A program made the position numbers and the translations under genes. Below are positions 1 to 64,000 of a DNA stretch of 64,000 bases, piece after piece (the first letter of the stretch is position 1; each line of letters begins with the position of its first letter). The notes beneath the pieces were generated by a model, which was given only the letters and a program-made list of their open reading frames with translations, did not search any database and had not been told where the DNA came from. The stretch comes from Candidatus Poribacteria bacterium. GTDB taxonomy: Bacteria > Poribacteria > WGA-4E > PCPOR2b. The stretch covers positions 768,001 through 832,000 of the forward strand of contig OZ242326.1 of assembly GCA_965208325.1 (NCBI GenBank). The letters run 5' to 3'.

Positions 1-828
1 GGTCCCAATGGCGCCGGCAAAACTACGATGATGAGAATCTTGGCGACACTTGATGAGCCGACAAGCGGTGACGCCACGATTGACGGTGTCTCAATTGTCG
101 AAGCCCCGGAAAATGCCCGTCGGCTGATTGGGTATGTGCCGGACGCCCTTCCGGCGCACCGGGATATCTCGGTACACGACTATTTAGACTTTTTCGCCCG
201 CGCTTACGGACTAGACGGCGTCAAGCGTAAACAAGTGGTCGAAAGTATAGAAGGTTTTACTAACCTTACCGGTATTCGAGAAAAAACTCTTTATGCACTA
301 TCAAAGGGTATGAAACAGCGGGTTAGTCTTGCACGCGCGCTCGTACACGACCCGCCGGTATTGGTGATGGATGAACCAGCCGCCGGGCTCGATCCGCGGG
401 CACGGGTCGAACTGAGAGAACTCTTGAGGATTCTTTCCGGTGATGGAAAAGCCATCCTAATTAGCTCACACATCCTAACTGAACTCTCGGAAATCTGCGG
501 CGGCGCCGTCATAATTGAACAGGGCAAGATTGTCGCATCTGGAAACCTGCAAGAAATCGCTGGCCAGGGTACAGAGCAGTGCACGGTTGTGATTCGGTCT
601 CTCAACCGGCAAGACGAAATGTATAAGGCGATGCTCATAATGCCGAACGTGGCGGCGGTAAATCAGTTGGGCGGCGAGATAGAGGTGAAAGTCTCCGGAT
701 CGGAAGACACCTGCAGCGAACTGCTCGAAATCCTGATAAGGAGTGGATATCGAATCATTGAGTTCAAACAACGTGGCAGCGATTTGGAATCGGTGTTCAT
801 GAGCGTAACAACAGGGGTAGTGCAATGA
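1..828 (+). CDS. ABC transporter ATP-binding protein (5'-truncated by window edge)
   Basis: Frame opens at base 1 with Walker A GPNGAGKTT; signature LSKGMKQR, Walker B VLVMDEP, H-loop ISSH. Confidence 0.95.
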   Translation, partial: GPNGAGKTTMMRILATLDEPTSGDATIDGVSIVEAPENARRLIGYVPDALPAHRDISVHDYLDFFARAYGLDGVKRKQVVESIEGFTNLTGIREKTLYALSKGMKQRVSLARALVHDPPVLVMDEPAAGLDPRARVELRELLRILSGDGKAILISSHILTELSEICGGAVIIEQGKIVASGNLQEIAGQGTEQCTVVIRSLNRQDEMYKAMLIMPNVAAVNQLGGEIEVKVSGSEDTCSELLEILIRSGYRIIEFKQRGSDLESVFMSVTTGVVQ

Positions 829-2342
829 ACTACGTTACGGTTCTTCTTGAAAAATTTACCGACTCGCTTAATCCCATCGTAGTCAAAGAATTGCGGCAAG
901 CGGTGCAAGGCAGACTCTTTAGCGTGATATTGATGGTTTTTCTCGGATTGCTGCTGCTTACTATGGGATTATTCTTATCAAGTGAAACCATGGAATCGTC
1001 TTTCAATGCGGGACGTAACCTTTTTGGAGTATTGATCAGTATTTTACTAGGCACATGCTTACTGTTCGTACCGGCATATACGGGCATCCGGTTGGGAGCC
1101 GAACGGTCAGACGCTAATGTCGACTTGCTGTTCATAACGACGCTGCTGCCGCGTTCCATAATATGGGGCAAATTCCTCGCCGCCCTTGTGCTTACCGTCT
1201 TGCTTTACAGCGCGTGCCTGCCGTTTATGACCTTTACTTATCTGTTGCGGGGCGTTGACCTGCCGTCCATATTTGTCCTCATGGCGTTCACTTTTATTAT
1301 AGCGGGGGTTGCCATCCAGTGCGCCATCTTTCTCGGTTGCATTCCTGCCAATCGGTTCTTCAGAGTAATACTCGGCGTTGGGTGGCTTGTCGCTGTTGCT
1401 TCCAGCATTCCGACATTGAGTAACATGATGTATGCTCCTGGTGGACTCCTTAACTCCGGCATAGGCGGCCTCATAGGAACATGGCGATTCTGGCGTATCG
1501 CACTGAGCGTGTTGGCTGGCGGGATGGCACTGATAAGTCTACTTGGTCTATTGTCAATCGCACTAATTAGCCCGCTGTCGAGTAATCGAGCACTGCCGGT
1601 GCGGCTTTTTGTCACCGGAGTTTGGTTCTTAACCGGCATAGGCACCGTGATTTGGAGCATTGCATCACATAACCTCACTCCAGTCGGAGTGTGGGCAGCC
1701 GCGCACGTTCTTCTACATTCCATCGGTCTATTAATTGCAGTGAGCGAGAGAGAGCATTTAGGGCTGCGCATTCGCCACAGCATTCCGCGTAGACGTTGGC
1801 GCCGTCCGCTCGCATTTCTCTTATTCAGCGGTGCAGCCGGTGGCGTATTGTGGTCATCGCTAATGATTGTTCTCACTCTAATAACTATTGTCGTATTAGT
1901 AGAGCGTTACCCGCTTATGTGGACCGGACAGTTTTATAACGATTTTCTGACAATAAATATCGTCATGCCACTTCACGCGCTCGCCTATGCTCTAGGTGCC
2001 TCAATCATACGAAGACGCTTCTTCGGGAATCGCATCGCTGGAGGTTACACGTGCGTGATAGCCATCATATTGTTGGGCGTTACGACCATGATTGTACCGC
2101 TCATTCTGTTTTTCATAACCGGAACTTGGCAAAAAGACTGGTTGATTGGCAGTCCTATTGGTCCCATCCTCGCCGTCCCGGACGGTGAGTATCACCTTGC
2201 CTACAGCAGTTTGGGAATAGCGGCCGTTGGTGCATTGCTAGTCTGTGCCTTAAGTATTCCGTGGTTTTTCAGGCAAATTCGTGATTTTCATCCGCCAAAT
2301 AAAAACACCGCGCCTCAATTCCGGACGAATGAGTCTAGTTAA
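825..2342 (+). CDS. ABC-2 type transporter permease, multi-pass membrane protein
   Basis: ATGA overlap with the ATPase; NPIVVKELRQAVQGR start, ERSDANVDLLFITTL and WGKF motifs; many TM segments. Confidence 0.85.
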   Translation: MNYVTVLLEKFTDSLNPIVVKELRQAVQGRLFSVILMVFLGLLLLTMGLFLSSETMESSFNAGRNLFGVLISILLGTCLLFVPAYTGIRLGAERSDANVDLLFITTLLPRSIIWGKFLAALVLTVLLYSACLPFMTFTYLLRGVDLPSIFVLMAFTFIIAGVAIQCAIFLGCIPANRFFRVILGVGWLVAVASSIPTLSNMMYAPGGLLNSGIGGLIGTWRFWRIALSVLAGGMALISLLGLLSIALISPLSSNRALPVRLFVTGVWFLTGIGTVIWSIASHNLTPVGVWAAAHVLLHSIGLLIAVSEREHLGLRIRHSIPRRRWRRPLAFLLFSGAAGGVLWSSLMIVLTLITIVVLVERYPLMWTGQFYNDFLTINIVMPLHALAYALGASIIRRRFFGNRIAGGYTCVIAIILLGVTTMIVPLILFFITGTWQKDWLIGSPIGPILAVPDGEYHLAYSSLGIAAVGALLVCALSIPWFFRQIRDFHPPNKNTAPQFRTNESS

Positions 2343-2595
2343 CTCTATATCTCAATTCTCGCTTGGCGGCGCAATAATCGCGGCGTAATTTCCCCGCCGG
2401 TAATTTGCGTAGATTCAACCTAGTTCAGTTTACACCAGCACTGTACATTACACGCCCAATAATCATCTACGCGCTTGTAAACCGCCTGAGATACTATTTT
2501 GCGCAAAAAGCGGAATTGAGACTGAATCTTGGCGGAAGTAGCCGATGGCCTTAATTATCTCTGCACTAACTCTCTAAAACTCTGGAGGAAACACT

Positions 2596-3843
2596 GTGAA
2601 AAATGTCATCAACATCTCACTGATTTTGAGTTTGCTTTTCGTTTTCCTGGTGCTCGAAATTGAGGCAGAACCTTCATCTACCGTCGCAATACTCGGTGCA
2701 TTCGATGAAGAAATCAGACTCCTTGAGGGTCAGCTTGCAAATTCAACGATTCACATAATCGAGAAACTGCAATTCATGACAGGTTTACTCAACGAACAAA
2801 ATGTGGTAATCGCTACCACTGGCATCGGCAAGGTCAATGCAGCAATGACGGCGACTCTTGCCATCGAGCATTTTCGCCCAAATCAAGTTATCTTTACAGG
2901 GGTAGCTGGCGGACTCAACCCGGATTTGAATTTAGGAGATATTGTTATTGCGGAGCGGACAGCCCAACACGATTTGGGTAAATTGGCGTCCGTAGAAATC
3001 GAAAATTTCGGCGTGCGGAACCCGATTACCGGGAAACGAAATCCTGTTTTCTTTCCAGCCGATCCGCGGCTTTTGCAAACCGCTCAGACCGCTCAACAAC
3101 GGGTTGAACTGAGTCCATTAGACACGCCCGACGGCAAGCGTCAACCGCGAATCGTCACGGGCACCGTCGTGACCGGCGATATTTTTGTCGCATTTGATGG
3201 CAAAAGGGCAGCCTTGCATGAAAATCTCGGCGGGGACGCTGTAGAGATGGAGGGCGCATCGGTCGCGCAGATTTGCTGGCAGCAAAATATACCTTGCTTG
3301 GTCATACGCAGCCTCAGCGATTACGCGGGTTCGGACGCTACTGACGACTTCAAGAAATACTACAAAATCGCTGCTCGCAACTCGGCGGCGTTAGTAACCC
3401 AGATTGTCGACGAACTCCATTCCTCCGAATCGCTTCCGTGGGAATCTGAACAAAATGAATTACTTTCCGCCAATGAAAAGAAATTTCAAGAGATGCTTTC
3501 GAACGTAATTTTGGTTGGCAACTTCACAGTCGCTGGAGGTGAAGATCGACATGCACTCCATGAAGAAAAATACACTATCGAAAGAGTCTCAAAATTGGGT
3601 GGCGACCGCTGGTTGTTCGTTGCAAGAGTCCAATACGCCGGGAGAGACGTAACCGTACCGCTGCCGCTCGAAGTCAAATGGGCGGATGATACACCCATTA
3701 TCACACTCACCGATATGGAATTGCCGCAGCTAGGAACCTACACGGCAAGAGTCTTGATGTATCGCGGCAAATACGCCGGCACCTGGAGCAGCAAAATGCA
3801 CGGCGGGCACCTGTTCGGGAAAATTATCAAAAATACGGAATAA
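2596..3843 (+). CDS. mtnN: 5'-methylthioadenosine/S-adenosylhomocysteine nucleosidase with signal peptide and extra C-terminal domain
   Basis: GAFDEE, GIGKVNAA, FTGVAGG, VEMEGA and RSLSD motifs; GGAGG RBS before GTG; hydrophobic N-terminus. Confidence 0.88.
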   Translation: MKNVINISLILSLLFVFLVLEIEAEPSSTVAILGAFDEEIRLLEGQLANSTIHIIEKLQFMTGLLNEQNVVIATTGIGKVNAAMTATLAIEHFRPNQVIFTGVAGGLNPDLNLGDIVIAERTAQHDLGKLASVEIENFGVRNPITGKRNPVFFPADPRLLQTAQTAQQRVELSPLDTPDGKRQPRIVTGTVVTGDIFVAFDGKRAALHENLGGDAVEMEGASVAQICWQQNIPCLVIRSLSDYAGSDATDDFKKYYKIAARNSAALVTQIVDELHSSESLPWESEQNELLSANEKKFQEMLSNVILVGNFTVAGGEDRHALHEEKYTIERVSKLGGDRWLFVARVQYAGRDVTVPLPLEVKWADDTPIITLTDMELPQLGTYTARVLMYRGKYAGTWSSKMHGGHLFGKIIKNTE

Positions 3844-4038
3844 CACAGGACGATTCCTCCGTACAATAACCGGCCGCCTCATATTTCCGGCTTTATCGCT
3901 TGTCCGCAAACATATGATAGCGTTTGAAAGTCCTAACAAGTTTTTACTGAAGACTCACCTCAAATATCAATTTGAACAGGGACACTCCCAGATTAGTTCC
4001 CCACGTCTCTCAAATTTAGCAAGGAAACCCATCGTCCT

Positions 4039-4908
4039 ATGAAGTCAATAAATACCGATTTCTACTTAGGGGATTGCTTAGATATACTCTCCGGTTTTGA
4101 CGCAAATTCATTCGATCTGATCTTAACTTCTCCTCCTTATGCTGACCGCCGATCTAAGACATATGGCGGCGTCAAACCCGATGAATATGTGGATTGGTTT
4201 CTACCACGAGCCGATGCCTTTTTTCAAGTCCTTAAATCGTCGGGTACTTTTATCTTGAACATCAAAGAAAAAGCCGTTAATGGAGAACGTCATACGTACG
4301 TCATCGAGTTGATACTAGCGATGAAAAAGCAGGGCTGGATTTGGACTGAGGAGTTTGTTTGGCATAAGAAAAACTGTTATCCCGGCAAATGGCCAAACCG
4401 GTTTAGGGACGCTTGGGAGAGATGTTTGCAGTTCAATAAATCCAAGAAGTTTAACATGTATCAAGACGCTGTCATGGTGCCGATGGGGGATTGGACGGAA
4501 AAGCGCTTGAAACATCTCAGTGAAACTGACCAGAGTCGCGATACATCGAGAGTCGGCAGCGGTTTCGGCAAAAACGTCTCAAATTGGGTAAATCGAAAAA
4601 TGGCATACCCCACGAATGTTTTGCACTTGGCGACAGAAACAGGAAATCGTAAACACAGCGCAGTATTTCCCAAGACGTTGCCTGAATGGTTTATCAAACT
4701 GTTTACAAAAGAAGGTGATTGGGTGCTAGATCCGTTCGCCGGCGCAGGTACAACGTGTCAGGTTGCTCAGGAACAGTTCAGGAATTCCACCGGCATTGAA
4801 ATCTTGCCTGAATATTATCATTTGGCAAGGGATAATATCAAGCCAACGCAGTATCTGCTATTTGAGGAGACTCAATATGAAACCCATTACACAACAGGAG
4901 ATAACTGA
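4039..4908 (+). CDS. Site-specific DNA methyltransferase, beta class (SPPY motif, probably N4-cytosine)
   Basis: TSPPY motif IV precedes VLDPFAGAGTT motif I; HSAVFP motif. Confidence 0.93.
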   Translation: MKSINTDFYLGDCLDILSGFDANSFDLILTSPPYADRRSKTYGGVKPDEYVDWFLPRADAFFQVLKSSGTFILNIKEKAVNGERHTYVIELILAMKKQGWIWTEEFVWHKKNCYPGKWPNRFRDAWERCLQFNKSKKFNMYQDAVMVPMGDWTEKRLKHLSETDQSRDTSRVGSGFGKNVSNWVNRKMAYPTNVLHLATETGNRKHSAVFPKTLPEWFIKLFTKEGDWVLDPFAGAGTTCQVAQEQFRNSTGIEILPEYYHLARDNIKPTQYLLFEETQYETHYTTGDN

Positions 4909-5620
4909 TTATGTTGAGGCGAACATTAAATCGTTTCACCAAAAACGGTTAGATAAACTCCAAGCGTTGAGACTAATGGATGTCATAAAACGAAAAAATC
5001 CATATCTATTCAAAGCGAAAAACATCAACACGGCACAAGACTTTGTAAAGACCATCCTAGATGCTTTTCTGTCCTCGCAAGAAGAAGGTATTTTTGGTGG
5101 GTTTCTGGAGGAACTTGCGATTTTCATCTGTTCAGAGGTTTATGGCGGCCAGAAATCTTCAGCAGAAGGGATTGATCTAGAATTTGAAAAAGACAGTTTA
5201 AGATTCGTTGTATCAATCAAATCCGGACCAAATTGGGGAAATAGTAGCCAGATTGCAAAACTTCGGGACAACTTCAGGAAAACTAAACAAATCCTCAGCT
5301 CGAATACATCATCGGCAAATGTCGTCGCTGTTAATGGATGCTGCTATGGACAGGATCGAAAGCCAAACAAGGGCGACTATTTTAAGCTGTGTGGACAAGA
5401 GTTTTGGGCATTTATTTCCGGAGATGACAACTTGTACATAGACATAATTGAGCCTTTAGGGCATCAAGCGAAAGAAAAAAATGAGCAGTTTTTGAATGAA
5501 TACGTGAAGGTCCTCAATAGATTTACGTTAGAGTTCCTCACCAAATTCTGCACCCCTGACGGAAATGTCTGTTGGGAAGATATTGTCAAATTTAACTCGG
5601 CAAAACCCGCAGTATCATAA
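4877..5620 (+). CDS. Type II restriction endonuclease, EcoO109I/PmeII-like family
   Basis: Probable start ATG 4877 after GAGGAG; RKNPYLF, GIDLEF..SIKSGPNWGNSSQ, GCCYG and GQEFWAFISGD motifs; overlaps the MTase gene. Confidence 0.85.
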   Translation: MKPITQQEITDYVEANIKSFHQKRLDKLQALRLMDVIKRKNPYLFKAKNINTAQDFVKTILDAFLSSQEEGIFGGFLEELAIFICSEVYGGQKSSAEGIDLEFEKDSLRFVVSIKSGPNWGNSSQIAKLRDNFRKTKQILSSNTSSANVVAVNGCCYGQDRKPNKGDYFKLCGQEFWAFISGDDNLYIDIIEPLGHQAKEKNEQFLNEYVKVLNRFTLEFLTKFCTPDGNVCWEDIVKFNSAKPAVS

Positions 5621-5717
5621 TGGGTATAGTGATACCTTCCTGATTGCCGGAATCGTTATCATGTGATTCCGCCAAGCGACGACACCATCTGCAAAATTCA
5701 CTCAATCTTCGCTGCTC

Positions 5718-8504
5718 ATGCTGACACTACTCCAACCAATCTGGTTATTATTAATAATTCCGCTTGGCATATCGCTGTGGGTCTGGAAACCGAGTTCGAG
5801 GTTACTCTGGATTTTCCGAGTCGTAATATTAAGTCTTGTCCTGTTAGCGATGTGCGGGCTTGCCGTGGAATTGCCGAGACGTGCCGGCACCATTGTCGTT
5901 ATCGCGGACCGTAGCTTGTCGATGCCGCCCGGCAGCGAAGCTAGGCAGAAAGAGGCTATTGATTTAATACAGAGCGAGATGCCGAGCGATTCCCGCCTTG
6001 GCGTCGTCTCCTTTGGACGAGTGTCCGCGGTCGAACAGTCACCACAAAGTGGAAAGTTCGCGGGTTTTGTCAACGAAGTGAACGGCGATGCGTCGGATCT
6101 AAACGCCGCAGTTGCGCAAGCGATAGCACTCATACCGCGAGATTCGCCCGGCAGAGTGATTCTTCTGTCGGACGGCAGATGGACTGGTAACGACCCGATG
6201 GGCACAGCTGCCCACGCCGCAGCGCGAGGTATCCCCATTGATTACCGCGCCATGCGCCGGGACTCCGTAAACGATGTTGCCATCTCCCATGTAGATGCCC
6301 CCGATGTTGCAACACCCGGTGAATCGTTTATGATTGCCGCATGGATACACGCGCCGATTTCAGGAGAAATTTCATACGAGTTGTTGCGTAATAATCAACG
6401 CCTAACGGCTGGCAAGCGGAGCGTTCCGTCCGGGCTGAGCCGTCTGATTTTCCGGGACAAAGCCGCGCAGCCGGGTACTCATCAATACGCTGTGCGAATT
6501 GGGGGAAGCGAATCCGACCCGGTGCCAGAGAACAATACGGCAAAGGTCTTGGTCGGCATTCAAGGGTCTCGCCCCATTCTTCATATCACATCCACTTCCA
6601 ATTCTGGGCTGTCGAATCTGCTGAAAGCGGGCGGTTTGGACGTAGAAACCGCTCCGCCGTCCGCATACATTTGGTCGATTGATGAACTATCAGGATTTTC
6701 GGCAGTGTTGATAGAGAATGTGTTGGCAGGTGAAATTGGCTTCCACGGCATGGATAATCTAGCCGCTTGGGTCAGAGAGACTGGGTCGGGGTTCATGATG
6801 ACCGGCGGTAAACACGCCTATGGACCGGGCGGCTATTTCAAATCTCCGCTCGAGCCAATTATGCCGCTCTCCATGGAGTTGAGACGCGAACATCGGAAGC
6901 TGTCGCTCGCGATAGTGGTGGCGATGGACCGGTCGGGCAGCATGTCAATGCCGGTAGGCGGCGGTAGGACGAAAATAGATCTCGCAAATCTCGCGACAGC
7001 GGAAGTTTTTGACATGTTGTCACCGACGGATGAGTTTGGCGTAATTGCGGTTGACAGCGCCCCGCACATTATTGCCAACCTTGCTCCTGTTGACAAACTC
7101 GGCGGAACCCGGAGCAGAATCCTTCGGATTGCCTCGCAGGGCGGCGGAATCTTCGTCTACGAAGCGCTTAGCGCCGCCTCTTCAATGTTACTCCGCGCTC
7201 AAGCCGGCACGCGGCACATCATTCTGTTTGCGGACGCCGCCGATTCCGAGCAACCCGGACGCTATATAAAGTTGCTGGATGAATGTCGAAAGGCTAACAT
7301 TACTGTCAGCGTCGTAGGACTCGGAACACCGTCCGATGTCGACGCTAAACTGCTGCGTGACATCGCCCGGCGCGGCGAGGGGCGTTGTTTTTTCACCGAA
7401 GATGCCCAAGAGTTGCCGCGTCTGTTCGCTCAGGACACGTTTGTAGTGGCGCGCGGCACGTTTGTTGACGAACCTACGCCGATTAAAACCACAGGCGGGA
7501 TGGCCGCGTTGACCGGCACTCAATATCAGATTCCGTCTTCAATCGGCGGGTACAACTTATGTTACATTCGTCCCGATGCAAACCTCGCTGCCGTGACCTT
7601 GGACGAATACAACGCGCCTGTGGTAGCGGCGTGGCAGGCAGGTACTGGACGCGTGCTCTGCTATACAGGAGAAGCGGACGGGGCACACACCGGCGCAATT
7701 GCCAATTGGAATGGTATTGGAAACCTGTTCACGAGCTTAGCACGCTGGACTGCTGGAGATTCTGCCAACCTCCCCGATGGGATGTTGCTCACACAAAAGG
7801 TCAGGAACGGCGTCGGCAAAATACAACTTCATCTCGACCCGGAACGAGAGGGTGAAATGTTCAGGGCTCTACCCAGCGTGACGATACTGCGCGGCGTAGT
7901 TGGGGAAGCGCCGACCGTGAGCAAAACCAAGTTGTCATGGACATCCGCCGACTCGCTCACTGCTGATGTGCCCATACACGGCGGTGAAACAGCGCTAGCA
8001 TCCGTGGAGGTACCGGGGGCTGGAACTGTATCGCTGCCGCCGATCTGCCTGCCGTATTCACCGGAGTTTAAGCCCGCGCCGGACGAATCCGGGCTAGCGA
8101 CAATGGAACGGCTTTCCAAAACGTCCGGGGGAAAATCGAGAGTCAGCCTCGGTGGCATTTGGGACGATTTGCCGCGCAATCCCCGTCTAATAGGTCTCGC
8201 ACCGTGGTTACTAATCGCGGCGCTCATCCTTCTGCTGCTCGAAACACTCGAACGCCGTACAGGGTTGTTTTCCATGAAACGGGCGTACAGAGTTGCAGCA
8301 GCAGTTACGCAACGAATACCCCGGAAGGCGCGCCGCACATCTCGGACGCTTTCATCGTCCGTAAAAACATCGCCGCCCACGGAGCCCGAGCACGCTGAAT
8401 CGCCGCACACTTCTCCAGAACCGGAGGCTAGCGTGGAGCGGGGTGGAATGCTAGACGCCTTAACCCAAGCGCGAAGGCGTGCCAGCGGACGGACAGGGCG
8501 TTGA
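5718..8504 (+). CDS. Membrane-anchored double VWA-domain protein with glutamine amidotransferase-like middle domain
   Basis: Two MIDAS motifs (DRSLSM, DRSGSM), LLSDG, GGKHAYGPGGY; N- and C-terminal TM segments. Confidence 0.88.
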   Translation: MLTLLQPIWLLLIIPLGISLWVWKPSSRLLWIFRVVILSLVLLAMCGLAVELPRRAGTIVVIADRSLSMPPGSEARQKEAIDLIQSEMPSDSRLGVVSFGRVSAVEQSPQSGKFAGFVNEVNGDASDLNAAVAQAIALIPRDSPGRVILLSDGRWTGNDPMGTAAHAAARGIPIDYRAMRRDSVNDVAISHVDAPDVATPGESFMIAAWIHAPISGEISYELLRNNQRLTAGKRSVPSGLSRLIFRDKAAQPGTHQYAVRIGGSESDPVPENNTAKVLVGIQGSRPILHITSTSNSGLSNLLKAGGLDVETAPPSAYIWSIDELSGFSAVLIENVLAGEIGFHGMDNLAAWVRETGSGFMMTGGKHAYGPGGYFKSPLEPIMPLSMELRREHRKLSLAIVVAMDRSGSMSMPVGGGRTKIDLANLATAEVFDMLSPTDEFGVIAVDSAPHIIANLAPVDKLGGTRSRILRIASQGGGIFVYEALSAASSMLLRAQAGTRHIILFADAADSEQPGRYIKLLDECRKANITVSVVGLGTPSDVDAKLLRDIARRGEGRCFFTEDAQELPRLFAQDTFVVARGTFVDEPTPIKTTGGMAALTGTQYQIPSSIGGYNLCYIRPDANLAAVTLDEYNAPVVAAWQAGTGRVLCYTGEADGAHTGAIANWNGIGNLFTSLARWTAGDSANLPDGMLLTQKVRNGVGKIQLHLDPEREGEMFRALPSVTILRGVVGEAPTVSKTKLSWTSADSLTADVPIHGGETALASVEVPGAGTVSLPPICLPYSPEFKPAPDESGLATMERLSKTSGGKSRVSLGGIWDDLPRNPRLIGLAPWLLIAALILLLLETLERRTGLFSMKRAYRVAAAVTQRIPRKARRTSRTLSSSVKTSPPTEPEHAESPHTSPEPEASVERGGMLDALTQARRRASGRTGR

Positions 8505-8531
8505 CGCTGAACTTAGAACAGTTCCAATTCC

Positions 8532-8560
8532 TTGAATTTCTGATGTAGATGTGCTAGAAT
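8532..8560 (+). promoter_or_regulatory. Sigma70-type promoter for the UxxU gene
   Basis: TTGAAT-17 bp-TAGAAT with extended -10 TG; 25 nt upstream of ATG 8586. Confidence 0.6.
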
Positions 8561-8585
8561 TAACATCCATAACGGAGAAGCCATT

Positions 8586-9263
8586 ATGTTAATTCGATAT
8601 CTATTTTACTTACCGCTACTGGTAGCAGCTATGTACGGATGGGCGGATGTGGATGAATCAATATCCACACAGCAGCAAGCCAACCGTCCGACCTCCATAA
8701 CGCCCGCCTGAAGTGCCTGACCGGGCGAAGGTGCACCGCTTCGGGGAAGCGGGATTCAAAAAAATTGGGCAATTTCGTGGCGTTATATCCGTACAGAGTT
8801 GGACCGGCCTCGCTGGCGGACGACACTGAATTACGCGGTGGCAAATAGACTTCAACTCGGCGTCGAATTCAATCCCGCTGCACGTGAGTTCGCACCGCTC
8901 GCCAACTTGTTTCTCTTCACTGAAACCAACGTCCGACCCGCGGCTGTTATAGGAACAAGTTCAGACCGTGTCGGGTCGCCGCCAAAAGAACAGGCATACT
9001 TTTTGACAATCGCCAAGCGTCTGCCCAGCGTGCCAATCTCGGCCTATGCAACCATCAACTACTCCGAATGGGACAACGGGTTCAATTTCCCTTTCGGTGC
9101 TAGCATTGATCTCGGTAATGGCTTCACTGTGCGCGGCATGTACGACGGAGATCTACCTCACCTGATGTTGAACTACTACTTTAAAGAGTTCAGCTTAAGT
9201 CTAATGTACATAAGTATCGATCAATCGCAAAGGCCGGGCATCGCGCTTTCCTCATCATTCTAA
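8586..9263 (+). CDS. Candidate double-selenocysteine (UxxU) exported beta-barrel-like protein, 225 aa
   Basis: GGAG RBS 8574-8577, ATG 8586 in frame with track ORF 8799..9263; signal peptide MLIRYLFYLPLLVAAMYGWA; only interruptions are TGA 8709-8711 and TGA 8718-8720 (TPA-U-SA-U-PGEG); hairpin follows; ends PGIALSSSF. Confidence 0.75.
8736..8752 (+). promoter_or_regulatory. Candidate bacterial SECIS hairpin
   Basis: CCGCTTC-GGG-GAAGCGG perfect 7-bp stem with G-rich loop, 22 nt after the second UGA and 31 nt after the first. Confidence 0.55.
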
Positions 9264-9294
9264 ACATTTTAATTTCCTGTTCACAACGTGTCTG

Positions 9295-10167
9295 ATGGAC
9301 GAGAATTTCCGCCAATTTCTCATTGACGGCGAACGCGCAGGAATGCAGTACGCACTGACTGCACCGCGCAATGTGCCCTTTGGGTTAGCCGGAAATCTAA
9401 CAGGGAAGCGTCCGGGGAGTTCACTGGAGTTTATTGACCACCGGGAATACCAACCGGGCGACGACCTGCGAAGAATTGATTGGGGCGGCTTCGCTCGAAG
9501 CGACAAATTGACGGTAAAGTTGTACCGTGACGAAGTCAACCCGCATCTAGACCTTGTCATTGATGGATCGCGCTCCATGGCACTTGAAAACTGCCCCAAA
9601 GCGCAAGCTACGCTTGGGTTAGCGGCAGTTTTTGCAACGGCGGCTGCGAATGCCGGTTACTCCCACTCCACCTGGATGGCGGGGGATGGATATCGCAGGG
9701 TGGGAAACGGCGCAGACCGACCCTCAATTTGGCAGGGGATTGACTTTGAATATCGGGGCGACCCTTCCACGTCTTTCGCCAAACTCCCGCCCTCGTGGCG
9801 TCCCTATGGGATGCGCGTGTTACTTAGCGACCTGCTCTGGCCGAGCGACCCGACCGCGGCGCTGTCTCGATTCGCTGAACGCGCCGCCGCCGTAATTCTG
9901 GTCCAAGTCTTATCGGAGGTAGACGTTAATCCCATTGAACGCGGCAACATTCGACTTGTTGATTCAGAGACCGATGATGTGCAAGAAATATTCTTGGACG
10001 CGGTTGCTGAAAAGCGGTACCGCGCCGCATTCGCACACCATCAGGAGAACTGGAATCTCGCCGCGAAACGCGCTGGAATTGTGATGACAACGGTTATGGC
10101 AGAGCGCATCCTGAGCGATTGGAGATTAGAAACGCTGGTTGCCGCTGAGGTGCTAAACACGGCATAG
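9295..10167 (+). CDS. DUF58 domain protein (MoxR/VWA-associated)
   Basis: GSSLEFIDHREYQPGDDLRRIDW and IDGSRSM motifs. Confidence 0.92.
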   Translation: MDENFRQFLIDGERAGMQYALTAPRNVPFGLAGNLTGKRPGSSLEFIDHREYQPGDDLRRIDWGGFARSDKLTVKLYRDEVNPHLDLVIDGSRSMALENCPKAQATLGLAAVFATAAANAGYSHSTWMAGDGYRRVGNGADRPSIWQGIDFEYRGDPSTSFAKLPPSWRPYGMRVLLSDLLWPSDPTAALSRFAERAAAVILVQVLSEVDVNPIERGNIRLVDSETDDVQEIFLDAVAEKRYRAAFAHHQENWNLAAKRAGIVMTTVMAERILSDWRLETLVAAEVLNTA

Positions 10168-10273
10168 ACACTCAATATAACCGAAAACCATTACATTCAA
10201 TCCGCGGACTAGTTGAAACAACATCGTGACATATAGCAATCGAATAAACTTTTTATATTATTCAGATTCACGC

Positions 10274-10303
10274 TTGACCTAACTTGCAGACTCATTATAT
10301 AAT
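10274..10303 (+). promoter_or_regulatory. Possible sigma70 promoter for the TonB-dependent receptor
   Basis: TTGACC-18 bp-TATAAT. Confidence 0.45.
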
Positions 10304-10467
10304 ACCCGTTGATCTCTACGGATTTGAGCGCTGAAACACGATTCATGACGCCGATTCCTCGCAAAGCAATTTTTCAATTGATAAATCTTCCGTAAATTCT
10401 GATTCCGAGTTGCTGCTTATGAGCGCAGCCATCAAAAACCTTTCTTAGTACATAAGGAGATTGCAAA

Positions 10468-13359
10468 ATGCAACAATCCAAGTTAAAAAATATTTTGTTA
10501 TTAATCGTGGTTTTGACGGTAGCTGGGCTGATGGCGCCGGTACAATCCGCCTCCCAAACCATGACCGATTCAAATGCTCAATCCAGTGACGAATTCGACG
10601 ATTCGGACATGGATGCCGCGTCCGATACCGGCGATGCCATGGAGGACATGACCGATCAGTCGTCAGAAATCATTGAACTGGAACAGGTATCCGTCACAGC
10701 GTCCCGGCGCAGGGAAAAGGTGCTTGAAGCACCGGCGTCAGTTGCCGTAGTGGGGTCTACCCAAATCAAAGACCGAGTCACGTCAACCCTGTCCGAGCAC
10801 GTAAAGTCCGTGCGCGGCGTAGACCTTGCTAAGACAGGATTGGGAGCGTCGCATGTCGTTGTGCGCGGCTTCAATAACGTCTTCTCAGGGACGCTGCTGT
10901 CGCTCGTTGACAACCGGATTGCCCGCGTTCCTTCGCTGCGTTTGAACGCTTACACGCTCATCCCGACATCGAACGAGGATATTGAACAGATTGAAGTCGT
11001 ATCGGGTCCTGGCGCTGCGCTTTACGGCCCTAACAGCGCCAACGGCGTCATGCACATCCTCACGAAATCTCCTTTCAACTCGCAAGGAACCACCGTCAGC
11101 ATCGGCGGCGGCGAGCGGAGCGTGCTCCTGGGATCGCTTCGGCACGCTGGCGTAATCAATGAAAATATCGGCTACAAGTTTTCTGCCAACGCATTCCGAG
11201 GTGATGACTGGGAAGAGGGACGCGCAGAAGCTGATTTAAACGGCGTAAAACCGCCCGAGTTTGATACTTACAGAGCTGGCGGTGACTTTCGCGTTGACTA
11301 CCGCCCGACTAGCGACCTAACGACAATTGTTGCAAGTGGATTCACCCAAACGACGGGTTTGGAAATGACTGGCATCGGCGCCGGGCAAGCCAAGAACTGG
11401 ACTTACGGCTATGTCCAGGGCCGCCTAATCTACAAAGACCTTTTCGCGCAGGCCTTTTGGAACCGCAGTGACGCCGGGGATACCTACACGCTGCGGGCAG
11501 GTGACCCAATTATCGACAATTCCGATTTGTATGTTGGGCAGATACAACACGGATACAGCTTGAGTGAGAATCAACGGTTCACGTATGGCTTGGATTTATT
11601 GCTGACCCGCCCTGATACTGAAGGCTCAATCAACGGACGCAACGAAGACAATGACAACGTCAACGAGGTCGGCGCTTACTTGCAGTCGGAAACAAAAATT
11701 CTTCCCGAGTTAAAGTTCATCGCCGCGGCGAGGGTTGATGACCACAACCACCTCAATGACCTAGTGCTTTCGCCGCGTGCAGCACTCGCCCTTCAGCCAA
11801 ACGATAACCACAACATCAGACTCACTTACAACCGCGCCTTCAGCACACCGTCTTCCTCGAACCTGTTCCTTGATGTCGTTTCGATTCCTGACGCGTTCGG
11901 TATTGGCGCGGCGTTCCAGCCCGCATTGGGATTCAATCCAGCAATCGATATTCGTGCACAGGGGGTTAGCAGCGAAACCGGATTTACCTTCAAGAGAAGC
12001 GCGGATGGTCGGCCAGAATTCCGTTCACCGTTCTCAGCGGTTGCAAATCTTCCTGCTGACCAATACATTCCGCTTGACGACCCAGTCTTTACCAACGTTA
12101 TGTGGAATGTCGGCAGATCCGCTATCTTGAGTGAAGCGCAGCCGCAGTTTGAAGCCGGCTTAAAGCAAGCGTTTACTCCTGAAGCACTGCCGCAATTACT
12201 GCAAAGCCAGTCGCCGGCGCAGATTGAGGGCATCGTGTCAACGCTGCCGACAGAAGTGACGCAGCTTTTACCGCCAGCATTTCAACAGCCGGGCGCCATT
12301 GCGGCGCTGCCGCCCGAAATACTTCAACCGCTAATTCCACAAATTCTCGGATCGCTACCCGCCCCAGTGGTTGAAGGACTCACTGCTTCTCTCATCGCCG
12401 ACCTGTCAGCCGGTTTTGCAAACGCCGTACCGGCACAGGTTTCAGGCGTGAAAAACTCCCTGCTTGCGCTAAATCCGGAGACAGAGGAATTTGAGCCGAT
12501 TGCGGACGTAAACGACGTTGACCCCATTACTCCAACGATTACACAAACATATGAAATGGGTTACAAAGGGATTCTCATGGATAAAATCGCGTTCTCCGCG
12601 GACGTGTATCACACAAGAATTAACGATTTCATCGGTCCCTTGGTGGTTGAAACGCCCAACGTCTTCTTGGACGCAAATACTTTAGGCGCTTCCATTGCCC
12701 AACAACTCACCGAAACATTGAGCGATCCGAAGAACGCATTGCTCAACCAGGCGCTGCTCGCATTCGACTCGCCGGCGCAAGGTGGAAATGGGGATGGTTC
12801 AGCCGTCGATGAGTTGACGAAGTTGTTCGTCGCCGGCACCGATAACAACGGCGCCGCGTTCATTCCCTTTGGCACCGTGTCCCCCGATCAGGCAGGTGAC
12901 CCGAACGCAGTGATGCTTACCTATCGTAACTACGGCGACATCTCGCTTAACGGAGCCGACCTAAGCCTGACTTACTATCTCAACCATAGTCTGAGCGTGA
13001 CCGGGAATTACTCGTTCGTCAGCAAGGACCTTTTTGAGACCGATATTCGCAACATCGCCCTAAACGCGCCAAAGAATAAGTTCGGCACGAACGTCCAATA
13101 CCTCAACCCCAATTTAGGTCTTGGCGCTGGCGTCGCGATGCGCTATGTCGCTGGATTCCCGATGAACTCCGGTGTCTATATCGGTGACGTTGAGTCGTAT
13201 TACACCATTGATGTTAGTGCGGGTTACGATTTACCGTTCGGCCCCAAACCCCGCCTGTCGCTAACCGTACAAAACCTTCTGGACAAAATGCACCAGCAAT
13301 TTGTCGGTGCCCCGTACATTGGCCGTCTGTCAATGTTGCGCTTGACACAGACATTTTAA
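10468..13359 (+). CDS. TonB-dependent outer-membrane receptor
   Basis: AAGGAG RBS; signal peptide; TonB-box-like EQVSVTASRR; plug motif IEQIEVVSGPGAALYG; C-terminal VQNLLD...GR...RLTQTF. Confidence 0.95.
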   Translation: MQQSKLKNILLLIVVLTVAGLMAPVQSASQTMTDSNAQSSDEFDDSDMDAASDTGDAMEDMTDQSSEIIELEQVSVTASRRREKVLEAPASVAVVGSTQIKDRVTSTLSEHVKSVRGVDLAKTGLGASHVVVRGFNNVFSGTLLSLVDNRIARVPSLRLNAYTLIPTSNEDIEQIEVVSGPGAALYGPNSANGVMHILTKSPFNSQGTTVSIGGGERSVLLGSLRHAGVINENIGYKFSANAFRGDDWEEGRAEADLNGVKPPEFDTYRAGGDFRVDYRPTSDLTTIVASGFTQTTGLEMTGIGAGQAKNWTYGYVQGRLIYKDLFAQAFWNRSDAGDTYTLRAGDPIIDNSDLYVGQIQHGYSLSENQRFTYGLDLLLTRPDTEGSINGRNEDNDNVNEVGAYLQSETKILPELKFIAAARVDDHNHLNDLVLSPRAALALQPNDNHNIRLTYNRAFSTPSSSNLFLDVVSIPDAFGIGAAFQPALGFNPAIDIRAQGVSSETGFTFKRSADGRPEFRSPFSAVANLPADQYIPLDDPVFTNVMWNVGRSAILSEAQPQFEAGLKQAFTPEALPQLLQSQSPAQIEGIVSTLPTEVTQLLPPAFQQPGAIAALPPEILQPLIPQILGSLPAPVVEGLTASLIADLSAGFANAVPAQVSGVKNSLLALNPETEEFEPIADVNDVDPITPTITQTYEMGYKGILMDKIAFSADVYHTRINDFIGPLVVETPNVFLDANTLGASIAQQLTETLSDPKNALLNQALLAFDSPAQGGNGDGSAVDELTKLFVAGTDNNGAAFIPFGTVSPDQAGDPNAVMLTYRNYGDISLNGADLSLTYYLNHSLSVTGNYSFVSKDLFETDIRNIALNAPKNKFGTNVQYLNPNLGLGAGVAMRYVAGFPMNSGVYIGDVESYYTIDVSAGYDLPFGPKPRLSLTVQNLLDKMHQQFVGAPYIGRLSMLRLTQTF

Positions 13360-13531
13360 CAATAGGCATGACTGAGTCGAGATTTTGGGTTGACTGGGTT
13401 AATATTGGCAAATTCGTTATTGCATTTTCCTTCAGTTTGCCAAGAATTTGCTCCAATTTTCATGTTGTTGGATTAGCATGGGGATTTCCCAAAATCTTGT
13501 CGCAGCCGAATTTTACCTTCAATCCAAGCAC

Positions 13532-13594
13532 AGAAACCGAGTTTATTTCAATCCTTAAGCTACGAGAACTTTATCGTGAATAAACTCGGTTTCT
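13532..13594. repeat. REP-like inverted repeat (AGAAACCGAGTTT family), copy 1
   Basis: Perfect 16-bp IR agaaaccgagtttatt / aataaactcggtttct; related copy at 30621. Confidence 0.75.
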
Positions 13595-13778
13595 CTTAAA
13601 TTTTTTGTAGGACGCTGCTCCTCCCAAAAATGGCGTTGCCTTCAACTGACGCCAGTCGGATTCCGTCTCATCTTATTGGTGACTTGCACGCCTAGAGCCC
13701 GCCCGCCTCGCGCCATGGCACTGTCAACGCGGAAGTGTCAAAGCCCCGTGAAAATTCAATTGCAAAAGGAAACAGCCC

Positions 13779-16700
13779 TTGAAAAAATTTGTCCTGATTG
13801 CACTCGCCACCCTCATCCTTTCACAAGTCAACACTACGCGAAGTACCACTGACCACGCCTCGCACGAGCCCATACAATCTGCGCTACAGTCAAAGCGTTT
13901 CAATGATGCGGTACACCTCATTGATACCGCATTGACGGCATCAGAGAATCAACCTGACTATCTGCTCTATCTTAAGGGGCTTGCGCTGTTCCATAATGGG
14001 GATTACCGGAACGCAATTGGGACGTGCGGCCAGGTCATACAGGATTACCCTGATTCCACTTGGTTGAGGAAAGCGGCGTTTCTTCAAGCCAAGAGTCATC
14101 TCAAACTGAAGGAATTTAAGCAGGCTGAAGCAATCTACAGCAAAGAGGTTAGTCGGCTTCTCTCGTCCAGACGCAAATCGGAAATTGCCCAAATTTACAT
14201 TCAGCTTGCCGAAACCTTCGCGCAAAAACCCAATGACGCAGATCTCGATGCCCCCCAGCCGAACTACCAGAAAGCGTACGAACTGTATCAAAAGGTATTG
14301 ACGCTAGAGATTGACGCTAACCTACGCGAAACGGCCGCCTTCCAACTCGGACGCATGATGCAGTTGCAGGAGAATTACGCACAAGCCGTTGTTGACTACG
14401 AAGCCTACCTTACACAATTTGATCCCAGTTTTCAGCGCCCGCCCGCTTTGCCAATGCCTTCAAAGAAGAGCAAAACGCTTGATGGCCGACGCTATCATGC
14501 CCGTTACCATCTTGCGGAATGCCAGATAGCGTTGAATCAGCACCTACAGGCGCGATTGACACTTGAGGACATGTTAAAATTGGCTGATGTTGGAAGCAAG
14601 GCACTATTACCTCTCGCCAAAGACGCTCGCTTCTTGTTGACCCGGACCTACCGTTTCCCGGCGCCCAACTCCAACGAGGAGTTGGAATTAGGCGTACAAT
14701 CCGCCAGAAGGTTTCAGGAGCAGTTTCCTCGTGACTTGCGCTCAATGACGCTAGCGCACGAAATCGCTGAAGCATATCGGGCGCGGCATCGAAGCGAGGA
14801 AGCGCTCGCCGCCTACCAAGATGTTATCGACAAAAAGAGCTTCAAAGTAACCCAAAAGAAGTGGCAAATTTCAAATCTCAACAACCAAGATTACCATTAC
14901 CTCCGTACTTCCGCCGCATTTCAAATCGGAAACATTCTGTTCGAACAGCGAAAATATAACCATGCAATTGAAGCGTGGAATAGATACATTCGAGAATTTC
15001 CCAACGGACCTCAATGGACCGACGCCCAACAGGGAATTGTTAACGCCGAATTCCAAATTGGTGTAACGCTCCTCGCCGCGGAAAAACACGAAGAAGCCGT
15101 GAATGCGTTCGATGCCTTCCAAGCAAAACACCCGCTGGATGAACGAGTGCGGCAGATAATGTTTATTTATGGCCAAATTCACGCTCACAAATCCGAGCAT
15201 CAGCTTGCAATTGCCGAGTGGGAAAAGCTCGTGAGAAAATTCCCGAACACTGAAGAATCATCGCTAGCGCTCTTTCGCATCGGGCAGACCTACGAAATTA
15301 AATTGGGAGATCTGGAAAATGCGCTAGAATCTTACCGAAGGCTAACCTGGGGAAGCTGGCACCCTCATGCGCAAGAGGTAATTCGCCAGATGACGGAAAA
15401 AAGCCTTCAACTTGTCACACCGCGCACTTTCCGCACGAATGAACCGCCTTACGTACACGTGTCGCTTCGCAATATTGAATCCCTCACGGTGAATCTTTAC
15501 AAGCTCAATCTTGAAGCCTACTGGCGCAAGATGCACGAAGTGAAAGGCGTGGAGGATCTCGATCTTGGGTTGATTGAGCCGAACAAAACTTGGCAATACA
15601 ATGTGCCTGAATACGAGAAGCACAAAAGCTTTGAGTGCGAAATCAACATCCCGTTTGCCGGACCCGGCGTTTACGCGGTACAACTCGGCGATGAGTCGCT
15701 CGAATCAACCACACTCCTCATTCGCAGCGATATTGAGACTATCACCAAGACATCCCGCCGCGAGGTACTTGTATTCGTGCAAAATATGCTGAACGGAGAA
15801 GTGGTCGCCGATGCTAAGGTGCTTGTAAGCGACGGCTCAAGCGTAATTTTCGAAGGACGCACTGGAGCGGACGGTGTACTCCATGCAACTGAACGCGGCA
15901 TTTTGGATTACGCGTCAGTAGAGAACCAACTTAAGGATGCGAGTCGGGTGGCGGCATTCGTCGTCAAGGGTGGACACGCCGCCGCAGACGGGTTAGACAT
16001 TTCAGGGCTTGGCTTCAGCAAAGGCTTGACGCCGCGCGGCTATATCTACACCGACCGGCCCGCATACCGACCGCGAGAAAGCGTTTCATTGCGCGGCATA
16101 ATCCGCGATGTTAGCGATGGCGCCTACGTGGTACCGGACGGCGCACCATTTAACGTCTCGGTCATTGATGCTCGGGGACGCCAAATCCATAAAGAGGAGG
16201 TCACACTCTCTCAGTTTGGCGGGTTTGATACGCAGTTGCAGCTTGACAATGCCGCCTCTGTCGGCGAATACCGCATCCGTGTGGCACAATTCGACCCAGA
16301 TACAAAGCTAGATATCCCAAGCCACATATTCACAGGAAACTTCCAAGTTCAGCGATTCCAACTCGAAAAGGTACAGTTGCTGCTCGATTTTCCGCGCAGC
16401 GTCTACTTTCGCGGTGAACAGGTGGATGCTACCTTTACGGCACGATACTATTACGGCCAGCCGGTGAAGAACGCAAAAATTCAATACAAACTTCCCGACG
16501 GCCGGAGCTATACTGAAACCGCTGATAATCGGGGAATACTGAAGGTCAATTTCGATACGGCATCTATGCAACCCGGCAAACCGCTTCATTTCAGCGGGAC
16601 GGTTCTGGGTGAGAATGTTAGCGTTAAAACCTCTGTGACGCTTGCGCATCTCGGATATTCAATTTCGGTGCAACCTGACGCTAAACTTGTGCTCTCCGGT

Positions 16701-19700
16701 GAACCGTTCCACGTAACAGTTCACACTAAAGGAGCTGATGGGCGTCCGGTTGGCAAGAAATTAACCGTCAAGGTGGTAAAAAAGCAGAGCAGCAGTCCCA
16801 TTTCGCCAGTGATGTCTCAGGTTCCTTGGATTAATAGAGAAGGTGTGTTCCGTTCTGCCGAAATTATCATCCAAGAACACAGCCTGCAGACAGATTCCCT
16901 AACTGGTGCCGGTACAATTCAGTTGGCCCTAAACACCGGCGGCGTTTTTGAAGTCCGCGCCAGTGGTACCGATCGGTTCGGTCAAACTGTCGTCGGCTCT
17001 CGGAGCGTCACTATCTCCGACGACGGCGATAAAACCAAACTTCGCATTTTCGCCCAGGGTACAAAGACGCAGGTGGGCGCCTCCGAAACGCTTCGCCTTC
17101 ACTCGCGATTGAAACCCGTACACACTCTGATCACATACGAAGGTGAAGTCATTATCGGATATGAAGTCCGCGTGCTGAAACCGGGAAATAATCGGCTTCA
17201 GTTCACAATCGGGCACCAACACTTCCCGGATTTTTACATTGGGGTAGCGGCAATTGAAGATCGAAGCCTACACACCGCAAGGAAACGCTTTACCGTCGAA
17301 AGGCAACTAAATTTATCCGTGACTTGGACGGATACCGATCCGATTCACGGCTCCAACCAGACGCTTCCCGGCTATATGCCCGGTGCGGCCGCGAAAATCC
17401 AAGTCCGCGCTACTGATCAACTTGGTCAGCCGGTCAGGGCTGAATTTTCACTCGCGTTGGTGGACGAAGCGCTGTTCGCCATATACAAAGATGGCGTGAT
17501 GAATATTAACGATTTCTTCCAGAAAGGGCTCCGGCGCCGTGCAGCCATGCGCACCGCTTCAAGCTGTACCTTCCAATACATGCCAACTACACGGCCTGTA
17601 GTTCAGGAGGCTTTAGCTGAGGCACGACGGCTCTTAATTGAAGCGGAGGCGCTTAGTCTTGAGGACATTGATTCTGGGAAAACGGCAGAAAGAGTATTTT
17701 CAAGGAAACGGCGCGTGCGCCCATCTGTTCTTAAGCGGGCAATGCGCGAAAGACGCCCTAATGTGCCTTCTTATGATGAACCAAAGGTACGAGAAGAATC
17801 TACCTACGCCGGTTTTTGGATAGGAATCGTCATCACAGACGATGCTGGCTTGGCAATTGTAACCATCCCCATGCCGGAAAAGACGACGAAATGGCGGCTG
17901 ACTGCGCGTGGATCCACCGTTGATACACTCGTTGGACAAGTCAGTGTGAACGCCGTGACGCGGAAAGATCTCTTCCTCAACGTGCGCACCCCGGCATTCG
18001 TTACCGAAGGCGATGAGCTGCGATTAGGCGTCCGACTCCATAACATGACCGACTACAGAGGAGAAGCCGACGTTCAAATCACGATGTCCGTTGATGAATC
18101 ACAGCCCGTTTACCGAGACCACAAAAGAACTACGATTACGGCCCAAGATGCGGCAGAGATAATCTTCGACAGGTTCACTATCCCCTCTGGAAAACTGCAC
18201 ACCAGTTCACAACCAAGCCAAATTACCATTGAGGCGATGGCAACTGCGGGCTCATTGAGCGATGGAATTCAGCGCACAATCCCGGTTCGCCCGTGGGGTC
18301 TGGAATACACCGATACGCAGAGCGGAACGGCGGCTAGCAATAAAACAGTTTACGTGCAACTCCCGTCCGATTTGCGCTACACGCGGAAAGGACTTTCAGT
18401 CAATATTGGTCCGAGCGTATCGCGGCTAATTTATGATCTCGCACTCGACCACTATCCCCGGCCATACCAGATTGGGTCTGTAAGACGACCGCTCATCATT
18501 CCCAGTGATGCCGGCAGCGACCTACTCGCGGTGGCGTCCGCCATCGACTATCAAAAACAAGTGGACGGCAATCCGACCGATAACCGCAGGTTGCTGACTC
18601 GGGCGATGACGCTCGTCAATCGACTCGTAACGACACAAAATGAAGACGGCGGCTGGAGTCTGGTTCGTGGTGCGGCAGGGAGCAACGGCCGTGTATCAGC
18701 CCGCAACCTTTGGGCGTTGACAACGACACGCGGCAGCGGCGTTGCGGTTAACGACCAGACGATTGCCAACGCTGTACATTTCCTCAAAACAGCTTTCGCC
18801 CAGACCGATAAAAACGGCGAAGACACACAGGCGTCAACCCTCCATGCCCTCTCGACGCTAGGTGACGTGGATTTCGCGCACGCAAACCGCCTGTATCGGC
18901 GTCGGAATCAGTTGAGCAATGTTTCGTTGGCATACGCTGCATTGGTCTTTGTTAATCTCAACCGCTTGGAGATTGCGGGCGAGATACTTGATATATTGGA
19001 ACGCCGCGGTCTATTGCCCGATGAAAAAAGGAACTCAAAGGCTTCTACTTCGTACGCAGCCAGCGGTCAAGTGGAGACCGTGGCTTTGGCGCTGTTAAGC
19101 ATGCAAGCAGTCCGCCCAAGTTCTGCGTGGGTAAAGGATGCGGTGGATTATCTAATTGATCAACGCCGTTACTACGGTTATTCGCCGTACGCCGCTAAGG
19201 GCGCCGTCGTCGCCGCACTAGCAACCTACTATCAGGCGGCGCAATATGCGGCAGACGACTACAGACTAATCTTGCTCGTGAACGGTGAACCGCTCGAAAC
19301 AATTGCAATTCAGAAGGATTCTATTAACCGCCTAATTCACGTGCCCGCCGCGCAAATTCTCGACGGACAGAACCGCGTCGAGATGCAAATCGAAGGGCAG
19401 GGGACTTATACGTACCTTGTTACAATCAGCGGGTTTTCTCAAGACGTGCCGAACTGGGTCGGCGCTGAACCGGAGATGGGCGGAAGTTTGAAAAACACAC
19501 GAATTAACCGCCGTTACCTTCACCCACCGCTTGAATATCGGGGCAAGCCCATCGGCGTGCAGAGTACGTCAGGAATTACTCAATTGGAAGCCGGGGCAAA
19601 GATGCAAGTCTCTGTCAACATCGTGCATGGCATTGGCGCGCTCACGCCCGACCACAGGTCTAAGGGCGCGTACGTCGTTGTGGATGAATTTTTCCCCGCC

Positions 19701-21638
19701 GGGACAACGGTCATTGACAGTACTGTTAATGGCGATTTTCAACACTACGATGTCGGAGACGGTGTAATCCGTTTCTACTATGGGCCCCGCGCTGCCTTTA
19801 GGCACTACAGCTATCAGCTAGTCAGCTATGCGCCAGGCGAATACCGCGTCGCCCCAACTGTAATGCGCGACATTCAAAGCCCCGATAATATGCGGCTGGG
19901 ACCAGCGGCTTCGCTAACCGTGCTAGGACCAGGCGAAAAATCCAAAGACACCTATGAGATGAATAACGCAGAAAACTTTGCACTAGGGAAAGCCTATTTC
20001 GACGACGGGAAGTATGGCGATGCGCGCCCATTGCTCGAAACACTATACAAAGACAGTCCAAAATTCGACGCAAAAGAGACCGCGAGGATGCTTTTGTGGA
20101 TTTACACGACAGACGAACACTACGGTGCGAGGCATGTCGTCCAAGCTTTTGAGGGTTCTCGCTACCACTATCCAGATCTCGAAATTCCTTTTGACAGGAT
20201 TCAGGTAGTCAGCTCGGCATACCGTGATATTGGAGAATTTGAACGCGCAACCATGGTTCATCGCTCCGCAATCGATTCCAGCTTTGCTCGGGACGCGAAT
20301 GTTAGCGCGGCTCTTCAGGACCAAGGTGAATTCTTGCGTTCGATCGAATTCATTGAAGATTTGTGGCGTGAATACCCTGATACTCCTACGACCATTCCCG
20401 CCTACTTCGCAATCGCACAGTCTCTCTATGCGAGTAAAGATGCCGCGGATGGTAGAGCAAAACCAGCGCCCAAAATTCAAACCCTTAATCGAACGGTGGA
20501 GATTCTGTCTCAATTCTTGACGCTGTACCCGACGAATCCGCTAGCCGACGACGCCGCGTTTTCGCTCGCGAACGCATATATGGACCTGGAGGATTTTCAG
20601 AATGTAGTGCAACTTTGCCGCTTGAATCAGGCGTACCGCCCGGACAGCGTGCTGTTGAGCAGTTTTCAATATATGGAAGCGCTCGCGCTCTTTGCACTGA
20701 ACCAATATGACAAAGCCATTAAAGCAGCGACGCTTGTGGCATCAAGTGAAAGCGAAGACCGTGATTTTGCGCGGTACATCGTCGGGCAAATTTACCATGC
20801 GCAGGGCAAACCGGCACAAGCGATTGACTGGTACAGCCGTGTCAGGCAAATCTACCCCGATGCGGATGAATCCATCGCTCATTTTGAAGCGCAGCAGATT
20901 ACCATCCCCGAAGTCACAATTAAGCGCCCGAATACTGATGTGATTGTAGCGATGAATCATCGAAACATCAAGTCGGCAGAAATTCAGGTGTACCGTATTG
21001 ATCTGATGAATCTCTATCTGCGCGAGAAAAATCTCAGCCGTGTAACTCAAGTACATTTAGCGGGCATAGAACCGGAGGTCAGCCAAACCGTTGAGTTGAG
21101 TGACGAGAAAAATTACAAAGAGGCAACCCGCGACATCTCTCTACCAATTGCAGAAGATGGGGCATACCTCGTCATCTGCCGCGGCGGCAATCTGTCCGCG
21201 AGCGGTTTGATTTTGATTACGCCGTTGGAGATTGAGGTACAGGAGGGCGCCGTGAGCGGCCGTGTACGCGTCGTTGTGCGGGACGCGCTTTCAGGCAAAT
21301 ATCAATCGAGCGTCCATGTCAAAGCGGTAGGTTCTGCAGGCGGGCGATTTATCTCAGGCGAAACAGATTTCCGCGGCATTTTCATCGCCGACGGTATACA
21401 CGGCACGACTACTGTCATCGCCCGCCAAGGCACGAACCGTTATGCGTTCCATCGCGGCAATTTGTGGCTTGGTTCCCCACCCTCCGATTCAGAATCGCCC
21501 CCAATCCCAAGGGCAGCAACAGACTATCGTCAGCATCTCAAACATAAAAATCAAGCAATCCAAACGTCAAACATTGAGAGGTTTGACCGTCTGCGACGAG
21601 CACCCAGCAACGGAGTCCAGCTCCAGCACACTTATTAA
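13779..21638 (+). CDS. Giant secreted TPR-repeat plus alpha-2-macroglobulin-like (MG2/A2M) protein, 2619 aa
   Basis: Signal peptide; TPR-like helical repeats at both ends; YIYTDRPAYRP (MG2), SLALVDEALF, MPEKTTKWRLTARG, QNEDGGWS and PGEYRVAP motifs. Confidence 0.9.
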   Translation: MKKFVLIALATLILSQVNTTRSTTDHASHEPIQSALQSKRFNDAVHLIDTALTASENQPDYLLYLKGLALFHNGDYRNAIGTCGQVIQDYPDSTWLRKAAFLQAKSHLKLKEFKQAEAIYSKEVSRLLSSRRKSEIAQIYIQLAETFAQKPNDADLDAPQPNYQKAYELYQKVLTLEIDANLRETAAFQLGRMMQLQENYAQAVVDYEAYLTQFDPSFQRPPALPMPSKKSKTLDGRRYHARYHLAECQIALNQHLQARLTLEDMLKLADVGSKALLPLAKDARFLLTRTYRFPAPNSNEELELGVQSARRFQEQFPRDLRSMTLAHEIAEAYRARHRSEEALAAYQDVIDKKSFKVTQKKWQISNLNNQDYHYLRTSAAFQIGNILFEQRKYNHAIEAWNRYIREFPNGPQWTDAQQGIVNAEFQIGVTLLAAEKHEEAVNAFDAFQAKHPLDERVRQIMFIYGQIHAHKSEHQLAIAEWEKLVRKFPNTEESSLALFRIGQTYEIKLGDLENALESYRRLTWGSWHPHAQEVIRQMTEKSLQLVTPRTFRTNEPPYVHVSLRNIESLTVNLYKLNLEAYWRKMHEVKGVEDLDLGLIEPNKTWQYNVPEYEKHKSFECEINIPFAGPGVYAVQLGDESLESTTLLIRSDIETITKTSRREVLVFVQNMLNGEVVADAKVLVSDGSSVIFEGRTGADGVLHATERGILDYASVENQLKDASRVAAFVVKGGHAAADGLDISGLGFSKGLTPRGYIYTDRPAYRPRESVSLRGIIRDVSDGAYVVPDGAPFNVSVIDARGRQIHKEEVTLSQFGGFDTQLQLDNAASVGEYRIRVAQFDPDTKLDIPSHIFTGNFQVQRFQLEKVQLLLDFPRSVYFRGEQVDATFTARYYYGQPVKNAKIQYKLPDGRSYTETADNRGILKVNFDTASMQPGKPLHFSGTVLGENVSVKTSVTLAHLGYSISVQPDAKLVLSGEPFHVTVHTKGADGRPVGKKLTVKVVKKQSSSPISPVMSQVPWINREGVFRSAEIIIQEHSLQTDSLTGAGTIQLALNTGGVFEVRASGTDRFGQTVVGSRSVTISDDGDKTKLRIFAQGTKTQVGASETLRLHSRLKPVHTLITYEGEVIIGYEVRVLKPGNNRLQFTIGHQHFPDFYIGVAAIEDRSLHTARKRFTVERQLNLSVTWTDTDPIHGSNQTLPGYMPGAAAKIQVRATDQLGQPVRAEFSLALVDEALFAIYKDGVMNINDFFQKGLRRRAAMRTASSCTFQYMPTTRPVVQEALAEARRLLIEAEALSLEDIDSGKTAERVFSRKRRVRPSVLKRAMRERRPNVPSYDEPKVREESTYAGFWIGIVITDDAGLAIVTIPMPEKTTKWRLTARGSTVDTLVGQVSVNAVTRKDLFLNVRTPAFVTEGDELRLGVRLHNMTDYRGEADVQITMSVDESQPVYRDHKRTTITAQDAAEIIFDRFTIPSGKLHTSSQPSQITIEAMATAGSLSDGIQRTIPVRPWGLEYTDTQSGTAASNKTVYVQLPSDLRYTRKGLSVNIGPSVSRLIYDLALDHYPRPYQIGSVRRPLIIPSDAGSDLLAVASAIDYQKQVDGNPTDNRRLLTRAMTLVNRLVTTQNEDGGWSLVRGAAGSNGRVSARNLWALTTTRGSGVAVNDQTIANAVHFLKTAFAQTDKNGEDTQASTLHALSTLGDVDFAHANRLYRRRNQLSNVSLAYAALVFVNLNRLEIAGEILDILERRGLLPDEKRNSKASTSYAASGQVETVALALLSMQAVRPSSAWVKDAVDYLIDQRRYYGYSPYAAKGAVVAALATYYQAAQYAADDYRLILLVNGEPLETIAIQKDSINRLIHVPAAQILDGQNRVEMQIEGQGTYTYLVTISGFSQDVPNWVGAEPEMGGSLKNTRINRRYLHPPLEYRGKPIGVQSTSGITQLEAGAKMQVSVNIVHGIGALTPDHRSKGAYVVVDEFFPAGTTVIDSTVNGDFQHYDVGDGVIRFYYGPRAAFRHYSYQLVSYAPGEYRVAPTVMRDIQSPDNMRLGPAASLTVLGPGEKSKDTYEMNNAENFALGKAYFDDGKYGDARPLLETLYKDSPKFDAKETARMLLWIYTTDEHYGARHVVQAFEGSRYHYPDLEIPFDRIQVVSSAYRDIGEFERATMVHRSAIDSSFARDANVSAALQDQGEFLRSIEFIEDLWREYPDTPTTIPAYFAIAQSLYASKDAADGRAKPAPKIQTLNRTVEILSQFLTLYPTNPLADDAAFSLANAYMDLEDFQNVVQLCRLNQAYRPDSVLLSSFQYMEALALFALNQYDKAIKAATLVASSESEDRDFARYIVGQIYHAQGKPAQAIDWYSRVRQIYPDADESIAHFEAQQITIPEVTIKRPNTDVIVAMNHRNIKSAEIQVYRIDLMNLYLREKNLSRVTQVHLAGIEPEVSQTVELSDEKNYKEATRDISLPIAEDGAYLVICRGGNLSASGLILITPLEIEVQEGAVSGRVRVVVRDALSGKYQSSVHVKAVGSAGGRFISGETDFRGIFIADGIHGTTTVIARQGTNRYAFHRGNLWLGSPPSDSESPPIPRAATDYRQHLKHKNQAIQTSNIERFDRLRRAPSNGVQLQHTY

Positions 21639-21766
21639 GCGCGGCCATGTGGTATACCCCAACCGTCCCGCTTAGGTTACCACCACCACCCCGTTATTTA
21701 CCCTACGCTCCCTTACGAATTCTAAACCAATTTGGTGTTCTTCATGCAAAAAAAATCGTCCTGTTG

Positions 21767-21791
21767 GGAACATCCGTTGAGAATTCGCGTC
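21767..21791 (+). promoter_or_regulatory. Possible ECF-type promoter upstream of the ECF sigma gene
   Basis: GGAAC-16 bp-CGTC, about 60 nt before the start codon. Confidence 0.4.
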
Positions 21792-21854
21792 TTAATAATC
21801 AAATGTGTATTTCCAGAAAACCGGCAATCTAACGCTTAACACCGGGAGATTTCA

Positions 21855-24707
21855 GTGGCGCAAAGTGATGCCGAACTTATAAGGCGTACGTTGGACGGCG
21901 ATGATAACGCATTCGGCTTTTTGGTGGACAAATACAAGGGCGCCGTGCACGCCCTCGCTTACCGAAAAATCGGTGACTTTCACATTGCTGAAGACATTAC
22001 GCAAGACACTTTCCTCAAGGCATACCAGAAACTTTCTACGCTGAAGCGTCACGAAAACTTTTCGGGATGGTTATATGTGATTGCGGCGCGGTGCTGCATC
22101 TCCTGGCTTCGAGAAAATCAGCACCCAATGCAATCTCTTGAGCAGGTAGGTGCGGCACAGGTCGAAGCATCCGCAGAACGGGAGTATTCGGCCGATCGGG
22201 TGCGTAAGCAACTGCAGGAAGCGCTGGAAAACCTACCTGAAAGCGACCGAACCGTTCTGACGCTGCACTACCTTGGCGGGATGACCTACGAAGAGGTAAG
22301 CCGTTTCATCGGTGCTTCAACCGGCGCCGTCAAGAACCGTCTCTATCGGGCACGACACCATCTGAAGGAGGAGCTAATTAAAATGATACATCAGACTTGG
22401 GGGACTCTCCAACTTCCACCAACTTTCACGCAGCAGTTGGTTGAAAAAATCTACCGTCTCAATCCAGCTCCAGCACCGGTCAGCAAACCGCAGGCGCCAT
22501 GGATCACTGCGGTAACGCTTGGCGTGGCGGCACTTTTTGTTGTGGCTGGCAAGTTATTCACATCTGAATTCCAGCAGCCCTATTCGCTCAATCCATCTAC
22601 ATCAGTAAAATTAATCGAATTGACAGAGGCACCAATAGTTGAGACACCTTTGCCGAAACCGTCATTTGCCAATCACTATGATGGAGATGGCAATCCTGTT
22701 ATGGCTTTCGCAGCCGGCGGCGGCGATACGAAACAGGTAGATAAACTGCGAGGTAGCATTTCTGGGCACGTCATTTACGCCGGTACTGGGAAACCTGCCG
22801 CTGACGTACCCATTCGTGCTGCAGGAATCCAGCCGGGTATCGGAGATGCGCACGCGCACACGGGTGCAGATGGAACGTATGTTTTGGAGAATGTTCCCGT
22901 TGGACCATACGTTGTCATGATCGGCGACACCTGGGAATGGCATGAAACCTTTGATTGGCGGGCGCCGGCTAATGAAGGCATCCATGTCGAACCAGACAGC
23001 ATCTCGACGGGTGTTGATTTTTCATTAACGCCGGGAGGATTCGTTGAAGGCAAGATAACCGACGGCGACACAGGCGAACCTGTCGCGGGCGTACAGATCC
23101 AGGTTTATGATGCCGCACACCCAAACAGTCAAGGCGTGGGGCATCGGCTTAACACCGACAACCAAGGGCGTTATCGTTTTCGTGTAACGCCCGGAAGAGT
23201 CCTTGTTGTAGCCAACACAACCAACAACGACGCACCGTATTACATACCATTCCCTGGCGGTGAATTTTACGGGGAAGTCGCAGAGAGTGAAACGCTTTCT
23301 GATATCGACTTTGAATGTCTACGTGGCTATAGCATACACGGCACGTTGGTTACAGCGGACGAGCAGCCGATCGCGGGCGCGTCCGTCCGGGCAAATATCA
23401 TTCCAATCAAGGGTTTAGTCGAATTGCCGAATCACGCTGCGACAGATGCACAAGGAAGATTCACATTGAAAGGAATACCAGTAAACGAAGAAACTGAACA
23501 GTTAGTAATCATTGCAGAACATGATAATCTCCGCGGCAGAGCGAGCTGGTCCAAGGAACAAGTTAGTGCCGTCGAAATTACGCTCGTACCCCGACCTACC
23601 GCTACCATTGTCGGTCAAGTAATTGACGTGCAAGGAAGTCCAATTTCCCATGCCGGAATTGGGTTGAGTTGGGAGGAGGGCTTCGCAGGCACAGCCACTA
23701 CTTCACCCAATTCACCAGTTGTAGTGACAAGCCCAGAGGGTAATTTCACTGTCGGTCCAACATTCTCGTTCGGTAAATCGTGGTTGGAAGTCGGTGGAAA
23801 ATATCAGATTCATGCCACGGCGGCGGAGTATGGAAGAACTTCTTCAGAATGGTTTACTCTGCAAGAAGGCGAACACACAATTCCGGCGCTTGTTTTGCAT
23901 AGAGCAGAACACTTCATTGCCGGGCAAGTTGCGGACTGGAAGGGTCAGCCTGTCAGTGGCGCAACCGTTTTCGCAGAAGGCAGTCGCACAGCAGTAAACG
24001 GCGTCTCTGACCACGAAGGGAGATTTAGTCTGAGTAATATTGCTGATAGTCGAATTAAAGTGTATGCATTTCATCAAGGTCCCGACTGTTCTGACACAGA
24101 TGCCGAATTTGATGCAAATCGGGAGGATGTGCGCGTTATATTGGCACCGAATAAACCCATGATTAGTGATGTTGCAGGCAATAGTATCCGATTCGACCCT
24201 TTTCCGTACCCACTTGAAGGTAAGCAGGCACCCGAACTGAAAATCTATAGCCGGCACAGTTGGTTGAACTCCGAACCCATTGCGCTGAGTTCACTGCGCG
24301 GCAAAATTGCTGTCTTAAATTTTTGGTCGACCTATGTCAACCAAGAAAGTTGCGACCCTTGGCTTCCAACGCTAAATCGCATCCATGAGAAATATAGCGA
24401 TAAGGGAGTAATTGTAATCGGTGTACATACGTCCGTGCATCAATTGGAGGGACACCCTGACATTCAAGAAATTGAGAAATCGGTTATCCAGTGGCGGATA
24501 AAATACCCGATTGCTATTGATTCGGCAGGAGCTAACGCTAATGTTGACGTGAATGACTGGCCGAGTCAATTCGGCGCAACGTTTAACGACTACCTCGTAC
24601 GGTCCCTTCCAACAATCCTATTCGTCGACAGGGCGGGCAAAGTCAGAACACTTTTTCTCATCGGAGGTACCCTCGACGAGAAAGTGAACGCGTTATTGAA
24701 CGAGTAA
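21855..24707 (+). CDS. ECF sigma-70 factor fused to TM helix, carboxypeptidase-regulatory-like repeats and a redoxin-like domain
   Basis: Region 2 AEDITQDTFLKAY..FSGWLY; region 4 GAVKNRLYRAR; TM WITAVTLGVAALFVV; repeated G-x-V..G-x-P beta-sandwich units; C-terminal LRGKIAVLNFWST...LPTILFVDRAGKVR. Confidence 0.9.
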   Translation: MAQSDAELIRRTLDGDDNAFGFLVDKYKGAVHALAYRKIGDFHIAEDITQDTFLKAYQKLSTLKRHENFSGWLYVIAARCCISWLRENQHPMQSLEQVGAAQVEASAEREYSADRVRKQLQEALENLPESDRTVLTLHYLGGMTYEEVSRFIGASTGAVKNRLYRARHHLKEELIKMIHQTWGTLQLPPTFTQQLVEKIYRLNPAPAPVSKPQAPWITAVTLGVAALFVVAGKLFTSEFQQPYSLNPSTSVKLIELTEAPIVETPLPKPSFANHYDGDGNPVMAFAAGGGDTKQVDKLRGSISGHVIYAGTGKPAADVPIRAAGIQPGIGDAHAHTGADGTYVLENVPVGPYVVMIGDTWEWHETFDWRAPANEGIHVEPDSISTGVDFSLTPGGFVEGKITDGDTGEPVAGVQIQVYDAAHPNSQGVGHRLNTDNQGRYRFRVTPGRVLVVANTTNNDAPYYIPFPGGEFYGEVAESETLSDIDFECLRGYSIHGTLVTADEQPIAGASVRANIIPIKGLVELPNHAATDAQGRFTLKGIPVNEETEQLVIIAEHDNLRGRASWSKEQVSAVEITLVPRPTATIVGQVIDVQGSPISHAGIGLSWEEGFAGTATTSPNSPVVVTSPEGNFTVGPTFSFGKSWLEVGGKYQIHATAAEYGRTSSEWFTLQEGEHTIPALVLHRAEHFIAGQVADWKGQPVSGATVFAEGSRTAVNGVSDHEGRFSLSNIADSRIKVYAFHQGPDCSDTDAEFDANREDVRVILAPNKPMISDVAGNSIRFDPFPYPLEGKQAPELKIYSRHSWLNSEPIALSSLRGKIAVLNFWSTYVNQESCDPWLPTLNRIHEKYSDKGVIVIGVHTSVHQLEGHPDIQEIEKSVIQWRIKYPIAIDSAGANANVDVNDWPSQFGATFNDYLVRSLPTILFVDRAGKVRTLFLIGGTLDEKVNALLNE

Positions 24708-24745
24708 CCGAAATCTCCCAGTTGACTTTGCACCAGACTGTTTAT

Positions 24746-25057
24746 TGTAGGTTGGGTGGAGTGCCACTATGTTCAGTCGAGCGTTCGGGTGAGACTGTAG
24801 GTTGGGTTGAGCGGTGTAAACGAACCAACGCATGTATGCCCGGTGCGTTACAAGTTCTGATTGCGTTCAAAATTTGACCTGATGAAGCGTAACCCAACGT
24901 TTTTTGTTAAATGCGAAGTGTATTGCTGACCAGTGGTTGCAGCATGTGAATAGCGTCGGGTTACGCTCCGCACGTTTCGCACGCCACGTCGTTCAATAAT
25001 CGGGATGAAACTCGACGGAGTATTGCGTTTGGAATTTCCCGCTTAACCCAACCTACA
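24746..25057. repeat. REP/REPIN-like non-autonomous element with nested inverted repeats
   Basis: Outer IR tgtaggttgggttgagcgg (24796-24814) vs 25039-25057, 18/19; inner IR 24886-24899 vs 24954-24967, 13/14; extra partial copy 24746-24763. Confidence 0.8.
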
Positions 25058-25082
25058 AGAGCTAGGGCTGGTGAGCGGGGGT

Positions 25083-25454
25083 TCATAACTGAATCCCAAG
25101 TCTTCGACACCGCTTGCGAATCTTTTTGATTGCGCCTCCGACCTGTTTCCCGTTTCGTGTAACGCCGAAAAGATGTTGACTCACAACTCGCCGCCGAATC
25201 CCAAGGATATTGCCAATCTCCTCCTGCGTCTTACCCTCATAAAAGTAGAGTTGGACACACCGCGCCTGTTGGGCGGTCAATTCGTTGCCGATAATCTGGC
25301 GAATCTGCTGTAAGACCTGCTGCTGTTTGGCGCGATATTCGTTTGTATGTGCATCGACGAATGGTTGATACCGAAGATAATCTTCTGTGCTGAACTGCTC
25401 AAAATACTCTGGTGGAACCGGAACTTCCCAAAAGTCCGGATTGAAATTTGGCAT
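25083..25454 (-). CDS. Stand-alone sigma-70 region 4-like HTH protein
   Basis: LTAQQARCVQLYFYEGKTQEEIGNILGIRRRVVSQHL; AAGGAG RBS. Confidence 0.8.
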   Translation of the reverse strand: MPNFNPDFWEVPVPPEYFEQFSTEDYLRYQPFVDAHTNEYRAKQQQVLQQIRQIIGNELTAQQARCVQLYFYEGKTQEEIGNILGIRRRVVSQHLFGVTRNGKQVGGAIKKIRKRCRRLGIQL

Positions 25455-25543
25455 AGATCACTTCTCCTTTAGTAACCGCAAGTTACCCGCATTGCAGCAG
25501 GGTGCCTATGCCGTATTCAATACCAACTCAGAGATAAAATCCC

Positions 25544-25627
25544 TTAACGGTAAACTCGGAGGACAAGGCACCACCGCGTTAGATTAGTAAAGTCAGTGTG
25601 AATTACCGCCCCTTTCAAGGTGGTCAT
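25544..25627 (-). CDS. Putative 27-aa small ORF or leader peptide (MTTLKGAVIHTDFTNLTRWCLVLRVYR)
   Basis: AAGGAGG RBS 6 nt before ATG; below the ORF-track size cutoff. Confidence 0.35.
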   Translation of the reverse strand: MTTLKGAVIHTDFTNLTRWCLVLRVYR

Positions 25628-25843
25628 TCTGTTCCTCCTTTCCTACCCATAGTGTTTCAATTGGTTGAGTTACGCGAACAGCGTTCGATCGAGTGAATAA
25701 ATTAAGCGTACGAATATCGAGCGCGATAGTTCTTAATGGAACGACTACCCAGCTGCCTTCACATGCTGCTTGCAACCATGACTCATTTCAAATGCCAAAA
25801 CGCTTCGGCCTTCTCCGCCGGCCAACCTCGTCAAAATCGCGCC

Positions 25844-25892
25844 CTACTCGTTACCCATTACGCATTACTCTTTACGCATTACTCTTTACTCT
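25844..25892. repeat. 7-bp short tandem repeat (TTACnnn), seven units
   Basis: ctactcg ttaccca ttacgca ttactct ttacgca ttactct ttactct. Confidence 0.8.
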
Positions 25893-26176
25893 GCATCTTC
25901 CGAGTTATTCGAGTCTTCCGGCGAGTTTGCACCAATCCACTGTGGCAGACGCGAGTGGTGAATGACCCAATAGAAAAACACTACTAACACGCCGCCTGCG
26001 AGTATCGCAAAAGACCAAATAATGGGCCAAACGAGAACCGGTTTTTCAGGCAGTCGCTTTGCGTCGCAAAACACCGCTACGGCAAAGCAAACATGCACAA
26101 TGATCGAAAGTACCGCAAAACAGATTCCGTACGCCTCAAGAAAATCTGTCCCCAAAATCTGAAATAGATACGCCAT
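25886..26176 (-). CDS. Small two-TM membrane protein
   Basis: Probable start MAYLFQ after GGAGG; IVHVCFAVAVFCDA and WSFAILAGGVLVVFFYWVIHHS. Confidence 0.75.
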   Translation of the reverse strand: MAYLFQILGTDFLEAYGICFAVLSIIVHVCFAVAVFCDAKRLPEKPVLVWPIIWSFAILAGGVLVVFFYWVIHHSRLPQWIGANSPEDSNNSEDAE

Positions 26177-26306
26177 CTCCGTTTTCCTCCTCCGGATGAA
26201 CACTACCCTCTTTTACACAAGTTCGGATGCACTTTTGAAGGCGTTGCGTGAAAATTAACGACACTCATGCGTTCCTAGTCAGCGAACCTTGATGCCCAAC
26301 TGAAAC

Positions 26307-26335
26307 ATTATAGTTGTGCGTTACTCTGAATTCAA
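26307..26335 (-). promoter_or_regulatory. Sigma70-type promoter
   Basis: TTGAAT-17 bp-TATAAT on the minus strand. Confidence 0.55.
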
Positions 26336-26478
26336 GCAAAAACTCTCCGCACGCATACGAGCGGCTGCATAATATTGCTTTCATGTGATACAATAAATCC
26401 CCAATCGCACACCGTGTTCTGATACTGTGTAAAACCTCTCGGTTCCATTCGATTCAAAGCCATAGGAGATTAAGTGAC

Positions 26479-28155
26479 ATGTGTTCAAAAATGCCGCCGC
26501 CAAAATCCGGCACTGACAATCGCACACCGAAGGAAAAAATTGACGCCATCCACCGCCCGAAGTGGTGCATTGACACAGACGACGGCAGGCTTTACTGGGA
26601 CCTAATCTGTGCGGCAATTCGCAACGATGAAAAGACGCTCGCTGAACATCTGGAGAGAAACCCAGACTGCGCACGCCTTGAGTTCTGGTATACGCCGCCG
26701 ATTCATTTTGCAGTACGCGAGGGGAATTTGGAGGCAACGCGGCTGTTATGGAATACCTATGCCTACGAAGACGTGACCAAGCTCATCGCCATGGCGGACG
26801 ACCGCGGCCATGCCGTGGTAGCGGAGTTTTTGCGCGGTTCAATCCGACATGGATTTGCCGACGCGGATTTCCGCCTTCACAAGGTCGTTCAGACCCGAAA
26901 TTACAGCGCCGTGGGACGGCTGTTAAGAACTCATCCGGAAATCGCCGAACACCGCGATTCAGAAGGCAGAACCGCGCTCCACCTCGCGGTCATCTCCGGC
27001 AACCTGCGCGCTGCGCGTTCACTATTAGCCGCCGGGGTGGAGATTGACCCTGTCGATCACTTCGGCTTTCGACCGGTTCACTACACCTGCTGGAAAAACC
27101 AATACTGGGCATGCGTTAAAGGCGGCGCCGCCCTCCTAAATGCCCTGCTCGACACTGGCGCCGCCGACAGTGTTACGCTCGCGGCAGCCCGCGGAGACCT
27201 AAACTCTGTCCGTGCATTCGTCGAGGCGAATTCGGCGGCTGTAAATGACGGTGAGTCGCTCCAGAAACGGCCCCTATCTGCAGCGGTGGAGCGCGGCCAC
27301 CGCGAAATCGTGCGTTACCTGCTTGACCGCGGCGCCGATCCGACACTGTCGGAGAGCCGGCTCTGCCCGCACGGTTCCGCACTCATGACGGCATCGGTAA
27401 ACGATTATGTAGAGATTGCCCGATGGCTGTTGGACGCCGGCGCCAACCCCAACCACGGAATCGACTCGTCGGGAACGCCTGCGACTCGCGCATCGTCAGA
27501 TGAAATGCGTGGGCTAATGTACGAATACGGCGGGCGCCCCGAAGCCGCCTGGGGCGTCGCTCAACGCGGTGACCTTGAAACCTTAGCTGTGATTTTGAGT
27601 TACTGCGACGATCCTTTCAGCATTACGGAGAGTGAATTTCTTTCGACGCCTTACACCGCCATCGTGAGCGGCTGCGGACGCCGCCTCGATAGGGGAGAGT
27701 CTACTGCTGGCTGCGAAGCCATGCTGCGCATTTTCTTGCAACGCCAGTTTCCCATGCCCAAGGTGCTAACCGAGTGCAAGAGTTACCTGTACCATGCGCC
27801 GCACATGACGCGGCAGCTGCTGGAGAACGGACTCGACCCCAACTTGCACGACTGGCAGCGGCGCACGCCGCTGCACGACCTGTGCGCCGGATTGCGGCAC
27901 GTCGCGGATTCAGCGCAGTTGGTGCAGATGTTTATCCAACACGGCGCCGATGTCAACGCGATTGACGAAGAAGATTTGTCAACCCCGCTTGGCATCGCGG
28001 TGCGTGAAGGGAATGCGGCGCTCGTCAAACTGCTACTGGAGAACGGAGCAGACCCAAACGGCGCCGGCGCAAACTGGGCTAAACCGCTGGCATGGGCGCA
28101 GCGGCGGGGGCACGATATGATTGAGGCGACATTGCGTGAGTGCGGCGCTAACTAG
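26479..28155 (+). CDS. Ankyrin-repeat protein
   Basis: Repeated TPPIHFAVREGN, GRTALHLAVISGN, RPLSAAVERGHREIVRYLLDRGADP and STPLGIAVREGNAALVKLLLENGADPN. Confidence 0.95.
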   Translation: MCSKMPPPKSGTDNRTPKEKIDAIHRPKWCIDTDDGRLYWDLICAAIRNDEKTLAEHLERNPDCARLEFWYTPPIHFAVREGNLEATRLLWNTYAYEDVTKLIAMADDRGHAVVAEFLRGSIRHGFADADFRLHKVVQTRNYSAVGRLLRTHPEIAEHRDSEGRTALHLAVISGNLRAARSLLAAGVEIDPVDHFGFRPVHYTCWKNQYWACVKGGAALLNALLDTGAADSVTLAAARGDLNSVRAFVEANSAAVNDGESLQKRPLSAAVERGHREIVRYLLDRGADPTLSESRLCPHGSALMTASVNDYVEIARWLLDAGANPNHGIDSSGTPATRASSDEMRGLMYEYGGRPEAAWGVAQRGDLETLAVILSYCDDPFSITESEFLSTPYTAIVSGCGRRLDRGESTAGCEAMLRIFLQRQFPMPKVLTECKSYLYHAPHMTRQLLENGLDPNLHDWQRRTPLHDLCAGLRHVADSAQLVQMFIQHGADVNAIDEEDLSTPLGIAVREGNAALVKLLLENGADPNGAGANWAKPLAWAQRRGHDMIEATLRECGAN

Positions 28156-28289
28156 ACCTCGCATCCTGCCTGCATAGGTTCTCCCGCGTAATGTGAGATG
28201 CGTGGTGGTCATTGTCTGAACTTTGAAATTTAGGATTCAAGGGTTTGCAGAACTAGCGGCACTTCTGGATTGAGAATCCTCAATCAAGC

Positions 28290-28353
28290 AAAAAAAATGC
28301 GGAGCCAACCCGGACGGACGGTATCTTACTTCCCGTTCGGGCTGAACTCCGCA
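28290..28353 (-). terminator. Probable intrinsic terminator after the His-rich protein gene
   Basis: tgcggag...ctccgca outer stem with inner pairing; A-run on plus strand gives a U-tract on minus. Confidence 0.6.
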
Positions 28354-28367
28354 CCTAAATTTCCAAC

Positions 28368-29162
28368 CTAATAATCTTGGTCGGACTTGTCATGATCATG
28401 TTTCGACTTGTCATAGTCGTGTTTTGGTTTCCCATGTCCATGGTCATGTTTCCACTTGCCATAACCATAGTCGTGTTTCGACTTGCCGTGTCCACAATCG
28501 CGCTTCGACTTGCCATGGTCATCATAGTGTTTCGACCTGCCATGTCCTTGGCGGCGATGCCGCCGGTCCCGCCGATGATCACGATCCTTAAATTTTTTCT
28601 TGCCGTGTCCACGCCAGTCTTTAAACATCTCGAAACCGCCGCGTTTGCCGGCGACGCCGGAAAGCGTCAGTAACGCTTCCTGCCGCGGGGTTAACCCTTC
28701 AAGAAGAGAGGCCTCCAACGCCTTTAATTCTGTCTCTAGCGCGGACCGCTTATTTTTGAATTCATCAAGTGTAGACGCGACCGTCGCGTCATCGCCCGCG
28801 ACCATGGTTTTCTTGAGGTCTTTTAACATCGGCCCTAACGCCTTGGCGCGCATCATTCGATGCTGTAGCACAGCTTCAATCTTCGGCGCTAGGCTTTTTG
28901 CGTCTTCGTCCGAGAGATTCAGCTTCGCAAGGACTTTCTTCGTTTTCCATTCGATACGTTTCGCGGCCTTTAGCTTCGCCATCTCCATTTTCTCAGCCTT
29001 TTCCTGCTCCCACTTCTCGGATTCAGAATCTTCTGTTTCAGCTTCCGCATGCGCGAGGAAGAAGCAGCTCCCGGCGAGAACAAAGGCAATCGTTACCAAA
29101 AGCGCAATTGAACGATTAAATGCCAACTTAGACAACTTAGGTTTGTGCGACAAAATAGACAT
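28368..29162 (-). CDS. Exported helical protein with His/Lys/Asp-rich 9-aa repeat tail
   Basis: Signal peptide ending AHA; helical core ending LTPRQEA; repeats HGKSKRDCG, HGKSKHDYG, HGKPKHDYD. Confidence 0.8.
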   Translation of the reverse strand: MSILSHKPKLSKLAFNRSIALLVTIAFVLAGSCFFLAHAEAETEDSESEKWEQEKAEKMEMAKLKAAKRIEWKTKKVLAKLNLSDEDAKSLAPKIEAVLQHRMMRAKALGPMLKDLKKTMVAGDDATVASTLDEFKNKRSALETELKALEASLLEGLTPRQEALLTLSGVAGKRGGFEMFKDWRGHGKKKFKDRDHRRDRRHRRQGHGRSKHYDDHGKSKRDCGHGKSKHDYGYGKWKHDHGHGKPKHDYDKSKHDHDKSDQDY

Positions 29163-29412
29163 CTTCTTTTCCTCCGTAGTTTAGTGAATTCTGTTGATTC
29201 GTTGTGATACAACCCGTGTCACTGTCCCTTTTGACAAATGGTGTCACAAAATGTTCGCAGTTTCCGCAAAAAGAAAAAAGACGTTCCTTTTCCTCACCAT
29301 TTACTAAAGGGGAGCGACAGGGGGTTTTGTGCGCGGCGAATTTGGGCAGCTGGCACACATAAAACACAGTTTTTACAGTCTACAAAAAAGGGGGTAAATT
29401 TGTGCAAGATTT

Positions 29413-29522
29413 CGTAGATTGGGTAGAGCGGGAATGATTGAGATGACCCCGAGATTTACAAATGGTGAGAATTTTGAGGTCGATGGCAAGTGTTAATGGC
29501 GTAGCGAAACCCAACGTTTTTG
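29413..29522. repeat. Half copy of the REP-like element at 24796
   Basis: cgtagattgggtagagcgg and agcgaaacccaacg at the same 90-bp offset as 24796/24886, followed by a T-run. Confidence 0.7.
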
Positions 29523-30129
29523 AGGCGTCTGGTTAATGGAGCGGCGAAAACGAACCAGGAAGATGGCTTCAAGAACTGGTATGCTGGGAATTGACGTACC
29601 TTCGAAATTCAAGGTAACCAAAAGGTAACCAAAAAAAAAAGATCGGTATTGAACTTGATGTCACAAATCTTAACATTTTGTCAAGTTTTGTCACATTACG
29701 TTACGTGCCCTGTAACATGAGAACTTCGTGATTCGAAAAGGCGGCAGATCCGCTTGTAATGCAGGTTTATTGTATGTTTATGTTTGAAAACATTTTGAGT
29801 TTAAATCACACCATGCCGTTTTTTTGAGTCGCCTTTAAGACGCAAACCCGTCCACATAAAAACTACCAAATTCCGATATTCACGGCGTTTTTTAGGATTG
29901 TTGGTTACCTTTAAACGCCAATAAATGTCACAACATTTCGCATTGTCGGAAATTTCGGCTGATTTGGGATTTGCAGCATATTGGATTGATACAGGAGGAG
30001 ATTTTGACCCTGATTTCAGCGCGTTGGATGGGGGTGCCCGCTAGCAGATTATGGGCATGAGGGATACCAAGCCGTATGCGGCGAACAGCAAACTTAAATC
30101 ATTATCACTGTAGGTTCATCAGGATTCGG

Positions 30130-30501
30130 TTAAGACCCGAATCGTAGGATGTGACCGTCTGGGTCCTCGACTCTTAGCTCGTATGCCCACGGATAGTTTG
30201 TCGGCGTTTCTCGAAACGCCGCGCCCTTGGCTTTGAATTCCTCATAAATTGCGTCTGTATCCGAAACGCCAATCCAGAGCCAGGTGCCGGGCTGGCCTTG
30301 TCCCCCTTCGCATAGCAAGATGGGAAAATCATCGCGAGACACACTTGCGAAGTTGGGCGGATCGCCCCAGTCCCATTCTTTTTTAAAGCCGAGGCGGTTA
30401 ATATAATAGTCAACGCTCACAGCGACGTCCTTAACATATAAAATGGGTGTGATGCACTCTAACTCAATTCTAGTTTCTTTTTTATCGTTTGTTTCCGACA
30501 T
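30130..30501 (-). CDS. VOC/glyoxalase-bleomycin resistance family protein
   Basis: ITPILYVKDVAVSVDYY...LGF and PWAYELRVEDPDGHILRF. Confidence 0.92.
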   Translation of the reverse strand: MSETNDKKETRIELECITPILYVKDVAVSVDYYINRLGFKKEWDWGDPPNFASVSRDDFPILLCEGGQGQPGTWLWIGVSDTDAIYEEFKAKGAAFRETPTNYPWAYELRVEDPDGHILRFGS

Positions 30502-30620
30502 TTGAAGATTCTCCTTTGTTTACAATTCGCATAGTCATATTGAAACGTTACTTCGCTTTTTTAGATGCAACGATACTTTAACCATGTTTAAATTATATCC
30601 GAAATCTAATACGTTTTGAA

Positions 30621-30652
30621 AGAAACCGAGTTTTGAAGAAAAAACTCCGTTT
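30621..30652. repeat. REP-like inverted repeat (AGAAACCGAGTTT family), copy 2
   Basis: gaaaccgagtttt-gaaga-aaaactccgtttc, one mismatch. Confidence 0.65.
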
Positions 30653-30737
30653 CACTGCTGGTCATTGTGTGATTGTGGAAGCGTTAAAATTGCGCTAAAG
30701 CGGCACGTTTGATGTTTCAAAAACGGCTGAGCGCTTC

Positions 30738-31065
30738 CTATTGATGTGCTTCCATATACGCCCGCAACACGGCGTTCATGCGGGGCTGGTAACCTTTTCC
30801 CTGAGATTTGAATCACTTGAGCACATCGCTGTCAGGGATTATTATCGCGCGGAAAATCCTATCGCCTTCGCTATTCGCTCAGTTGATCCTCATCTTTCGG
30901 CTGAGCGTCGGGGTCCGATACCGCTGCCGCGTTAATTTCGGCCTCGGTCATATTTTTGACCCTCTCCCAATCGGTTTGCGTGTTTTTCGGGAGGTTTTTG
31001 AGAGAAACTCTCAAGGTACGTTCTTCTTTCACGGCAATTCGCTCCACTTGTTGAAATGATGAGGC
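30738..31065 (-). pseudogene. brnA: Decayed BrnT/BrnA toxin-antitoxin module
   Basis: GTG 31032 MKEERT...TDWERVKNMTEAEINAAAVSDPDAQP then stop; separate fragment DSDVLK*FKSQGKGYQPRMNAVLRAYMEAHQ; overlapping upstream frame LIISTSGANCRERRTY resembles the BrnT C-terminus. Confidence 0.8.
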
Positions 31066-31077
31066 CGACCTACAAAT

Positions 31078-31106
31078 AGTCTACAATGTGTACATACAAA
31101 TGTCAA
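31078..31106 (-). promoter_or_regulatory. Sigma70 promoter of the brnTA relic
   Basis: TTGACA-17 bp-TAGACT with the near-palindrome TGTATGTACA in the spacer. Confidence 0.65.
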
Positions 31107-31164
31107 ACATATGTGGGCTACCCCATGAAACGGTATCCCTATTCAATCTCAACTCTTTGCCTCG

Positions 31165-31440
31165 AGTAAAAACCTCTACCACGATGGAAAATGGACTGAA
31201 GGCTTTTTCATTCCAGCGCAGATGTCATAATTTCGCGCGGTAGTATCAATCTCTACCGCGATGAAAATCGAATTGGTAGCTTTTTCATTCCAGCGTAGAT
31301 GTCATATTTTCGCGTGACAGCAACAGCTTTTACCGCGTGAATAGCGGACTGACGGCTTTTCATTCCAGCGTACCTGTCATATTTTCCCATGACAGTAACA
31401 ACCTCTACCGCGAGGAAAATCGGACTGAAAGTTTTATTCA
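31165..31440. repeat. Degenerate ~77-bp tandem repeat, about 3.5 units
   Basis: ctctacc-like anchors at 31174, 31251, 31328, 31403; cattccagcg at 31209, 31286, 31361. Confidence 0.85.
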
Positions 31441-31559
31441 ATAATGCATAATGCGTAACCCGTAAAGAGTAACAACATTTAATGCTAGGTAAGGCGATAG
31501 TCTTGCCTGTTGAACTTCAGTCCGCCTCCAACGCAAAGTGATTAAGTGGGCTGGATATC

Positions 31560-33032
31560 CTACCGTGAACGCCGAGCGCCGGAACCTCTTGAGACGAGTC
31601 CAACTGTCAGGAAATTGGCGGCTAGCCCCCAAACCCCGGCGTGGATACCCATGGGTTTCGTTGCGATTCCCAGCCCAGCAAGGTTGGCGAACATGATTGC
31701 CAGTGCAACGCAGGTTCCGATCACGAGCCCCGACAAAACCGCATCGGAACGCAGCGATTTCAAATGTACGCCGAGAAAGATCGCGGGCGCGGCTTGACAC
31801 AACAGTTCGAGTTTAATCTCTGTTAACCGCCAGAGTGTTTGTGGGAGTTGAATTGCCAGAATCACGAGTATTGCCATAAGCCCCCACGAGAAAACTTTAC
31901 CCGTGACGGTCAGGCGATGCTGAGAAGACTTTGGACGAATCCGCATATACAGGTCCTGCGTGAATACGGAGGAGATCGCGAGGAGCGCGGAGTCAACGGT
32001 AGACATAATGGCAGCCACTGCGGCTGAAAGAAAGAGGATGAGCAGAAATCGCACGCTGGGAAGCCGTTCCGCAATGTCATTGAGCAAGAACAGAGTAACC
32101 TGCTCACTGCCTTGTTTATCTAAGCCCGGAAACTGTGCCGCGCCGACGAGACCGACAACAAACATAAAAAAGGTAGTGAAGATTGGCATGAAGACCATAA
32201 TTTGGAAAGATCGCCGCAGCGTCAGTTCGTCCTTAGCGGCGTAGATGCGCTGGACGGCGTGCGGGTAGATTGACGGGCCAAAAAATACGATGATCAATGT
32301 GCTCAGCCAAGTGAACTTTTGCTGCAGCGATGGCGGACGCCAAAAGGCGGGTTGGGCCGTCATGAGTTTCTCCGCGGCGGCGGACAATCCGCCGTATTGG
32401 TAACTAATGACGCCAAAGATAAAAATGCACCCCGCCGCCAGAAGAATTCCTTGGATAGCATCTGTCCAGGCGACACTTCGAAGCCCACCAAGCGTTTCAT
32501 AAACCAGCATAATTAGCGATAAAACAACTATGCCTTGAACAAATGTCACGTACCCTCCAGTCGATGCCTCAACGATGTAACCGATTGCTTTAAGGTTGCT
32601 CAGGATGTAATTCCCGAGTGTGATTATGAAAATTACGGTCGAGAGCGACGTCAGCGGGGTAGATTTGAATCGCTGCTGGATATAGTCGCCGATTGTGATA
32701 TAACCGTATTGGCGGGAGAGTCGATGCATTTTGGGAGCATATACCAGGTAAGCGCCGACGATTGACATCACAAACGTGACGCTAACCAGAAAAAAATACC
32801 CTGTTCGATATACATTTCCCACAAACCCGACTAGCGTGAGGCCGCTGTATTGCGTTGCATACAGGGTAAGGAATAAGACCATCAGTCCGAGTCCCCGGTT
32901 GCCGAGGAAAAAGTCGGACATTGAGTTTTCACGGCGTGCAAATCGTCCAGCAAGTCCTACTACAATCAGGGATGTCAAATAGATTCCCATAAAGATTACG
33001 CCGCCAGGCCCGAGCAGTGCTGTCGAATTCAT
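31560..33032 (-). CDS. Sodium:solute symporter family protein
   Basis: DFFLGNR, TQYSG, GGLRSVAWTDAIQG and AAIMSTVDS motifs; many TM segments. Confidence 0.95.
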   Translation of the reverse strand: MNSTALLGPGGVIFMGIYLTSLIVVGLAGRFARRENSMSDFFLGNRGLGLMVLFLTLYATQYSGLTLVGFVGNVYRTGYFFLVSVTFVMSIVGAYLVYAPKMHRLSRQYGYITIGDYIQQRFKSTPLTSLSTVIFIITLGNYILSNLKAIGYIVEASTGGYVTFVQGIVVLSLIMLVYETLGGLRSVAWTDAIQGILLAAGCIFIFGVISYQYGGLSAAAEKLMTAQPAFWRPPSLQQKFTWLSTLIIVFFGPSIYPHAVQRIYAAKDELTLRRSFQIMVFMPIFTTFFMFVVGLVGAAQFPGLDKQGSEQVTLFLLNDIAERLPSVRFLLILFLSAAVAAIMSTVDSALLAISSVFTQDLYMRIRPKSSQHRLTVTGKVFSWGLMAILVILAIQLPQTLWRLTEIKLELLCQAAPAIFLGVHLKSLRSDAVLSGLVIGTCVALAIMFANLAGLGIATKPMGIHAGVWGLAANFLTVGLVSRGSGARRSR

Positions 33033-33133
33033 CTAGTGCATTTCCGGAGGTTTGAGCTGCTTAACTTGGTATGATAATTGACGGTTGCCATAACAGATGA
33101 AAACGTGAAGTTGTGTCAGTTTTTGCGGAGGCT

Positions 33134-33352
33134 TTATGATTGAGCGTCGTCGTCGTCCTTGTTGGAGGATACCGACCAGTAGCGGTGGAGGCAGACCGCG
33201 ACGATAACGGCGTACAGAATGGTCGTGCAAAAACTATAGAATGCCCAAGGCGGGAACCCGAAAATCTGAACCGAATGGGATTTTGTGAAGACCCAAGGAA
33301 CGGTAGCCGCAAGGAAGAAGGTCAATAAAAAGTATAGTTTCTTTCGTGTCAT
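33134..33352 (-). CDS. Small membrane partner of the symporter (DUF997/DUF3311-like)
   Basis: Two TMs with TVPW and IFGFPPW, acidic tail; directly upstream of the SSS gene. Confidence 0.75.
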   Translation of the reverse strand: MTRKKLYFLLTFFLAATVPWVFTKSHSVQIFGFPPWAFYSFCTTILYAVIVAVCLHRYWSVSSNKDDDDAQS

Positions 33353-33753
33353 AATGTTTGTTGTCTTCAAACCCACTATAATGTGCGCGTAATCGTCGGA
33401 GACAATGCGCGATGATTCGCAGATGGGTGTGATTCAAATAACAGCGGAACACGTTTTTTTGAAGGGAAAACAAAATCTAAGTCCAATGTCTACACCAACT
33501 GGTCCAATTTGGAGACAATCGTGCCAATCCCAGCATATTAACCTGCGTCAATAACTAATTCCTCAAACAAGCAAGATGAGCCTATCGGGTTCAATACCCC
33601 TAACCATAGCCGATTCTCGTGGGAATGTCAATATTTAAGATTTCTGCCAGCCCATTGCGCTGATGTCTGAGAACGCCGCATTGCTATTCACACCTTGACG
33701 TCAACACCCGCTTACCGCTAAAATATTCGATACAATTCACACATGGGAAGAAT

Positions 33754-36411
33754 TTGATGATTCTAAAGCTGACAATGATGGGTGTCTGTAATCTGTTTAT
33801 TCTCGGACTAACGGGTTACATTTTCAGATGCCTCCGAACTAAAACCTTTCATCTTGACCTGCCAATTTTTGGTTTCTTATGGATTTTCAATGCAACGTTT
33901 TTCACATTTCTCTTCGGCGTCGTTGGTGCCTTGAAACCGGCCTTTATGACGCTTGTTAGCCTCATCGGCTTGTGTGTGATGGCGGTGCATGTCTACCGGC
34001 AAAGGCTACTCTCCGCTGCCACACGGACTGCGTTCTTCAATCGGGTAATGGGCACAAAACTCAGCGTCGTCGGGTGGTTTCTCGCCGCGGCGGCAGTCCT
34101 TCAACTGGGGCGCATTGCATTTCATGTTTGGTATATACCGCCTTATGTCCACGACACGCTAACCTACCATCTTCCCAATGTCGCCGAATGGGTGCAAAAC
34201 GCTAGAATCCACGCCATCTCAACGCCAGTCATTCGAAGTAACTGGCCCGCGGCGTTTGAGGTGTTTGAGACCTGGTTCGTCGTTTTCCTACATCACGATC
34301 TTCTAATTCAACTCGGCAGCGCCGTTTGCTACCTGCTTGCAGTTGCATCGGTATACGCCATAGGCCGAGCGTTAGGCATGGGAACGCATCTTGCAGCTGG
34401 AGTCGCGTTGCTCTTTGCCTATACACCATCGGTGGCGATTCACGCGACCTCTTGCAAAAACGACCTCGCTGCAGCGGCCTTTTACCTGTTTTCGATGGCA
34501 GTATTGGTGGACCTTTGGCGAAACGGAGACAATGCCAATTTTCCTTTGAATCGCCGGTTGCTGCTATTGGCGATGGCGTTTACTTTCGGTGTGGGCACTA
34601 AGGCATATACGGTTTTTATTGCGCCGGGTCTAATTCTCTTGGTAATTCTTGCGTTGTGCAAACATCGGTTGTTAAGAGCCAGCATCAGTGTGCTGCATCC
34701 CAGGAATTTGCCATCAAAACGGCTACTCTTGCTTTATGCTAGCCTTCTCTTAAGCAGCGGGATTTTGGCGTGCTACTGGTATGTGCGCAACTACCTGGTC
34801 TTTGATAATCCGTTCTATCCGGCCGATTTTCGGCTCTTTGGGCATCTTATTTTTGGATCGGGAAATCCGCCCAACCCCGCCATATCTGCCCAATCTTCCT
34901 TTAGCTTGCACTCCATGTGGCAGAACACACGGCACCTCGTGTCTTTCAAGATTTTCGATCAACTCCGATATTACGCAGATTTACATCGCATTACCGGCTG
35001 GGGCTGGTTTTGTTTTGCGTGTGGAATTTCGTCCGTAATTTACGGTGCAGTGTTTGAAAAAGAGGTACGCGCTCTCATCTTCTGTTTTTTTCTTTCCTTG
35101 TTGTCGATGCTGGGTTGGATATTCGTTGATGATTGGCACGGGCGGTTCCTTCATTTTTTCCCGCCCATCTTTGCGATTGCATTTGGTGCAATGCTGATGC
35201 ATCTGCGAATTCGCTGGGTTTGGGCGCCGTTATCGGTGTTTGCGGCTATCTGCAGCCTTTGCAACTTCGTTGCGGTGCTCAATGTCGGTGTATTTGATAA
35301 AGGAAGCATGAAACATCTTATGAACACGCCTCCGCTAGAGCGCTCTGCTTCGCACCGAAGTATACGCTGGTCTGCTGGCGGCGCATATCAAAGGGTACAT
35401 AACCGAGTTCCAAAGGACGAAGTTATCGGCTATAACGTTGGAAAAAACCACGTTATCTATCCTCTATATGACAGCGACCTATCCCGCCGTCTCCACTACA
35501 TTCCCAATTCCATCGAAAACGTCAGAGATTATATGATATCTGAGGGAATCCACTACCTGTACGCCCCCGAAACGGGAGAACGTGGCGCGTGGGCAGATCC
35601 TTATGTCGGTCATCAAATTGGCATTCGGAACGGCAGAATGGCAACATGGTTCAACGTTCAGTCGGTCAACCGCGAGTACGATTCCGGAACTATTCGCGCC
35701 GACGAATGGACACACCTGGCATTTACCTTCAATGGGCGAGAGACCGCATCTTACGTGAATGGCGAAGCTGCAGCAAAACATACAGACCGGCGAGGAAAAA
35801 TTGAATTTAGGGAAAATCCACATTTTGTTATCGGAGACCGGTCTAACGCCGTGCCGGGCGAGCCTTTCAAGGGTTTGGTCGATGAAGTCACACTGTTCAA
35901 TCGTGCGTTACGTCAACAGGAAATTGAGGCGGTAATGAACCGCGGAGTTTTTCCAGCTGTACGTATCGATAACACATCATCCGTGACTTCAGCGAACTTT
36001 GATGGTCTGGTAGCTTACTATCGATTTGATCAAGGCACTATAGACGTGTCCGGGAATAGCCACGATGGAAAAATTGCCGGCGTTGTGGAGTTAGTTCCAG
36101 ATGATGGAGCACCCATTCCAAATGGCAATGGATGTGTCCGGTTTTTGGGTCGTCCGGGCATGGTTGTGGATTGCGGCAACGCACCAGAACTCCGAATTGC
36201 GCAAAATTTGACGTTGATGGCATGGGTCAAAGCCGAGACAGTTGGTCCGACACAGTTCGTTGCAGGTCCAGCTTACGCTGGTGGAAAATGGTATAAAAAT
36301 TCGCACATTCGAAATGCGATTCGCAATGGGGAACTCACTAAACTAACGGAGCATCTTTATGCACTTAAATCGACTGAAACAAATCGTCGGTTTTATGATT
36401 CTACCGATTAA
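33754..36411 (+). CDS. GT-C/ArnT-like multi-pass membrane protein with inserted LamG-like domain
   Basis: HDTLTYHLP, KND, GTK, WYVRNYLVFDNPFYP and GRF motifs; C-terminal EWTHLAFTF..YVNG..FKGLVDEVTLFNRAL. Confidence 0.8.
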   Translation: MMILKLTMMGVCNLFILGLTGYIFRCLRTKTFHLDLPIFGFLWIFNATFFTFLFGVVGALKPAFMTLVSLIGLCVMAVHVYRQRLLSAATRTAFFNRVMGTKLSVVGWFLAAAAVLQLGRIAFHVWYIPPYVHDTLTYHLPNVAEWVQNARIHAISTPVIRSNWPAAFEVFETWFVVFLHHDLLIQLGSAVCYLLAVASVYAIGRALGMGTHLAAGVALLFAYTPSVAIHATSCKNDLAAAAFYLFSMAVLVDLWRNGDNANFPLNRRLLLLAMAFTFGVGTKAYTVFIAPGLILLVILALCKHRLLRASISVLHPRNLPSKRLLLLYASLLLSSGILACYWYVRNYLVFDNPFYPADFRLFGHLIFGSGNPPNPAISAQSSFSLHSMWQNTRHLVSFKIFDQLRYYADLHRITGWGWFCFACGISSVIYGAVFEKEVRALIFCFFLSLLSMLGWIFVDDWHGRFLHFFPPIFAIAFGAMLMHLRIRWVWAPLSVFAAICSLCNFVAVLNVGVFDKGSMKHLMNTPPLERSASHRSIRWSAGGAYQRVHNRVPKDEVIGYNVGKNHVIYPLYDSDLSRRLHYIPNSIENVRDYMISEGIHYLYAPETGERGAWADPYVGHQIGIRNGRMATWFNVQSVNREYDSGTIRADEWTHLAFTFNGRETASYVNGEAAAKHTDRRGKIEFRENPHFVIGDRSNAVPGEPFKGLVDEVTLFNRALRQQEIEAVMNRGVFPAVRIDNTSSVTSANFDGLVAYYRFDQGTIDVSGNSHDGKIAGVVELVPDDGAPIPNGNGCVRFLGRPGMVVDCGNAPELRIAQNLTLMAWVKAETVGPTQFVAGPAYAGGKWYKNSHIRNAIRNGELTKLTEHLYALKSTETNRRFYDSTD

Positions 36412-36557
36412 TTTGTGTTTATTTTACGTGTACTTCACCAAGCAAGCCAAGTTCTCGTTCGAGTTCATATTGTCACTGTTGCGGCGTTGAGTCAGTTGAC
36501 CACGAATTCGTATAGTAGACGGCACATGCAGTGTACTTGCTGCTTTATGTTTTTTGC

Positions 36558-36586
36558 TTGACCGACCTACCTCCAAGTGATATGAT
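36558..36586 (+). promoter_or_regulatory. Sigma70 promoter of def-larE-glcF
   Basis: TTGACC-17 bp-TATGAT with extended TG. Confidence 0.6.
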
Positions 36587-36640
36587 TAGTGTCTATTTCA
36601 AGGGAAATTTCATGAACTAAGGCAGGGTGTTTTCCTAGCG

Positions 36641-37252
36641 ATGGCAAAGCGCGGACGAAACAAAAGGACAGCCTCGCCCCCAAGGCCGAGGTTTTCCCGA
36701 ACGCCGGAGGATGACGTATCGAACTACAACAATACAGGGCCTCTCCCCATTCGACTCTATGGAGATCCCGTATTGCGCCAAAAAGCGCTGCCCATTCGGA
36801 AAATAACCGACGTTGAGCAGAAACTTGCTAAAGACATGTTGGCGACAATGTATGCCGCTCCAAACGGCGTTGGGCTAGCAGCACCACAAGTGGGCGTTTT
36901 GAAGCGATTGATTGTAATTGACCTGAATCGAGATGATGTATCTAGCAAACCGTTAGTGTTGATTAATCCTGAAACACAGCGTCTTGACGGCGAATCAATT
37001 GAAGATGAAGGCTGCTTAAGCATACCTAATATTACGGCGGAAGTCAAACGCGCCAACGAGGCGGTAGTTTCTGCGTTGGACATGAATGAAGAGACAGTCT
37101 CCGTCGAGACTGAAGGCTTGCTCGCGCGCGTTTTGCAGCATGAAATCGACCATCTTGACGGCGTCCTATTTATCGATCGCGTTAAGGGTTTTAGGCGCCA
37201 GGTCTTGCGAAAGAAATTACGGAAACTCAAAAATAACACGCTACGCCAGTAA
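36641..37252 (+). CDS. def: Peptide deformylase
   Basis: GVGLAAPQ, EGCLS and QHEIDH motifs. Confidence 0.97.
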   Translation: MAKRGRNKRTASPPRPRFSRTPEDDVSNYNNTGPLPIRLYGDPVLRQKALPIRKITDVEQKLAKDMLATMYAAPNGVGLAAPQVGVLKRLIVIDLNRDDVSSKPLVLINPETQRLDGESIEDEGCLSIPNITAEVKRANEAVVSALDMNEETVSVETEGLLARVLQHEIDHLDGVLFIDRVKGFRRQVLRKKLRKLKNNTLRQ

Positions 37253-37386
37253 AGTGTTAACACGGCACAACGGATTGATACAAAGACGGGACAGTCACGT
37301 GAGTTCAGAATTCCCACTTGAATATTTTAAATTTGAGGTCAAGTCATTTTACCAAGAATGGCTGTGATGCCACGCAAGTGTTGTCT

Positions 37387-38223
37387 ATGACAAAGAAAGT
37401 TGAATCTTTCAATACCAATCAGAAGTTAAGTTTGCTTCTTGAGCGATTAAAGTCCTACCGAAGTGTAATTGTGGCTTTTTCAGGTGGGGTTGATAGCACG
37501 TTCTTAGCTGAATGTGCCCACCGTGCGATCGGGAAGGACGCCCTTGCCGTGACAGCGATCTCGGATTCTTACCCCGAACGCGAGATGAAAGCGGCACTGG
37601 AAATTGCCGAATTGATAGGCATTCGACTTGAAACGATACATACGGAAGAACTTGAGATTGAAGGATATACAAGCAATCCCTCAAACCGTTGTTACTTTTG
37701 CAAGACTGAACTATTTGATAAACTCCGCCCCATCGCTGAGAAATATCAAATTGGCACAGTTGTTTACGGCGCAATCCCAGATGACATCGGGGATTTTCGG
37801 CCCGGCATGGAGGCAGCCAAAGCCATGGGCGTTCAAGCGCCTCTCATTGATGTAGGTTTGACAAAAGCAGAAATTCGGGAACTATTAAGAGATTGGGGCT
37901 TCCCGATATGGGATAAACCCGCGTTCGCTTGTTTGTCATCTCGATTTCCTTACGGGACGAGAATTACTCGCCAAAACCTGCGGCGCATTGATGCGGCGGA
38001 GCAGATTTTGTATGATTTGGGAATTCGTCAATTCCGCGTGCGTCATCATGAAAACCTCGCAAGGATTGAAATTAATCCAGAAGAGATTGAACACATGGCC
38101 GGCAAACAGATTCGTGCCCAAATCTATGAAGAGTTTACGTCTCTGGGTTATCAGTTCGTCACCCTGGATTTACAGGGGTATAGGCCGGGAAGTTTAAACG
38201 AGGGTCTGCAAATTTCGACATAG
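37387..38223 (+). CDS. larE: ATP-dependent sulfur transferase LarE (PP-loop)
   Basis: SGGVDS, RCYFCK, DFRPG, WDKPAFACLSSRFPYG, RVRHH and GYRPGSLN motifs; exact start uncertain. Confidence 0.92.
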   Translation: MTKKVESFNTNQKLSLLLERLKSYRSVIVAFSGGVDSTFLAECAHRAIGKDALAVTAISDSYPEREMKAALEIAELIGIRLETIHTEELEIEGYTSNPSNRCYFCKTELFDKLRPIAEKYQIGTVVYGAIPDDIGDFRPGMEAAKAMGVQAPLIDVGLTKAEIRELLRDWGFPIWDKPAFACLSSRFPYGTRITRQNLRRIDAAEQILYDLGIRQFRVRHHENLARIEINPEEIEHMAGKQIRAQIYEEFTSLGYQFVTLDLQGYRPGSLNEGLQIST

Positions 38224-38229
38224 CAGCAG

Positions 38230-39609
38230 GTGGTCGTCAATGCTGCAAAAAAAATAAACTGGGAAAAAACAGTGCTGCAACAACAAACGGAATCCGTTCG
38301 ACCAGCAGAACCGATGATTGGCGCCGAGATATTCAATTGGACCAAATGGGATGCGTGTACCCACTGCGGTTTGTGCCTGCCGACTTGTCCTACGTACCGC
38401 GAGCTGGGCCTGGAAACCGATTCCCCGCGCGGCAGACTATATCTTATGGGTGCTGCATTTAGGGCTGGAGATCCCGTTCCTCTCAATGAGAACTGGGCGA
38501 AGTATATGTACCGCTGCTTGGATTGCCGTGCATGCGAAACAGCGTGTCCTTCCGGGGTGCATTTTGGAGAGATAATGGAGGAAGCGCGCGCGATTTACGA
38601 ACTGAATACGAACCGTCCTGCAGAAGAAAAGTTTTGGAGGCGATTTGCGTTCAAGGAGATTCTCCCGCACAAGAAGCGGTTGGATTTTATTTTCGGTGCG
38701 CTGTGGCTGTATCAACGGCTGGGAATTCGTTGGTTTGCCCAAAAGTCGGGTTTGCTTAGGTTAATGGGGAAACTAGGAGAAGTGGAGCCGCTCATGCCCA
38801 CGGTTTCCAATCCGTACCTAAAATCCAAACTTCAGGAATTCACACCGTCAAAAGGAAAAGCTCGATATCGGGTTGGGTTAATTTCCGGATGTGTCATGAA
38901 TCAGGTATTTGCAGAGACGAACTTGGCAACTGTCCGCGTACTAATCGAGAACGGCTGCGATGTCATCACGCCGGCTGGGCAAACTTGCTGCGGCGCATTG
39001 CATGTCCACAATGGTGTGCGTGATGTTGGCTTGGACCTTGCGCGACAGAATATTGATACGTTCAATACGGAAGACCTAGACGCGATAATTATAAACGCAG
39101 CAGGATGCGGCGCCACGCTCAAAGAATACGGGAGTTTGTTGGAACGCGATCCCATGTATGCCGAAAAATCGAAGGCGTTTAGTGCGAAGATGAGGGACAT
39201 CAGCGAGTTCCTTACCGAGATTGGCATGAAGCCGCCTGAAGGCGTGATTAATCGCCGCGTGACGTACGACGAACCGTGCCATCTCGTACATGGGCAGGGA
39301 AGTCGACTCCAGCCTCGCAGTGTGCTGCAGTCTATTCCGGGACTGGATTTTATCGAATTGCATGAATCAGAATGGTGTTGCGGCAGTGCGGGGATTTATA
39401 ACATTACGCAACCAGAGATGTCGGCGCGGATACTGAAGCGTAAGATGGAACACATTGCGGAAGTTGACGCAGAAGTCGTCGCTACGGGCAATCCGGGTTG
39501 TGTATTGCAACTGCAACTAGGCATTCAAAAACACAACTTGCCGATGAAAGTAATGCACCCGATTGAACTTCTCGATTGTTCTTATCGGGGGATAGATCCG
39601 CTTGGGTGA
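38230..39609 (+). CDS. glcF: Glycolate oxidase Fe-S subunit-like protein
   Basis: CTHCGLCLPTCP and CLDCRACETACPSGV ferredoxin motifs; two CCG domains. Confidence 0.85.
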   Translation: MVVNAAKKINWEKTVLQQQTESVRPAEPMIGAEIFNWTKWDACTHCGLCLPTCPTYRELGLETDSPRGRLYLMGAAFRAGDPVPLNENWAKYMYRCLDCRACETACPSGVHFGEIMEEARAIYELNTNRPAEEKFWRRFAFKEILPHKKRLDFIFGALWLYQRLGIRWFAQKSGLLRLMGKLGEVEPLMPTVSNPYLKSKLQEFTPSKGKARYRVGLISGCVMNQVFAETNLATVRVLIENGCDVITPAGQTCCGALHVHNGVRDVGLDLARQNIDTFNTEDLDAIIINAAGCGATLKEYGSLLERDPMYAEKSKAFSAKMRDISEFLTEIGMKPPEGVINRRVTYDEPCHLVHGQGSRLQPRSVLQSIPGLDFIELHESEWCCGSAGIYNITQPEMSARILKRKMEHIAEVDAEVVATGNPGCVLQLQLGIQKHNLPMKVMHPIELLDCSYRGIDPLG

Positions 39610-39703
39610 TTCGGCGCGTATATATTAGCTCCACCGAGATTGAATTTACTTTTGCAGTTTACGGGTATTTCTTCCTACAGACAGCTTACACCAGTTTCAC
39701 TTC

Positions 39704-40987
39704 CTACCATTGCGAAGCCAATTCATTTTTGACGAACTTGCCTTCAATCATAACTGCTTTGGGGTTCAATTCGGCGTCTAGAATGACAAGATCCGCGTCT
39801 TTTCCGGGTGCAATAGACCCCTTCTGATTATCCAATTTGAGACTTTTCGCGGGCGTGAGGGTCGCCATAGCCACGGCTTCCTCTAAGGAATATCCCCAAC
39901 TGACGACGTTTCGCAATCCCTCCATCAGCGTAATCATCCCACCATAGAGTCTCGCGTCGCGTTCCCCCAGGTTTATCCAGACGGCTCGGTTTTTGATGAA
40001 ATAGTTAAGATTGGAGCCGGCGGATAATTTTTCCCAATCTAGCCGGTAAGCGTCGAGATCAGGCTCATACACGGAATGTTGTATCCACTCCTCTTTTGAA
40101 ATACCCGCCGAGGCGGTACTATCCGTAACAAGTCCTACGCCGTCAATCCCTTTCCACATAATTAGCGTTTTCGCCCAAATTGGATTGACATGTATTCCAT
40201 CGACGATGATTTCCGCATGTATCTTGGGATGCTTAAAGATTGCTTCGACTGCGCCGAGATTTCGGTGGTGCATGCCGCTCATGCCATTAAATGTGTGAGT
40301 CGCTCGTGTAATCCCAGCATCTATTGCCGCCATGGCTTGGTCATACGTTGCGTTGGTGTGTCCCATCGCAACGGTGATGTTATTGTAGGCTTCTTCACTG
40401 TAAGTAGCAAGGTGTTTCGTGAATTTTAGCCCGTCATCATCTTCCGGCGCAATTGATATTATTTTAATGGTGCCATCTGAAGCCGCCCACATGGCGTGGA
40501 AATCTTCAAAATTCGGGGAACAAATGTACTCTAAATTTTGAGCACCCCGCTTTTCACGGCTCCCGAATTTCCCTTCCACGTAGGATCCCAGAATTCGCGC
40601 ACCGCCTTCAACGGGATTGTTTACGAGGTATCCCACCGCGTCTAGCGCGTGATTGATTTGTTCCATGCTAGCTGATGAGATTGTTAATACGATTGAAGTG
40701 ACGCCTTGCGCGGCGTGCGCTCGAGCTGTTTTTTCTAAATCCTTAGCATTGCTGAAAAGTGTGTCGGCACCGCCACCCCCGTGAACCAGCGTATCGATTA
40801 AGCCAGGAATCACGATGCAATCCGCCGCGTTGACAACAGTTGCCGATTGGTATTCGGATGCGTCGAACGATTCAGTACCAATCGAATCAATCTTGTTACC
40901 TCGAATGAAGATGTTGCTTTCCGACTGATATGCGGGAGCATAAACCTCGCCGCCGATAATGGCGATTCTTGTATCATCTGGTGTCAT
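39704..40987 (-). CDS. nagA: N-acetylglucosamine-6-phosphate deacetylase family amidohydrolase
   Basis: PGLID..HG, EG, GHTNA, THTFNGM, DGIH, LVTD and GKDADLV motifs. Confidence 0.85.
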   Translation of the reverse strand: MTPDDTRIAIIGGEVYAPAYQSESNIFIRGNKIDSIGTESFDASEYQSATVVNAADCIVIPGLIDTLVHGGGGADTLFSNAKDLEKTARAHAAQGVTSIVLTISSASMEQINHALDAVGYLVNNPVEGGARILGSYVEGKFGSREKRGAQNLEYICSPNFEDFHAMWAASDGTIKIISIAPEDDDGLKFTKHLATYSEEAYNNITVAMGHTNATYDQAMAAIDAGITRATHTFNGMSGMHHRNLGAVEAIFKHPKIHAEIIVDGIHVNPIWAKTLIMWKGIDGVGLVTDSTASAGISKEEWIQHSVYEPDLDAYRLDWEKLSAGSNLNYFIKNRAVWINLGERDARLYGGMITLMEGLRNVVSWGYSLEEAVAMATLTPAKSLKLDNQKGSIAPGKDADLVILDAELNPKAVMIEGKFVKNELASQW

Positions 40988-41198
40988 TTAGCATTCCATT
41001 TGATAGTTAAGATATTTTTCAATGGATTCGGAGTGGCGACTACGCGTCCATCTAGCAACGGGGTTGCAAGAGATTAACCATGTATTCAAGATTTACTAAC
41101 TCAGTGAATTTAACCCGCGTTTCAGCTAACATAGGCTGAGTGTTTTGGGGTAATTGGGTATTGAAGGTGAATCGAAGGATTTCCATTTCTAGAAAAAC

Positions 41199-41945
41199 TC
41201 AATACGTTGCTCTGCCGCCACTCACATCGTAACACTGCCCGGTAACGAAACTAGCGTCGTCCGAAGCCAAGAAATGAACGACAGCGGCAACTTCCTCGGG
41301 CTTTCCCACTCGGCCTAACGGAATCTTGCTGACCATATAATCAATCGTAGACTGGCTTACTTGTTCGAGGATGCTTGTATCAATAACGGCTGGCGAGACA
41401 CAATTAACGCATAAATTGTGCGCCGTGACCTCTTTGGCAAGTGCTTTAGTCAGGCAAATGACACCTGCCTTGGAAGCAGAGTAAGGAATAAGCGTTGGAT
41501 TTCCTTCCTTGCCCGCGATTGAGGCAACATTCACAATCTTGCCGTATTTTCGTTGAATCATATGATTGATGACGGCTTTGCAACAGAGGAAAACACCTTT
41601 TAAATTCAAATCAATGACCCTATCCCAATCGGATTCATCCAATTCCGTCAGCGGCGCAGTTTTGCCAGCGATGCCTGCGTTGTTTATCAGAATATCAATC
41701 TGATTCAACGTGTTCAATGTCCGGTGGACCATTTCTTGAATCTCATCTCGTTTTGAGACATCTGCCTGGATGGGCAGCGCACGGCACTGCAATTCTTCAA
41801 TCTCTCGAGCTACCTCTTTTAAGCTCGCCAAATCAATATCTACCGGGACTACATCCGCTCCAGCTTGTGCGAAACGAAGTGAGATCGCCCGCCCAATCCC
41901 TTTTCCTGCGCCAGTTACAATAGCAACCTTTCCGCTTAAGTTCAT
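41199..41945 (-). CDS. SDR family NAD(P)-dependent oxidoreductase
   Basis: TGAGKGIG, NNAG and YSASK motifs; GGAGG RBS. Confidence 0.95.
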   Translation of the reverse strand: MNLSGKVAIVTGAGKGIGRAISLRFAQAGADVVPVDIDLASLKEVAREIEELQCRALPIQADVSKRDEIQEMVHRTLNTLNQIDILINNAGIAGKTAPLTELDESDWDRVIDLNLKGVFLCCKAVINHMIQRKYGKIVNVASIAGKEGNPTLIPYSASKAGVICLTKALAKEVTAHNLCVNCVSPAVIDTSILEQVSQSTIDYMVSKIPLGRVGKPEEVAAVVHFLASDDASFVTGQCYDVSGGRATY

Positions 41946-42102
41946 ATGCCCCTCCTTGTGTCAATTGAGTCTGTTGCTGTCGTACAAAACCAACATTGAA
42001 TGTTGGGATGAATGTAAATTGTGTTTATCCGCATGGGTTGGATTCTCGGTGAATATTGTGAATATAGGCAAATAACCGGTGGAAACTAATTCTAAGGATG
42101 CA

Positions 42103-42759
42103 TTAACCAATGACCCGAAAATCATGCAGACCGTGACGGAATATTACAACCCCGTTCATGTTAGTTATATTGATTTTTATCTCATATCGACTGAACCAAG
42201 CAACAAACCCTGTTATAATTTCGCCCCCATGGAGCGTCGCCGTCACCAAAATTCTATCTTTGCAGCATTTATTGAGGATGCTGTCCTCAACGTGGAATCG
42301 ATCGGATTTTGGGACGATGGCGTCTAGCTTCCGGCGTTTCAATGCTTCATCGAAAGCAATGCGCGGCAAAATTTGAAATGCTTGATTTCGCTTATACATG
42401 TATTTGATGCTTATTTTTTCAATACGCCGCATCTTCCCGTCGGATAAAACATCGAAAGCGTAAGTCATCCGGCGAATGATAACACCTACAAGCGTTTCGC
42501 CGTACCGTGCAAAAACCATGAGTGTCTTCTTTCGAATCTGCTTTTGCACGTAGGAACGACCAAATCCTTCTGCACGGATCTGCGCCAACAATTTTGGGGC
42601 TAATTGACGGCGTGCCGGTGTATTCCAAGATTTATTATTCTTTTGCCTCCGTGCTTGTCCGTACGAGACTTGGGACTGGGTGAAATACATCTGTTCTGCA
42701 GAAACTGAACCCCGTGAATCGCTTTGAGGGCGCCAGAAACTGGTTATCGGAATCACCAT
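42103..42759 (-). CDS. Hypothetical basic protein with two Hfq/Sm-like segments
   Basis: By-eye similarity of the C-terminal segment to the Hfq helix-Sm1-Sm2 pattern; start uncertain. Confidence 0.6.
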   Translation of the reverse strand: MVIPITSFWRPQSDSRGSVSAEQMYFTQSQVSYGQARRQKNNKSWNTPARRQLAPKLLAQIRAEGFGRSYVQKQIRKKTLMVFARYGETLVGVIIRRMTYAFDVLSDGKMRRIEKISIKYMYKRNQAFQILPRIAFDEALKRRKLDAIVPKSDRFHVEDSILNKCCKDRILVTATLHGGEIITGFVAWFSRYEIKINITNMNGVVIFRHGLHDFRVIG

Positions 42760-43021
42760 TAGCGAGTTGAGTTCCTTATATCGGTTGAATGCGGCATCGG
42801 CGGCGGTGGATAATCCAGAAACGTGTATGTTCCAGATCGTTAAATCGACTAGTGCGGTGTATTGGAACACGCAGCGATGTCTCTGCAGGCAAAATTAAAC
42901 TTCTCTATCGCGGGTACGCCCGTGCACGTTTTTACCGTTTATGCAATAAAATCCGATTAAAATACGTCTTGAAATAGTAACGTCTAATGAGTTTCATACT
43001 CGGCCAATACCCTGAATTATG

Positions 43022-43050
43022 TTGATAACGCATAGGAATTTTGGTATAAT
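43022..43050 (+). promoter_or_regulatory. Sigma70 promoter
   Basis: TTGATA-17 bp-TATAAT with extended TG. Confidence 0.6.
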
Positions 43051-43066
43051 TCGTCTGTTTTAACTT

Positions 43067-43441
43067 ATGCAGTCACGGTATGGTGCAACTATGCGATCGC
43101 CTTTTTTCGGCGGAAAAACTCCTAGGACGTTCCGTTTTCTACGCTTCCTTTATCACCTTCCGAATTTCGTTAAACTGACCTGGCGTTTGTTTTGGGACCC
43201 GCGTGTACCGGTTCATCGTAAGGCAATTCTCGTGATTTTTTGCATGCTCGCAATCGTTCTGTCAGTGGCTTACTTTTATCTTCCCTTTGACGCGATTCCT
43301 GATTTCCTTCCCATTGGAAGAGGCGACGATCTGCTCATTGGAATTTTCTTGATTTTGGTTCCGGGTGCATGGTTGTTCATCAAATTTTGCCCGGAAGATA
43401 TCGTGAATGAACATGTTGACCAGATTTCAAAACGGCATTGA
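43067..43441 (+). CDS. DUF1232/YkvA family membrane protein
   Basis: DPRVP, YFYLPFDAIPDFLPIGRGDDL and CPEDIVNEH motifs. Confidence 0.88.
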   Translation: MQSRYGATMRSPFFGGKTPRTFRFLRFLYHLPNFVKLTWRLFWDPRVPVHRKAILVIFCMLAIVLSVAYFYLPFDAIPDFLPIGRGDDLLIGIFLILVPGAWLFIKFCPEDIVNEHVDQISKRH

Positions 43442-43739
43442 AACCGCCACACAGATATTCATTGCGGGGCGGAAGGTACCAATATATTTCACGACTGGCG
43501 CCAGCGCTAACTCCGAGTACGAATAAAACAAGAATACCACGACATTGAATAACACGCAACTAGAAATTAAAGGGATAAGCGTATGCTGATGTCCCTTTCG
43601 TCTTGATGTGTAAGTCTGGATTTGCTAAAATAGTCGTCTTGTTGAGAATCTCATGAATTCGTCTTCTGCGCCAGTTGAAGCAAAGATTTATGAACATCGC
43701 TTTTGTTGTGAATTTGGGGAATACATGAAGGAGAAGCCT

Positions 43740-44912
43740 ATGAGTAGATCGTGGATCCGAAGCGGCAATGAAGTGCTTGCAACTCTGCAAGATGTTGTGG
43801 CAATTGAAAGCGTGAACCCCGATTTGCCCGGCGGCTGCCGCGGCGAGATTGACATGGTGGAATATATCTCTGATTTCTTCGACGCCGCCGGGATCCCTTC
43901 TGAAACACATGAAGTCCTACCGGGGCGAAGTAACATTGTCGCAACACTTGAGGGTGTAAACCCCGATCGTGTGTTGTTGTTTGAATGCCATATGGACACA
44001 GCTAGCGCCGACATCATGACGATTCCGCCCTTTGAACCGCACATCCGTGATGACTTGTTGTACGGGCGCGGTGCGTCTGACACGAAAGCCGGTGGGGTTG
44101 CGATGATGCATGCCATGAAACGGCTGAAATCGGCGGGCGTCACGCCGCCGTGCACCATCAAATACGCGGGCGCCGTGGATGAAGAATACCGCTTTCGAGG
44201 CGCGCTGCACCTTGCGGCAACCGTCAAGGCAGACGCGGCGATTATTGCGGAACCGACTGAACTCGCTGTCATCCGAACGCACAAGGGTATTGCACGTTTT
44301 CGAATTGTAGTTAAGGGTATCGCGGCACACAGTTCTAAGCCGCAGCTCGGTGTCAACGCCATATCTAAGATGGCTCGGATTATCAGCGCAATTGAAAGCG
44401 AAATTGTGCCGATGTACAAAAAGAGTGTCCATCCTCTAGTCGGTAGTCCAACCGTGAATGTTGGCGTTATTTCTGGCGGAACGCAGTTTAACTTTGTTCC
44501 CGACCGATGCGTCATTGAGGTTGACCGGCGTGTCATTCCCGGACAGACTCCGGAGGCGGCTCTTGATGAGTTTCGCCAACTGTTGTCACGCGCTCAAGCG
44601 GTGGATCCGGAGTTAGACGCGTTTTTAGAGGAACCGTTTTTGCTGGATGGCGCCATGGAAACACCTGAAAGCGCGGCCATTGTTCAGATTGCAATCAATG
44701 CCTGCCGCGTTGTGCAAGGCGACGCGGCAATCACGGGCGTTCCCTATGGCACCGATGCCAGCAAATTTACGGCAGTCGGCATTCCTGCGATTGTCTTCGG
44801 TCCGGGCAGCATTGACCAAGCCCACGCCGCCGTGGAATGGATATCTTGTGAACAAGTTTTAACGGCTGTAGACATTTATCAACAGATAATGATGACTGAC
44901 CTTGCCGTTTGA
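43740..44912 (+). CDS. M20 family metallopeptidase/amidohydrolase (ArgE/DapE-like)
   Basis: HMDT, GRGASDTK, DEE, AEPT, AHSS and QAH motifs; AAGGAG RBS before ATG 43740. Confidence 0.92.
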   Translation: MSRSWIRSGNEVLATLQDVVAIESVNPDLPGGCRGEIDMVEYISDFFDAAGIPSETHEVLPGRSNIVATLEGVNPDRVLLFECHMDTASADIMTIPPFEPHIRDDLLYGRGASDTKAGGVAMMHAMKRLKSAGVTPPCTIKYAGAVDEEYRFRGALHLAATVKADAAIIAEPTELAVIRTHKGIARFRIVVKGIAAHSSKPQLGVNAISKMARIISAIESEIVPMYKKSVHPLVGSPTVNVGVISGGTQFNFVPDRCVIEVDRRVIPGQTPEAALDEFRQLLSRAQAVDPELDAFLEEPFLLDGAMETPESAAIVQIAINACRVVQGDAAITGVPYGTDASKFTAVGIPAIVFGPGSIDQAHAAVEWISCEQVLTAVDIYQQIMMTDLAV

Positions 44913-44944
44913 TTGTTAGGATTTTCGAACAGGAGGAAAAAGAT

Positions 44945-45415
44945 ATGTTTTCGGTAAAGCAACTGGGACATGTAGGGATATTTTGCACGGACCTGCAGAG
45001 ATCAAAGGAGTTCTATACCCGTAATCTAGGTCTCACCGTCACCGACGAGGATCCCGAAGGCCGCTTAATATTTCTCAGCGCGCGGCCTGAAGAGGAGCAC
45101 CATGAAGTCGCCCTCTGCCCGGGCAGGGATACGCCGCCGGGGGCGAAGGTCATCCAGCAGATTTCCTTCATTGTGGAGGATCTTGCTACACTGAAACAGA
45201 TTTACCAACATCTCAAGCAAAATGGGGTGCGCTTCCGAAGCGTCGTGAGCCACGGCATGTGCATCGCTATCTATTTTTACGATCCCGACGATAATGTCCT
45301 TGAGGTTTACGCGAAGACTCCGTACCGAACGCCGCAGCCATATATAGAGGACGTAAATCTCGATCTGACTGAACAGGAGTTGCTAGCCATTGCTGAAGCA
45401 AGCCTCCGGTCTTAG
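44945..45415 (+). CDS. VOC family protein (extradiol dioxygenase-like domain)
   Basis: LGHVG, EHHE and YFYDPDDNVLE motifs; AGGAGG RBS. Confidence 0.88.
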   Translation: MFSVKQLGHVGIFCTDLQRSKEFYTRNLGLTVTDEDPEGRLIFLSARPEEEHHEVALCPGRDTPPGAKVIQQISFIVEDLATLKQIYQHLKQNGVRFRSVVSHGMCIAIYFYDPDDNVLEVYAKTPYRTPQPYIEDVNLDLTEQELLAIAEASLRS

Positions 45416-45491
45416 CTTTACTACTCTCAAATTTATTTTGTATAGCGTTATAGTGTTATACTAACTGAAATGAATACTAGGAGATTATTCG

Positions 45492-46802
45492 ATGACTGAA
45501 AGACGCAAACCGTATGTATATGTTACGCTAGAAGGCCCTGATGATGGCGGTGATTTTGGGCCGAATACACCGGGAACCAAAACGAGCGGTTTTCAAGAAG
45601 CCATAGATTACGCACACGAAATTTGTAGGGATGTTTACGTCTTTGGGGGGAGAGGCGGAATGCACGGCGGGGAAGGCATTCCACACAATGTGTATACGCT
45701 TGATGAGACGTTACGGATTCCTTGGAGTCAAGATTTTCGAATGGACGGCGGGAATTATCTGTTGGCCTATCAGCCGTCTAGCGGTGATGCCATACATATT
45801 GACAGCCAGATGAATTGCAGGTACAAGCTTGGTCTCCTTACTTGTGCTTCCGACGGCGCCACCGTCCGAATTAAACCGGAGACACCAGGTCCTGACGATT
45901 TTGTTGCTATTACTGCCAGTATTTTTGATTTCTCTGCGGTCTGTTCTCAGGGAACCGGAATTGTTATTGATTCCTCTGAAGGGCTCATTATCAATAGTAA
46001 AGTCTTCGCCGAAGAAACGAACACGCGCAAGCAGGGAGTCTATGTCACCGACGACGGCGGATCGGGGCAATGGATTAGCAACAATCACATACAAGTAATG
46101 TATGGAAACCAATATCACGCCCATGCGAACTGCACCGGACTTCAGCTGGGCGACCCCGGATCAAAAAAGATTGTAAACAATACGTTTGAGATGTCGTTGC
46201 ATTCGCCGAGAGGCGCATACTTGGATCCGGAGACCAAGAGATATCTGACTGCTGAAGACTTTGTCCCGGAAAATGCGGTAGGGGCAGATATTTACGCTCA
46301 ACGGAATGTGCTGCACTTGTCATTTTACGGTAAGAGGTCTTCTGGACAGGACATAATTTTTGAGCCAGAATCGAGGGATAACACCATACACGCCTTCAAC
46401 CTACCGAATGGGATCACAAACCGGGCTACGGTGCCTACGAATCGAATCGTACCCAATTGGCCTATCGGTTTCGATTTACCCACTCCACCAGTTCCGGCGT
46501 CGGGAGAATCGCTGGTGAATACCACCCCATACACTGCGCAAATCATCATTCTTGCAACGGGAGAAGTTTCAAGTTGGACGCTAACAGATGCCGAAAGCCC
46601 CAATCAGACTTATCCACGAAACCTCAGTCTCGCGGACAATCTGAATCGACCGCAACTAACGGCGCCACCGCCCAGGGCACCAATTAACCAAACTATTTCT
46701 GCAGGTTTTTTCCCCGGACAGACAATTGTTTTGGAACCTGGGGAACACATCCAACTCACGTATTCACAAGCGCCTACCTGGAGATGGAAGGCGTTAAGAT
46801 GA
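45492..46802 (+). CDS. Hypothetical protein, probable right-handed beta-helix
   Basis: Long ORF with AGGAG RBS; SGFQEAIDYA cap helix followed by G/I/N-rich beta repeats. Confidence 0.7.
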   Translation: MTERRKPYVYVTLEGPDDGGDFGPNTPGTKTSGFQEAIDYAHEICRDVYVFGGRGGMHGGEGIPHNVYTLDETLRIPWSQDFRMDGGNYLLAYQPSSGDAIHIDSQMNCRYKLGLLTCASDGATVRIKPETPGPDDFVAITASIFDFSAVCSQGTGIVIDSSEGLIINSKVFAEETNTRKQGVYVTDDGGSGQWISNNHIQVMYGNQYHAHANCTGLQLGDPGSKKIVNNTFEMSLHSPRGAYLDPETKRYLTAEDFVPENAVGADIYAQRNVLHLSFYGKRSSGQDIIFEPESRDNTIHAFNLPNGITNRATVPTNRIVPNWPIGFDLPTPPVPASGESLVNTTPYTAQIIILATGEVSSWTLTDAESPNQTYPRNLSLADNLNRPQLTAPPPRAPINQTISAGFFPGQTIVLEPGEHIQLTYSQAPTWRWKALR

Positions 46803-46928
46803 TTCTGCTGCGTCCGCGTATCCCAATGCAGCAAACAGAGCGTGTGTTCTGTATGGTTGGAAAAGCTATCGAACGAATACGTGAAATTTCTTAGGCGGCG
46901 GAAAGAAGAAACGGCTTAATCGACTCTG

Positions 46929-48227
46929 CTAATAAGTTGCTTGGATAGTAAGCGAAGCGATGTGGTTGGTAAATTTCAGAAAGTCGAAAATTCTGGCTGT
47001 TTCGTTAGTACCGTTTTTAGTGAGTTGGTAATCACCGAGTAGGTTAAGCCGGTCTCGGAGTTTCCAGTTGAATCGGAGATTTAAGCCGATCTGATTGTCC
47101 TTGCGTTTCTCGGCGTTTTCGTTTAGAACGAGCCCCTCGCCGCGTACTTCTCGCTCATCGAAATAAATGCCTAAACGGGACAGGCGCACGCGAGCCCAAT
47201 TATTGCTGTCAATTTTATAGAATGCGCTCATCGCTATTTCGATACTGGAATAGTCGTAGAAGCCGACATCAGAGTTGTTCAAGAACAGATTTAATTCTTC
47301 TTGCAATACAACATGATCGGTCGGGATTTCGACCAGCTTGGCGGATAGAAATTGGCGCAGATCTGTTCGCGATTCATCCCCTTGCAAGCCCGCAATAAAT
47401 TGCACAAGATTGTTAAGATTATTTTTGTAATTCTCTCCTTCAATCGAATATTCAAACTTTCCCAACAAACGATTCACTATCCCCACCTGTATCCGTGCCA
47501 CGCCCTGATGACTTGTGGATCCGACAAGCAGAAAATCCTCGCGCCTTGTCAGGTCATCATCGAATGAGCGCGCGCGGAGGTTGTATTCCAATAACTTACC
47601 GAACCGGAAATTGATTTGGCGCTGTATGCTATCATAGGTGTCATCCTGCCGATCTAATCGCTGGAGTTGGTGTGATAAGCTAAGAAGCGGAAGTTTATCA
47701 GTCGGACGAAAATTAAGTTCAGTCAGAAAGAGATCTGTGAACGCATCAAATTCGTTGAGTTGCCCGTTTTCGCCGCTATAGTTTTCCAGTTGCGGAAAAT
47801 ACTGAAAATTCAACCCGAAATGAGATCCAAGCGGCAGAGTTCCTTGAAAGTTGACTCCGGCTTGATTGACAATTCCTTGAAGTTGCGGGCTTTCGCGTCC
47901 CGCAAGGCTACTGGTATTGGGATCGATGCTCAAACCAAATTCGAGATGATTATTGAACGTATTGCTAAGCTGATAATCAACGGTTAACTCGGGTTCAAAG
48001 ACTGCCGGTTCTTCAATCTCTTGTTCAAACAATTCTTGGCCAAATTGCCTTTGAATCTGCGCCGAGGAGTTCAACACGCCGAATGTCAATTGGACGAATA
48101 TGCAAATCCAGATTGGCAGTTTAAAGCTGGCACGACTTATCTGTTGTTGCAATTGAACGTTCCTATTCCTTTCTAAGCTGAAATCAGGGGTTGCAGGGGC
48201 ATGATTCGCGGTCAAAATATACCACAC
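46929..48227 (-). CDS. Outer-membrane beta-barrel protein of unknown function
   Basis: Signal-like segment ending SSA; alternating amphipathic strands; ends LTIQATY; true start probably downstream of 48227. Confidence 0.7.
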   Translation of the reverse strand: MWYILTANHAPATPDFSLERNRNVQLQQQISRASFKLPIWICIFVQLTFGVLNSSAQIQRQFGQELFEQEIEEPAVFEPELTVDYQLSNTFNNHLEFGLSIDPNTSSLAGRESPQLQGIVNQAGVNFQGTLPLGSHFGLNFQYFPQLENYSGENGQLNEFDAFTDLFLTELNFRPTDKLPLLSLSHQLQRLDRQDDTYDSIQRQINFRFGKLLEYNLRARSFDDDLTRREDFLLVGSTSHQGVARIQVGIVNRLLGKFEYSIEGENYKNNLNNLVQFIAGLQGDESRTDLRQFLSAKLVEIPTDHVVLQEELNLFLNNSDVGFYDYSSIEIAMSAFYKIDSNNWARVRLSRLGIYFDEREVRGEGLVLNENAEKRKDNQIGLNLRFNWKLRDRLNLLGDYQLTKNGTNETARIFDFLKFTNHIASLTIQATY

Positions 48228-48314
48228 TCAATTGGCCGGTCATCGTTTATTAATTTCAATACGTCCGCTCCCTTTTAAACGTAATCTCTTCTTATGCGAG
48301 GCAGCGATTCAGTA

Positions 48315-48581
48315 TCATCTGCCAGCGACGCCCATCACACAGGCGAGGCTTCCATCAATGGTTAAACTGATCGGGCGATGCGGCGGCAAATGGATTGAGG
48401 ATATAATTCTGTAATTCTCATCTTTGGCGGCATCTGCTATCAAAAAAACACCGCTGCTACTTGTTCGAGAGAATAACATTATTGTTTTTGTTGCTAAATG
48501 ATGAAAGAGAAATTGAACCGAGAATTCGGGGATTCTGAACATCCGATACATCGAGAATCGACAAGACGGTTTGATTATCAT
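48315..48581 (-). CDS. Hypothetical 88-aa protein
   Basis: AGGAG directly before ATG; within a co-oriented cluster; no recognisable motif. Confidence 0.3.
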   Translation of the reverse strand: MIIKPSCRFSMYRMFRIPEFSVQFLFHHLATKTIMLFSRTSSSGVFLIADAAKDENYRIISSIHLPPHRPISLTIDGSLACVMGVAGR

Positions 48582-48600
48582 TGACTCCTGCGGGCGTTGC

Positions 48601-48717
48601 TTAGTTCAGTTCAATTCCGATTACACTGCAGCTCAGATGAGCCACCATGATGAGGGTTAAGCACAGTAACATCAATAAGAATTTAACTACTTGACGATTC
48701 ACATTACGCGCAGGCAT
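48601..48717 (-). CDS. Unannotated 38-aa lipoprotein-like peptide (MPARNVNRQVVKFLLMLLCLTLIMVAHLSCSVIGIELN)
   Basis: AAGGA RBS; basic n-region, hydrophobic h-region, weak lipobox HLSC. Confidence 0.5.
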   Translation of the reverse strand: MPARNVNRQVVKFLLMLLCLTLIMVAHLSCSVIGIELN

Positions 48718-48783
48718 TGTTTGTCCTTACCATCGCGTTAAACGAGAGTAGGCGGTTGACCACGTGTGGGCAGCGTGCAATCA

Positions 48784-49023
48784 TTAATAAATTGTGCAGA
48801 CGCCGCCTGCGCAACTGCTGCCGGCTTTCTGAGTAATATCTCCGGCGACAGCGGATTCCTCGCTGGCTTCGAAATCCGCCAGCACTTCAGCGGTTTCATT
48901 TGCCGATGGTGAAAAGCCAACCTGAAACTGGCCAGTCGTTGTAAAGGTGGTGACACATCCCGAAATACTGATTGATGCCAAAATTGCAATAATAACGCAG
49001 CAATTCATCAAACGGGTAAGCAT
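48784..49023 (-). CDS. Small lipoprotein with C-terminal CAGGVC motif
   Basis: AAGGGG RBS; lipobox ISGC; acidic linker; ends SSCAGGVCTIY. Confidence 0.7.
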   Translation of the reverse strand: MLTRLMNCCVIIAILASISISGCVTTFTTTGQFQVGFSPSANETAEVLADFEASEESAVAGDITQKAGSSCAGGVCTIY

Positions 49024-49075
49024 GAAAGTAACCCCCTTATAACTACGTTTTTGCAGGATACGTGATTCTTAACGT

Positions 49076-50248
49076 TCATAACTTCACCTGCTGATAATCC
49101 ACTTCATCAAGGTTATTCGTGCCGAGTCCCAATCGCCATGAAGACCGAATGTATTTGGTAGATTGAGCAGGCTCTAACCCTTGCTCTTGGCGCTTCTCAT
49201 TTATCGTTTCCAACGCAATCTGGTCGACTGCAACTGGGTCGGGGCTTACCAGTAGACCTCCATATTTCCACACGCCGTTTGGATCATATACCGGTCCTCC
49301 ATTAAACGCGGCAAGCAATCCATCGGCGATATTTAACACGACCTTGTCTTGAATAACTGGGTGGGCAAATATTTCCCCAATTGCAGGGTCACAATTCAGC
49401 GGGTTTGAGTGGAACCTGGATGTATTGTCAACACTTCCAAATGCAAGGTTTTTCAAGCAGCCGCTAATCCCGGTAATCGCATGGTGTTTAATTACGGGGA
49501 CGTTAATGATTGCCGAAACCTTGTCGGTAAGAATCTTGGTGTACCTGGATGCAGTGCTGCCATTCTCGCGGCGAACTTCAACATCTTTTTCAGTTTCGTA
49601 GAAAATTTCGTCGTCATACCCGACACCGGTACTATCTGACGCCAAGCAACGCACGCCTTGGGTGCTCTGGTTGATTTTGTATCCGGCATTGACCAGGTGC
49701 GCTTCAAATCGATCCCAGACGATAACCTGATTGTTTAGAACACCGGCTTGGTAAAGTTGATCGACGATCGTATTGACAAGGATCTGATTCGTGCAGAGGC
49801 TTTTCCCGCCTATGGGATTAACCTTAATTCCGATAACGTCGTGGGGCAGCACAAACTCTCGCCACGCCTCCTTCACGGAATCTAGGCCTGTTAGCTTGAT
49901 CATTGCGCGACTGAGCATTTCTCCGACTATCTGTCCATTGAGCGAATCACCGTCCCACACCGTTTCGTCGATAACTTCAACCACGGGGGTTAAATCTTGT
50001 AAGGTGGATTCATCTAACGGAAGTTGGCCCTCTTGAGCGTAGGAAGGTTCATTTCTCTGAACTAGCGCGCCTAGCGCTAATCCACTACCAATCACTCCTT
50101 TTGCTGTCCGGGCAATAAAGCGGCGCCGATTCACCCGCTTGGTTTTCAAACCGGCTGAATACGACTCGCTGTCCCTCTCACGTGAAACGAGGCGGCAATC
50201 TTCAATTATCTGTTCTAGAATCGTATCGTTCGATGTCAGCTTCTCCAT
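49076..50248 (-). CDS. Tat-exported DUF362 domain protein
   Basis: NRRRFI twin-arginine motif; IGIKVN, INVPVIKHH..G..GCLKNLAFG and DPVAVD motifs; GGAGG RBS. Confidence 0.88.
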   Translation of the reverse strand: MEKLTSNDTILEQIIEDCRLVSRERDSESYSAGLKTKRVNRRRFIARTAKGVIGSGLALGALVQRNEPSYAQEGQLPLDESTLQDLTPVVEVIDETVWDGDSLNGQIVGEMLSRAMIKLTGLDSVKEAWREFVLPHDVIGIKVNPIGGKSLCTNQILVNTIVDQLYQAGVLNNQVIVWDRFEAHLVNAGYKINQSTQGVRCLASDSTGVGYDDEIFYETEKDVEVRRENGSTASRYTKILTDKVSAIINVPVIKHHAITGISGCLKNLAFGSVDNTSRFHSNPLNCDPAIGEIFAHPVIQDKVVLNIADGLLAAFNGGPVYDPNGVWKYGGLLVSPDPVAVDQIALETINEKRQEQGLEPAQSTKYIRSSWRLGLGTNNLDEVDYQQVKL

Positions 50249-50776
50249 CGGCCAAGCAACTTCCTCCTATACTCGCGGCTCATTCCGGTATGTCATTCAA
50301 TCGTCTTTGAACAAGGGGTTGTAGTTTTCTCAATTCATCAAGAATGGTGAAGGTAGAAATAGAATTGCCAATCCGAATATCGCCTGACTTCCATCTAACG
50401 ATTGTTGTTTTGACAAATAATATAGGCATTGCGACCAATACGTCTAATACACCGATTTCATTGATTGGTTTGTGGGAGAGGCTGCCTAGCCGCGATTAAA
50501 AATCAGTCGATTGCTCTTTGTGTGAATGTGAACCGCAATCGTTATAGCTTTCAATCCACAACTTCATCCCACACCGTTAATAATACGAAAAGGTGCTCCG
50601 CCGCGCGCCAGAATTCCCGTGTAAAACAGCGGTTTTATTGCTTAATGTAAATGTACATAACATCGCAATCCAGAATGTCAATACGGACGATGGGCAGCGG
50701 TGTGTAAAGGAGTTACATAAGAATCCACACAATCTCCCCAGATATCAAGATAACATGCCTGCCGCCCTACCTCACA

Positions 50777-51619
50777 TTAAATCTGCACGAATTCAGGTTC
50801 TACAGAATCTGAAATTATACCAGATTCGTAACCACGGCGCAGCAGTTCTTTGGCTCCAGCTCTACCCTTAACGCCGAAGTCAAGCGTGTAGTCATTCACA
50901 AACATACCAACAAATTTATCCGCAAGTTCCATTTCCATATCACGTGCATATGTCATTGAATACGCCAATCCCTGCTCACGGTGTTCGAGCGCGTATCGAA
51001 TGCTATGTTTTAGGAGCGACGCAAATTTATGTATCCTTTCTTCTCCGATATCTCGGCGGACGGCATAAGCCCCAACCGGAAGCGGTAATCCCGATTCTTC
51101 ATACCACCATTCCCCCAAATCAACAACTTTACACAGACCCGCATGCGCATAAGTTAACAAACCTTCGTGGATAATTAACCCGGCATCTGTCCGCCCGTCG
51201 TTTACGTATTCCGCTATCTTATCAAACGGGACAAACTCAGGTTGGCATTCCGGTTGGAAAAGACGCAGTGTCAAATAAGCAGTTGTCATCTTTCCGGGAA
51301 TTGCGACCGTCTTGCCCGCTAGCGCTTCTTGAGACATCGGCTCTTTAGAGACCACAAGCGGACCAAATCGATCTCCAACGCTTCCGCCGCAAGGGGTCAA
51401 AATGTAGTTGTCTGCAACATAAGGGTAAGCGTGAACAGAAATAGCTGTAACCTCTAGTTCCGCGTTGAGCGCACGGTGATTTAAACTCTCAATATCTTCA
51501 ACGACAAACTCAATCTCAAGATTATTGGTAGGTATGTGCCCTTCGGCGAGGGCATAAAACATAAAGGCGTCATCAGAACCTGAATTGTGACCAATTCGTA
51601 TTTTTTCGGTGTGCGGCAT
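50777..51619 (-). CDS. mqnD: 1,4-dihydroxy-6-naphthoate synthase (futalosine menaquinone pathway)
   Basis: DDAFMFYAL, DIESLN, PGKMTTA, IIHEG, DLGEWW..GLPLP and FVNDYT motifs. Confidence 0.9.
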   Translation of the reverse strand: MPHTEKIRIGHNSGSDDAFMFYALAEGHIPTNNLEIEFVVEDIESLNHRALNAELEVTAISVHAYPYVADNYILTPCGGSVGDRFGPLVVSKEPMSQEALAGKTVAIPGKMTTAYLTLRLFQPECQPEFVPFDKIAEYVNDGRTDAGLIIHEGLLTYAHAGLCKVVDLGEWWYEESGLPLPVGAYAVRRDIGEERIHKFASLLKHSIRYALEHREQGLAYSMTYARDMEMELADKFVGMFVNDYTLDFGVKGRAGAKELLRRGYESGIISDSVEPEFVQI

Positions 51620-51696
51620 TGCTTTCTCCTAAGACCATTCAAAATCGCATTTGTTGACTATAATTGACGTTGCTCGCTTTGAGCAAAACTGTGCAA

Positions 51697-51725
51697 ATTA
51701 TAGCAGACTGAAAGAGTCAAGTCAA
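51697..51725 (-). promoter_or_regulatory. Sigma70 promoter of mqnD
   Basis: TTGACT-17 bp-TATAAT with extended TG. Confidence 0.65.
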
Positions 51726-52203
51726 GGCTTGGCTAAACCGGAAGGCTCGCAATCGAGGAAAAGATCGATCTATTCCTCAGCCTGAATTAGGCAATTGTTT
51801 AAGCGCGGTTAGATTAGGGGTTTTGTGCTCAAGTATGAAACCGCACCTACCCTTAAGCGGTCATTCTGTGCAAACTATGCCCCTCTCGGATGAATTCGTT
51901 ACACTTCCCATACAAAAATGAGTTCAGAATACCTGAGATGGTAGATTAGCGTGAGAATTTGAGGGCGGATTGGGTTGCCCGAAGGACTTACGCCGTTATC
52001 AACAAATTGCTAATCTAACATAACATGGACACTGCCGTTTTTTGAACCTGCGCTTGTTCGCGATTCGTTAATGAGTATGTGGACAGTGTTGCAAATATTT
52101 CTGTTAACTGAACCGCAATCCACTCAGAAGGATCGAGGAAACAGAAGATGGCCACCATAGCGTTCCAATAAAGGTACGAATCGTCAACAACAGCGGCATT
52201 TTT

Positions 52204-53475
52204 ATGAAAAATATTGAAAATTCATCTCAACCTCATGAAAAACACAACTTCACTGTATTTGTTGTGAATCAGGTATTGGGGCGCATTGGCTGGATATTTA
52301 AGAACGAAACTGTAATCATCCCGCGATTCTTCGATTTTCACAGCTCGTTGGGCGTCATGCGTGGGTTGCTCCCACTAATCATTGGAGTCGGGCAAAGTTT
52401 GCCGCAGTTTCTCATTGCATACCCTGTTTCAAAGATGACTAGAAAAAAGGGCGTGTTCACACTTTCTGCATTTGGCATCGCCATCCCTTGGTTTATTTTG
52501 GCGGTGATATTAGAATGGACAGATTACGCTGGACCTGCCATCATTGGTTTTTTTTTGGTTTCGCACTCACTAAGCTGGTTAATGCAGGGCTGCAATGGCC
52601 TTGCGGTGGGCGTCCTGCAGGGAAAGCTAATTCGTATCGATCAACGTGGTCGGCTTTTAGCTTATGACAACAGTATCGGGTGTCTCCTCGCAATCGCTGC
52701 TTTTTGGCTGGTCATGCCGTATTGGCTTAGAGAAGGAAATACAAACTATGTGTGGATATTCGGCACCGCCGGGTGCTTCTTCGGTCTATCCGCATGCGCC
52801 AGTTTCTATTTTCGGGAAACGCCTGATTGGTATTCTTGGGATTCTGCCGATTCATCGGCTTCTCCCACTCTTTCAAAGTTTCTTGGTTCCGGATTGATGC
52901 TAATACGATATGACCGAAACATTCAAATATTGGCGATTGTTATCATGTTGTTCTATTTTGCTCGGGTGCTTGTCCCGCACTACACGGTATTTGGGATGCG
53001 GAGATTAGGGTTGGCACCAGAGAATTTTTTCACAATAATCACGGTACAGAATATCGCAAACGCGCTCGGTTATTGGGCGATAGGTAACATAGCCGACCGA
53101 AGAGGCAACCGAATCGTGTTGCGCATGGTAATATTCATTGGTGCTTTTGCCCCGTTCGTAGCAATTGTTATCAGCCGGTTGCCCAATGGAGCGGACTTGT
53201 ATTGGTTTGTGTACGCTTTTCTGGGATTCTTTCCGACATCGTACCGTGTTGTGATGAACTATACGCTTGAGATCGCGCCGCGTGAAAGGCACGCACAATA
53301 TTTGGGAGTGATAAATCTAATTCAAGCTTGCTCGCTGATTGCATCGCCGTTGATTGGACTATTAATTGATGGATTCTCTTTTGAACCGGTATTTATCTCC
53401 TGCGGCATATTGGCGCTTTCGGCGGCATTGCTGACTTTCCGGATGACGGACCCCAGGCACTCTCGTTTTCTTTAG
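52204..53475 (+). CDS. MFS transporter
   Basis: About 12 TMs; GNIADRRGNR loop motif; RGR and LEIAP motifs. Confidence 0.88.
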   Translation: MKNIENSSQPHEKHNFTVFVVNQVLGRIGWIFKNETVIIPRFFDFHSSLGVMRGLLPLIIGVGQSLPQFLIAYPVSKMTRKKGVFTLSAFGIAIPWFILAVILEWTDYAGPAIIGFFLVSHSLSWLMQGCNGLAVGVLQGKLIRIDQRGRLLAYDNSIGCLLAIAAFWLVMPYWLREGNTNYVWIFGTAGCFFGLSACASFYFRETPDWYSWDSADSSASPTLSKFLGSGLMLIRYDRNIQILAIVIMLFYFARVLVPHYTVFGMRRLGLAPENFFTIITVQNIANALGYWAIGNIADRRGNRIVLRMVIFIGAFAPFVAIVISRLPNGADLYWFVYAFLGFFPTSYRVVMNYTLEIAPRERHAQYLGVINLIQACSLIASPLIGLLIDGFSFEPVFISCGILALSAALLTFRMTDPRHSRFL

Positions 53476-54075
53476 TCAAAATAATTCTTGCAATGCCTTT
53501 TCATAAATTGCTTTTTCGCCCTGCGCCCCGTCAAACACTTGCACGACTCTACCAACGCGATTAATGAGGTACGCAGAAGGTATAGCTGTAAGTTTGTATT
53601 CCTCGACAATACCGGGCTCAGCCAGCAGAATGGTATAGTTTACCCCCAGTCTCTCAATGAATGGTTTTACGACTTCAAGCCCCTCTTCATCAAGAGAAAT
53701 ACCGAGCATCTCAAACCCTTGCGCGCGATATCGGTCGTAGAGTTCGACGAAAATGGGAATCTCCTCTTCGCACGGTTTACACCAGGTTGCCCAGAAATCC
53801 AAAAGGACGATTTTACCCTCATAGTCCGAAAGGCTGACTTCTTCAAACTCGGTGCTTGCCAAAGTAAAAGCGGGAGCAAGCGGAAAAGATTCGTCAACGG
53901 CGAGTCCGGGCTCCATCGTGTCGTCACCATTAACCGCATTACCATTTGTCATTTTTTCATCATCCGGGTCCACTACCTTGTCCGTATCAGAACAACCCAT
54001 AACCACTAGAACCCAGAGAACCAGAGAGAAAATACTCAACAATCTTGAACACATGCGTCGCCTCCCAATAAGCAT
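53476..54075 (-). CDS. TlpA/ResA-like thiol-disulfide oxidoreductase lipoprotein
   Basis: Lipobox VMGC; LLDFWATWCKPC; cis-Pro AIP. Confidence 0.92.
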   Translation of the reverse strand: MLIGRRRMCSRLLSIFSLVLWVLVVMGCSDTDKVVDPDDEKMTNGNAVNGDDTMEPGLAVDESFPLAPAFTLASTEFEEVSLSDYEGKIVLLDFWATWCKPCEEEIPIFVELYDRYRAQGFEMLGISLDEEGLEVVKPFIERLGVNYTILLAEPGIVEEYKLTAIPSAYLINRVGRVVQVFDGAQGEKAIYEKALQELF

Positions 54076-54188
54076 TTCTACTTGTTAAATTATATCCCCA
54101 AAGATGCTAAGATTACGACATTTTATTTGGATGCAAAACAGGGACTTGATTCACCGGTAAAACTAACGCCTCCCAATTCAAGACCCGC

Positions 54189-55127
54189 TTACCCACGTAA
54201 CCGTAATATGGTCCCATTTGCTCCGACAATCCAGCCTCGATTCTTATAGAGGCAAATATCAAGCAGGTTTTGTTTTGCGATGTTCGGTTGCGGTGCCCAA
54301 ATTTGTCCACCATCGGTTGTGTGCAATATCAATCCATGTTCTCCCACGGCCCATCCCTTTCGATCATTGTGAAACGCGACAGCCCGTAAAGATTTCCTAG
54401 TATTGCTTTTTTGCAGCGTCCAGGTCGCTCCACCATCCACCGTGTTCAATATCAAGCCGTTCACGCCGACAATCCACCCGTTCTGCACATCGGCAAAAAA
54501 GACACTGAACAGTGGTTCTTCCGTGTTGCTCTCCTGTTCGCGCCAGGATGCGCCGCCGTTTGACGTAAAAGCGACTTTGCCTTGCTCTCCGACGATCCAT
54601 CCATTCTGATCGTCAACAAAATTCACCGCCCATGCGTGCACGCCCGTCGGCGATTGCTGATTTTCCCACCGACGTCCGCCGTTGTTCGTGTAGAGAATAG
54701 TACCACTGCCTCCAACTGTCCAACCTTCAGCCGGACTTACGAAGTAGAGGTCCAACAAACCAGCCTGCTTGGCATTGGCTTGTCTTGTCCAAGTCTTGCC
54801 GCCGCTTGCTGTATAGAAAATTTGTCCCACTGCATTGACAACCCAGCCGTGGGTTGAGCTTGTAAAATGCACGTTATTAATTACAGATTTGGAATTTGCG
54901 TCGTTAACCGGCCGAATTGCCCACGTCGCGCCGCCGTCCGTGGTGGCTAAAACCACACTGTCCGCACCGACTGCCCATCCTCTCTGGTTATCCACAAAAT
55001 GGACACCATATAAGTGAGCATCTGTTCCCGATTCAGCGAATTCCCAACGAATTCCCGTTTTATCTCGATCGCAAGCGGTATGGACGATTATACCAGTCAA
55101 CACTATCAATGCCGCGCAATGTTTCAT
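54189..55127 (-). CDS. YCF48-like beta-propeller lipoprotein
   Basis: Repeated GWxVG..G.I..TxDGGxxW units; HTAC lipobox; GAGGAGG RBS. Confidence 0.9.
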   Translation of the reverse strand: MKHCAALIVLTGIIVHTACDRDKTGIRWEFAESGTDAHLYGVHFVDNQRGWAVGADSVVLATTDGGATWAIRPVNDANSKSVINNVHFTSSTHGWVVNAVGQIFYTASGGKTWTRQANAKQAGLLDLYFVSPAEGWTVGGSGTILYTNNGGRRWENQQSPTGVHAWAVNFVDDQNGWIVGEQGKVAFTSNGGASWREQESNTEEPLFSVFFADVQNGWIVGVNGLILNTVDGGATWTLQKSNTRKSLRAVAFHNDRKGWAVGEHGLILHTTDGGQIWAPQPNIAKQNLLDICLYKNRGWIVGANGTILRLRG

Positions 55128-55311
55128 CTAGTTTTGCCTCCTCGGCCATTTTTCTTAAATTGTTCCGATTAGATGTACAAATTAACTGGCAAATTAAGCA
55201 GTGGCTTTGCGCGAGCTCATCCAGGACACCATAGACCTTATCTTTTTGTTACGAGTTCGCGCAAAATGATTCGAGAAAAACAAGTCAGCAGTCAGGAAAC
55301 TGGAATTTGTG

Positions 55312-55340
55312 TTGACAAACCAACTTGCGTATGCTATGCT
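55312..55340 (+). promoter_or_regulatory. Sigma70 promoter
   Basis: TTGACA-17 bp-TATGCT with extended TG. Confidence 0.7.
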
Positions 55341-55346
55341 ATCACC

Positions 55347-55487
55347 ATCTCAATAAGCGAAAGGGGGTGATCATTCTGTCATTTAGCGGAATGGTCAAGG
55401 GAGGTGCGGCCTCTTGAGGGGCCGTCCCTCCCTTGACTATTAATCCAGCTACAAGGCGGGGCTAATTTTTAGCCCCGCTTTTTATTT
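55347..55487 (+). ncRNA. Candidate ~140-nt structured small RNA or leader upstream of dapB
   Basis: Bounded by promoter and intrinsic terminator; GAAAGGGGGTGATC at 55359-55372; long hairpin 55390-55440. Confidence 0.5.
55456..55487 (+). terminator. Intrinsic terminator
   Basis: gcggggctaa-ttt-ttagccccgc followed by tttttattt. Confidence 0.85.
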
Positions 55488-55583
55488 CGAGTTACACATA
55501 ACGGCAATTACGCCACGCTTCAAAAATGTTGAAAGCATGATTGGGTAAACATCTCATCACGTATGGACAAGGAAGAACGCAAG

Positions 55584-56381
55584 ATGATTCGCGTAATTAT
55601 AGATGGTGTGTGTGGACGAATGGGCAAACTGCTGGCGCAGGGTGTGACCCGGCACAAGGACATGCAACTTGTCGGTTCGGTAGAATTTGCCGGACACCCC
55701 AATGTCGGTGAAGATGCTGGCGAGAAGTTGGGAATAGGGTGGCTCGGCGTACCCATAAGCGGGAACCTTTCTGAAGTTGTCAGTGACAGCGATGTTGTCA
55801 TCGAATTTACCAAACCTGAAGCGACCCTTAATAACCTCCGAACAGTAGTTGAAGCAAACCGGGCGATGGTAATTGGAACAACCGGTTTTACGGTCAATCA
55901 ACTCGCCGAAATACAAGCAATAGCGGCGGCAATCCGCTGTGTGATGGCGCCAAATATGAGTGTCGGCGTCAATGTAATGTTACAAGCGATTCAGCTAGTC
56001 GCAAAGGCGCTCGGTGATGATTACGATGTTGAGGTCATTGAGGCGCACCATAACCAAAAGGTAGACGCTCCAAGCGGGACAGCGATTCGCATCGCAGAAA
56101 CCCTATCCGCCACTCTTGACAGAAGTCTACCCGAAGCGGCAGTTTACGGCCGCCATGGGATTATTGGGGAGCGTACAGAAAAGGAGATTGGGATACACGC
56201 CATTCGAGGCGGGGATATCGCTGGCGACCACACAGTACTCTTCGCTGGAGCAGGCGAGCGAATTGAAATTGTGCATCGCGCACACACGGCCGAAGCTTTT
56301 GCGAAAGGGGCAATCCGTGCAGCAAGGTGGGTCGTAGCGGCACCGCCGGGATTGCACGATATTGGTGAAGTATTGTTTTGA
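55584..56381 (+). CDS. dapB: 4-hydroxy-tetrahydrodipicolinate reductase
   Basis: GRMG, GTTG, APNMSVG and EAHHNQKVDAPSGTA motifs. Confidence 0.97.
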   Translation: MIRVIIDGVCGRMGKLLAQGVTRHKDMQLVGSVEFAGHPNVGEDAGEKLGIGWLGVPISGNLSEVVSDSDVVIEFTKPEATLNNLRTVVEANRAMVIGTTGFTVNQLAEIQAIAAAIRCVMAPNMSVGVNVMLQAIQLVAKALGDDYDVEVIEAHHNQKVDAPSGTAIRIAETLSATLDRSLPEAAVYGRHGIIGERTEKEIGIHAIRGGDIAGDHTVLFAGAGERIEIVHRAHTAEAFAKGAIRAARWVVAAPPGLHDIGEVLF

Positions 56382-56414
56382 CAAACAAATGGTTGAGTGA
56401 CATGTTTTACGACT

Positions 56415-57122
56415 TCAACTGGGGTCAATCATTTTGGGGTTTGGAGGTGACGATTTTACACCTTTCTGCAGATGTTCCTGTTTATCCCGTAATTTTGCGA
56501 TTGAGTGCATAATAAGTTCTCCGATACGCCGCTGAGCTTCTCGTCTGTCCACAATTCCGAGAATCTTTTTGAAATCTATGGGCTGACCAAATGTAACGGA
56601 AAGTTTCGCCGGTTTCAACCATTTCGCATCGCGGGGCATCATCTGTTCCGCCCCCTTAAGAAAGACAGGAATTGTAGGGACATTAGCGCGATAAGCGATG
56701 AAACTCGCACCACCGAGCGCCTTGCCCAAGACGCCGCCAACACCGCGTGTACCTTCGGGAAAGATGAGAACGGCCTTGCCCATCTTCAAAAGTGACAACG
56801 TGTGTTTGAGAGCGGCTCGATCGGCTGCCCCTCGATGCACAGGGTAAGCATTTAGCGCGGTAATTAGCCAACTTAGTCCCGGAATCCTAAACACGTCGTG
56901 CCTAGCCATATAATGGAGTTCTCGGTTGGCAGCAGTTCCAATAATGACAGGGTCGGGGAGGCTAACGTGATTCGACACCAAAAGAACGCCGCCTTGCATC
57001 GGAACATTCTCACTGCCGTAGGATTCAAGTTTTCCCAAGGCATTGAAGAAAAATGTGGTTATTCGGTGTGACCGACGGTACACAGGTTGATCTGACCGAA
57101 AGCTGTATTTCCGCCGTTGCAT
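56415..57122 (-). CDS. plsC: 1-acyl-sn-glycerol-3-phosphate acyltransferase
   Basis: NHVSLPD (HxxxxD) and FPEGTR motifs. Confidence 0.92.
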   Translation of the reverse strand: MQRRKYSFRSDQPVYRRSHRITTFFFNALGKLESYGSENVPMQGGVLLVSNHVSLPDPVIIGTAANRELHYMARHDVFRIPGLSWLITALNAYPVHRGAADRAALKHTLSLLKMGKAVLIFPEGTRGVGGVLGKALGGASFIAYRANVPTIPVFLKGAEQMMPRDAKWLKPAKLSVTFGQPIDFKKILGIVDRREAQRRIGELIMHSIAKLRDKQEHLQKGVKSSPPNPKMIDPS

Positions 57123-57796
57123 TATAGACCTCGAATTCGCCCTAGTACAAAATCAACGACTTGATCGATGGTCATATCGGTTGTGTTGACAACGATAGCA
57201 TCTTCGGCAGTTCGAAGGGGGCTATGTTCACGGGAGCAATCCTTGGTATCCCGGTCACAAATTTCCTCTTGTATCCCGTTTAGCGTAGCATCAATCCCTT
57301 TAGCTTGCAGTTCAGCAAACCGTCGTCTTGCACGTGCTTCAACCGAGGCGGTCAAAAAAAATTTGTAGTCCGCATTCGGGAACACAACTGTAGTAACGTC
57401 GCGACCCTCCGCGACAATCGAAATATCCGCACCAATTCTGCGCTGCTGTTTGACAATTTCTTGACGCAATTCGGGGATCTTTGAAACATCGGATACCACA
57501 CTGTTAATTTCTGGCGTTCGAATTGCATCTGAGACATCCTCGCCATCAAGCAATGCAATCTTTCCGTTCTCAGCGAAATTGATTTTACACGATTTCACCA
57601 GCCTTATTAACTCCGGTACATTTGCCCAATCTACCCCAGTGCGAATTGAATGCAGGGTCACCGAGCGGTACATCGCACCGGAATCAAGGTAGAGACAATT
57701 CAATTTTTCAGCGAGGCGTCGAGCAACTGTGCTCTTGCCTGAGCCAGCAGGTCCATCAATTGCAACCGTCAAGTGTTTGATTGTCTTACCTCCCAA
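57122..57796 (-). CDS. cmk: Cytidylate kinase
   Basis: IDGPAGSGKST, DSGAMYR, EGRD and RD..D..R..SPL motifs. Confidence 0.97.
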   Translation of the reverse strand: MGGKTIKHLTVAIDGPAGSGKSTVARRLAEKLNCLYLDSGAMYRSVTLHSIRTGVDWANVPELIRLVKSCKINFAENGKIALLDGEDVSDAIRTPEINSVVSDVSKIPELRQEIVKQQRRIGADISIVAEGRDVTTVVFPNADYKFFLTASVEARARRRFAELQAKGIDATLNGIQEEICDRDTKDCSREHSPLRTAEDAIVVNTTDMTIDQVVDFVLGRIRGL

Positions 57797-58689
57797 GCGT
57801 CCCGAATGGATTTGGACGCTATTAGGATACGTTCAATCTCACCTGCGTCGCCATTTTCGAGGAGCGATTTAAATTGGGCAAGGTTCTCAATGACGGTATC
57901 AATCATCGGTTGCAGTGCAGGGGCGTTTTGCATAAAAATGCCTCTCCAAATCTCCGGCGAACCCGATGCAATACGTGTAGTGTCACGGAAACCGCTTGCT
58001 GCGTAGTCCGATGCACAAACTGAATCACCTTCTATTTCCGCCACCGTCTTCGTCAAAATTGACGCAATCAGGTGTGGAAGATGGCTGGCGCCTGCGATGA
58101 GATGGTCGTGCAGATTTGGATCGAGCAGATGTACATTTGCCCCAACAAACTTCCATAGTTCGACAACACATGCTAACGCCTGTGAATCGGTGTTCTCAGT
58201 TGGGGTTACGATGCATTTCGCTCCATTGAATAGATCGGCACGCGCCGCAGCGACTCCAGTTTTTTCCGATCCTGCCATTGGATGGGATCCGACGAATTGC
58301 ACGCATTTAGATTTTTCGACTTGCAGGAAACTATTGACTTCTTTAATGATCTGCCCTTTGACGCCAGCGACATCGGTGACACACAAGGTGGCTGCGTCAT
58401 CCCTGACACGCTTGGCGCAGTCTGAGATACGCCGCACGGTATCGGATACACAATCCACCGGAGTCCCAATGATGACCAAATCTGTTTCACGGATGGCTGT
58501 AGAGATTTCTGTTGTAGCACGGTCAATGGCGTTGTATTGGAGAGCGACTTCTAGTGTGCTCATCCGCCTTCCGAGCCCGGTGATTGTTCCTCGGAATCCT
58601 CTGGCTTTCAAGGCCAATCCGAGTGAGCCGCCAATCAGGCCGGCGCCAAAGATTGTAATATTTCGAATCTTCCGAAAGTCATCAGCCAT
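57769..58689 (-). CDS. tyrA: Prephenate/arogenate dehydrogenase
   Basis: GAGLIGGS, HPMAGSE, HD..SHLPH and GFRDTTRIA motifs. Confidence 0.95.
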   Translation of the reverse strand: MADDFRKIRNITIFGAGLIGGSLGLALKARGFRGTITGLGRRMSTLEVALQYNAIDRATTEISTAIRETDLVIIGTPVDCVSDTVRRISDCAKRVRDDAATLCVTDVAGVKGQIIKEVNSFLQVEKSKCVQFVGSHPMAGSEKTGVAAARADLFNGAKCIVTPTENTDSQALACVVELWKFVGANVHLLDPNLHDHLIAGASHLPHLIASILTKTVAEIEGDSVCASDYAASGFRDTTRIASGSPEIWRGIFMQNAPALQPMIDTVIENLAQFKSLLENGDAGEIERILIASKSIRDAWEVRQSNT

Positions 58690-58870
58690 ATTATGCGTAG
58701 GTGTTTTGACCTGTCAACTGGGCGGGTCTGTGTAAAGACAAACCAGCAATTTCTCGGGAGATCGGTTTCCTTCCTGCTGTAAGAAGTCCTGAAATCAACG
58801 CGCTTGAATGAGTCCATCTCAAGCTGCAGCGTCAAAACTAAAACTCTTATAGATTGTTACTGGTGCTGGC

Positions 58871-58899
58871 ATTATATCATTCTGGTGATACCGTGTCAA
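58871..58899 (-). promoter_or_regulatory. Consensus sigma70 promoter of tyrA-cmk-plsC
   Basis: TTGACA-17 bp-TATAAT with extended TG. Confidence 0.8.
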
Positions 58900-59148
58900 C
58901 CACAAACCTTTTCGTGAAAGTGTTGAGAGATGTGCAGAACCGTGCGGCTTTAGAGACCGCGGCCGCCCACCCAATGGAAGTAACCTACAACTTCATGGGA
59001 TACTCACTGGTGTTGCTGTCAGCGAAATTTTGACGGCGCAACACCATGGTCACATTGTGAAGAATTAAGGTCGGATAATACGAGGAATCTAACTCCAGGG
59101 AGGAGGGCGGGGAGGAAATGACACACGCGAGAAATTGTACTTCGAGTC

Positions 59149-60210
59149 TTACTCAGGTATTTGGATTTGCAAGTCTTCTTGAATGCTCTTAATTGCTGCG
59201 AGAATGCCCGGATCTGGATAAAGCTGATAGGCGTTTTGGTATGCTTCAAGGGCGGATTCTGGCTCCTGGAGGAAACCAAGATTAATCTCTCCCATTTGCC
59301 GCCATGCATCAACTTGGTTTGCATCGAGTTCGACAATTTGTTCATATATTTCGAGTGCTTCCCCGTAAAACCGAACATCTCCCTCACCCCGCTCAAGACT
59401 TTGTGCTTGAACGTAGAGCAAATCAATAAGGTCGTCTTTAGCGTCGGTAAAGTTAGGTTCTTGAGCCACAGCTTCCTTGAGCAGCTCAATAGCCTTATCC
59501 GTTAACTCTCCAATTTCAGAAAGTTCTTCGGCTGACAGGGCGCGGCCGCCATAGGTGTAATCATGTACAATGCGCCTATAGGTCCGAGATAGTTGCAGGC
59601 GAGCGAGCAATCCAAACGGCGCCGATTCAAACGGCAATGGAACTAATTCGGCGTCATTTTCGATAGCCTGTCTGTAGTAGTGAATGGCTTCCTTGTATTG
59701 CTGGGCGCCTTGATATAACAACCCTAAGGTATAGTGTGCTTCGGAATTAGTTGGGTCCTTTTCGAGCACATGAAGCAACGCTTCCGTAGCAGCAGCTTTT
59801 TCGCCATACCCGTATAGCAACTTTCCACGAAGTAGATGCACACCAATATGATTCGGCTGCTCCTTTGCTACACGTTCAAGGTGTGCTTCTGCATCTTCGT
59901 TCCAGTTGCTGTGAAAGTAGATCTCAGCGACACGCAAGTGGGCATGCAACAGGCTTTTTTCCAATTGATTCCCTGTGTCTGACCGTCCTTCCTTTGCATT
60001 TTCAATCGAATTTATTGCACCCCAGTAGGCGACCAACGCTTTCACTAAATCCTGTTTGGCGAAGTAGGCATCGCCGCGTTCCATTAACGATTGCGCTTGC
60101 GCTATAGGCTGTGGATTTTCCTCGGTGCCAGCTACTTTTACATGCAGAAACATCAGGACGAAAAATAACGCTAAGACCATTGTTTCAAGGTATAGCAACC
60201 ATTTTTTCAT
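59149..60210 (-). CDS. Exported tetratricopeptide-repeat protein
   Basis: N-terminal hydrophobic segment; DPTNSEAHYTLGLLYQGAQQYKEAIHYYRQAI-type repeats. Confidence 0.9.
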   Translation of the reverse strand: MKKWLLYLETMVLALFFVLMFLHVKVAGTEENPQPIAQAQSLMERGDAYFAKQDLVKALVAYWGAINSIENAKEGRSDTGNQLEKSLLHAHLRVAEIYFHSNWNEDAEAHLERVAKEQPNHIGVHLLRGKLLYGYGEKAAATEALLHVLEKDPTNSEAHYTLGLLYQGAQQYKEAIHYYRQAIENDAELVPLPFESAPFGLLARLQLSRTYRRIVHDYTYGGRALSAEELSEIGELTDKAIELLKEAVAQEPNFTDAKDDLIDLLYVQAQSLERGEGDVRFYGEALEIYEQIVELDANQVDAWRQMGEINLGFLQEPESALEAYQNAYQLYPDPGILAAIKSIQEDLQIQIPE

Positions 60211-60273
60211 ACAGATTCCCCATAATCAATACAACGCAATTTAAGGTTCCAGAATTGACGCAGGTCATCTCTA

Positions 60274-62127
60274 CTACTGAACATCCGCCACAAGTTCCAA
60301 GAATTCCTCGGCATCAACGAATTTTTCAATGCGTTTCTGCTTTAATTGATTGCCCGTTGAATCATAAAAAATTACAACAGGCAATCCCACAATGCTGTAC
60401 TTTTCCTTTAACCGCTCGGATTCGTCTGAATTTTTAGTGAAGTCTAGTTTGATGTTAACAAATTGCGAAAGTTTCGATTGCACCGCGGGATGGGAGAATG
60501 TCTTGTGGTCTAGTTCTTTGCACGCAGCGCACCATGTTGCATAAAAATCCAGCATGGCGGGTTTCCCTTCGCTTCGGGCAATTTCTAATCCTCTTTCTTC
60601 GCTGGCAATCCAGTTTAAGTCGCTTTCCACCGCTGTCAGCCCGCCAATTATCATATACAATCCAAGAACTGCCAATACAATTCCAAAAGCCTTCCGAAAC
60701 CGCGCCAGACTTGACAGGTCTTTAAACCGTTGCGTAAATCGTCCCAATAATACACCGAGTAGCAGCAACACGCCGGCAATAACGAAAAATTCCCAAGAAT
60801 GTCTTAGGAAAGCTCGCAGCGGTTCGATTACGTCTTTGAGAAAATATAATGCTACCGTAATAATCGCGACACCAAATATGTTCTCCAGCACATACATCCA
60901 GGTACCGGATCTCGGTAGAATGACGCCGGAAAATGTACCGATTACGATGAACAGCAATCCCATACCGATGGCATATGTGAGCATCAGCCAAAATCCGAGA
61001 AAAATGTCGCTGGTAGTTGCAATGTAAGCAAGCACCGCACCCAATGCGGGGCCCGTGCAAGGTGCAGCGATTATTCCCGCCACGGTACCCATACCAAATG
61101 CGCCGGCAAATCCGACGCCTCCGACGCGATTTAGCTTGTTCTGCACTGCGTATGGAAGGCGAATCTCGTAAACGCCAAGCATTGCCAAGCCGAGCGCAAT
61201 TAAGATTACGCAAACCGGAATTATGACTCTTGCATCCGCCATCACTTCCCCAAAAACTGCTCCGGTTTGTGCGGCAGCCATACCGAGGATTGCATAAGTC
61301 AGAGCAATACCTAACACGTAGGTTACAGATAAAAGAAAAGACCTCCAGCGGTTGGTAGATCCACCTGCCCCAAACACGGAGACGGTAATCGGAATCAGTG
61401 GATATACACATGGTGTGAGGCTTGTGAGTATTCCGCCGCCAAACACCAAGAGAAACGCCCAAAAAAGACCTTTCGACAACGCTTGAGACAACTTCCCGCT
61501 CTCGCTGGTGGCAATCTCCGCACCACCCAAATTGTCAAATTTTATTTCAGAAAAAACCTCATCGTTAATGGGTTGGATCGACTCGTTTAATCCAACCACC
61601 TCAATTGGCACATCTACCGTGATAGTTTTTGGCAATCGACATGTTTCGTCGCTGCACGCTTGGTATTTCAATTGAAGAGGCAGTATTTTCTCACCCAGTT
61701 GAGCGGTTTTACTCAAGACTGCGTGGATGCCGATTGTCACTTTATCATGGTAGACAGGCACAGGGGCTTCGCCGAGGGACTCAATTTTCAATAGATCGCC
61801 CTGCGGATATACAATTTCTCCGAAAGTCACATCTGGTGTGTTCGGCGGATTAGCTTCCGTCGGAATCAGGTAATCGCCTCCGGAAGGATTCGCATTTGCG
61901 TGCCACCCTTCCGCAAAATCCATCACGAGACCTATGAGGAACATGCTGCCAGGTTGCACCTTATCGACCGACAACACACCATGCACTTTAACAACCTCGG
62001 TTGCGCCGCTATTTTTCTGCGGTAGTCCAAGGTTTGATTGCTGTGCTTCAGTAGTTACAGGCATGCCGATGTATTCGGAGAAATAAAGTAAGCACAGTCC
62101 GGCGACGAAAACCCACTTTCTAATCAT
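60274..62127 (-). CDS. dsbD: Protein-disulfide reductase DsbD
   Basis: N-domain YQACSDETC; TM motifs TPCVYP and APCTGP; C-terminal WCAACK thioredoxin. Confidence 0.95.
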   Translation of the reverse strand: MIRKWVFVAGLCLLYFSEYIGMPVTTEAQQSNLGLPQKNSGATEVVKVHGVLSVDKVQPGSMFLIGLVMDFAEGWHANANPSGGDYLIPTEANPPNTPDVTFGEIVYPQGDLLKIESLGEAPVPVYHDKVTIGIHAVLSKTAQLGEKILPLQLKYQACSDETCRLPKTITVDVPIEVVGLNESIQPINDEVFSEIKFDNLGGAEIATSESGKLSQALSKGLFWAFLLVFGGGILTSLTPCVYPLIPITVSVFGAGGSTNRWRSFLLSVTYVLGIALTYAILGMAAAQTGAVFGEVMADARVIIPVCVILIALGLAMLGVYEIRLPYAVQNKLNRVGGVGFAGAFGMGTVAGIIAAPCTGPALGAVLAYIATTSDIFLGFWLMLTYAIGMGLLFIVIGTFSGVILPRSGTWMYVLENIFGVAIITVALYFLKDVIEPLRAFLRHSWEFFVIAGVLLLLGVLLGRFTQRFKDLSSLARFRKAFGIVLAVLGLYMIIGGLTAVESDLNWIASEERGLEIARSEGKPAMLDFYATWCAACKELDHKTFSHPAVQSKLSQFVNIKLDFTKNSDESERLKEKYSIVGLPVVIFYDSTGNQLKQKRIEKFVDAEEFLELVADVQ

Positions 62128-62284
62128 CGTAAAGGCTCCAGTTGTGGATGAATTATATCATGCATTGGTGAACAGATTGCTGCGATGCGACTCACGGCGT
62201 CTCCCAGCTATGGTATACGCGCCAAATAGCAGGATTTTAAATGCTGGTTTTACTGCGAATCCATCAATAATTGCTGATCTGTTT

Positions 62285-62863
62285 CTAATTCTCGTGTCCC
62301 ATTCTCCCTGCGAGTTTCTTTATGACCGCGGCTTGCAATTCTCCACGGTATCTCAATCCGGGAGCCTTGGCGTTCTGCAGACTCAATAACAGGTGCGTCT
62401 TTAACTCCTCAAAGGATGCCCAGCGAGCGTCCGCAATTTCTTTTGTATCCACAGGTTGTAGGTTACCGCCGACTGCTTGAGCGGTAAACACATGCGAAGT
62501 CCAGAAAACTTCCGTATCTTCATACGAAAAGTTAACTAATACCTTCAGGAGATATTGCCGAAGTTGTATTTTTAATCCCGTCTCTTCGAATGCTTCCCGG
62601 TGAACTCCGGCTTCAAAATCCTCCCCCGGTTCGATACCGCCGCTAGGCGGACGGAATACATCGGGAGGATAGCTCGGTTTTCGGATAACGGCGATATTGT
62701 CTCCATCGAAGATAAACGGTGTTACATCATGAGCCCGTCCATGCCTCATACTCCATTCAAGCAACTCAAACGAGCGCTTGTCCATAGTATAATCAGTGCG
62801 AAGGATTTGGGGTACGCCGTACTTCCGTTCGATTTGATACAACACGTTCTTGGTGATATACAT
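62285..62863 (-). CDS. NUDIX hydrolase
   Basis: Nudix box GGIEPGEDFEAGVHREAFEETGL. Confidence 0.92.
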   Translation of the reverse strand: MYITKNVLYQIERKYGVPQILRTDYTMDKRSFELLEWSMRHGRAHDVTPFIFDGDNIAVIRKPSYPPDVFRPPSGGIEPGEDFEAGVHREAFEETGLKIQLRQYLLKVLVNFSYEDTEVFWTSHVFTAQAVGGNLQPVDTKEIADARWASFEELKTHLLLSLQNAKAPGLRYRGELQAAVIKKLAGRMGHEN

Positions 62864-62944
62864 GACGCTGCACTCAATCCGGACTCGTAAGGGGTAAACC
62901 GGAACGTAGAAAATGAAATGACTAATTTGCGGGGCACCAATTTG

Positions 62945-64000
62945 TTAAATTCCTGAAACAAATCGACCCGGACTAAAAAGATTGAGCGGATCAAGCCTTG
63001 ATTTAATCTGCTGCATTAACTTTAGGCTACTGCCGATTTGACCCCAAACGTCAACATGACGTTTAATTGACGTTGGAGCTGATTCGACAATCAGATTACC
63101 CCCAACATTTCGGGCGTGATTACGCAAACCAGCAATCACATTTGAAGCAAATTTTGCTGAGGCAGAGTCGGCTGAAGGTACAGAGAAGGCAAAATAAACT
63201 ACGCCGTTACCGATGAGTCCCAAGACTCGCAAGTCCAGCAAATCACTGCATTGATCGAGTGCCGCCGTGATGAATTTTTCTACGTCGGTCATTCGGAGAT
63301 GAGCTTTACAGACAACCATCTGAGGATTAGATTCGGGAAACGCCGACATTGATGTCCGGACATCTCGCTGATACGCGCCATCTTTAACTTCCACACCTGT
63401 TGCGTCATTTAGGTTCGCGGCGGCACGAATTTGATTCATCTGCCAATCTACAGTTTCGTGGTGGCCGTCTATTCCAATCACAAGGCAGGGATCGACAATG
63501 TCAACCGATGGGGCGCCCCCGACAATCAAATTTAGAAAGATTGGCAAAAGTTGGGAATCCGCTATCTCAATAGCTGCGCGTGAAGCTTGTGTAACGCTCT
63601 TGAAGGTAATTAACATGGTTCGCTCGACCTCTGGCAACGGGTTCAGCTTGAAGGTAATTTCCGTAATGATGCCTAAGGTGCCGAACGATCCAATGTACAA
63701 CTTATTGAGATCGTACCCTGCAACATTTTTTACAACCTTTCCGCCGCATTTTACGGCGGCACCGTTCGACTGCACAAGTTGCATACCAAGCACACGATTC
63801 CGGGAATTGCCATAGTAGAGTGATGATGGGCCGCTAGAATTTGCCGCGACAATACCGCCGAGCGTTGCCCGATTAAGGTACGGTGGATCGAAAGGCAGAC
63901 ACTGCCCGTTTTCCGCTAGTTTAGCCTGAAGGTCGGCAAGCCGAACTCCAGATTGTACTGTGGCGGTTAAATCACCCGGCTCGTATTCGAGCACCTCGTT
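62945..64000 (-). CDS. FAD-binding oxidoreductase, GlcE-like (5'-truncated by window edge)
   Basis: YEPGDLTATV, ATLGG, GGKVVKNVAGYDL..GSFGTLG and LDP..LFSPGR motifs. Confidence 0.9.
   Translation of the reverse strand, partial: NEVLEYEPGDLTATVQSGVRLADLQAKLAENGQCLPFDPPYLNRATLGGIVAANSSGPSSLYYGNSRNRVLGMQLVQSNGAAVKCGGKVVKNVAGYDLNKLYIGSFGTLGIITEITFKLNPLPEVERTMLITFKSVTQASRAAIEIADSQLLPIFLNLIVGGAPSVDIVDPCLVIGIDGHHETVDWQMNQIRAAANLNDATGVEVKDGAYQRDVRTSMSAFPESNPQMVVCKAHLRMTDVEKFITAALDQCSDLLDLRVLGLIGNGVVYFAFSVPSADSASAKFASNVIAGLRNHARNVGGNLIVESAPTSIKRHVDVWGQIGSSLKLMQQIKSRLDPLNLFSPGRFVSGI

What the first reader, a model, noticed from the sequence alone, without database searches (positions are those of the whole stretch)
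8586..9263. Hidden double-selenocysteine (UxxU) outer-membrane protein candidate
Seen: the track ORF at 8799 starts at TTG with no obvious RBS. The same frame extends to ATG 8586, which has a GGAG RBS, its own extended -10 promoter (8532-8560) and a signal peptide. The only two interruptions are TGA codons three codons apart: TPA-U42-SA-U45-PGEG. The downstream domain has amphipathic strands and a terminal Phe. Established: UGA encodes Sec when followed by a 3' SECIS hairpin, and Sec usually replaces Cys in CxxC-type redox or metal-binding motifs; most characterised bacterial selenoproteins carry one Sec. Inference: an exported beta-barrel with an N-terminal diselenide-capable UxxU arm, perhaps for redox gating or soft-metal capture. 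I do not recognise it as a named selenoprotein family, and gene callers would systematically truncate it.
Basis: partly seen in the sequence, partly recalled or inferred. Interest (0 to 1): 0.92.

Follow-up and report, generated by a model that had tools for sequence, protein, structure and literature searches.

The report
Two-selenocysteine outer-membrane barrel protein
The two apparent stop codons are almost certainly read as the rare amino acid selenocysteine, which reveals a full-length exported membrane-channel protein with a selenium-bearing arm that public annotation cuts short.

Summary
Frame 8586-9263 is broken only by TGA 8709-8711 and TGA 8718-8720 (U42-S-A-U45).

- **TGA pair conserved:** in 35 of 35 full-length homologs among 61 related Poribacteria genomes, in 62 of 63 metagenome loci, and in Acidobacteriota and Armatimonadota.
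- **Database "Trp" is an artefact:** the W in two public homologs comes from table-4 gene calls over TGA.
- **Cys homologs:** true CxxC (TGT/TGC) homologs align on both positions.
- **SECIS-type hairpin:** a 7-bp stem with a GGG loop lies 22 nt after UGA2, with many compensatory stem variants. It is present in 11 of 11 Sec-form loci and 0 of 9 Cys-form loci of Armatimonadota.
- **Sec machinery:** the genome has selA, selB, tRNA-Sec and a Sec-containing selD. TGA is otherwise a normal stop.
- **Product:** signal peptide, flexible UxxU arm and a predicted 12-strand outer-membrane barrel.
- **Context elsewhere:** the arm is fused to, or encoded beside, TlpA-like thioredoxins, YHS domains and His-rich linkers. 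This suggests a periplasmic soft-metal/redox site.

No Pfam or NCBIfam model, nor the 2026 catalogue of 119 selenoprotein families, covers it. This scan has noted the same family before in other genomes. Sec insertion and function remain untested experimentally.

The parts
8532..8560 (+). Sigma-70-like promoter: TTGAAT (8532-8537), 17-nt spacer, TGcTAGAAT extended -10 (8552-8560)
   Evidence: 9 of 12 matches, TG before the -10; sequence. A consensus match only; no transcript data.
8574..8577 (+). GGAG ribosome-binding site, 8 nt before the ATG
   Evidence: An ATG at the equivalent position follows purine-rich sequence in most Poribacteria homologs.
8586..9263 (+). Full coding sequence, 225 codons plus TAA, read with UGA42 and UGA45 as selenocysteine
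8586..8645 (+). Signal peptide (residues 1-20; putative cleavage after G-W-A)
   Evidence: all homologs begin with a basic residue, a hydrophobic stretch and a small-x-small site. Judged by eye. The AF2 model puts a helix at residues 2-17.
8646..8765 (+). Flexible mature N-terminal arm (residues 21-60) carrying P-T/A-U-S-A-U-P-G-E-G-A-P-L-R-G-S-G
   Evidence: Low pLDDT for residues 17-33 and about 55 for 31-50. The motif is nearly invariant. pN/pS for codons 42-71 is 0.00 against L013 and 0.20 against L014.
8709..8711 (+). UGA1 = Sec42
8718..8720 (+). UGA2 = Sec45
8726..8743 (+). Proximal hairpin (b): CGAAG / CUUCG with an 8-nt loop starting with G, 19 nt after UGA1; it shares the CUUC(G) strand with the distal hairpin
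   Evidence: 95.8% of cells paired but no double-sided covariation. A proximal hairpin with dG <= -4 occurs in 71 of 102 family sequences against 56 of 1000 random positions. Its role is hypothetical.
8736..8752 (+). Distal SECIS-type hairpin (c): CCGCUUC-GGG-GAAGCGG. The loop starts 22 nt after UGA2 and 31 nt after UGA1; dG is -9.1 kcal/mol
   Evidence: It meets the bSECIS constraints quoted in PMC13188914.
8707..8745 (+). Alternative long-range stem (a): CCUGAAGUG (includes UGA1) pairing with CGCUUCGGG; competes with hairpins b and c
   Evidence: This is the RNAalifold consensus. 97.1% of cells are paired and 2 pairs have double changes. It is broken in the Acidobacteriota and Armatimonadota homologs L044 and L045 (read from the A1 alignment).
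8766..9257 (+). Predicted 12-strand transmembrane beta-barrel (residues 61-224), ending in Phe225
   Evidence: AF2 pLDDT is 72-89 over this part and pTM is 0.71. Foldseek matches FapF, the KdgM/NanC 12-strand porins and designed 10/12-strand barrels. Pfam OMP_b-brl scores 13.7 bits, below its 28.7 cut-off.

Best explanation
Window 8586-9263 is one gene for an exported selenoprotein of 225 residues. The mRNA is probably made from its own sigma-70-type promoter. It is translated from ATG 8586. At UGA 8709 and UGA 8718, SelB with Sec-tRNA(Sec) inserts selenocysteine, directed by a SECIS stem-loop in the coding sequence just downstream (7-bp stem 8736-8742/8746-8752, GGG loop). After signal-peptide removal, the protein inserts into the outer membrane as a small 12-strand barrel. 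Its roughly 40-residue N-terminal arm, carrying Sec-x-x-Sec, hangs in the periplasm or reaches into the pore. The two selenols most likely form a reversible diselenide/diselenol site that binds a soft metal (copper is the leading candidate) or shuttles reducing equivalents. In other phyla this site is serviced by a TlpA-like periplasmic thioredoxin and YHS/His-rich metal-binding modules. The Poribacteria gene is the minimal, stand-alone form.

**Shown in silico:** one conserved reading frame, recoding of both UGAs, the hairpin, the Sec machinery, Cys homologs, the barrel fold and the domain and neighbour associations.

**Inferred:** actual Sec insertion, topology of the arm, diselenide chemistry, identity of the ligand, and whether one or two hairpins serve the two UGAs.
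For: (1) **Conserved TGA pair.** 35 of 35 matches that cover the motif in 61 related genomes carry exactly 2 TGA. So do 62 of 63 metagenome loci; the 63rd lacks that region. So do all 26 motif-covering rows in 26 of 301 Acidobacteriota genomes, and most rows in 48 of 301 Armatimonadota genomes. Identity falls to about 35%.

(2) **Translation through the TGAs.** Codons 42-71, which have no start codon of their own, show 7 synonymous and 0 non-synonymous changes against L013, and pN/pS 0.20 against L014. Third positions vary freely in CCN GGN GAR GGN.

(3) **Sec/Cys pairs.** Homologs with P-T-C-A-G-C-A-G-E-A-R align C on both U positions. The DNA of 9 such loci has TGT/TGC.

[quoted passage not shown] 2 legend).
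- It passes a strict test in 63 of 84 unique family sequences, against 7 of 387 true TGA stops of this genome and 36 of 1000 random positions.
- It passes an MFE-based test in 90 of 102, against 15 of 387 and 91 of 1000.
- The stems differ completely between subfamilies yet stay paired at the same place: CCGCUUC/GAAGCGG, CCACUUC/GAAGUGG, GCGAUCC/GGAUCGC, GUUCCUCG/CGGGGAAC, GUUGCUCG/CGAGCAAC.
- In Armatimonadota, 11 of 11 Sec-form loci have it (dG <= -8.9) and 0 of 9 Cys-form loci do.
- Three other TGA-containing genes in this genome (selD and two thioredoxin-fold genes; two of the three hairpins are in the printed folds, selD's I read from the printed sequence) have the same kind of hairpin: 5-7 bp stem, GGG/GGU/GUU loop, 17-21 nt after UGA.

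(5) **Machinery.** selA, selB and tRNA-Sec are adjacent at C1:2041509-2044983, and selD carries an in-frame TGA. There is a single tRNA with a UCA anticodon. selA is over its cut-off in 60 of 61 relatives and in both genomes holding L044 and L045.

(6) **TGA is a normal stop here.** It ends 387 of 1170 long open frames.

(7) **Fold.**

(8) **Function context.**
- Cys forms are fused to 1-2 YHS domains.
- 11 of 15 immediately downstream same-strand ORFs tested in metagenome loci, plus those of L044 and L045, are YHS + AhpC-TSA/Redoxin fusions.
- L109 is followed by a YHS+HMBD P-type ATPase.
- Acidobacteriota forms are single ORFs: signal peptide, Cys-rich module, TlpA/ResA-like thioredoxin, His-rich linker, UxxU, barrel.
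Against: - There is no experimental evidence of selenium incorporation, no proteomic peptide and no RNA run (one search lists no RNA holder).
- Within Poribacteria the covariation is modest: 13 of 500 shuffles reach the observed score for hairpin c. The sequences are closely related, and the hairpin overlaps an almost invariant peptide, so protein constraint could explain part of the conservation there.
- The RNAalifold consensus prefers a different stem that includes UGA1. The local fold of 8700-8775 is no more stable than shuffles (z = -0.48).
- 21 of 84 sequences fail the strict hairpin test and 12 of 102 fail the MFE-based test.
- UGA1 lies 31 nt from the loop, further than the 17-21 nt seen in this genome's other Sec genes.
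- The signal-peptide part evolves almost neutrally (pN/pS 1.10 against L013).
- The arm is modelled with low confidence, so its position is unknown. Barrel pLDDT is only 72-89.
- Pfam OMP_b-brl is below threshold.
- In Poribacteria the gene has no conserved neighbour. This genome shows no YHS-thioredoxin fusion: only thioredoxin domains match P0164, and there is one weak YHS hit. The functional inference is therefore borrowed from other phyla.
Confidence: 0.86

Rival explanations
1. The gene is broken. The two TGAs are nonsense mutations or sequencing errors in a decaying outer-membrane protein gene, and only a truncated product or nothing is made.
For: Table 11 gives two separate ORFs. Public annotation lists only the 141-155 aa C-terminal piece.
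Against: The same two TGAs, three codons apart, occur in 102 unique homologous sequences from at least three phyla. Contigs from three other studies keep them. Purifying selection acts on both sides. No other stop or frameshift is present.
Confidence: 0.01
2. There are two genes: a short secreted leader peptide ending at TGA 8709, and an independent barrel protein started at TTG 8799. The conserved nucleotides between them would be a regulatory RNA rather than coding sequence.
For: TTG 8799 is a possible start. The 8694-8758 stretch is conserved at the DNA level even between co-resident lineages (records 2-5, 7, 11, 12). Alternative RNA stems exist.
Against: A barrel started at 8799 would have no signal peptide and would lack its first predicted strand, residues 61-68. 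Codons 42-71 show a synonymous-only substitution pattern. Cys-form homologs have an uninterrupted ORF across the same region, with the arm fused to upstream periplasmic domains. TTG 8799 is not conserved as a start: gene callers chose different starts in different homologs.
Confidence: 0.03
3. The UGAs are read through as a standard amino acid. This could be Trp by near-cognate tRNA or an alternative code, or Cys by a SelB-dependent tRNA(ReC)-type tRNA. The arm would then be WxxW or CxxC rather than UxxU.
For: Database proteins P0009, P0012 and P0102 show W at both places. PMC13582414 (passages read) reports that tRNA(ReC)-like tRNAs, which decode UGA as Cys with a SECIS, are enriched in genomes with UXXU-type hydrogenases, including Armatimonadota.
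Against: The W residues are table-4 gene calls over TGA. TGA ends a third of this genome's long frames. ARAGORN finds 49 tRNAs here: one tRNA-SeC (tca), one ordinary 75-nt tRNA-Cys (gca) and one tRNA-Trp (cca). All sub-threshold tRNA-Sec model hits that I checked (those in the six loci scanned, of the 12 listed) are ordinary Ser/Leu/Trp/Cys tRNAs. No homolog has TGG at these positions in any locus examined. Cys decoding cannot be excluded for other genomes, and ARAGORN may miss unusual tRNA shapes.
Confidence: 0.05
4. The protein is a UxxU selenoprotein as described, but the arm does not handle metal. It could be a periplasmic/outer-membrane redox catalyst (for example a peroxide, polysulfide or disulfide reductase). 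It could instead be a selenium-availability switch: the two UGAs would allow the channel to be made only when selenium is plentiful.
For: The most frequent partner is a thiol:disulfide reductase of the TlpA/ResA/AhpC-TSA type. Most catalogued selenoproteins are redox enzymes (PMC13188914, section read). Two consecutive UGAs must lower yield when Sec-tRNA is scarce (inference).
Against: YHS domains, His-rich linkers placed directly before the UxxU motif, and a heavy-metal P-type ATPase neighbour point to metal binding. The motif sits on a disordered arm and not in a thioredoxin fold.
Confidence: 0.3

Closest known systems
[quoted passage not shown]
   Same: Two Sec residues separated by two residues, aligned with CxxC in Cys homologs; UGA decoded through a coding-region SECIS; likely redox or soft-metal chemistry (Table 1 of PMC13188914; PMC2398784 passage).
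   Different: Those proteins are soluble thioredoxin-fold, HMA-like or zinc-ribbon proteins. Here the motif lies on a disordered N-terminal arm of an outer-membrane barrel. No NCBIfam model matches, including NF041115 and TIGR02605, and there is no Pfam thioredoxin or HMA hit.
[quoted passage not shown]
   Same: Selenocysteine in a Gram-negative outer-membrane beta-barrel protein (Table 1 of PMC13188914).
   Different: Those are large barrels (MtrB/PioB family, TonB-dependent receptors) with a single Sec. This is a 165-residue, 12-strand barrel with two Sec on an N-terminal arm. It matches neither model.
Small 12-strand outer-membrane channels: KdgM (4fqe, 4pr7), NanC (2wjq), and FapF (5o68), which has an N-terminal plug
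   Same: Predicted fold. Foldseek gives E = 1e-4 to 4e-3 and TM-scores of 0.44-0.52 (query) and 0.43-0.65 (target). Like FapF, it has an N-terminal extension before the barrel.
   Different: Sequence identity is 8-14% and there is no family membership. None of these has Sec or a CxxC arm. The model has only moderate confidence.
TlpA-ScoI/CoxB periplasmic copper-site maturation system and YHS-domain copper proteins
   Same: A periplasmic TlpA-like thioredoxin is paired by fusion or adjacency with a Cys/Sec-pair metal site and YHS domains.
   Different: The presumed client is an outer-membrane barrel arm with Sec and not a Sco or CuA domain. The Poribacteria gene has no such partner nearby, and no YHS-thioredoxin fusion was found in its genome with the queries used.
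UXXU-type Group 4 [NiFeSe] hydrogenases (PMC13582414; abstract and passages read)
   Same: Two UGA codons three codons apart in the same phyla (Acidobacteriota, Armatimonadota, Poribacteria are named). The same open question applies: can one downstream SECIS serve both?
   Different: That is an unrelated cytoplasmic/membrane Ni-binding enzyme subunit.

Membership tests
Bacterial selenoprotein gene (Sec-UGA + bSECIS) | In-frame UGA conserved among homologs, with coding conservation on both sides | tested here: met
Bacterial selenoprotein gene (Sec-UGA + bSECIS) | [quoted passage not shown] | tested here: met
   Hairpin 8736-8752: 7 bp, GGG loop, 22 nt from UGA2 and 31 nt from UGA1, dG -9.1. It is absent from Cys forms. 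bSECISearch itself was not available.
Bacterial selenoprotein gene (Sec-UGA + bSECIS) | Cys-containing homologs aligned at the Sec position(s) | tested here: met
   CxxC forms P0036, P0047, P0062, P0090, P0048, P0035, P0029. TGT/TGC codons in 9 loci.
Bacterial selenoprotein gene (Sec-UGA + bSECIS) | selA, selB, selC and selD in the genome | tested here: met
Bacterial selenoprotein gene (Sec-UGA + bSECIS) | Selenium demonstrated in the protein | not testable with these tools
   No proteomic data are available here and no RNA-seq run holding the stretch was found (no RNA holder listed).
Pfam OMP_b-brl (PF13505) / outer-membrane beta-barrel | Score at or above the gathering threshold (28.7 bits) | tested here: not met
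   13.7 bits, E = 0.073.
Pfam OMP_b-brl (PF13505) / outer-membrane beta-barrel | Closed antiparallel transmembrane barrel, signal peptide, C-terminal aromatic residue | tested here: inconclusive
   The AF2 model has 12 strands with pLDDT 72-89. Foldseek matches only outer-membrane barrels at the top. The C-terminal Phe is invariant. No experimental localisation exists.
NF041115 UxxU metal-binding (HMA-like) selenoprotein; TIGR02605 FmdB family; other NCBIfam selenoprotein models | Match to the family model | tested here: not met
   0 NCBIfam families at E <= 1 for P0001 and P0009. For the fused homologs only thioredoxin-type models match, and only in the N-terminal domain, all below their cut-offs.
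SelL / Prx-like UxxU selenoproteins | UxxU placed at the CxxC position of a thioredoxin fold | tested here: not met
   No thioredoxin-fold Pfam hit. The motif lies in a disordered arm.
KdgM/NanC oligogalacturonate-type porins | Sequence membership in the porin family | tested here: not met
   No Pfam hit to this family at E <= 1. Only fold-level similarity at 8-13% identity.

The most novel reading that the evidence does not exclude
The gene is the minimal, stand-alone member of an uncatalogued and widespread selenoprotein family. In this family an outer-membrane channel carries a periplasmic diselenol (Sec-x-x-Sec) arm that captures a soft metal such as copper. The two UGAs, 9 nt apart, would be decoded by two SECIS hairpins that share a strand. 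A proximal hairpin, 16-19 nt after UGA1, would serve the first Sec. The ribosome's advance would then melt it, freeing the shared strand to form the distal hairpin 17-22 nt after UGA2. This would be a co-translational RNA toggle that resets SelB spacing for the second Sec.
Probability: 0.2. Interest if true: 0.9.

Novelty: new variant of a known kind. Interest (0 to 1): 0.8.

Why it matters
Extracytoplasmic selenoproteins are rare, and nearly all catalogued bacterial families carry a single Sec in a soluble redox fold. A widespread outer-membrane channel with a Sec-x-x-Sec arm would add a new family and a new cellular location for selenium chemistry.

The family occurs in Poribacteria, Acidobacteriota, Armatimonadota and in further metagenome loci of unknown origin. 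It would link selenium to envelope metal handling.

It also offers a natural test of how bacteria decode two UGAs only three codons apart.

There is an annotation problem too. Public databases hold only truncated forms, or forms mistranslated with W in place of Sec. Selenoproteome surveys that start from annotated proteins or from Cys queries of known families will therefore miss it.

Tried and rejected
- **Double frameshift.** The +1 frame between 8700 and 8830 reads plausibly. I rejected it because homologs keep frame 0 with TGA.
- **Trp homologs.** I rejected it after finding that their DNA counterparts carry TGA.
- **Co-occurrence with Sec machinery inside the order.** Not informative: selA is found over its cut-off in 60 of 61 genomes, whether or not they have the gene.
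- **Conserved neighbours in Poribacteria.** None found. vWA/DUF58 flank the gene only in this genus and one other lineage.
- **A YHS-thioredoxin partner in this genome.** Not found with P0164 or PF04945. The search gave only thioredoxin domains and one weak YHS hit, in a His-rich 224-aa protein.
- **Expression.** No RNA holder is listed among the public runs. The contigs laid cannot show transcripts.
- **Neighbour survey.** I sent 32 of 118 candidate neighbour ORFs to Pfam. The other 86 were not scanned.
- **Literature.** Searches for 'UxxU + selenoprotein', 'Poribacteria + selenocysteine' and 'selenoprotein/outer membrane/beta-barrel/YHS' found no description of this family. Supplements of those papers were not read. 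Subscription journals are outside the library.
- **Not run.** No complex prediction was made, and no covariance model was built.
Full report
**1. The observation**

The window has ATG at 8586 preceded by GGAG (8574-8577). The frame is interrupted only by TGA 8709-8711 and TGA 8718-8720 and ends at TAA 9261-9263. Under table 11 this gives a 41-aa ORF and a 154-aa ORF from TTG 8799, with no possible start codon between 8721 and 8798. A sigma-70-like site, TTGAAT-17-TGcTAGAAT, lies at 8532-8560. Read through, the product is 225 aa. It consists of an N-terminal signal-peptide-like segment, T-P-A-U42-S-A-U45-P-G-E-G, and a C-terminal domain ending in Phe.

**2. A first apparent refutation, and why it fails**

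The word-indexed protein search returned 12 relatives. Ten began downstream of the TGAs.

The DNA says otherwise. The N-termini of P0009 and P0012 are identical to the translations of loci L047 and L049, and there both codons are TGA. These database proteins come from contigs of 1-2 kb. I infer that a table-4 gene model was applied to them.

TGA ends 387 of 1170 long open frames in this genome, so there is no code change.

**3. Conservation of the TGA pair**

| Sample | Result |
|---|---|
| 61 genomes of the same order (relatives are titled Candidatus Poribacteria) | 37 have a match; all 35 matches that cover the motif contain exactly two TGA; the other 3 rows are C-terminal fragments |
| 39 loci L012-L050 | All show TGA-NNN-NNN-TGA-CCN-GGN-GAR-GG; 37 are unique |
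| Acidobacteriota MAG (52% identity) and Armatimonadaceae MAG (46%, high G+C) | Same arrangement |
| JGI metagenome scan, 63 loci | 62 carry the TGA pair; the 63rd does not reach that region |
| 301 Acidobacteriota genomes | 26 have the gene; every motif-covering row has 2 TGA (one of the 26, G111, is unpublished and is used only in this count) |
| 301 Armatimonadota genomes | 48 have a match; most have 2 TGA |

Contigs of three other studies cover the window's TGAs unchanged. One is a strain with 23 differences in 901 bases.

**4. The TGAs are translated through**

Codons 42-71 lie between UGA1 and the first possible restart. Against the 91%-identical homolog they show 7 synonymous and 0 non-synonymous differences. 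Against the 78%-identical one, pN/pS is 0.20. The barrel itself gives 0.15-0.17.

Third positions of the CCN GGN GAR GGN codons vary freely while first and second positions are fixed. A barrel started at TTG 8799 would lack a signal peptide and the first predicted strand.

The signal-peptide part evolves fast (pN/pS 1.10 and 0.55). That is common for signal peptides but gives no support on its own. Even so, every homolog keeps an open, in-frame, hydrophobic N-terminus with a start codon.

**5. Why selenocysteine**

- **Machinery.** selA, selB and tRNA-Sec lie side by side at C1:2041509-2044983, and selD itself has an in-frame TGA. ARAGORN finds one tRNA-SeC (tca), one ordinary tRNA-Cys and one tRNA-Trp among 49 tRNAs. 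The weaker hits to the tRNA-Sec model that I checked are ordinary tRNAs. selA is present over its cut-off in 60 of 61 relatives and in the genomes holding L044 and L045. This is consistent but does not discriminate inside the order.

- **Cys homologs.** The exhaustive profile search found 230 cluster representatives. Most start at profile positions 53-73, that is, truncated. Those that cover the motif read P-T-C-A-G-C-A-G-E-A-R (P0036, P0047, P0062, P0090, P0048, P0035, P0029). MAFFT places both Cys on the two Sec columns. Nine Armatimonadota loci of this type use TGT/TGC. P0021 reads C-V-G-W and may be a CxxU form, but its DNA was not seen.

- **SECIS.** Directly downstream lies CCGCUUC-GGG-GAAGCGG (8736-8752). 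It has a 7-bp stem and dG of -9.1, and the loop starts 22 nt after UGA2 and 31 nt after UGA1. This meets the bacterial SECIS constraints as quoted in PMC13188914 (Fig. 2 legend).
  - *Within Poribacteria*, variation is small but compensatory: G-C to A-U and U-A to C-G. 98.5% of cells are paired, and 13 of 500 shuffles reach the observed score.
  - *Across subfamilies*, the stem sequence changes completely while position and loop type stay. Examples are GCGAUCC-GGG-GGAUCGC, GUUCCUCG-GUU-CGGGGAAC, GUUUCCUG-AGUU-CAGGAGAC, GCCGCUCC-GUG-GGAGCGGC and GUUGCUCG-GUG-CGAGCAAC. The 'S-U-P-L-U' subfamily has an interrupted stem with a CGUGA loop 17-18 nt after UGA2.
  - *Controls, strict test* (contiguous stem): 63 of 84 unique family sequences pass, against 7 of 387 genuine TGA stops of this genome and 36 of 1000 random positions.
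  - *Controls, MFE-based test*: 90 of 102 pass, against 15 of 387 and 91 of 1000.
  - *Cleanest control*, Armatimonadota: 11 of 11 Sec-form loci have a hairpin of -8.9 kcal/mol or better at 21-22 nt. None of the 9 Cys-form loci reaches -7.5.
  - *Same genome*: selD and two thioredoxin-fold genes with an in-frame TGA have hairpins of the same design, with 5-7 bp stems, GGG, GGU or GUU loops, and 17-21 nt spacing (selD's hairpin I read from the printed sequence, since the printed fold shows a different one).

**6. Open point: one SECIS or two**

Hairpin c is well placed for UGA2 but sits 31 nt from UGA1. That is inside the general 16-37 nt range, but further than this genome's other examples.

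The central strand CCGCUUCGG can also pair in two other ways:
- with CGAAG just upstream (hairpin b, loop 19 nt after UGA1);
- with CCUGAAGYG, which includes UGA1 (stem a). This is the RNAalifold consensus, with two covarying pairs, but it is broken in L044 and L045.

A proximal hairpin 16-24 nt after UGA1 with dG <= -4 is present in 71 of 102 family sequences, against 56 of 1000 random positions. In three divergent subfamilies its 3' strand overlaps the 5' strand of the distal hairpin.

This suggests a toggle: the ribosome, moving 9 nt, would melt the first hairpin and allow the second to form. The sequences are related and G+C-rich, however, and hairpin b shows no double-sided covariation.

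PMC13582414 (passages) proposes a single SECIS for both UGAs of UXXU hydrogenases. I rate the toggle as possible (about 0.2-0.3) and not shown.

**7. The protein**

AlphaFold2, run on a 17-sequence alignment, gives pLDDT 73 and pTM 0.71. The model has a helix at residues 2-17, a low-confidence arm to about residue 60, and twelve strands from 61 to 224.

Foldseek's best matches are all outer-membrane barrels: FapF, KdgM, NanC and designed 10- and 12-strand barrels. E-values are 1e-4 to 4e-3 and TM-scores are up to 0.52 (query) and 0.65 (target).

Pfam gives only a sub-threshold OMP_b-brl hit, and NCBIfam gives nothing. Invariant residues include P40, U42, U45, P46-G-E-G49, P51-L-R53, R-W-R (76-78), the G-x-S-S-D-R-x-G segment and F225.

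**8. Function from context**

In Poribacteria the flanks are not conserved. In this window they are a 928-aa double-vWA protein and a DUF58 protein. Elsewhere the associations are strong:

- Cys forms carry one or two N-terminal YHS domains.
- In L044 and L045 the next gene, abutting or overlapping the stop codon, is a secreted YHS + TlpA-like redoxin.
- Among the metagenome loci, 11 of the 15 immediately downstream same-strand ORFs that I scanned are the same YHS + AhpC-TSA/Redoxin fusion. One locus is followed by a YHS+HMBD P-type ATPase, and another is preceded by a redoxin (32 of 118 neighbour ORFs were scanned).
- In Acidobacteriota many members are single ORFs: signal peptide, Cys-rich module, TlpA/ResA-like thioredoxin, His-rich linker, UxxU, barrel.

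Because these added modules are periplasmic types and lie N-terminal to the arm, the arm should be periplasmic (inference). The mix of thiol reductase, YHS and poly-His next to a Sec pair points to capture or transfer of a soft metal by a site that must be kept reduced. Copper is the best guess, but nothing here identifies the metal. A purely redox role, or a selenium-gated expression role, cannot be excluded.

**9. Comparison with what is known**

The 2026 review PMC13188914 (Table 1 read in full) lists 119 prokaryotic selenoprotein families. Its UxxU cases are Prx-like proteins, an HMA-like metal-binding protein (NF041115) and an FmdB-family protein. Its outer-membrane cases are an MtrB/PioB-type barrel and a TonB-dependent receptor, each with one Sec.

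None of the corresponding models matches this protein or its fused relatives in the arm or barrel part. Three literature searches found no description. No source names the protein, and the NCBI copy is the 141-aa truncation.

I therefore class it as an uncatalogued selenoprotein family. It is a new variant of a known kind (a bacterial Sec-UGA/SECIS selenoprotein) with a new architecture and location.

This scan has already recorded the same family in other genomes (e1-5219699, e1-4668115, e1-5219701, e1-2088385/6, e1-3211065). Those are unchecked AI notes. My conclusions rest on the calls above, and they agree.

Three results specific to this window are:
- the stand-alone Poribacteria form, without the thioredoxin partner;
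- the strict Sec-form against Cys-form hairpin contrast;
- the strand-sharing proximal and distal hairpins.

**10. Verdict**

| Claim | Probability |
|---|---|
| Observation | confirmed |
| Both UGAs are recoded | about 0.93 |
| They are recoded as Sec in this organism | about 0.88 |
| The product is an outer-membrane barrel | about 0.8 |
| The arm is a metal/redox site | about 0.55-0.6 |

Interest is high because this is a widespread, systematically mis-annotated, extracytoplasmic double-Sec protein. It is also a natural system for studying how closely spaced UGAs are decoded.

Noticed in passing
window 4039-5620: An adjacent N6/N4 DNA methylase (PF01555) and an EcoO109I-type restriction endonuclease (PF14511), with overlapping ORFs. 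This is a type II restriction-modification pair just upstream of the vWA gene.
   Followed up: no
window 5718-8504 and 9295-10167: A 928-aa protein with two vWA domains and N-terminal membrane segments, and a DUF58 protein, flank the selenoprotein gene (Bat/MoxR-type neighbourhood). The adjacency holds only in this genus and, for DUF58, in one other lineage (L048).
   Followed up: partly
window 13779-21638: A 2619-aa ORF combining many TPR repeats with bacterial alpha-2-macroglobulin domains (MG2, A2M, A2M_BRD). It follows a TonB-dependent receptor at 10468-13359.
   Followed up: no
G000:C1:4184429-4184770 and C1:4409456-4409755 (outside the window): Two further thioredoxin-fold genes with an in-frame TGA in a UxxC motif (T-S-U-G-P-C and Q-W-U-P-S-C). 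Each has a small G-loop hairpin 17-21 nt downstream. They are probably additional selenoproteins of this genome.
   Followed up: partly
L127 1285-1959 (G000:C1:3258743-3259417): A 224-aa secreted or membrane-anchored protein with a His-rich stretch and a weak YHS-like domain (24 bits, below cut-off). It is the only YHS-type hit in the genome and could stand in for the missing YHS-thioredoxin partner.
   Followed up: no
P0009, P0012, P0102 (public protein clusters): Public metagenome proteins of this family show Trp at both Sec positions because short contigs were called with translation table 4. Such entries could mislead Sec/Cys/Trp comparisons.
   Followed up: yes
window 8694-8758: In runs X1, X5 and X7, extra short contigs from other co-resident lineages align only to this 65-nt UxxU/SECIS stretch, and their flanks diverge. 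This gives depth spikes of up to about 250 and shows how strongly the DNA is conserved here.
   Followed up: partly
L130, L132, L133, L142, L143, L147 (Acidobacteriota): Roughly 490-570-aa single ORFs fuse a Cys-rich N-terminal module (a conserved Cys cluster, CxxCW/CCxxCW, followed by EADR), a TlpA/ResA-like thioredoxin and a linker (His-rich in relatives such as L136 and L138) to the UxxU barrel. The Cys-rich module matches no Pfam family.
   Followed up: partly
G228:C17:299977-300604: One Acidobacteriota homolog is split into two overlapping matches, which may mean a frameshift or a broken copy.
   Followed up: no
G645, G554, G652, G482, G387 (Armatimonadota): Single genomes carry both a YHS-fused CxxC form and a UxxU form of the barrel protein. 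The two forms coexist rather than replace each other.
   Followed up: no
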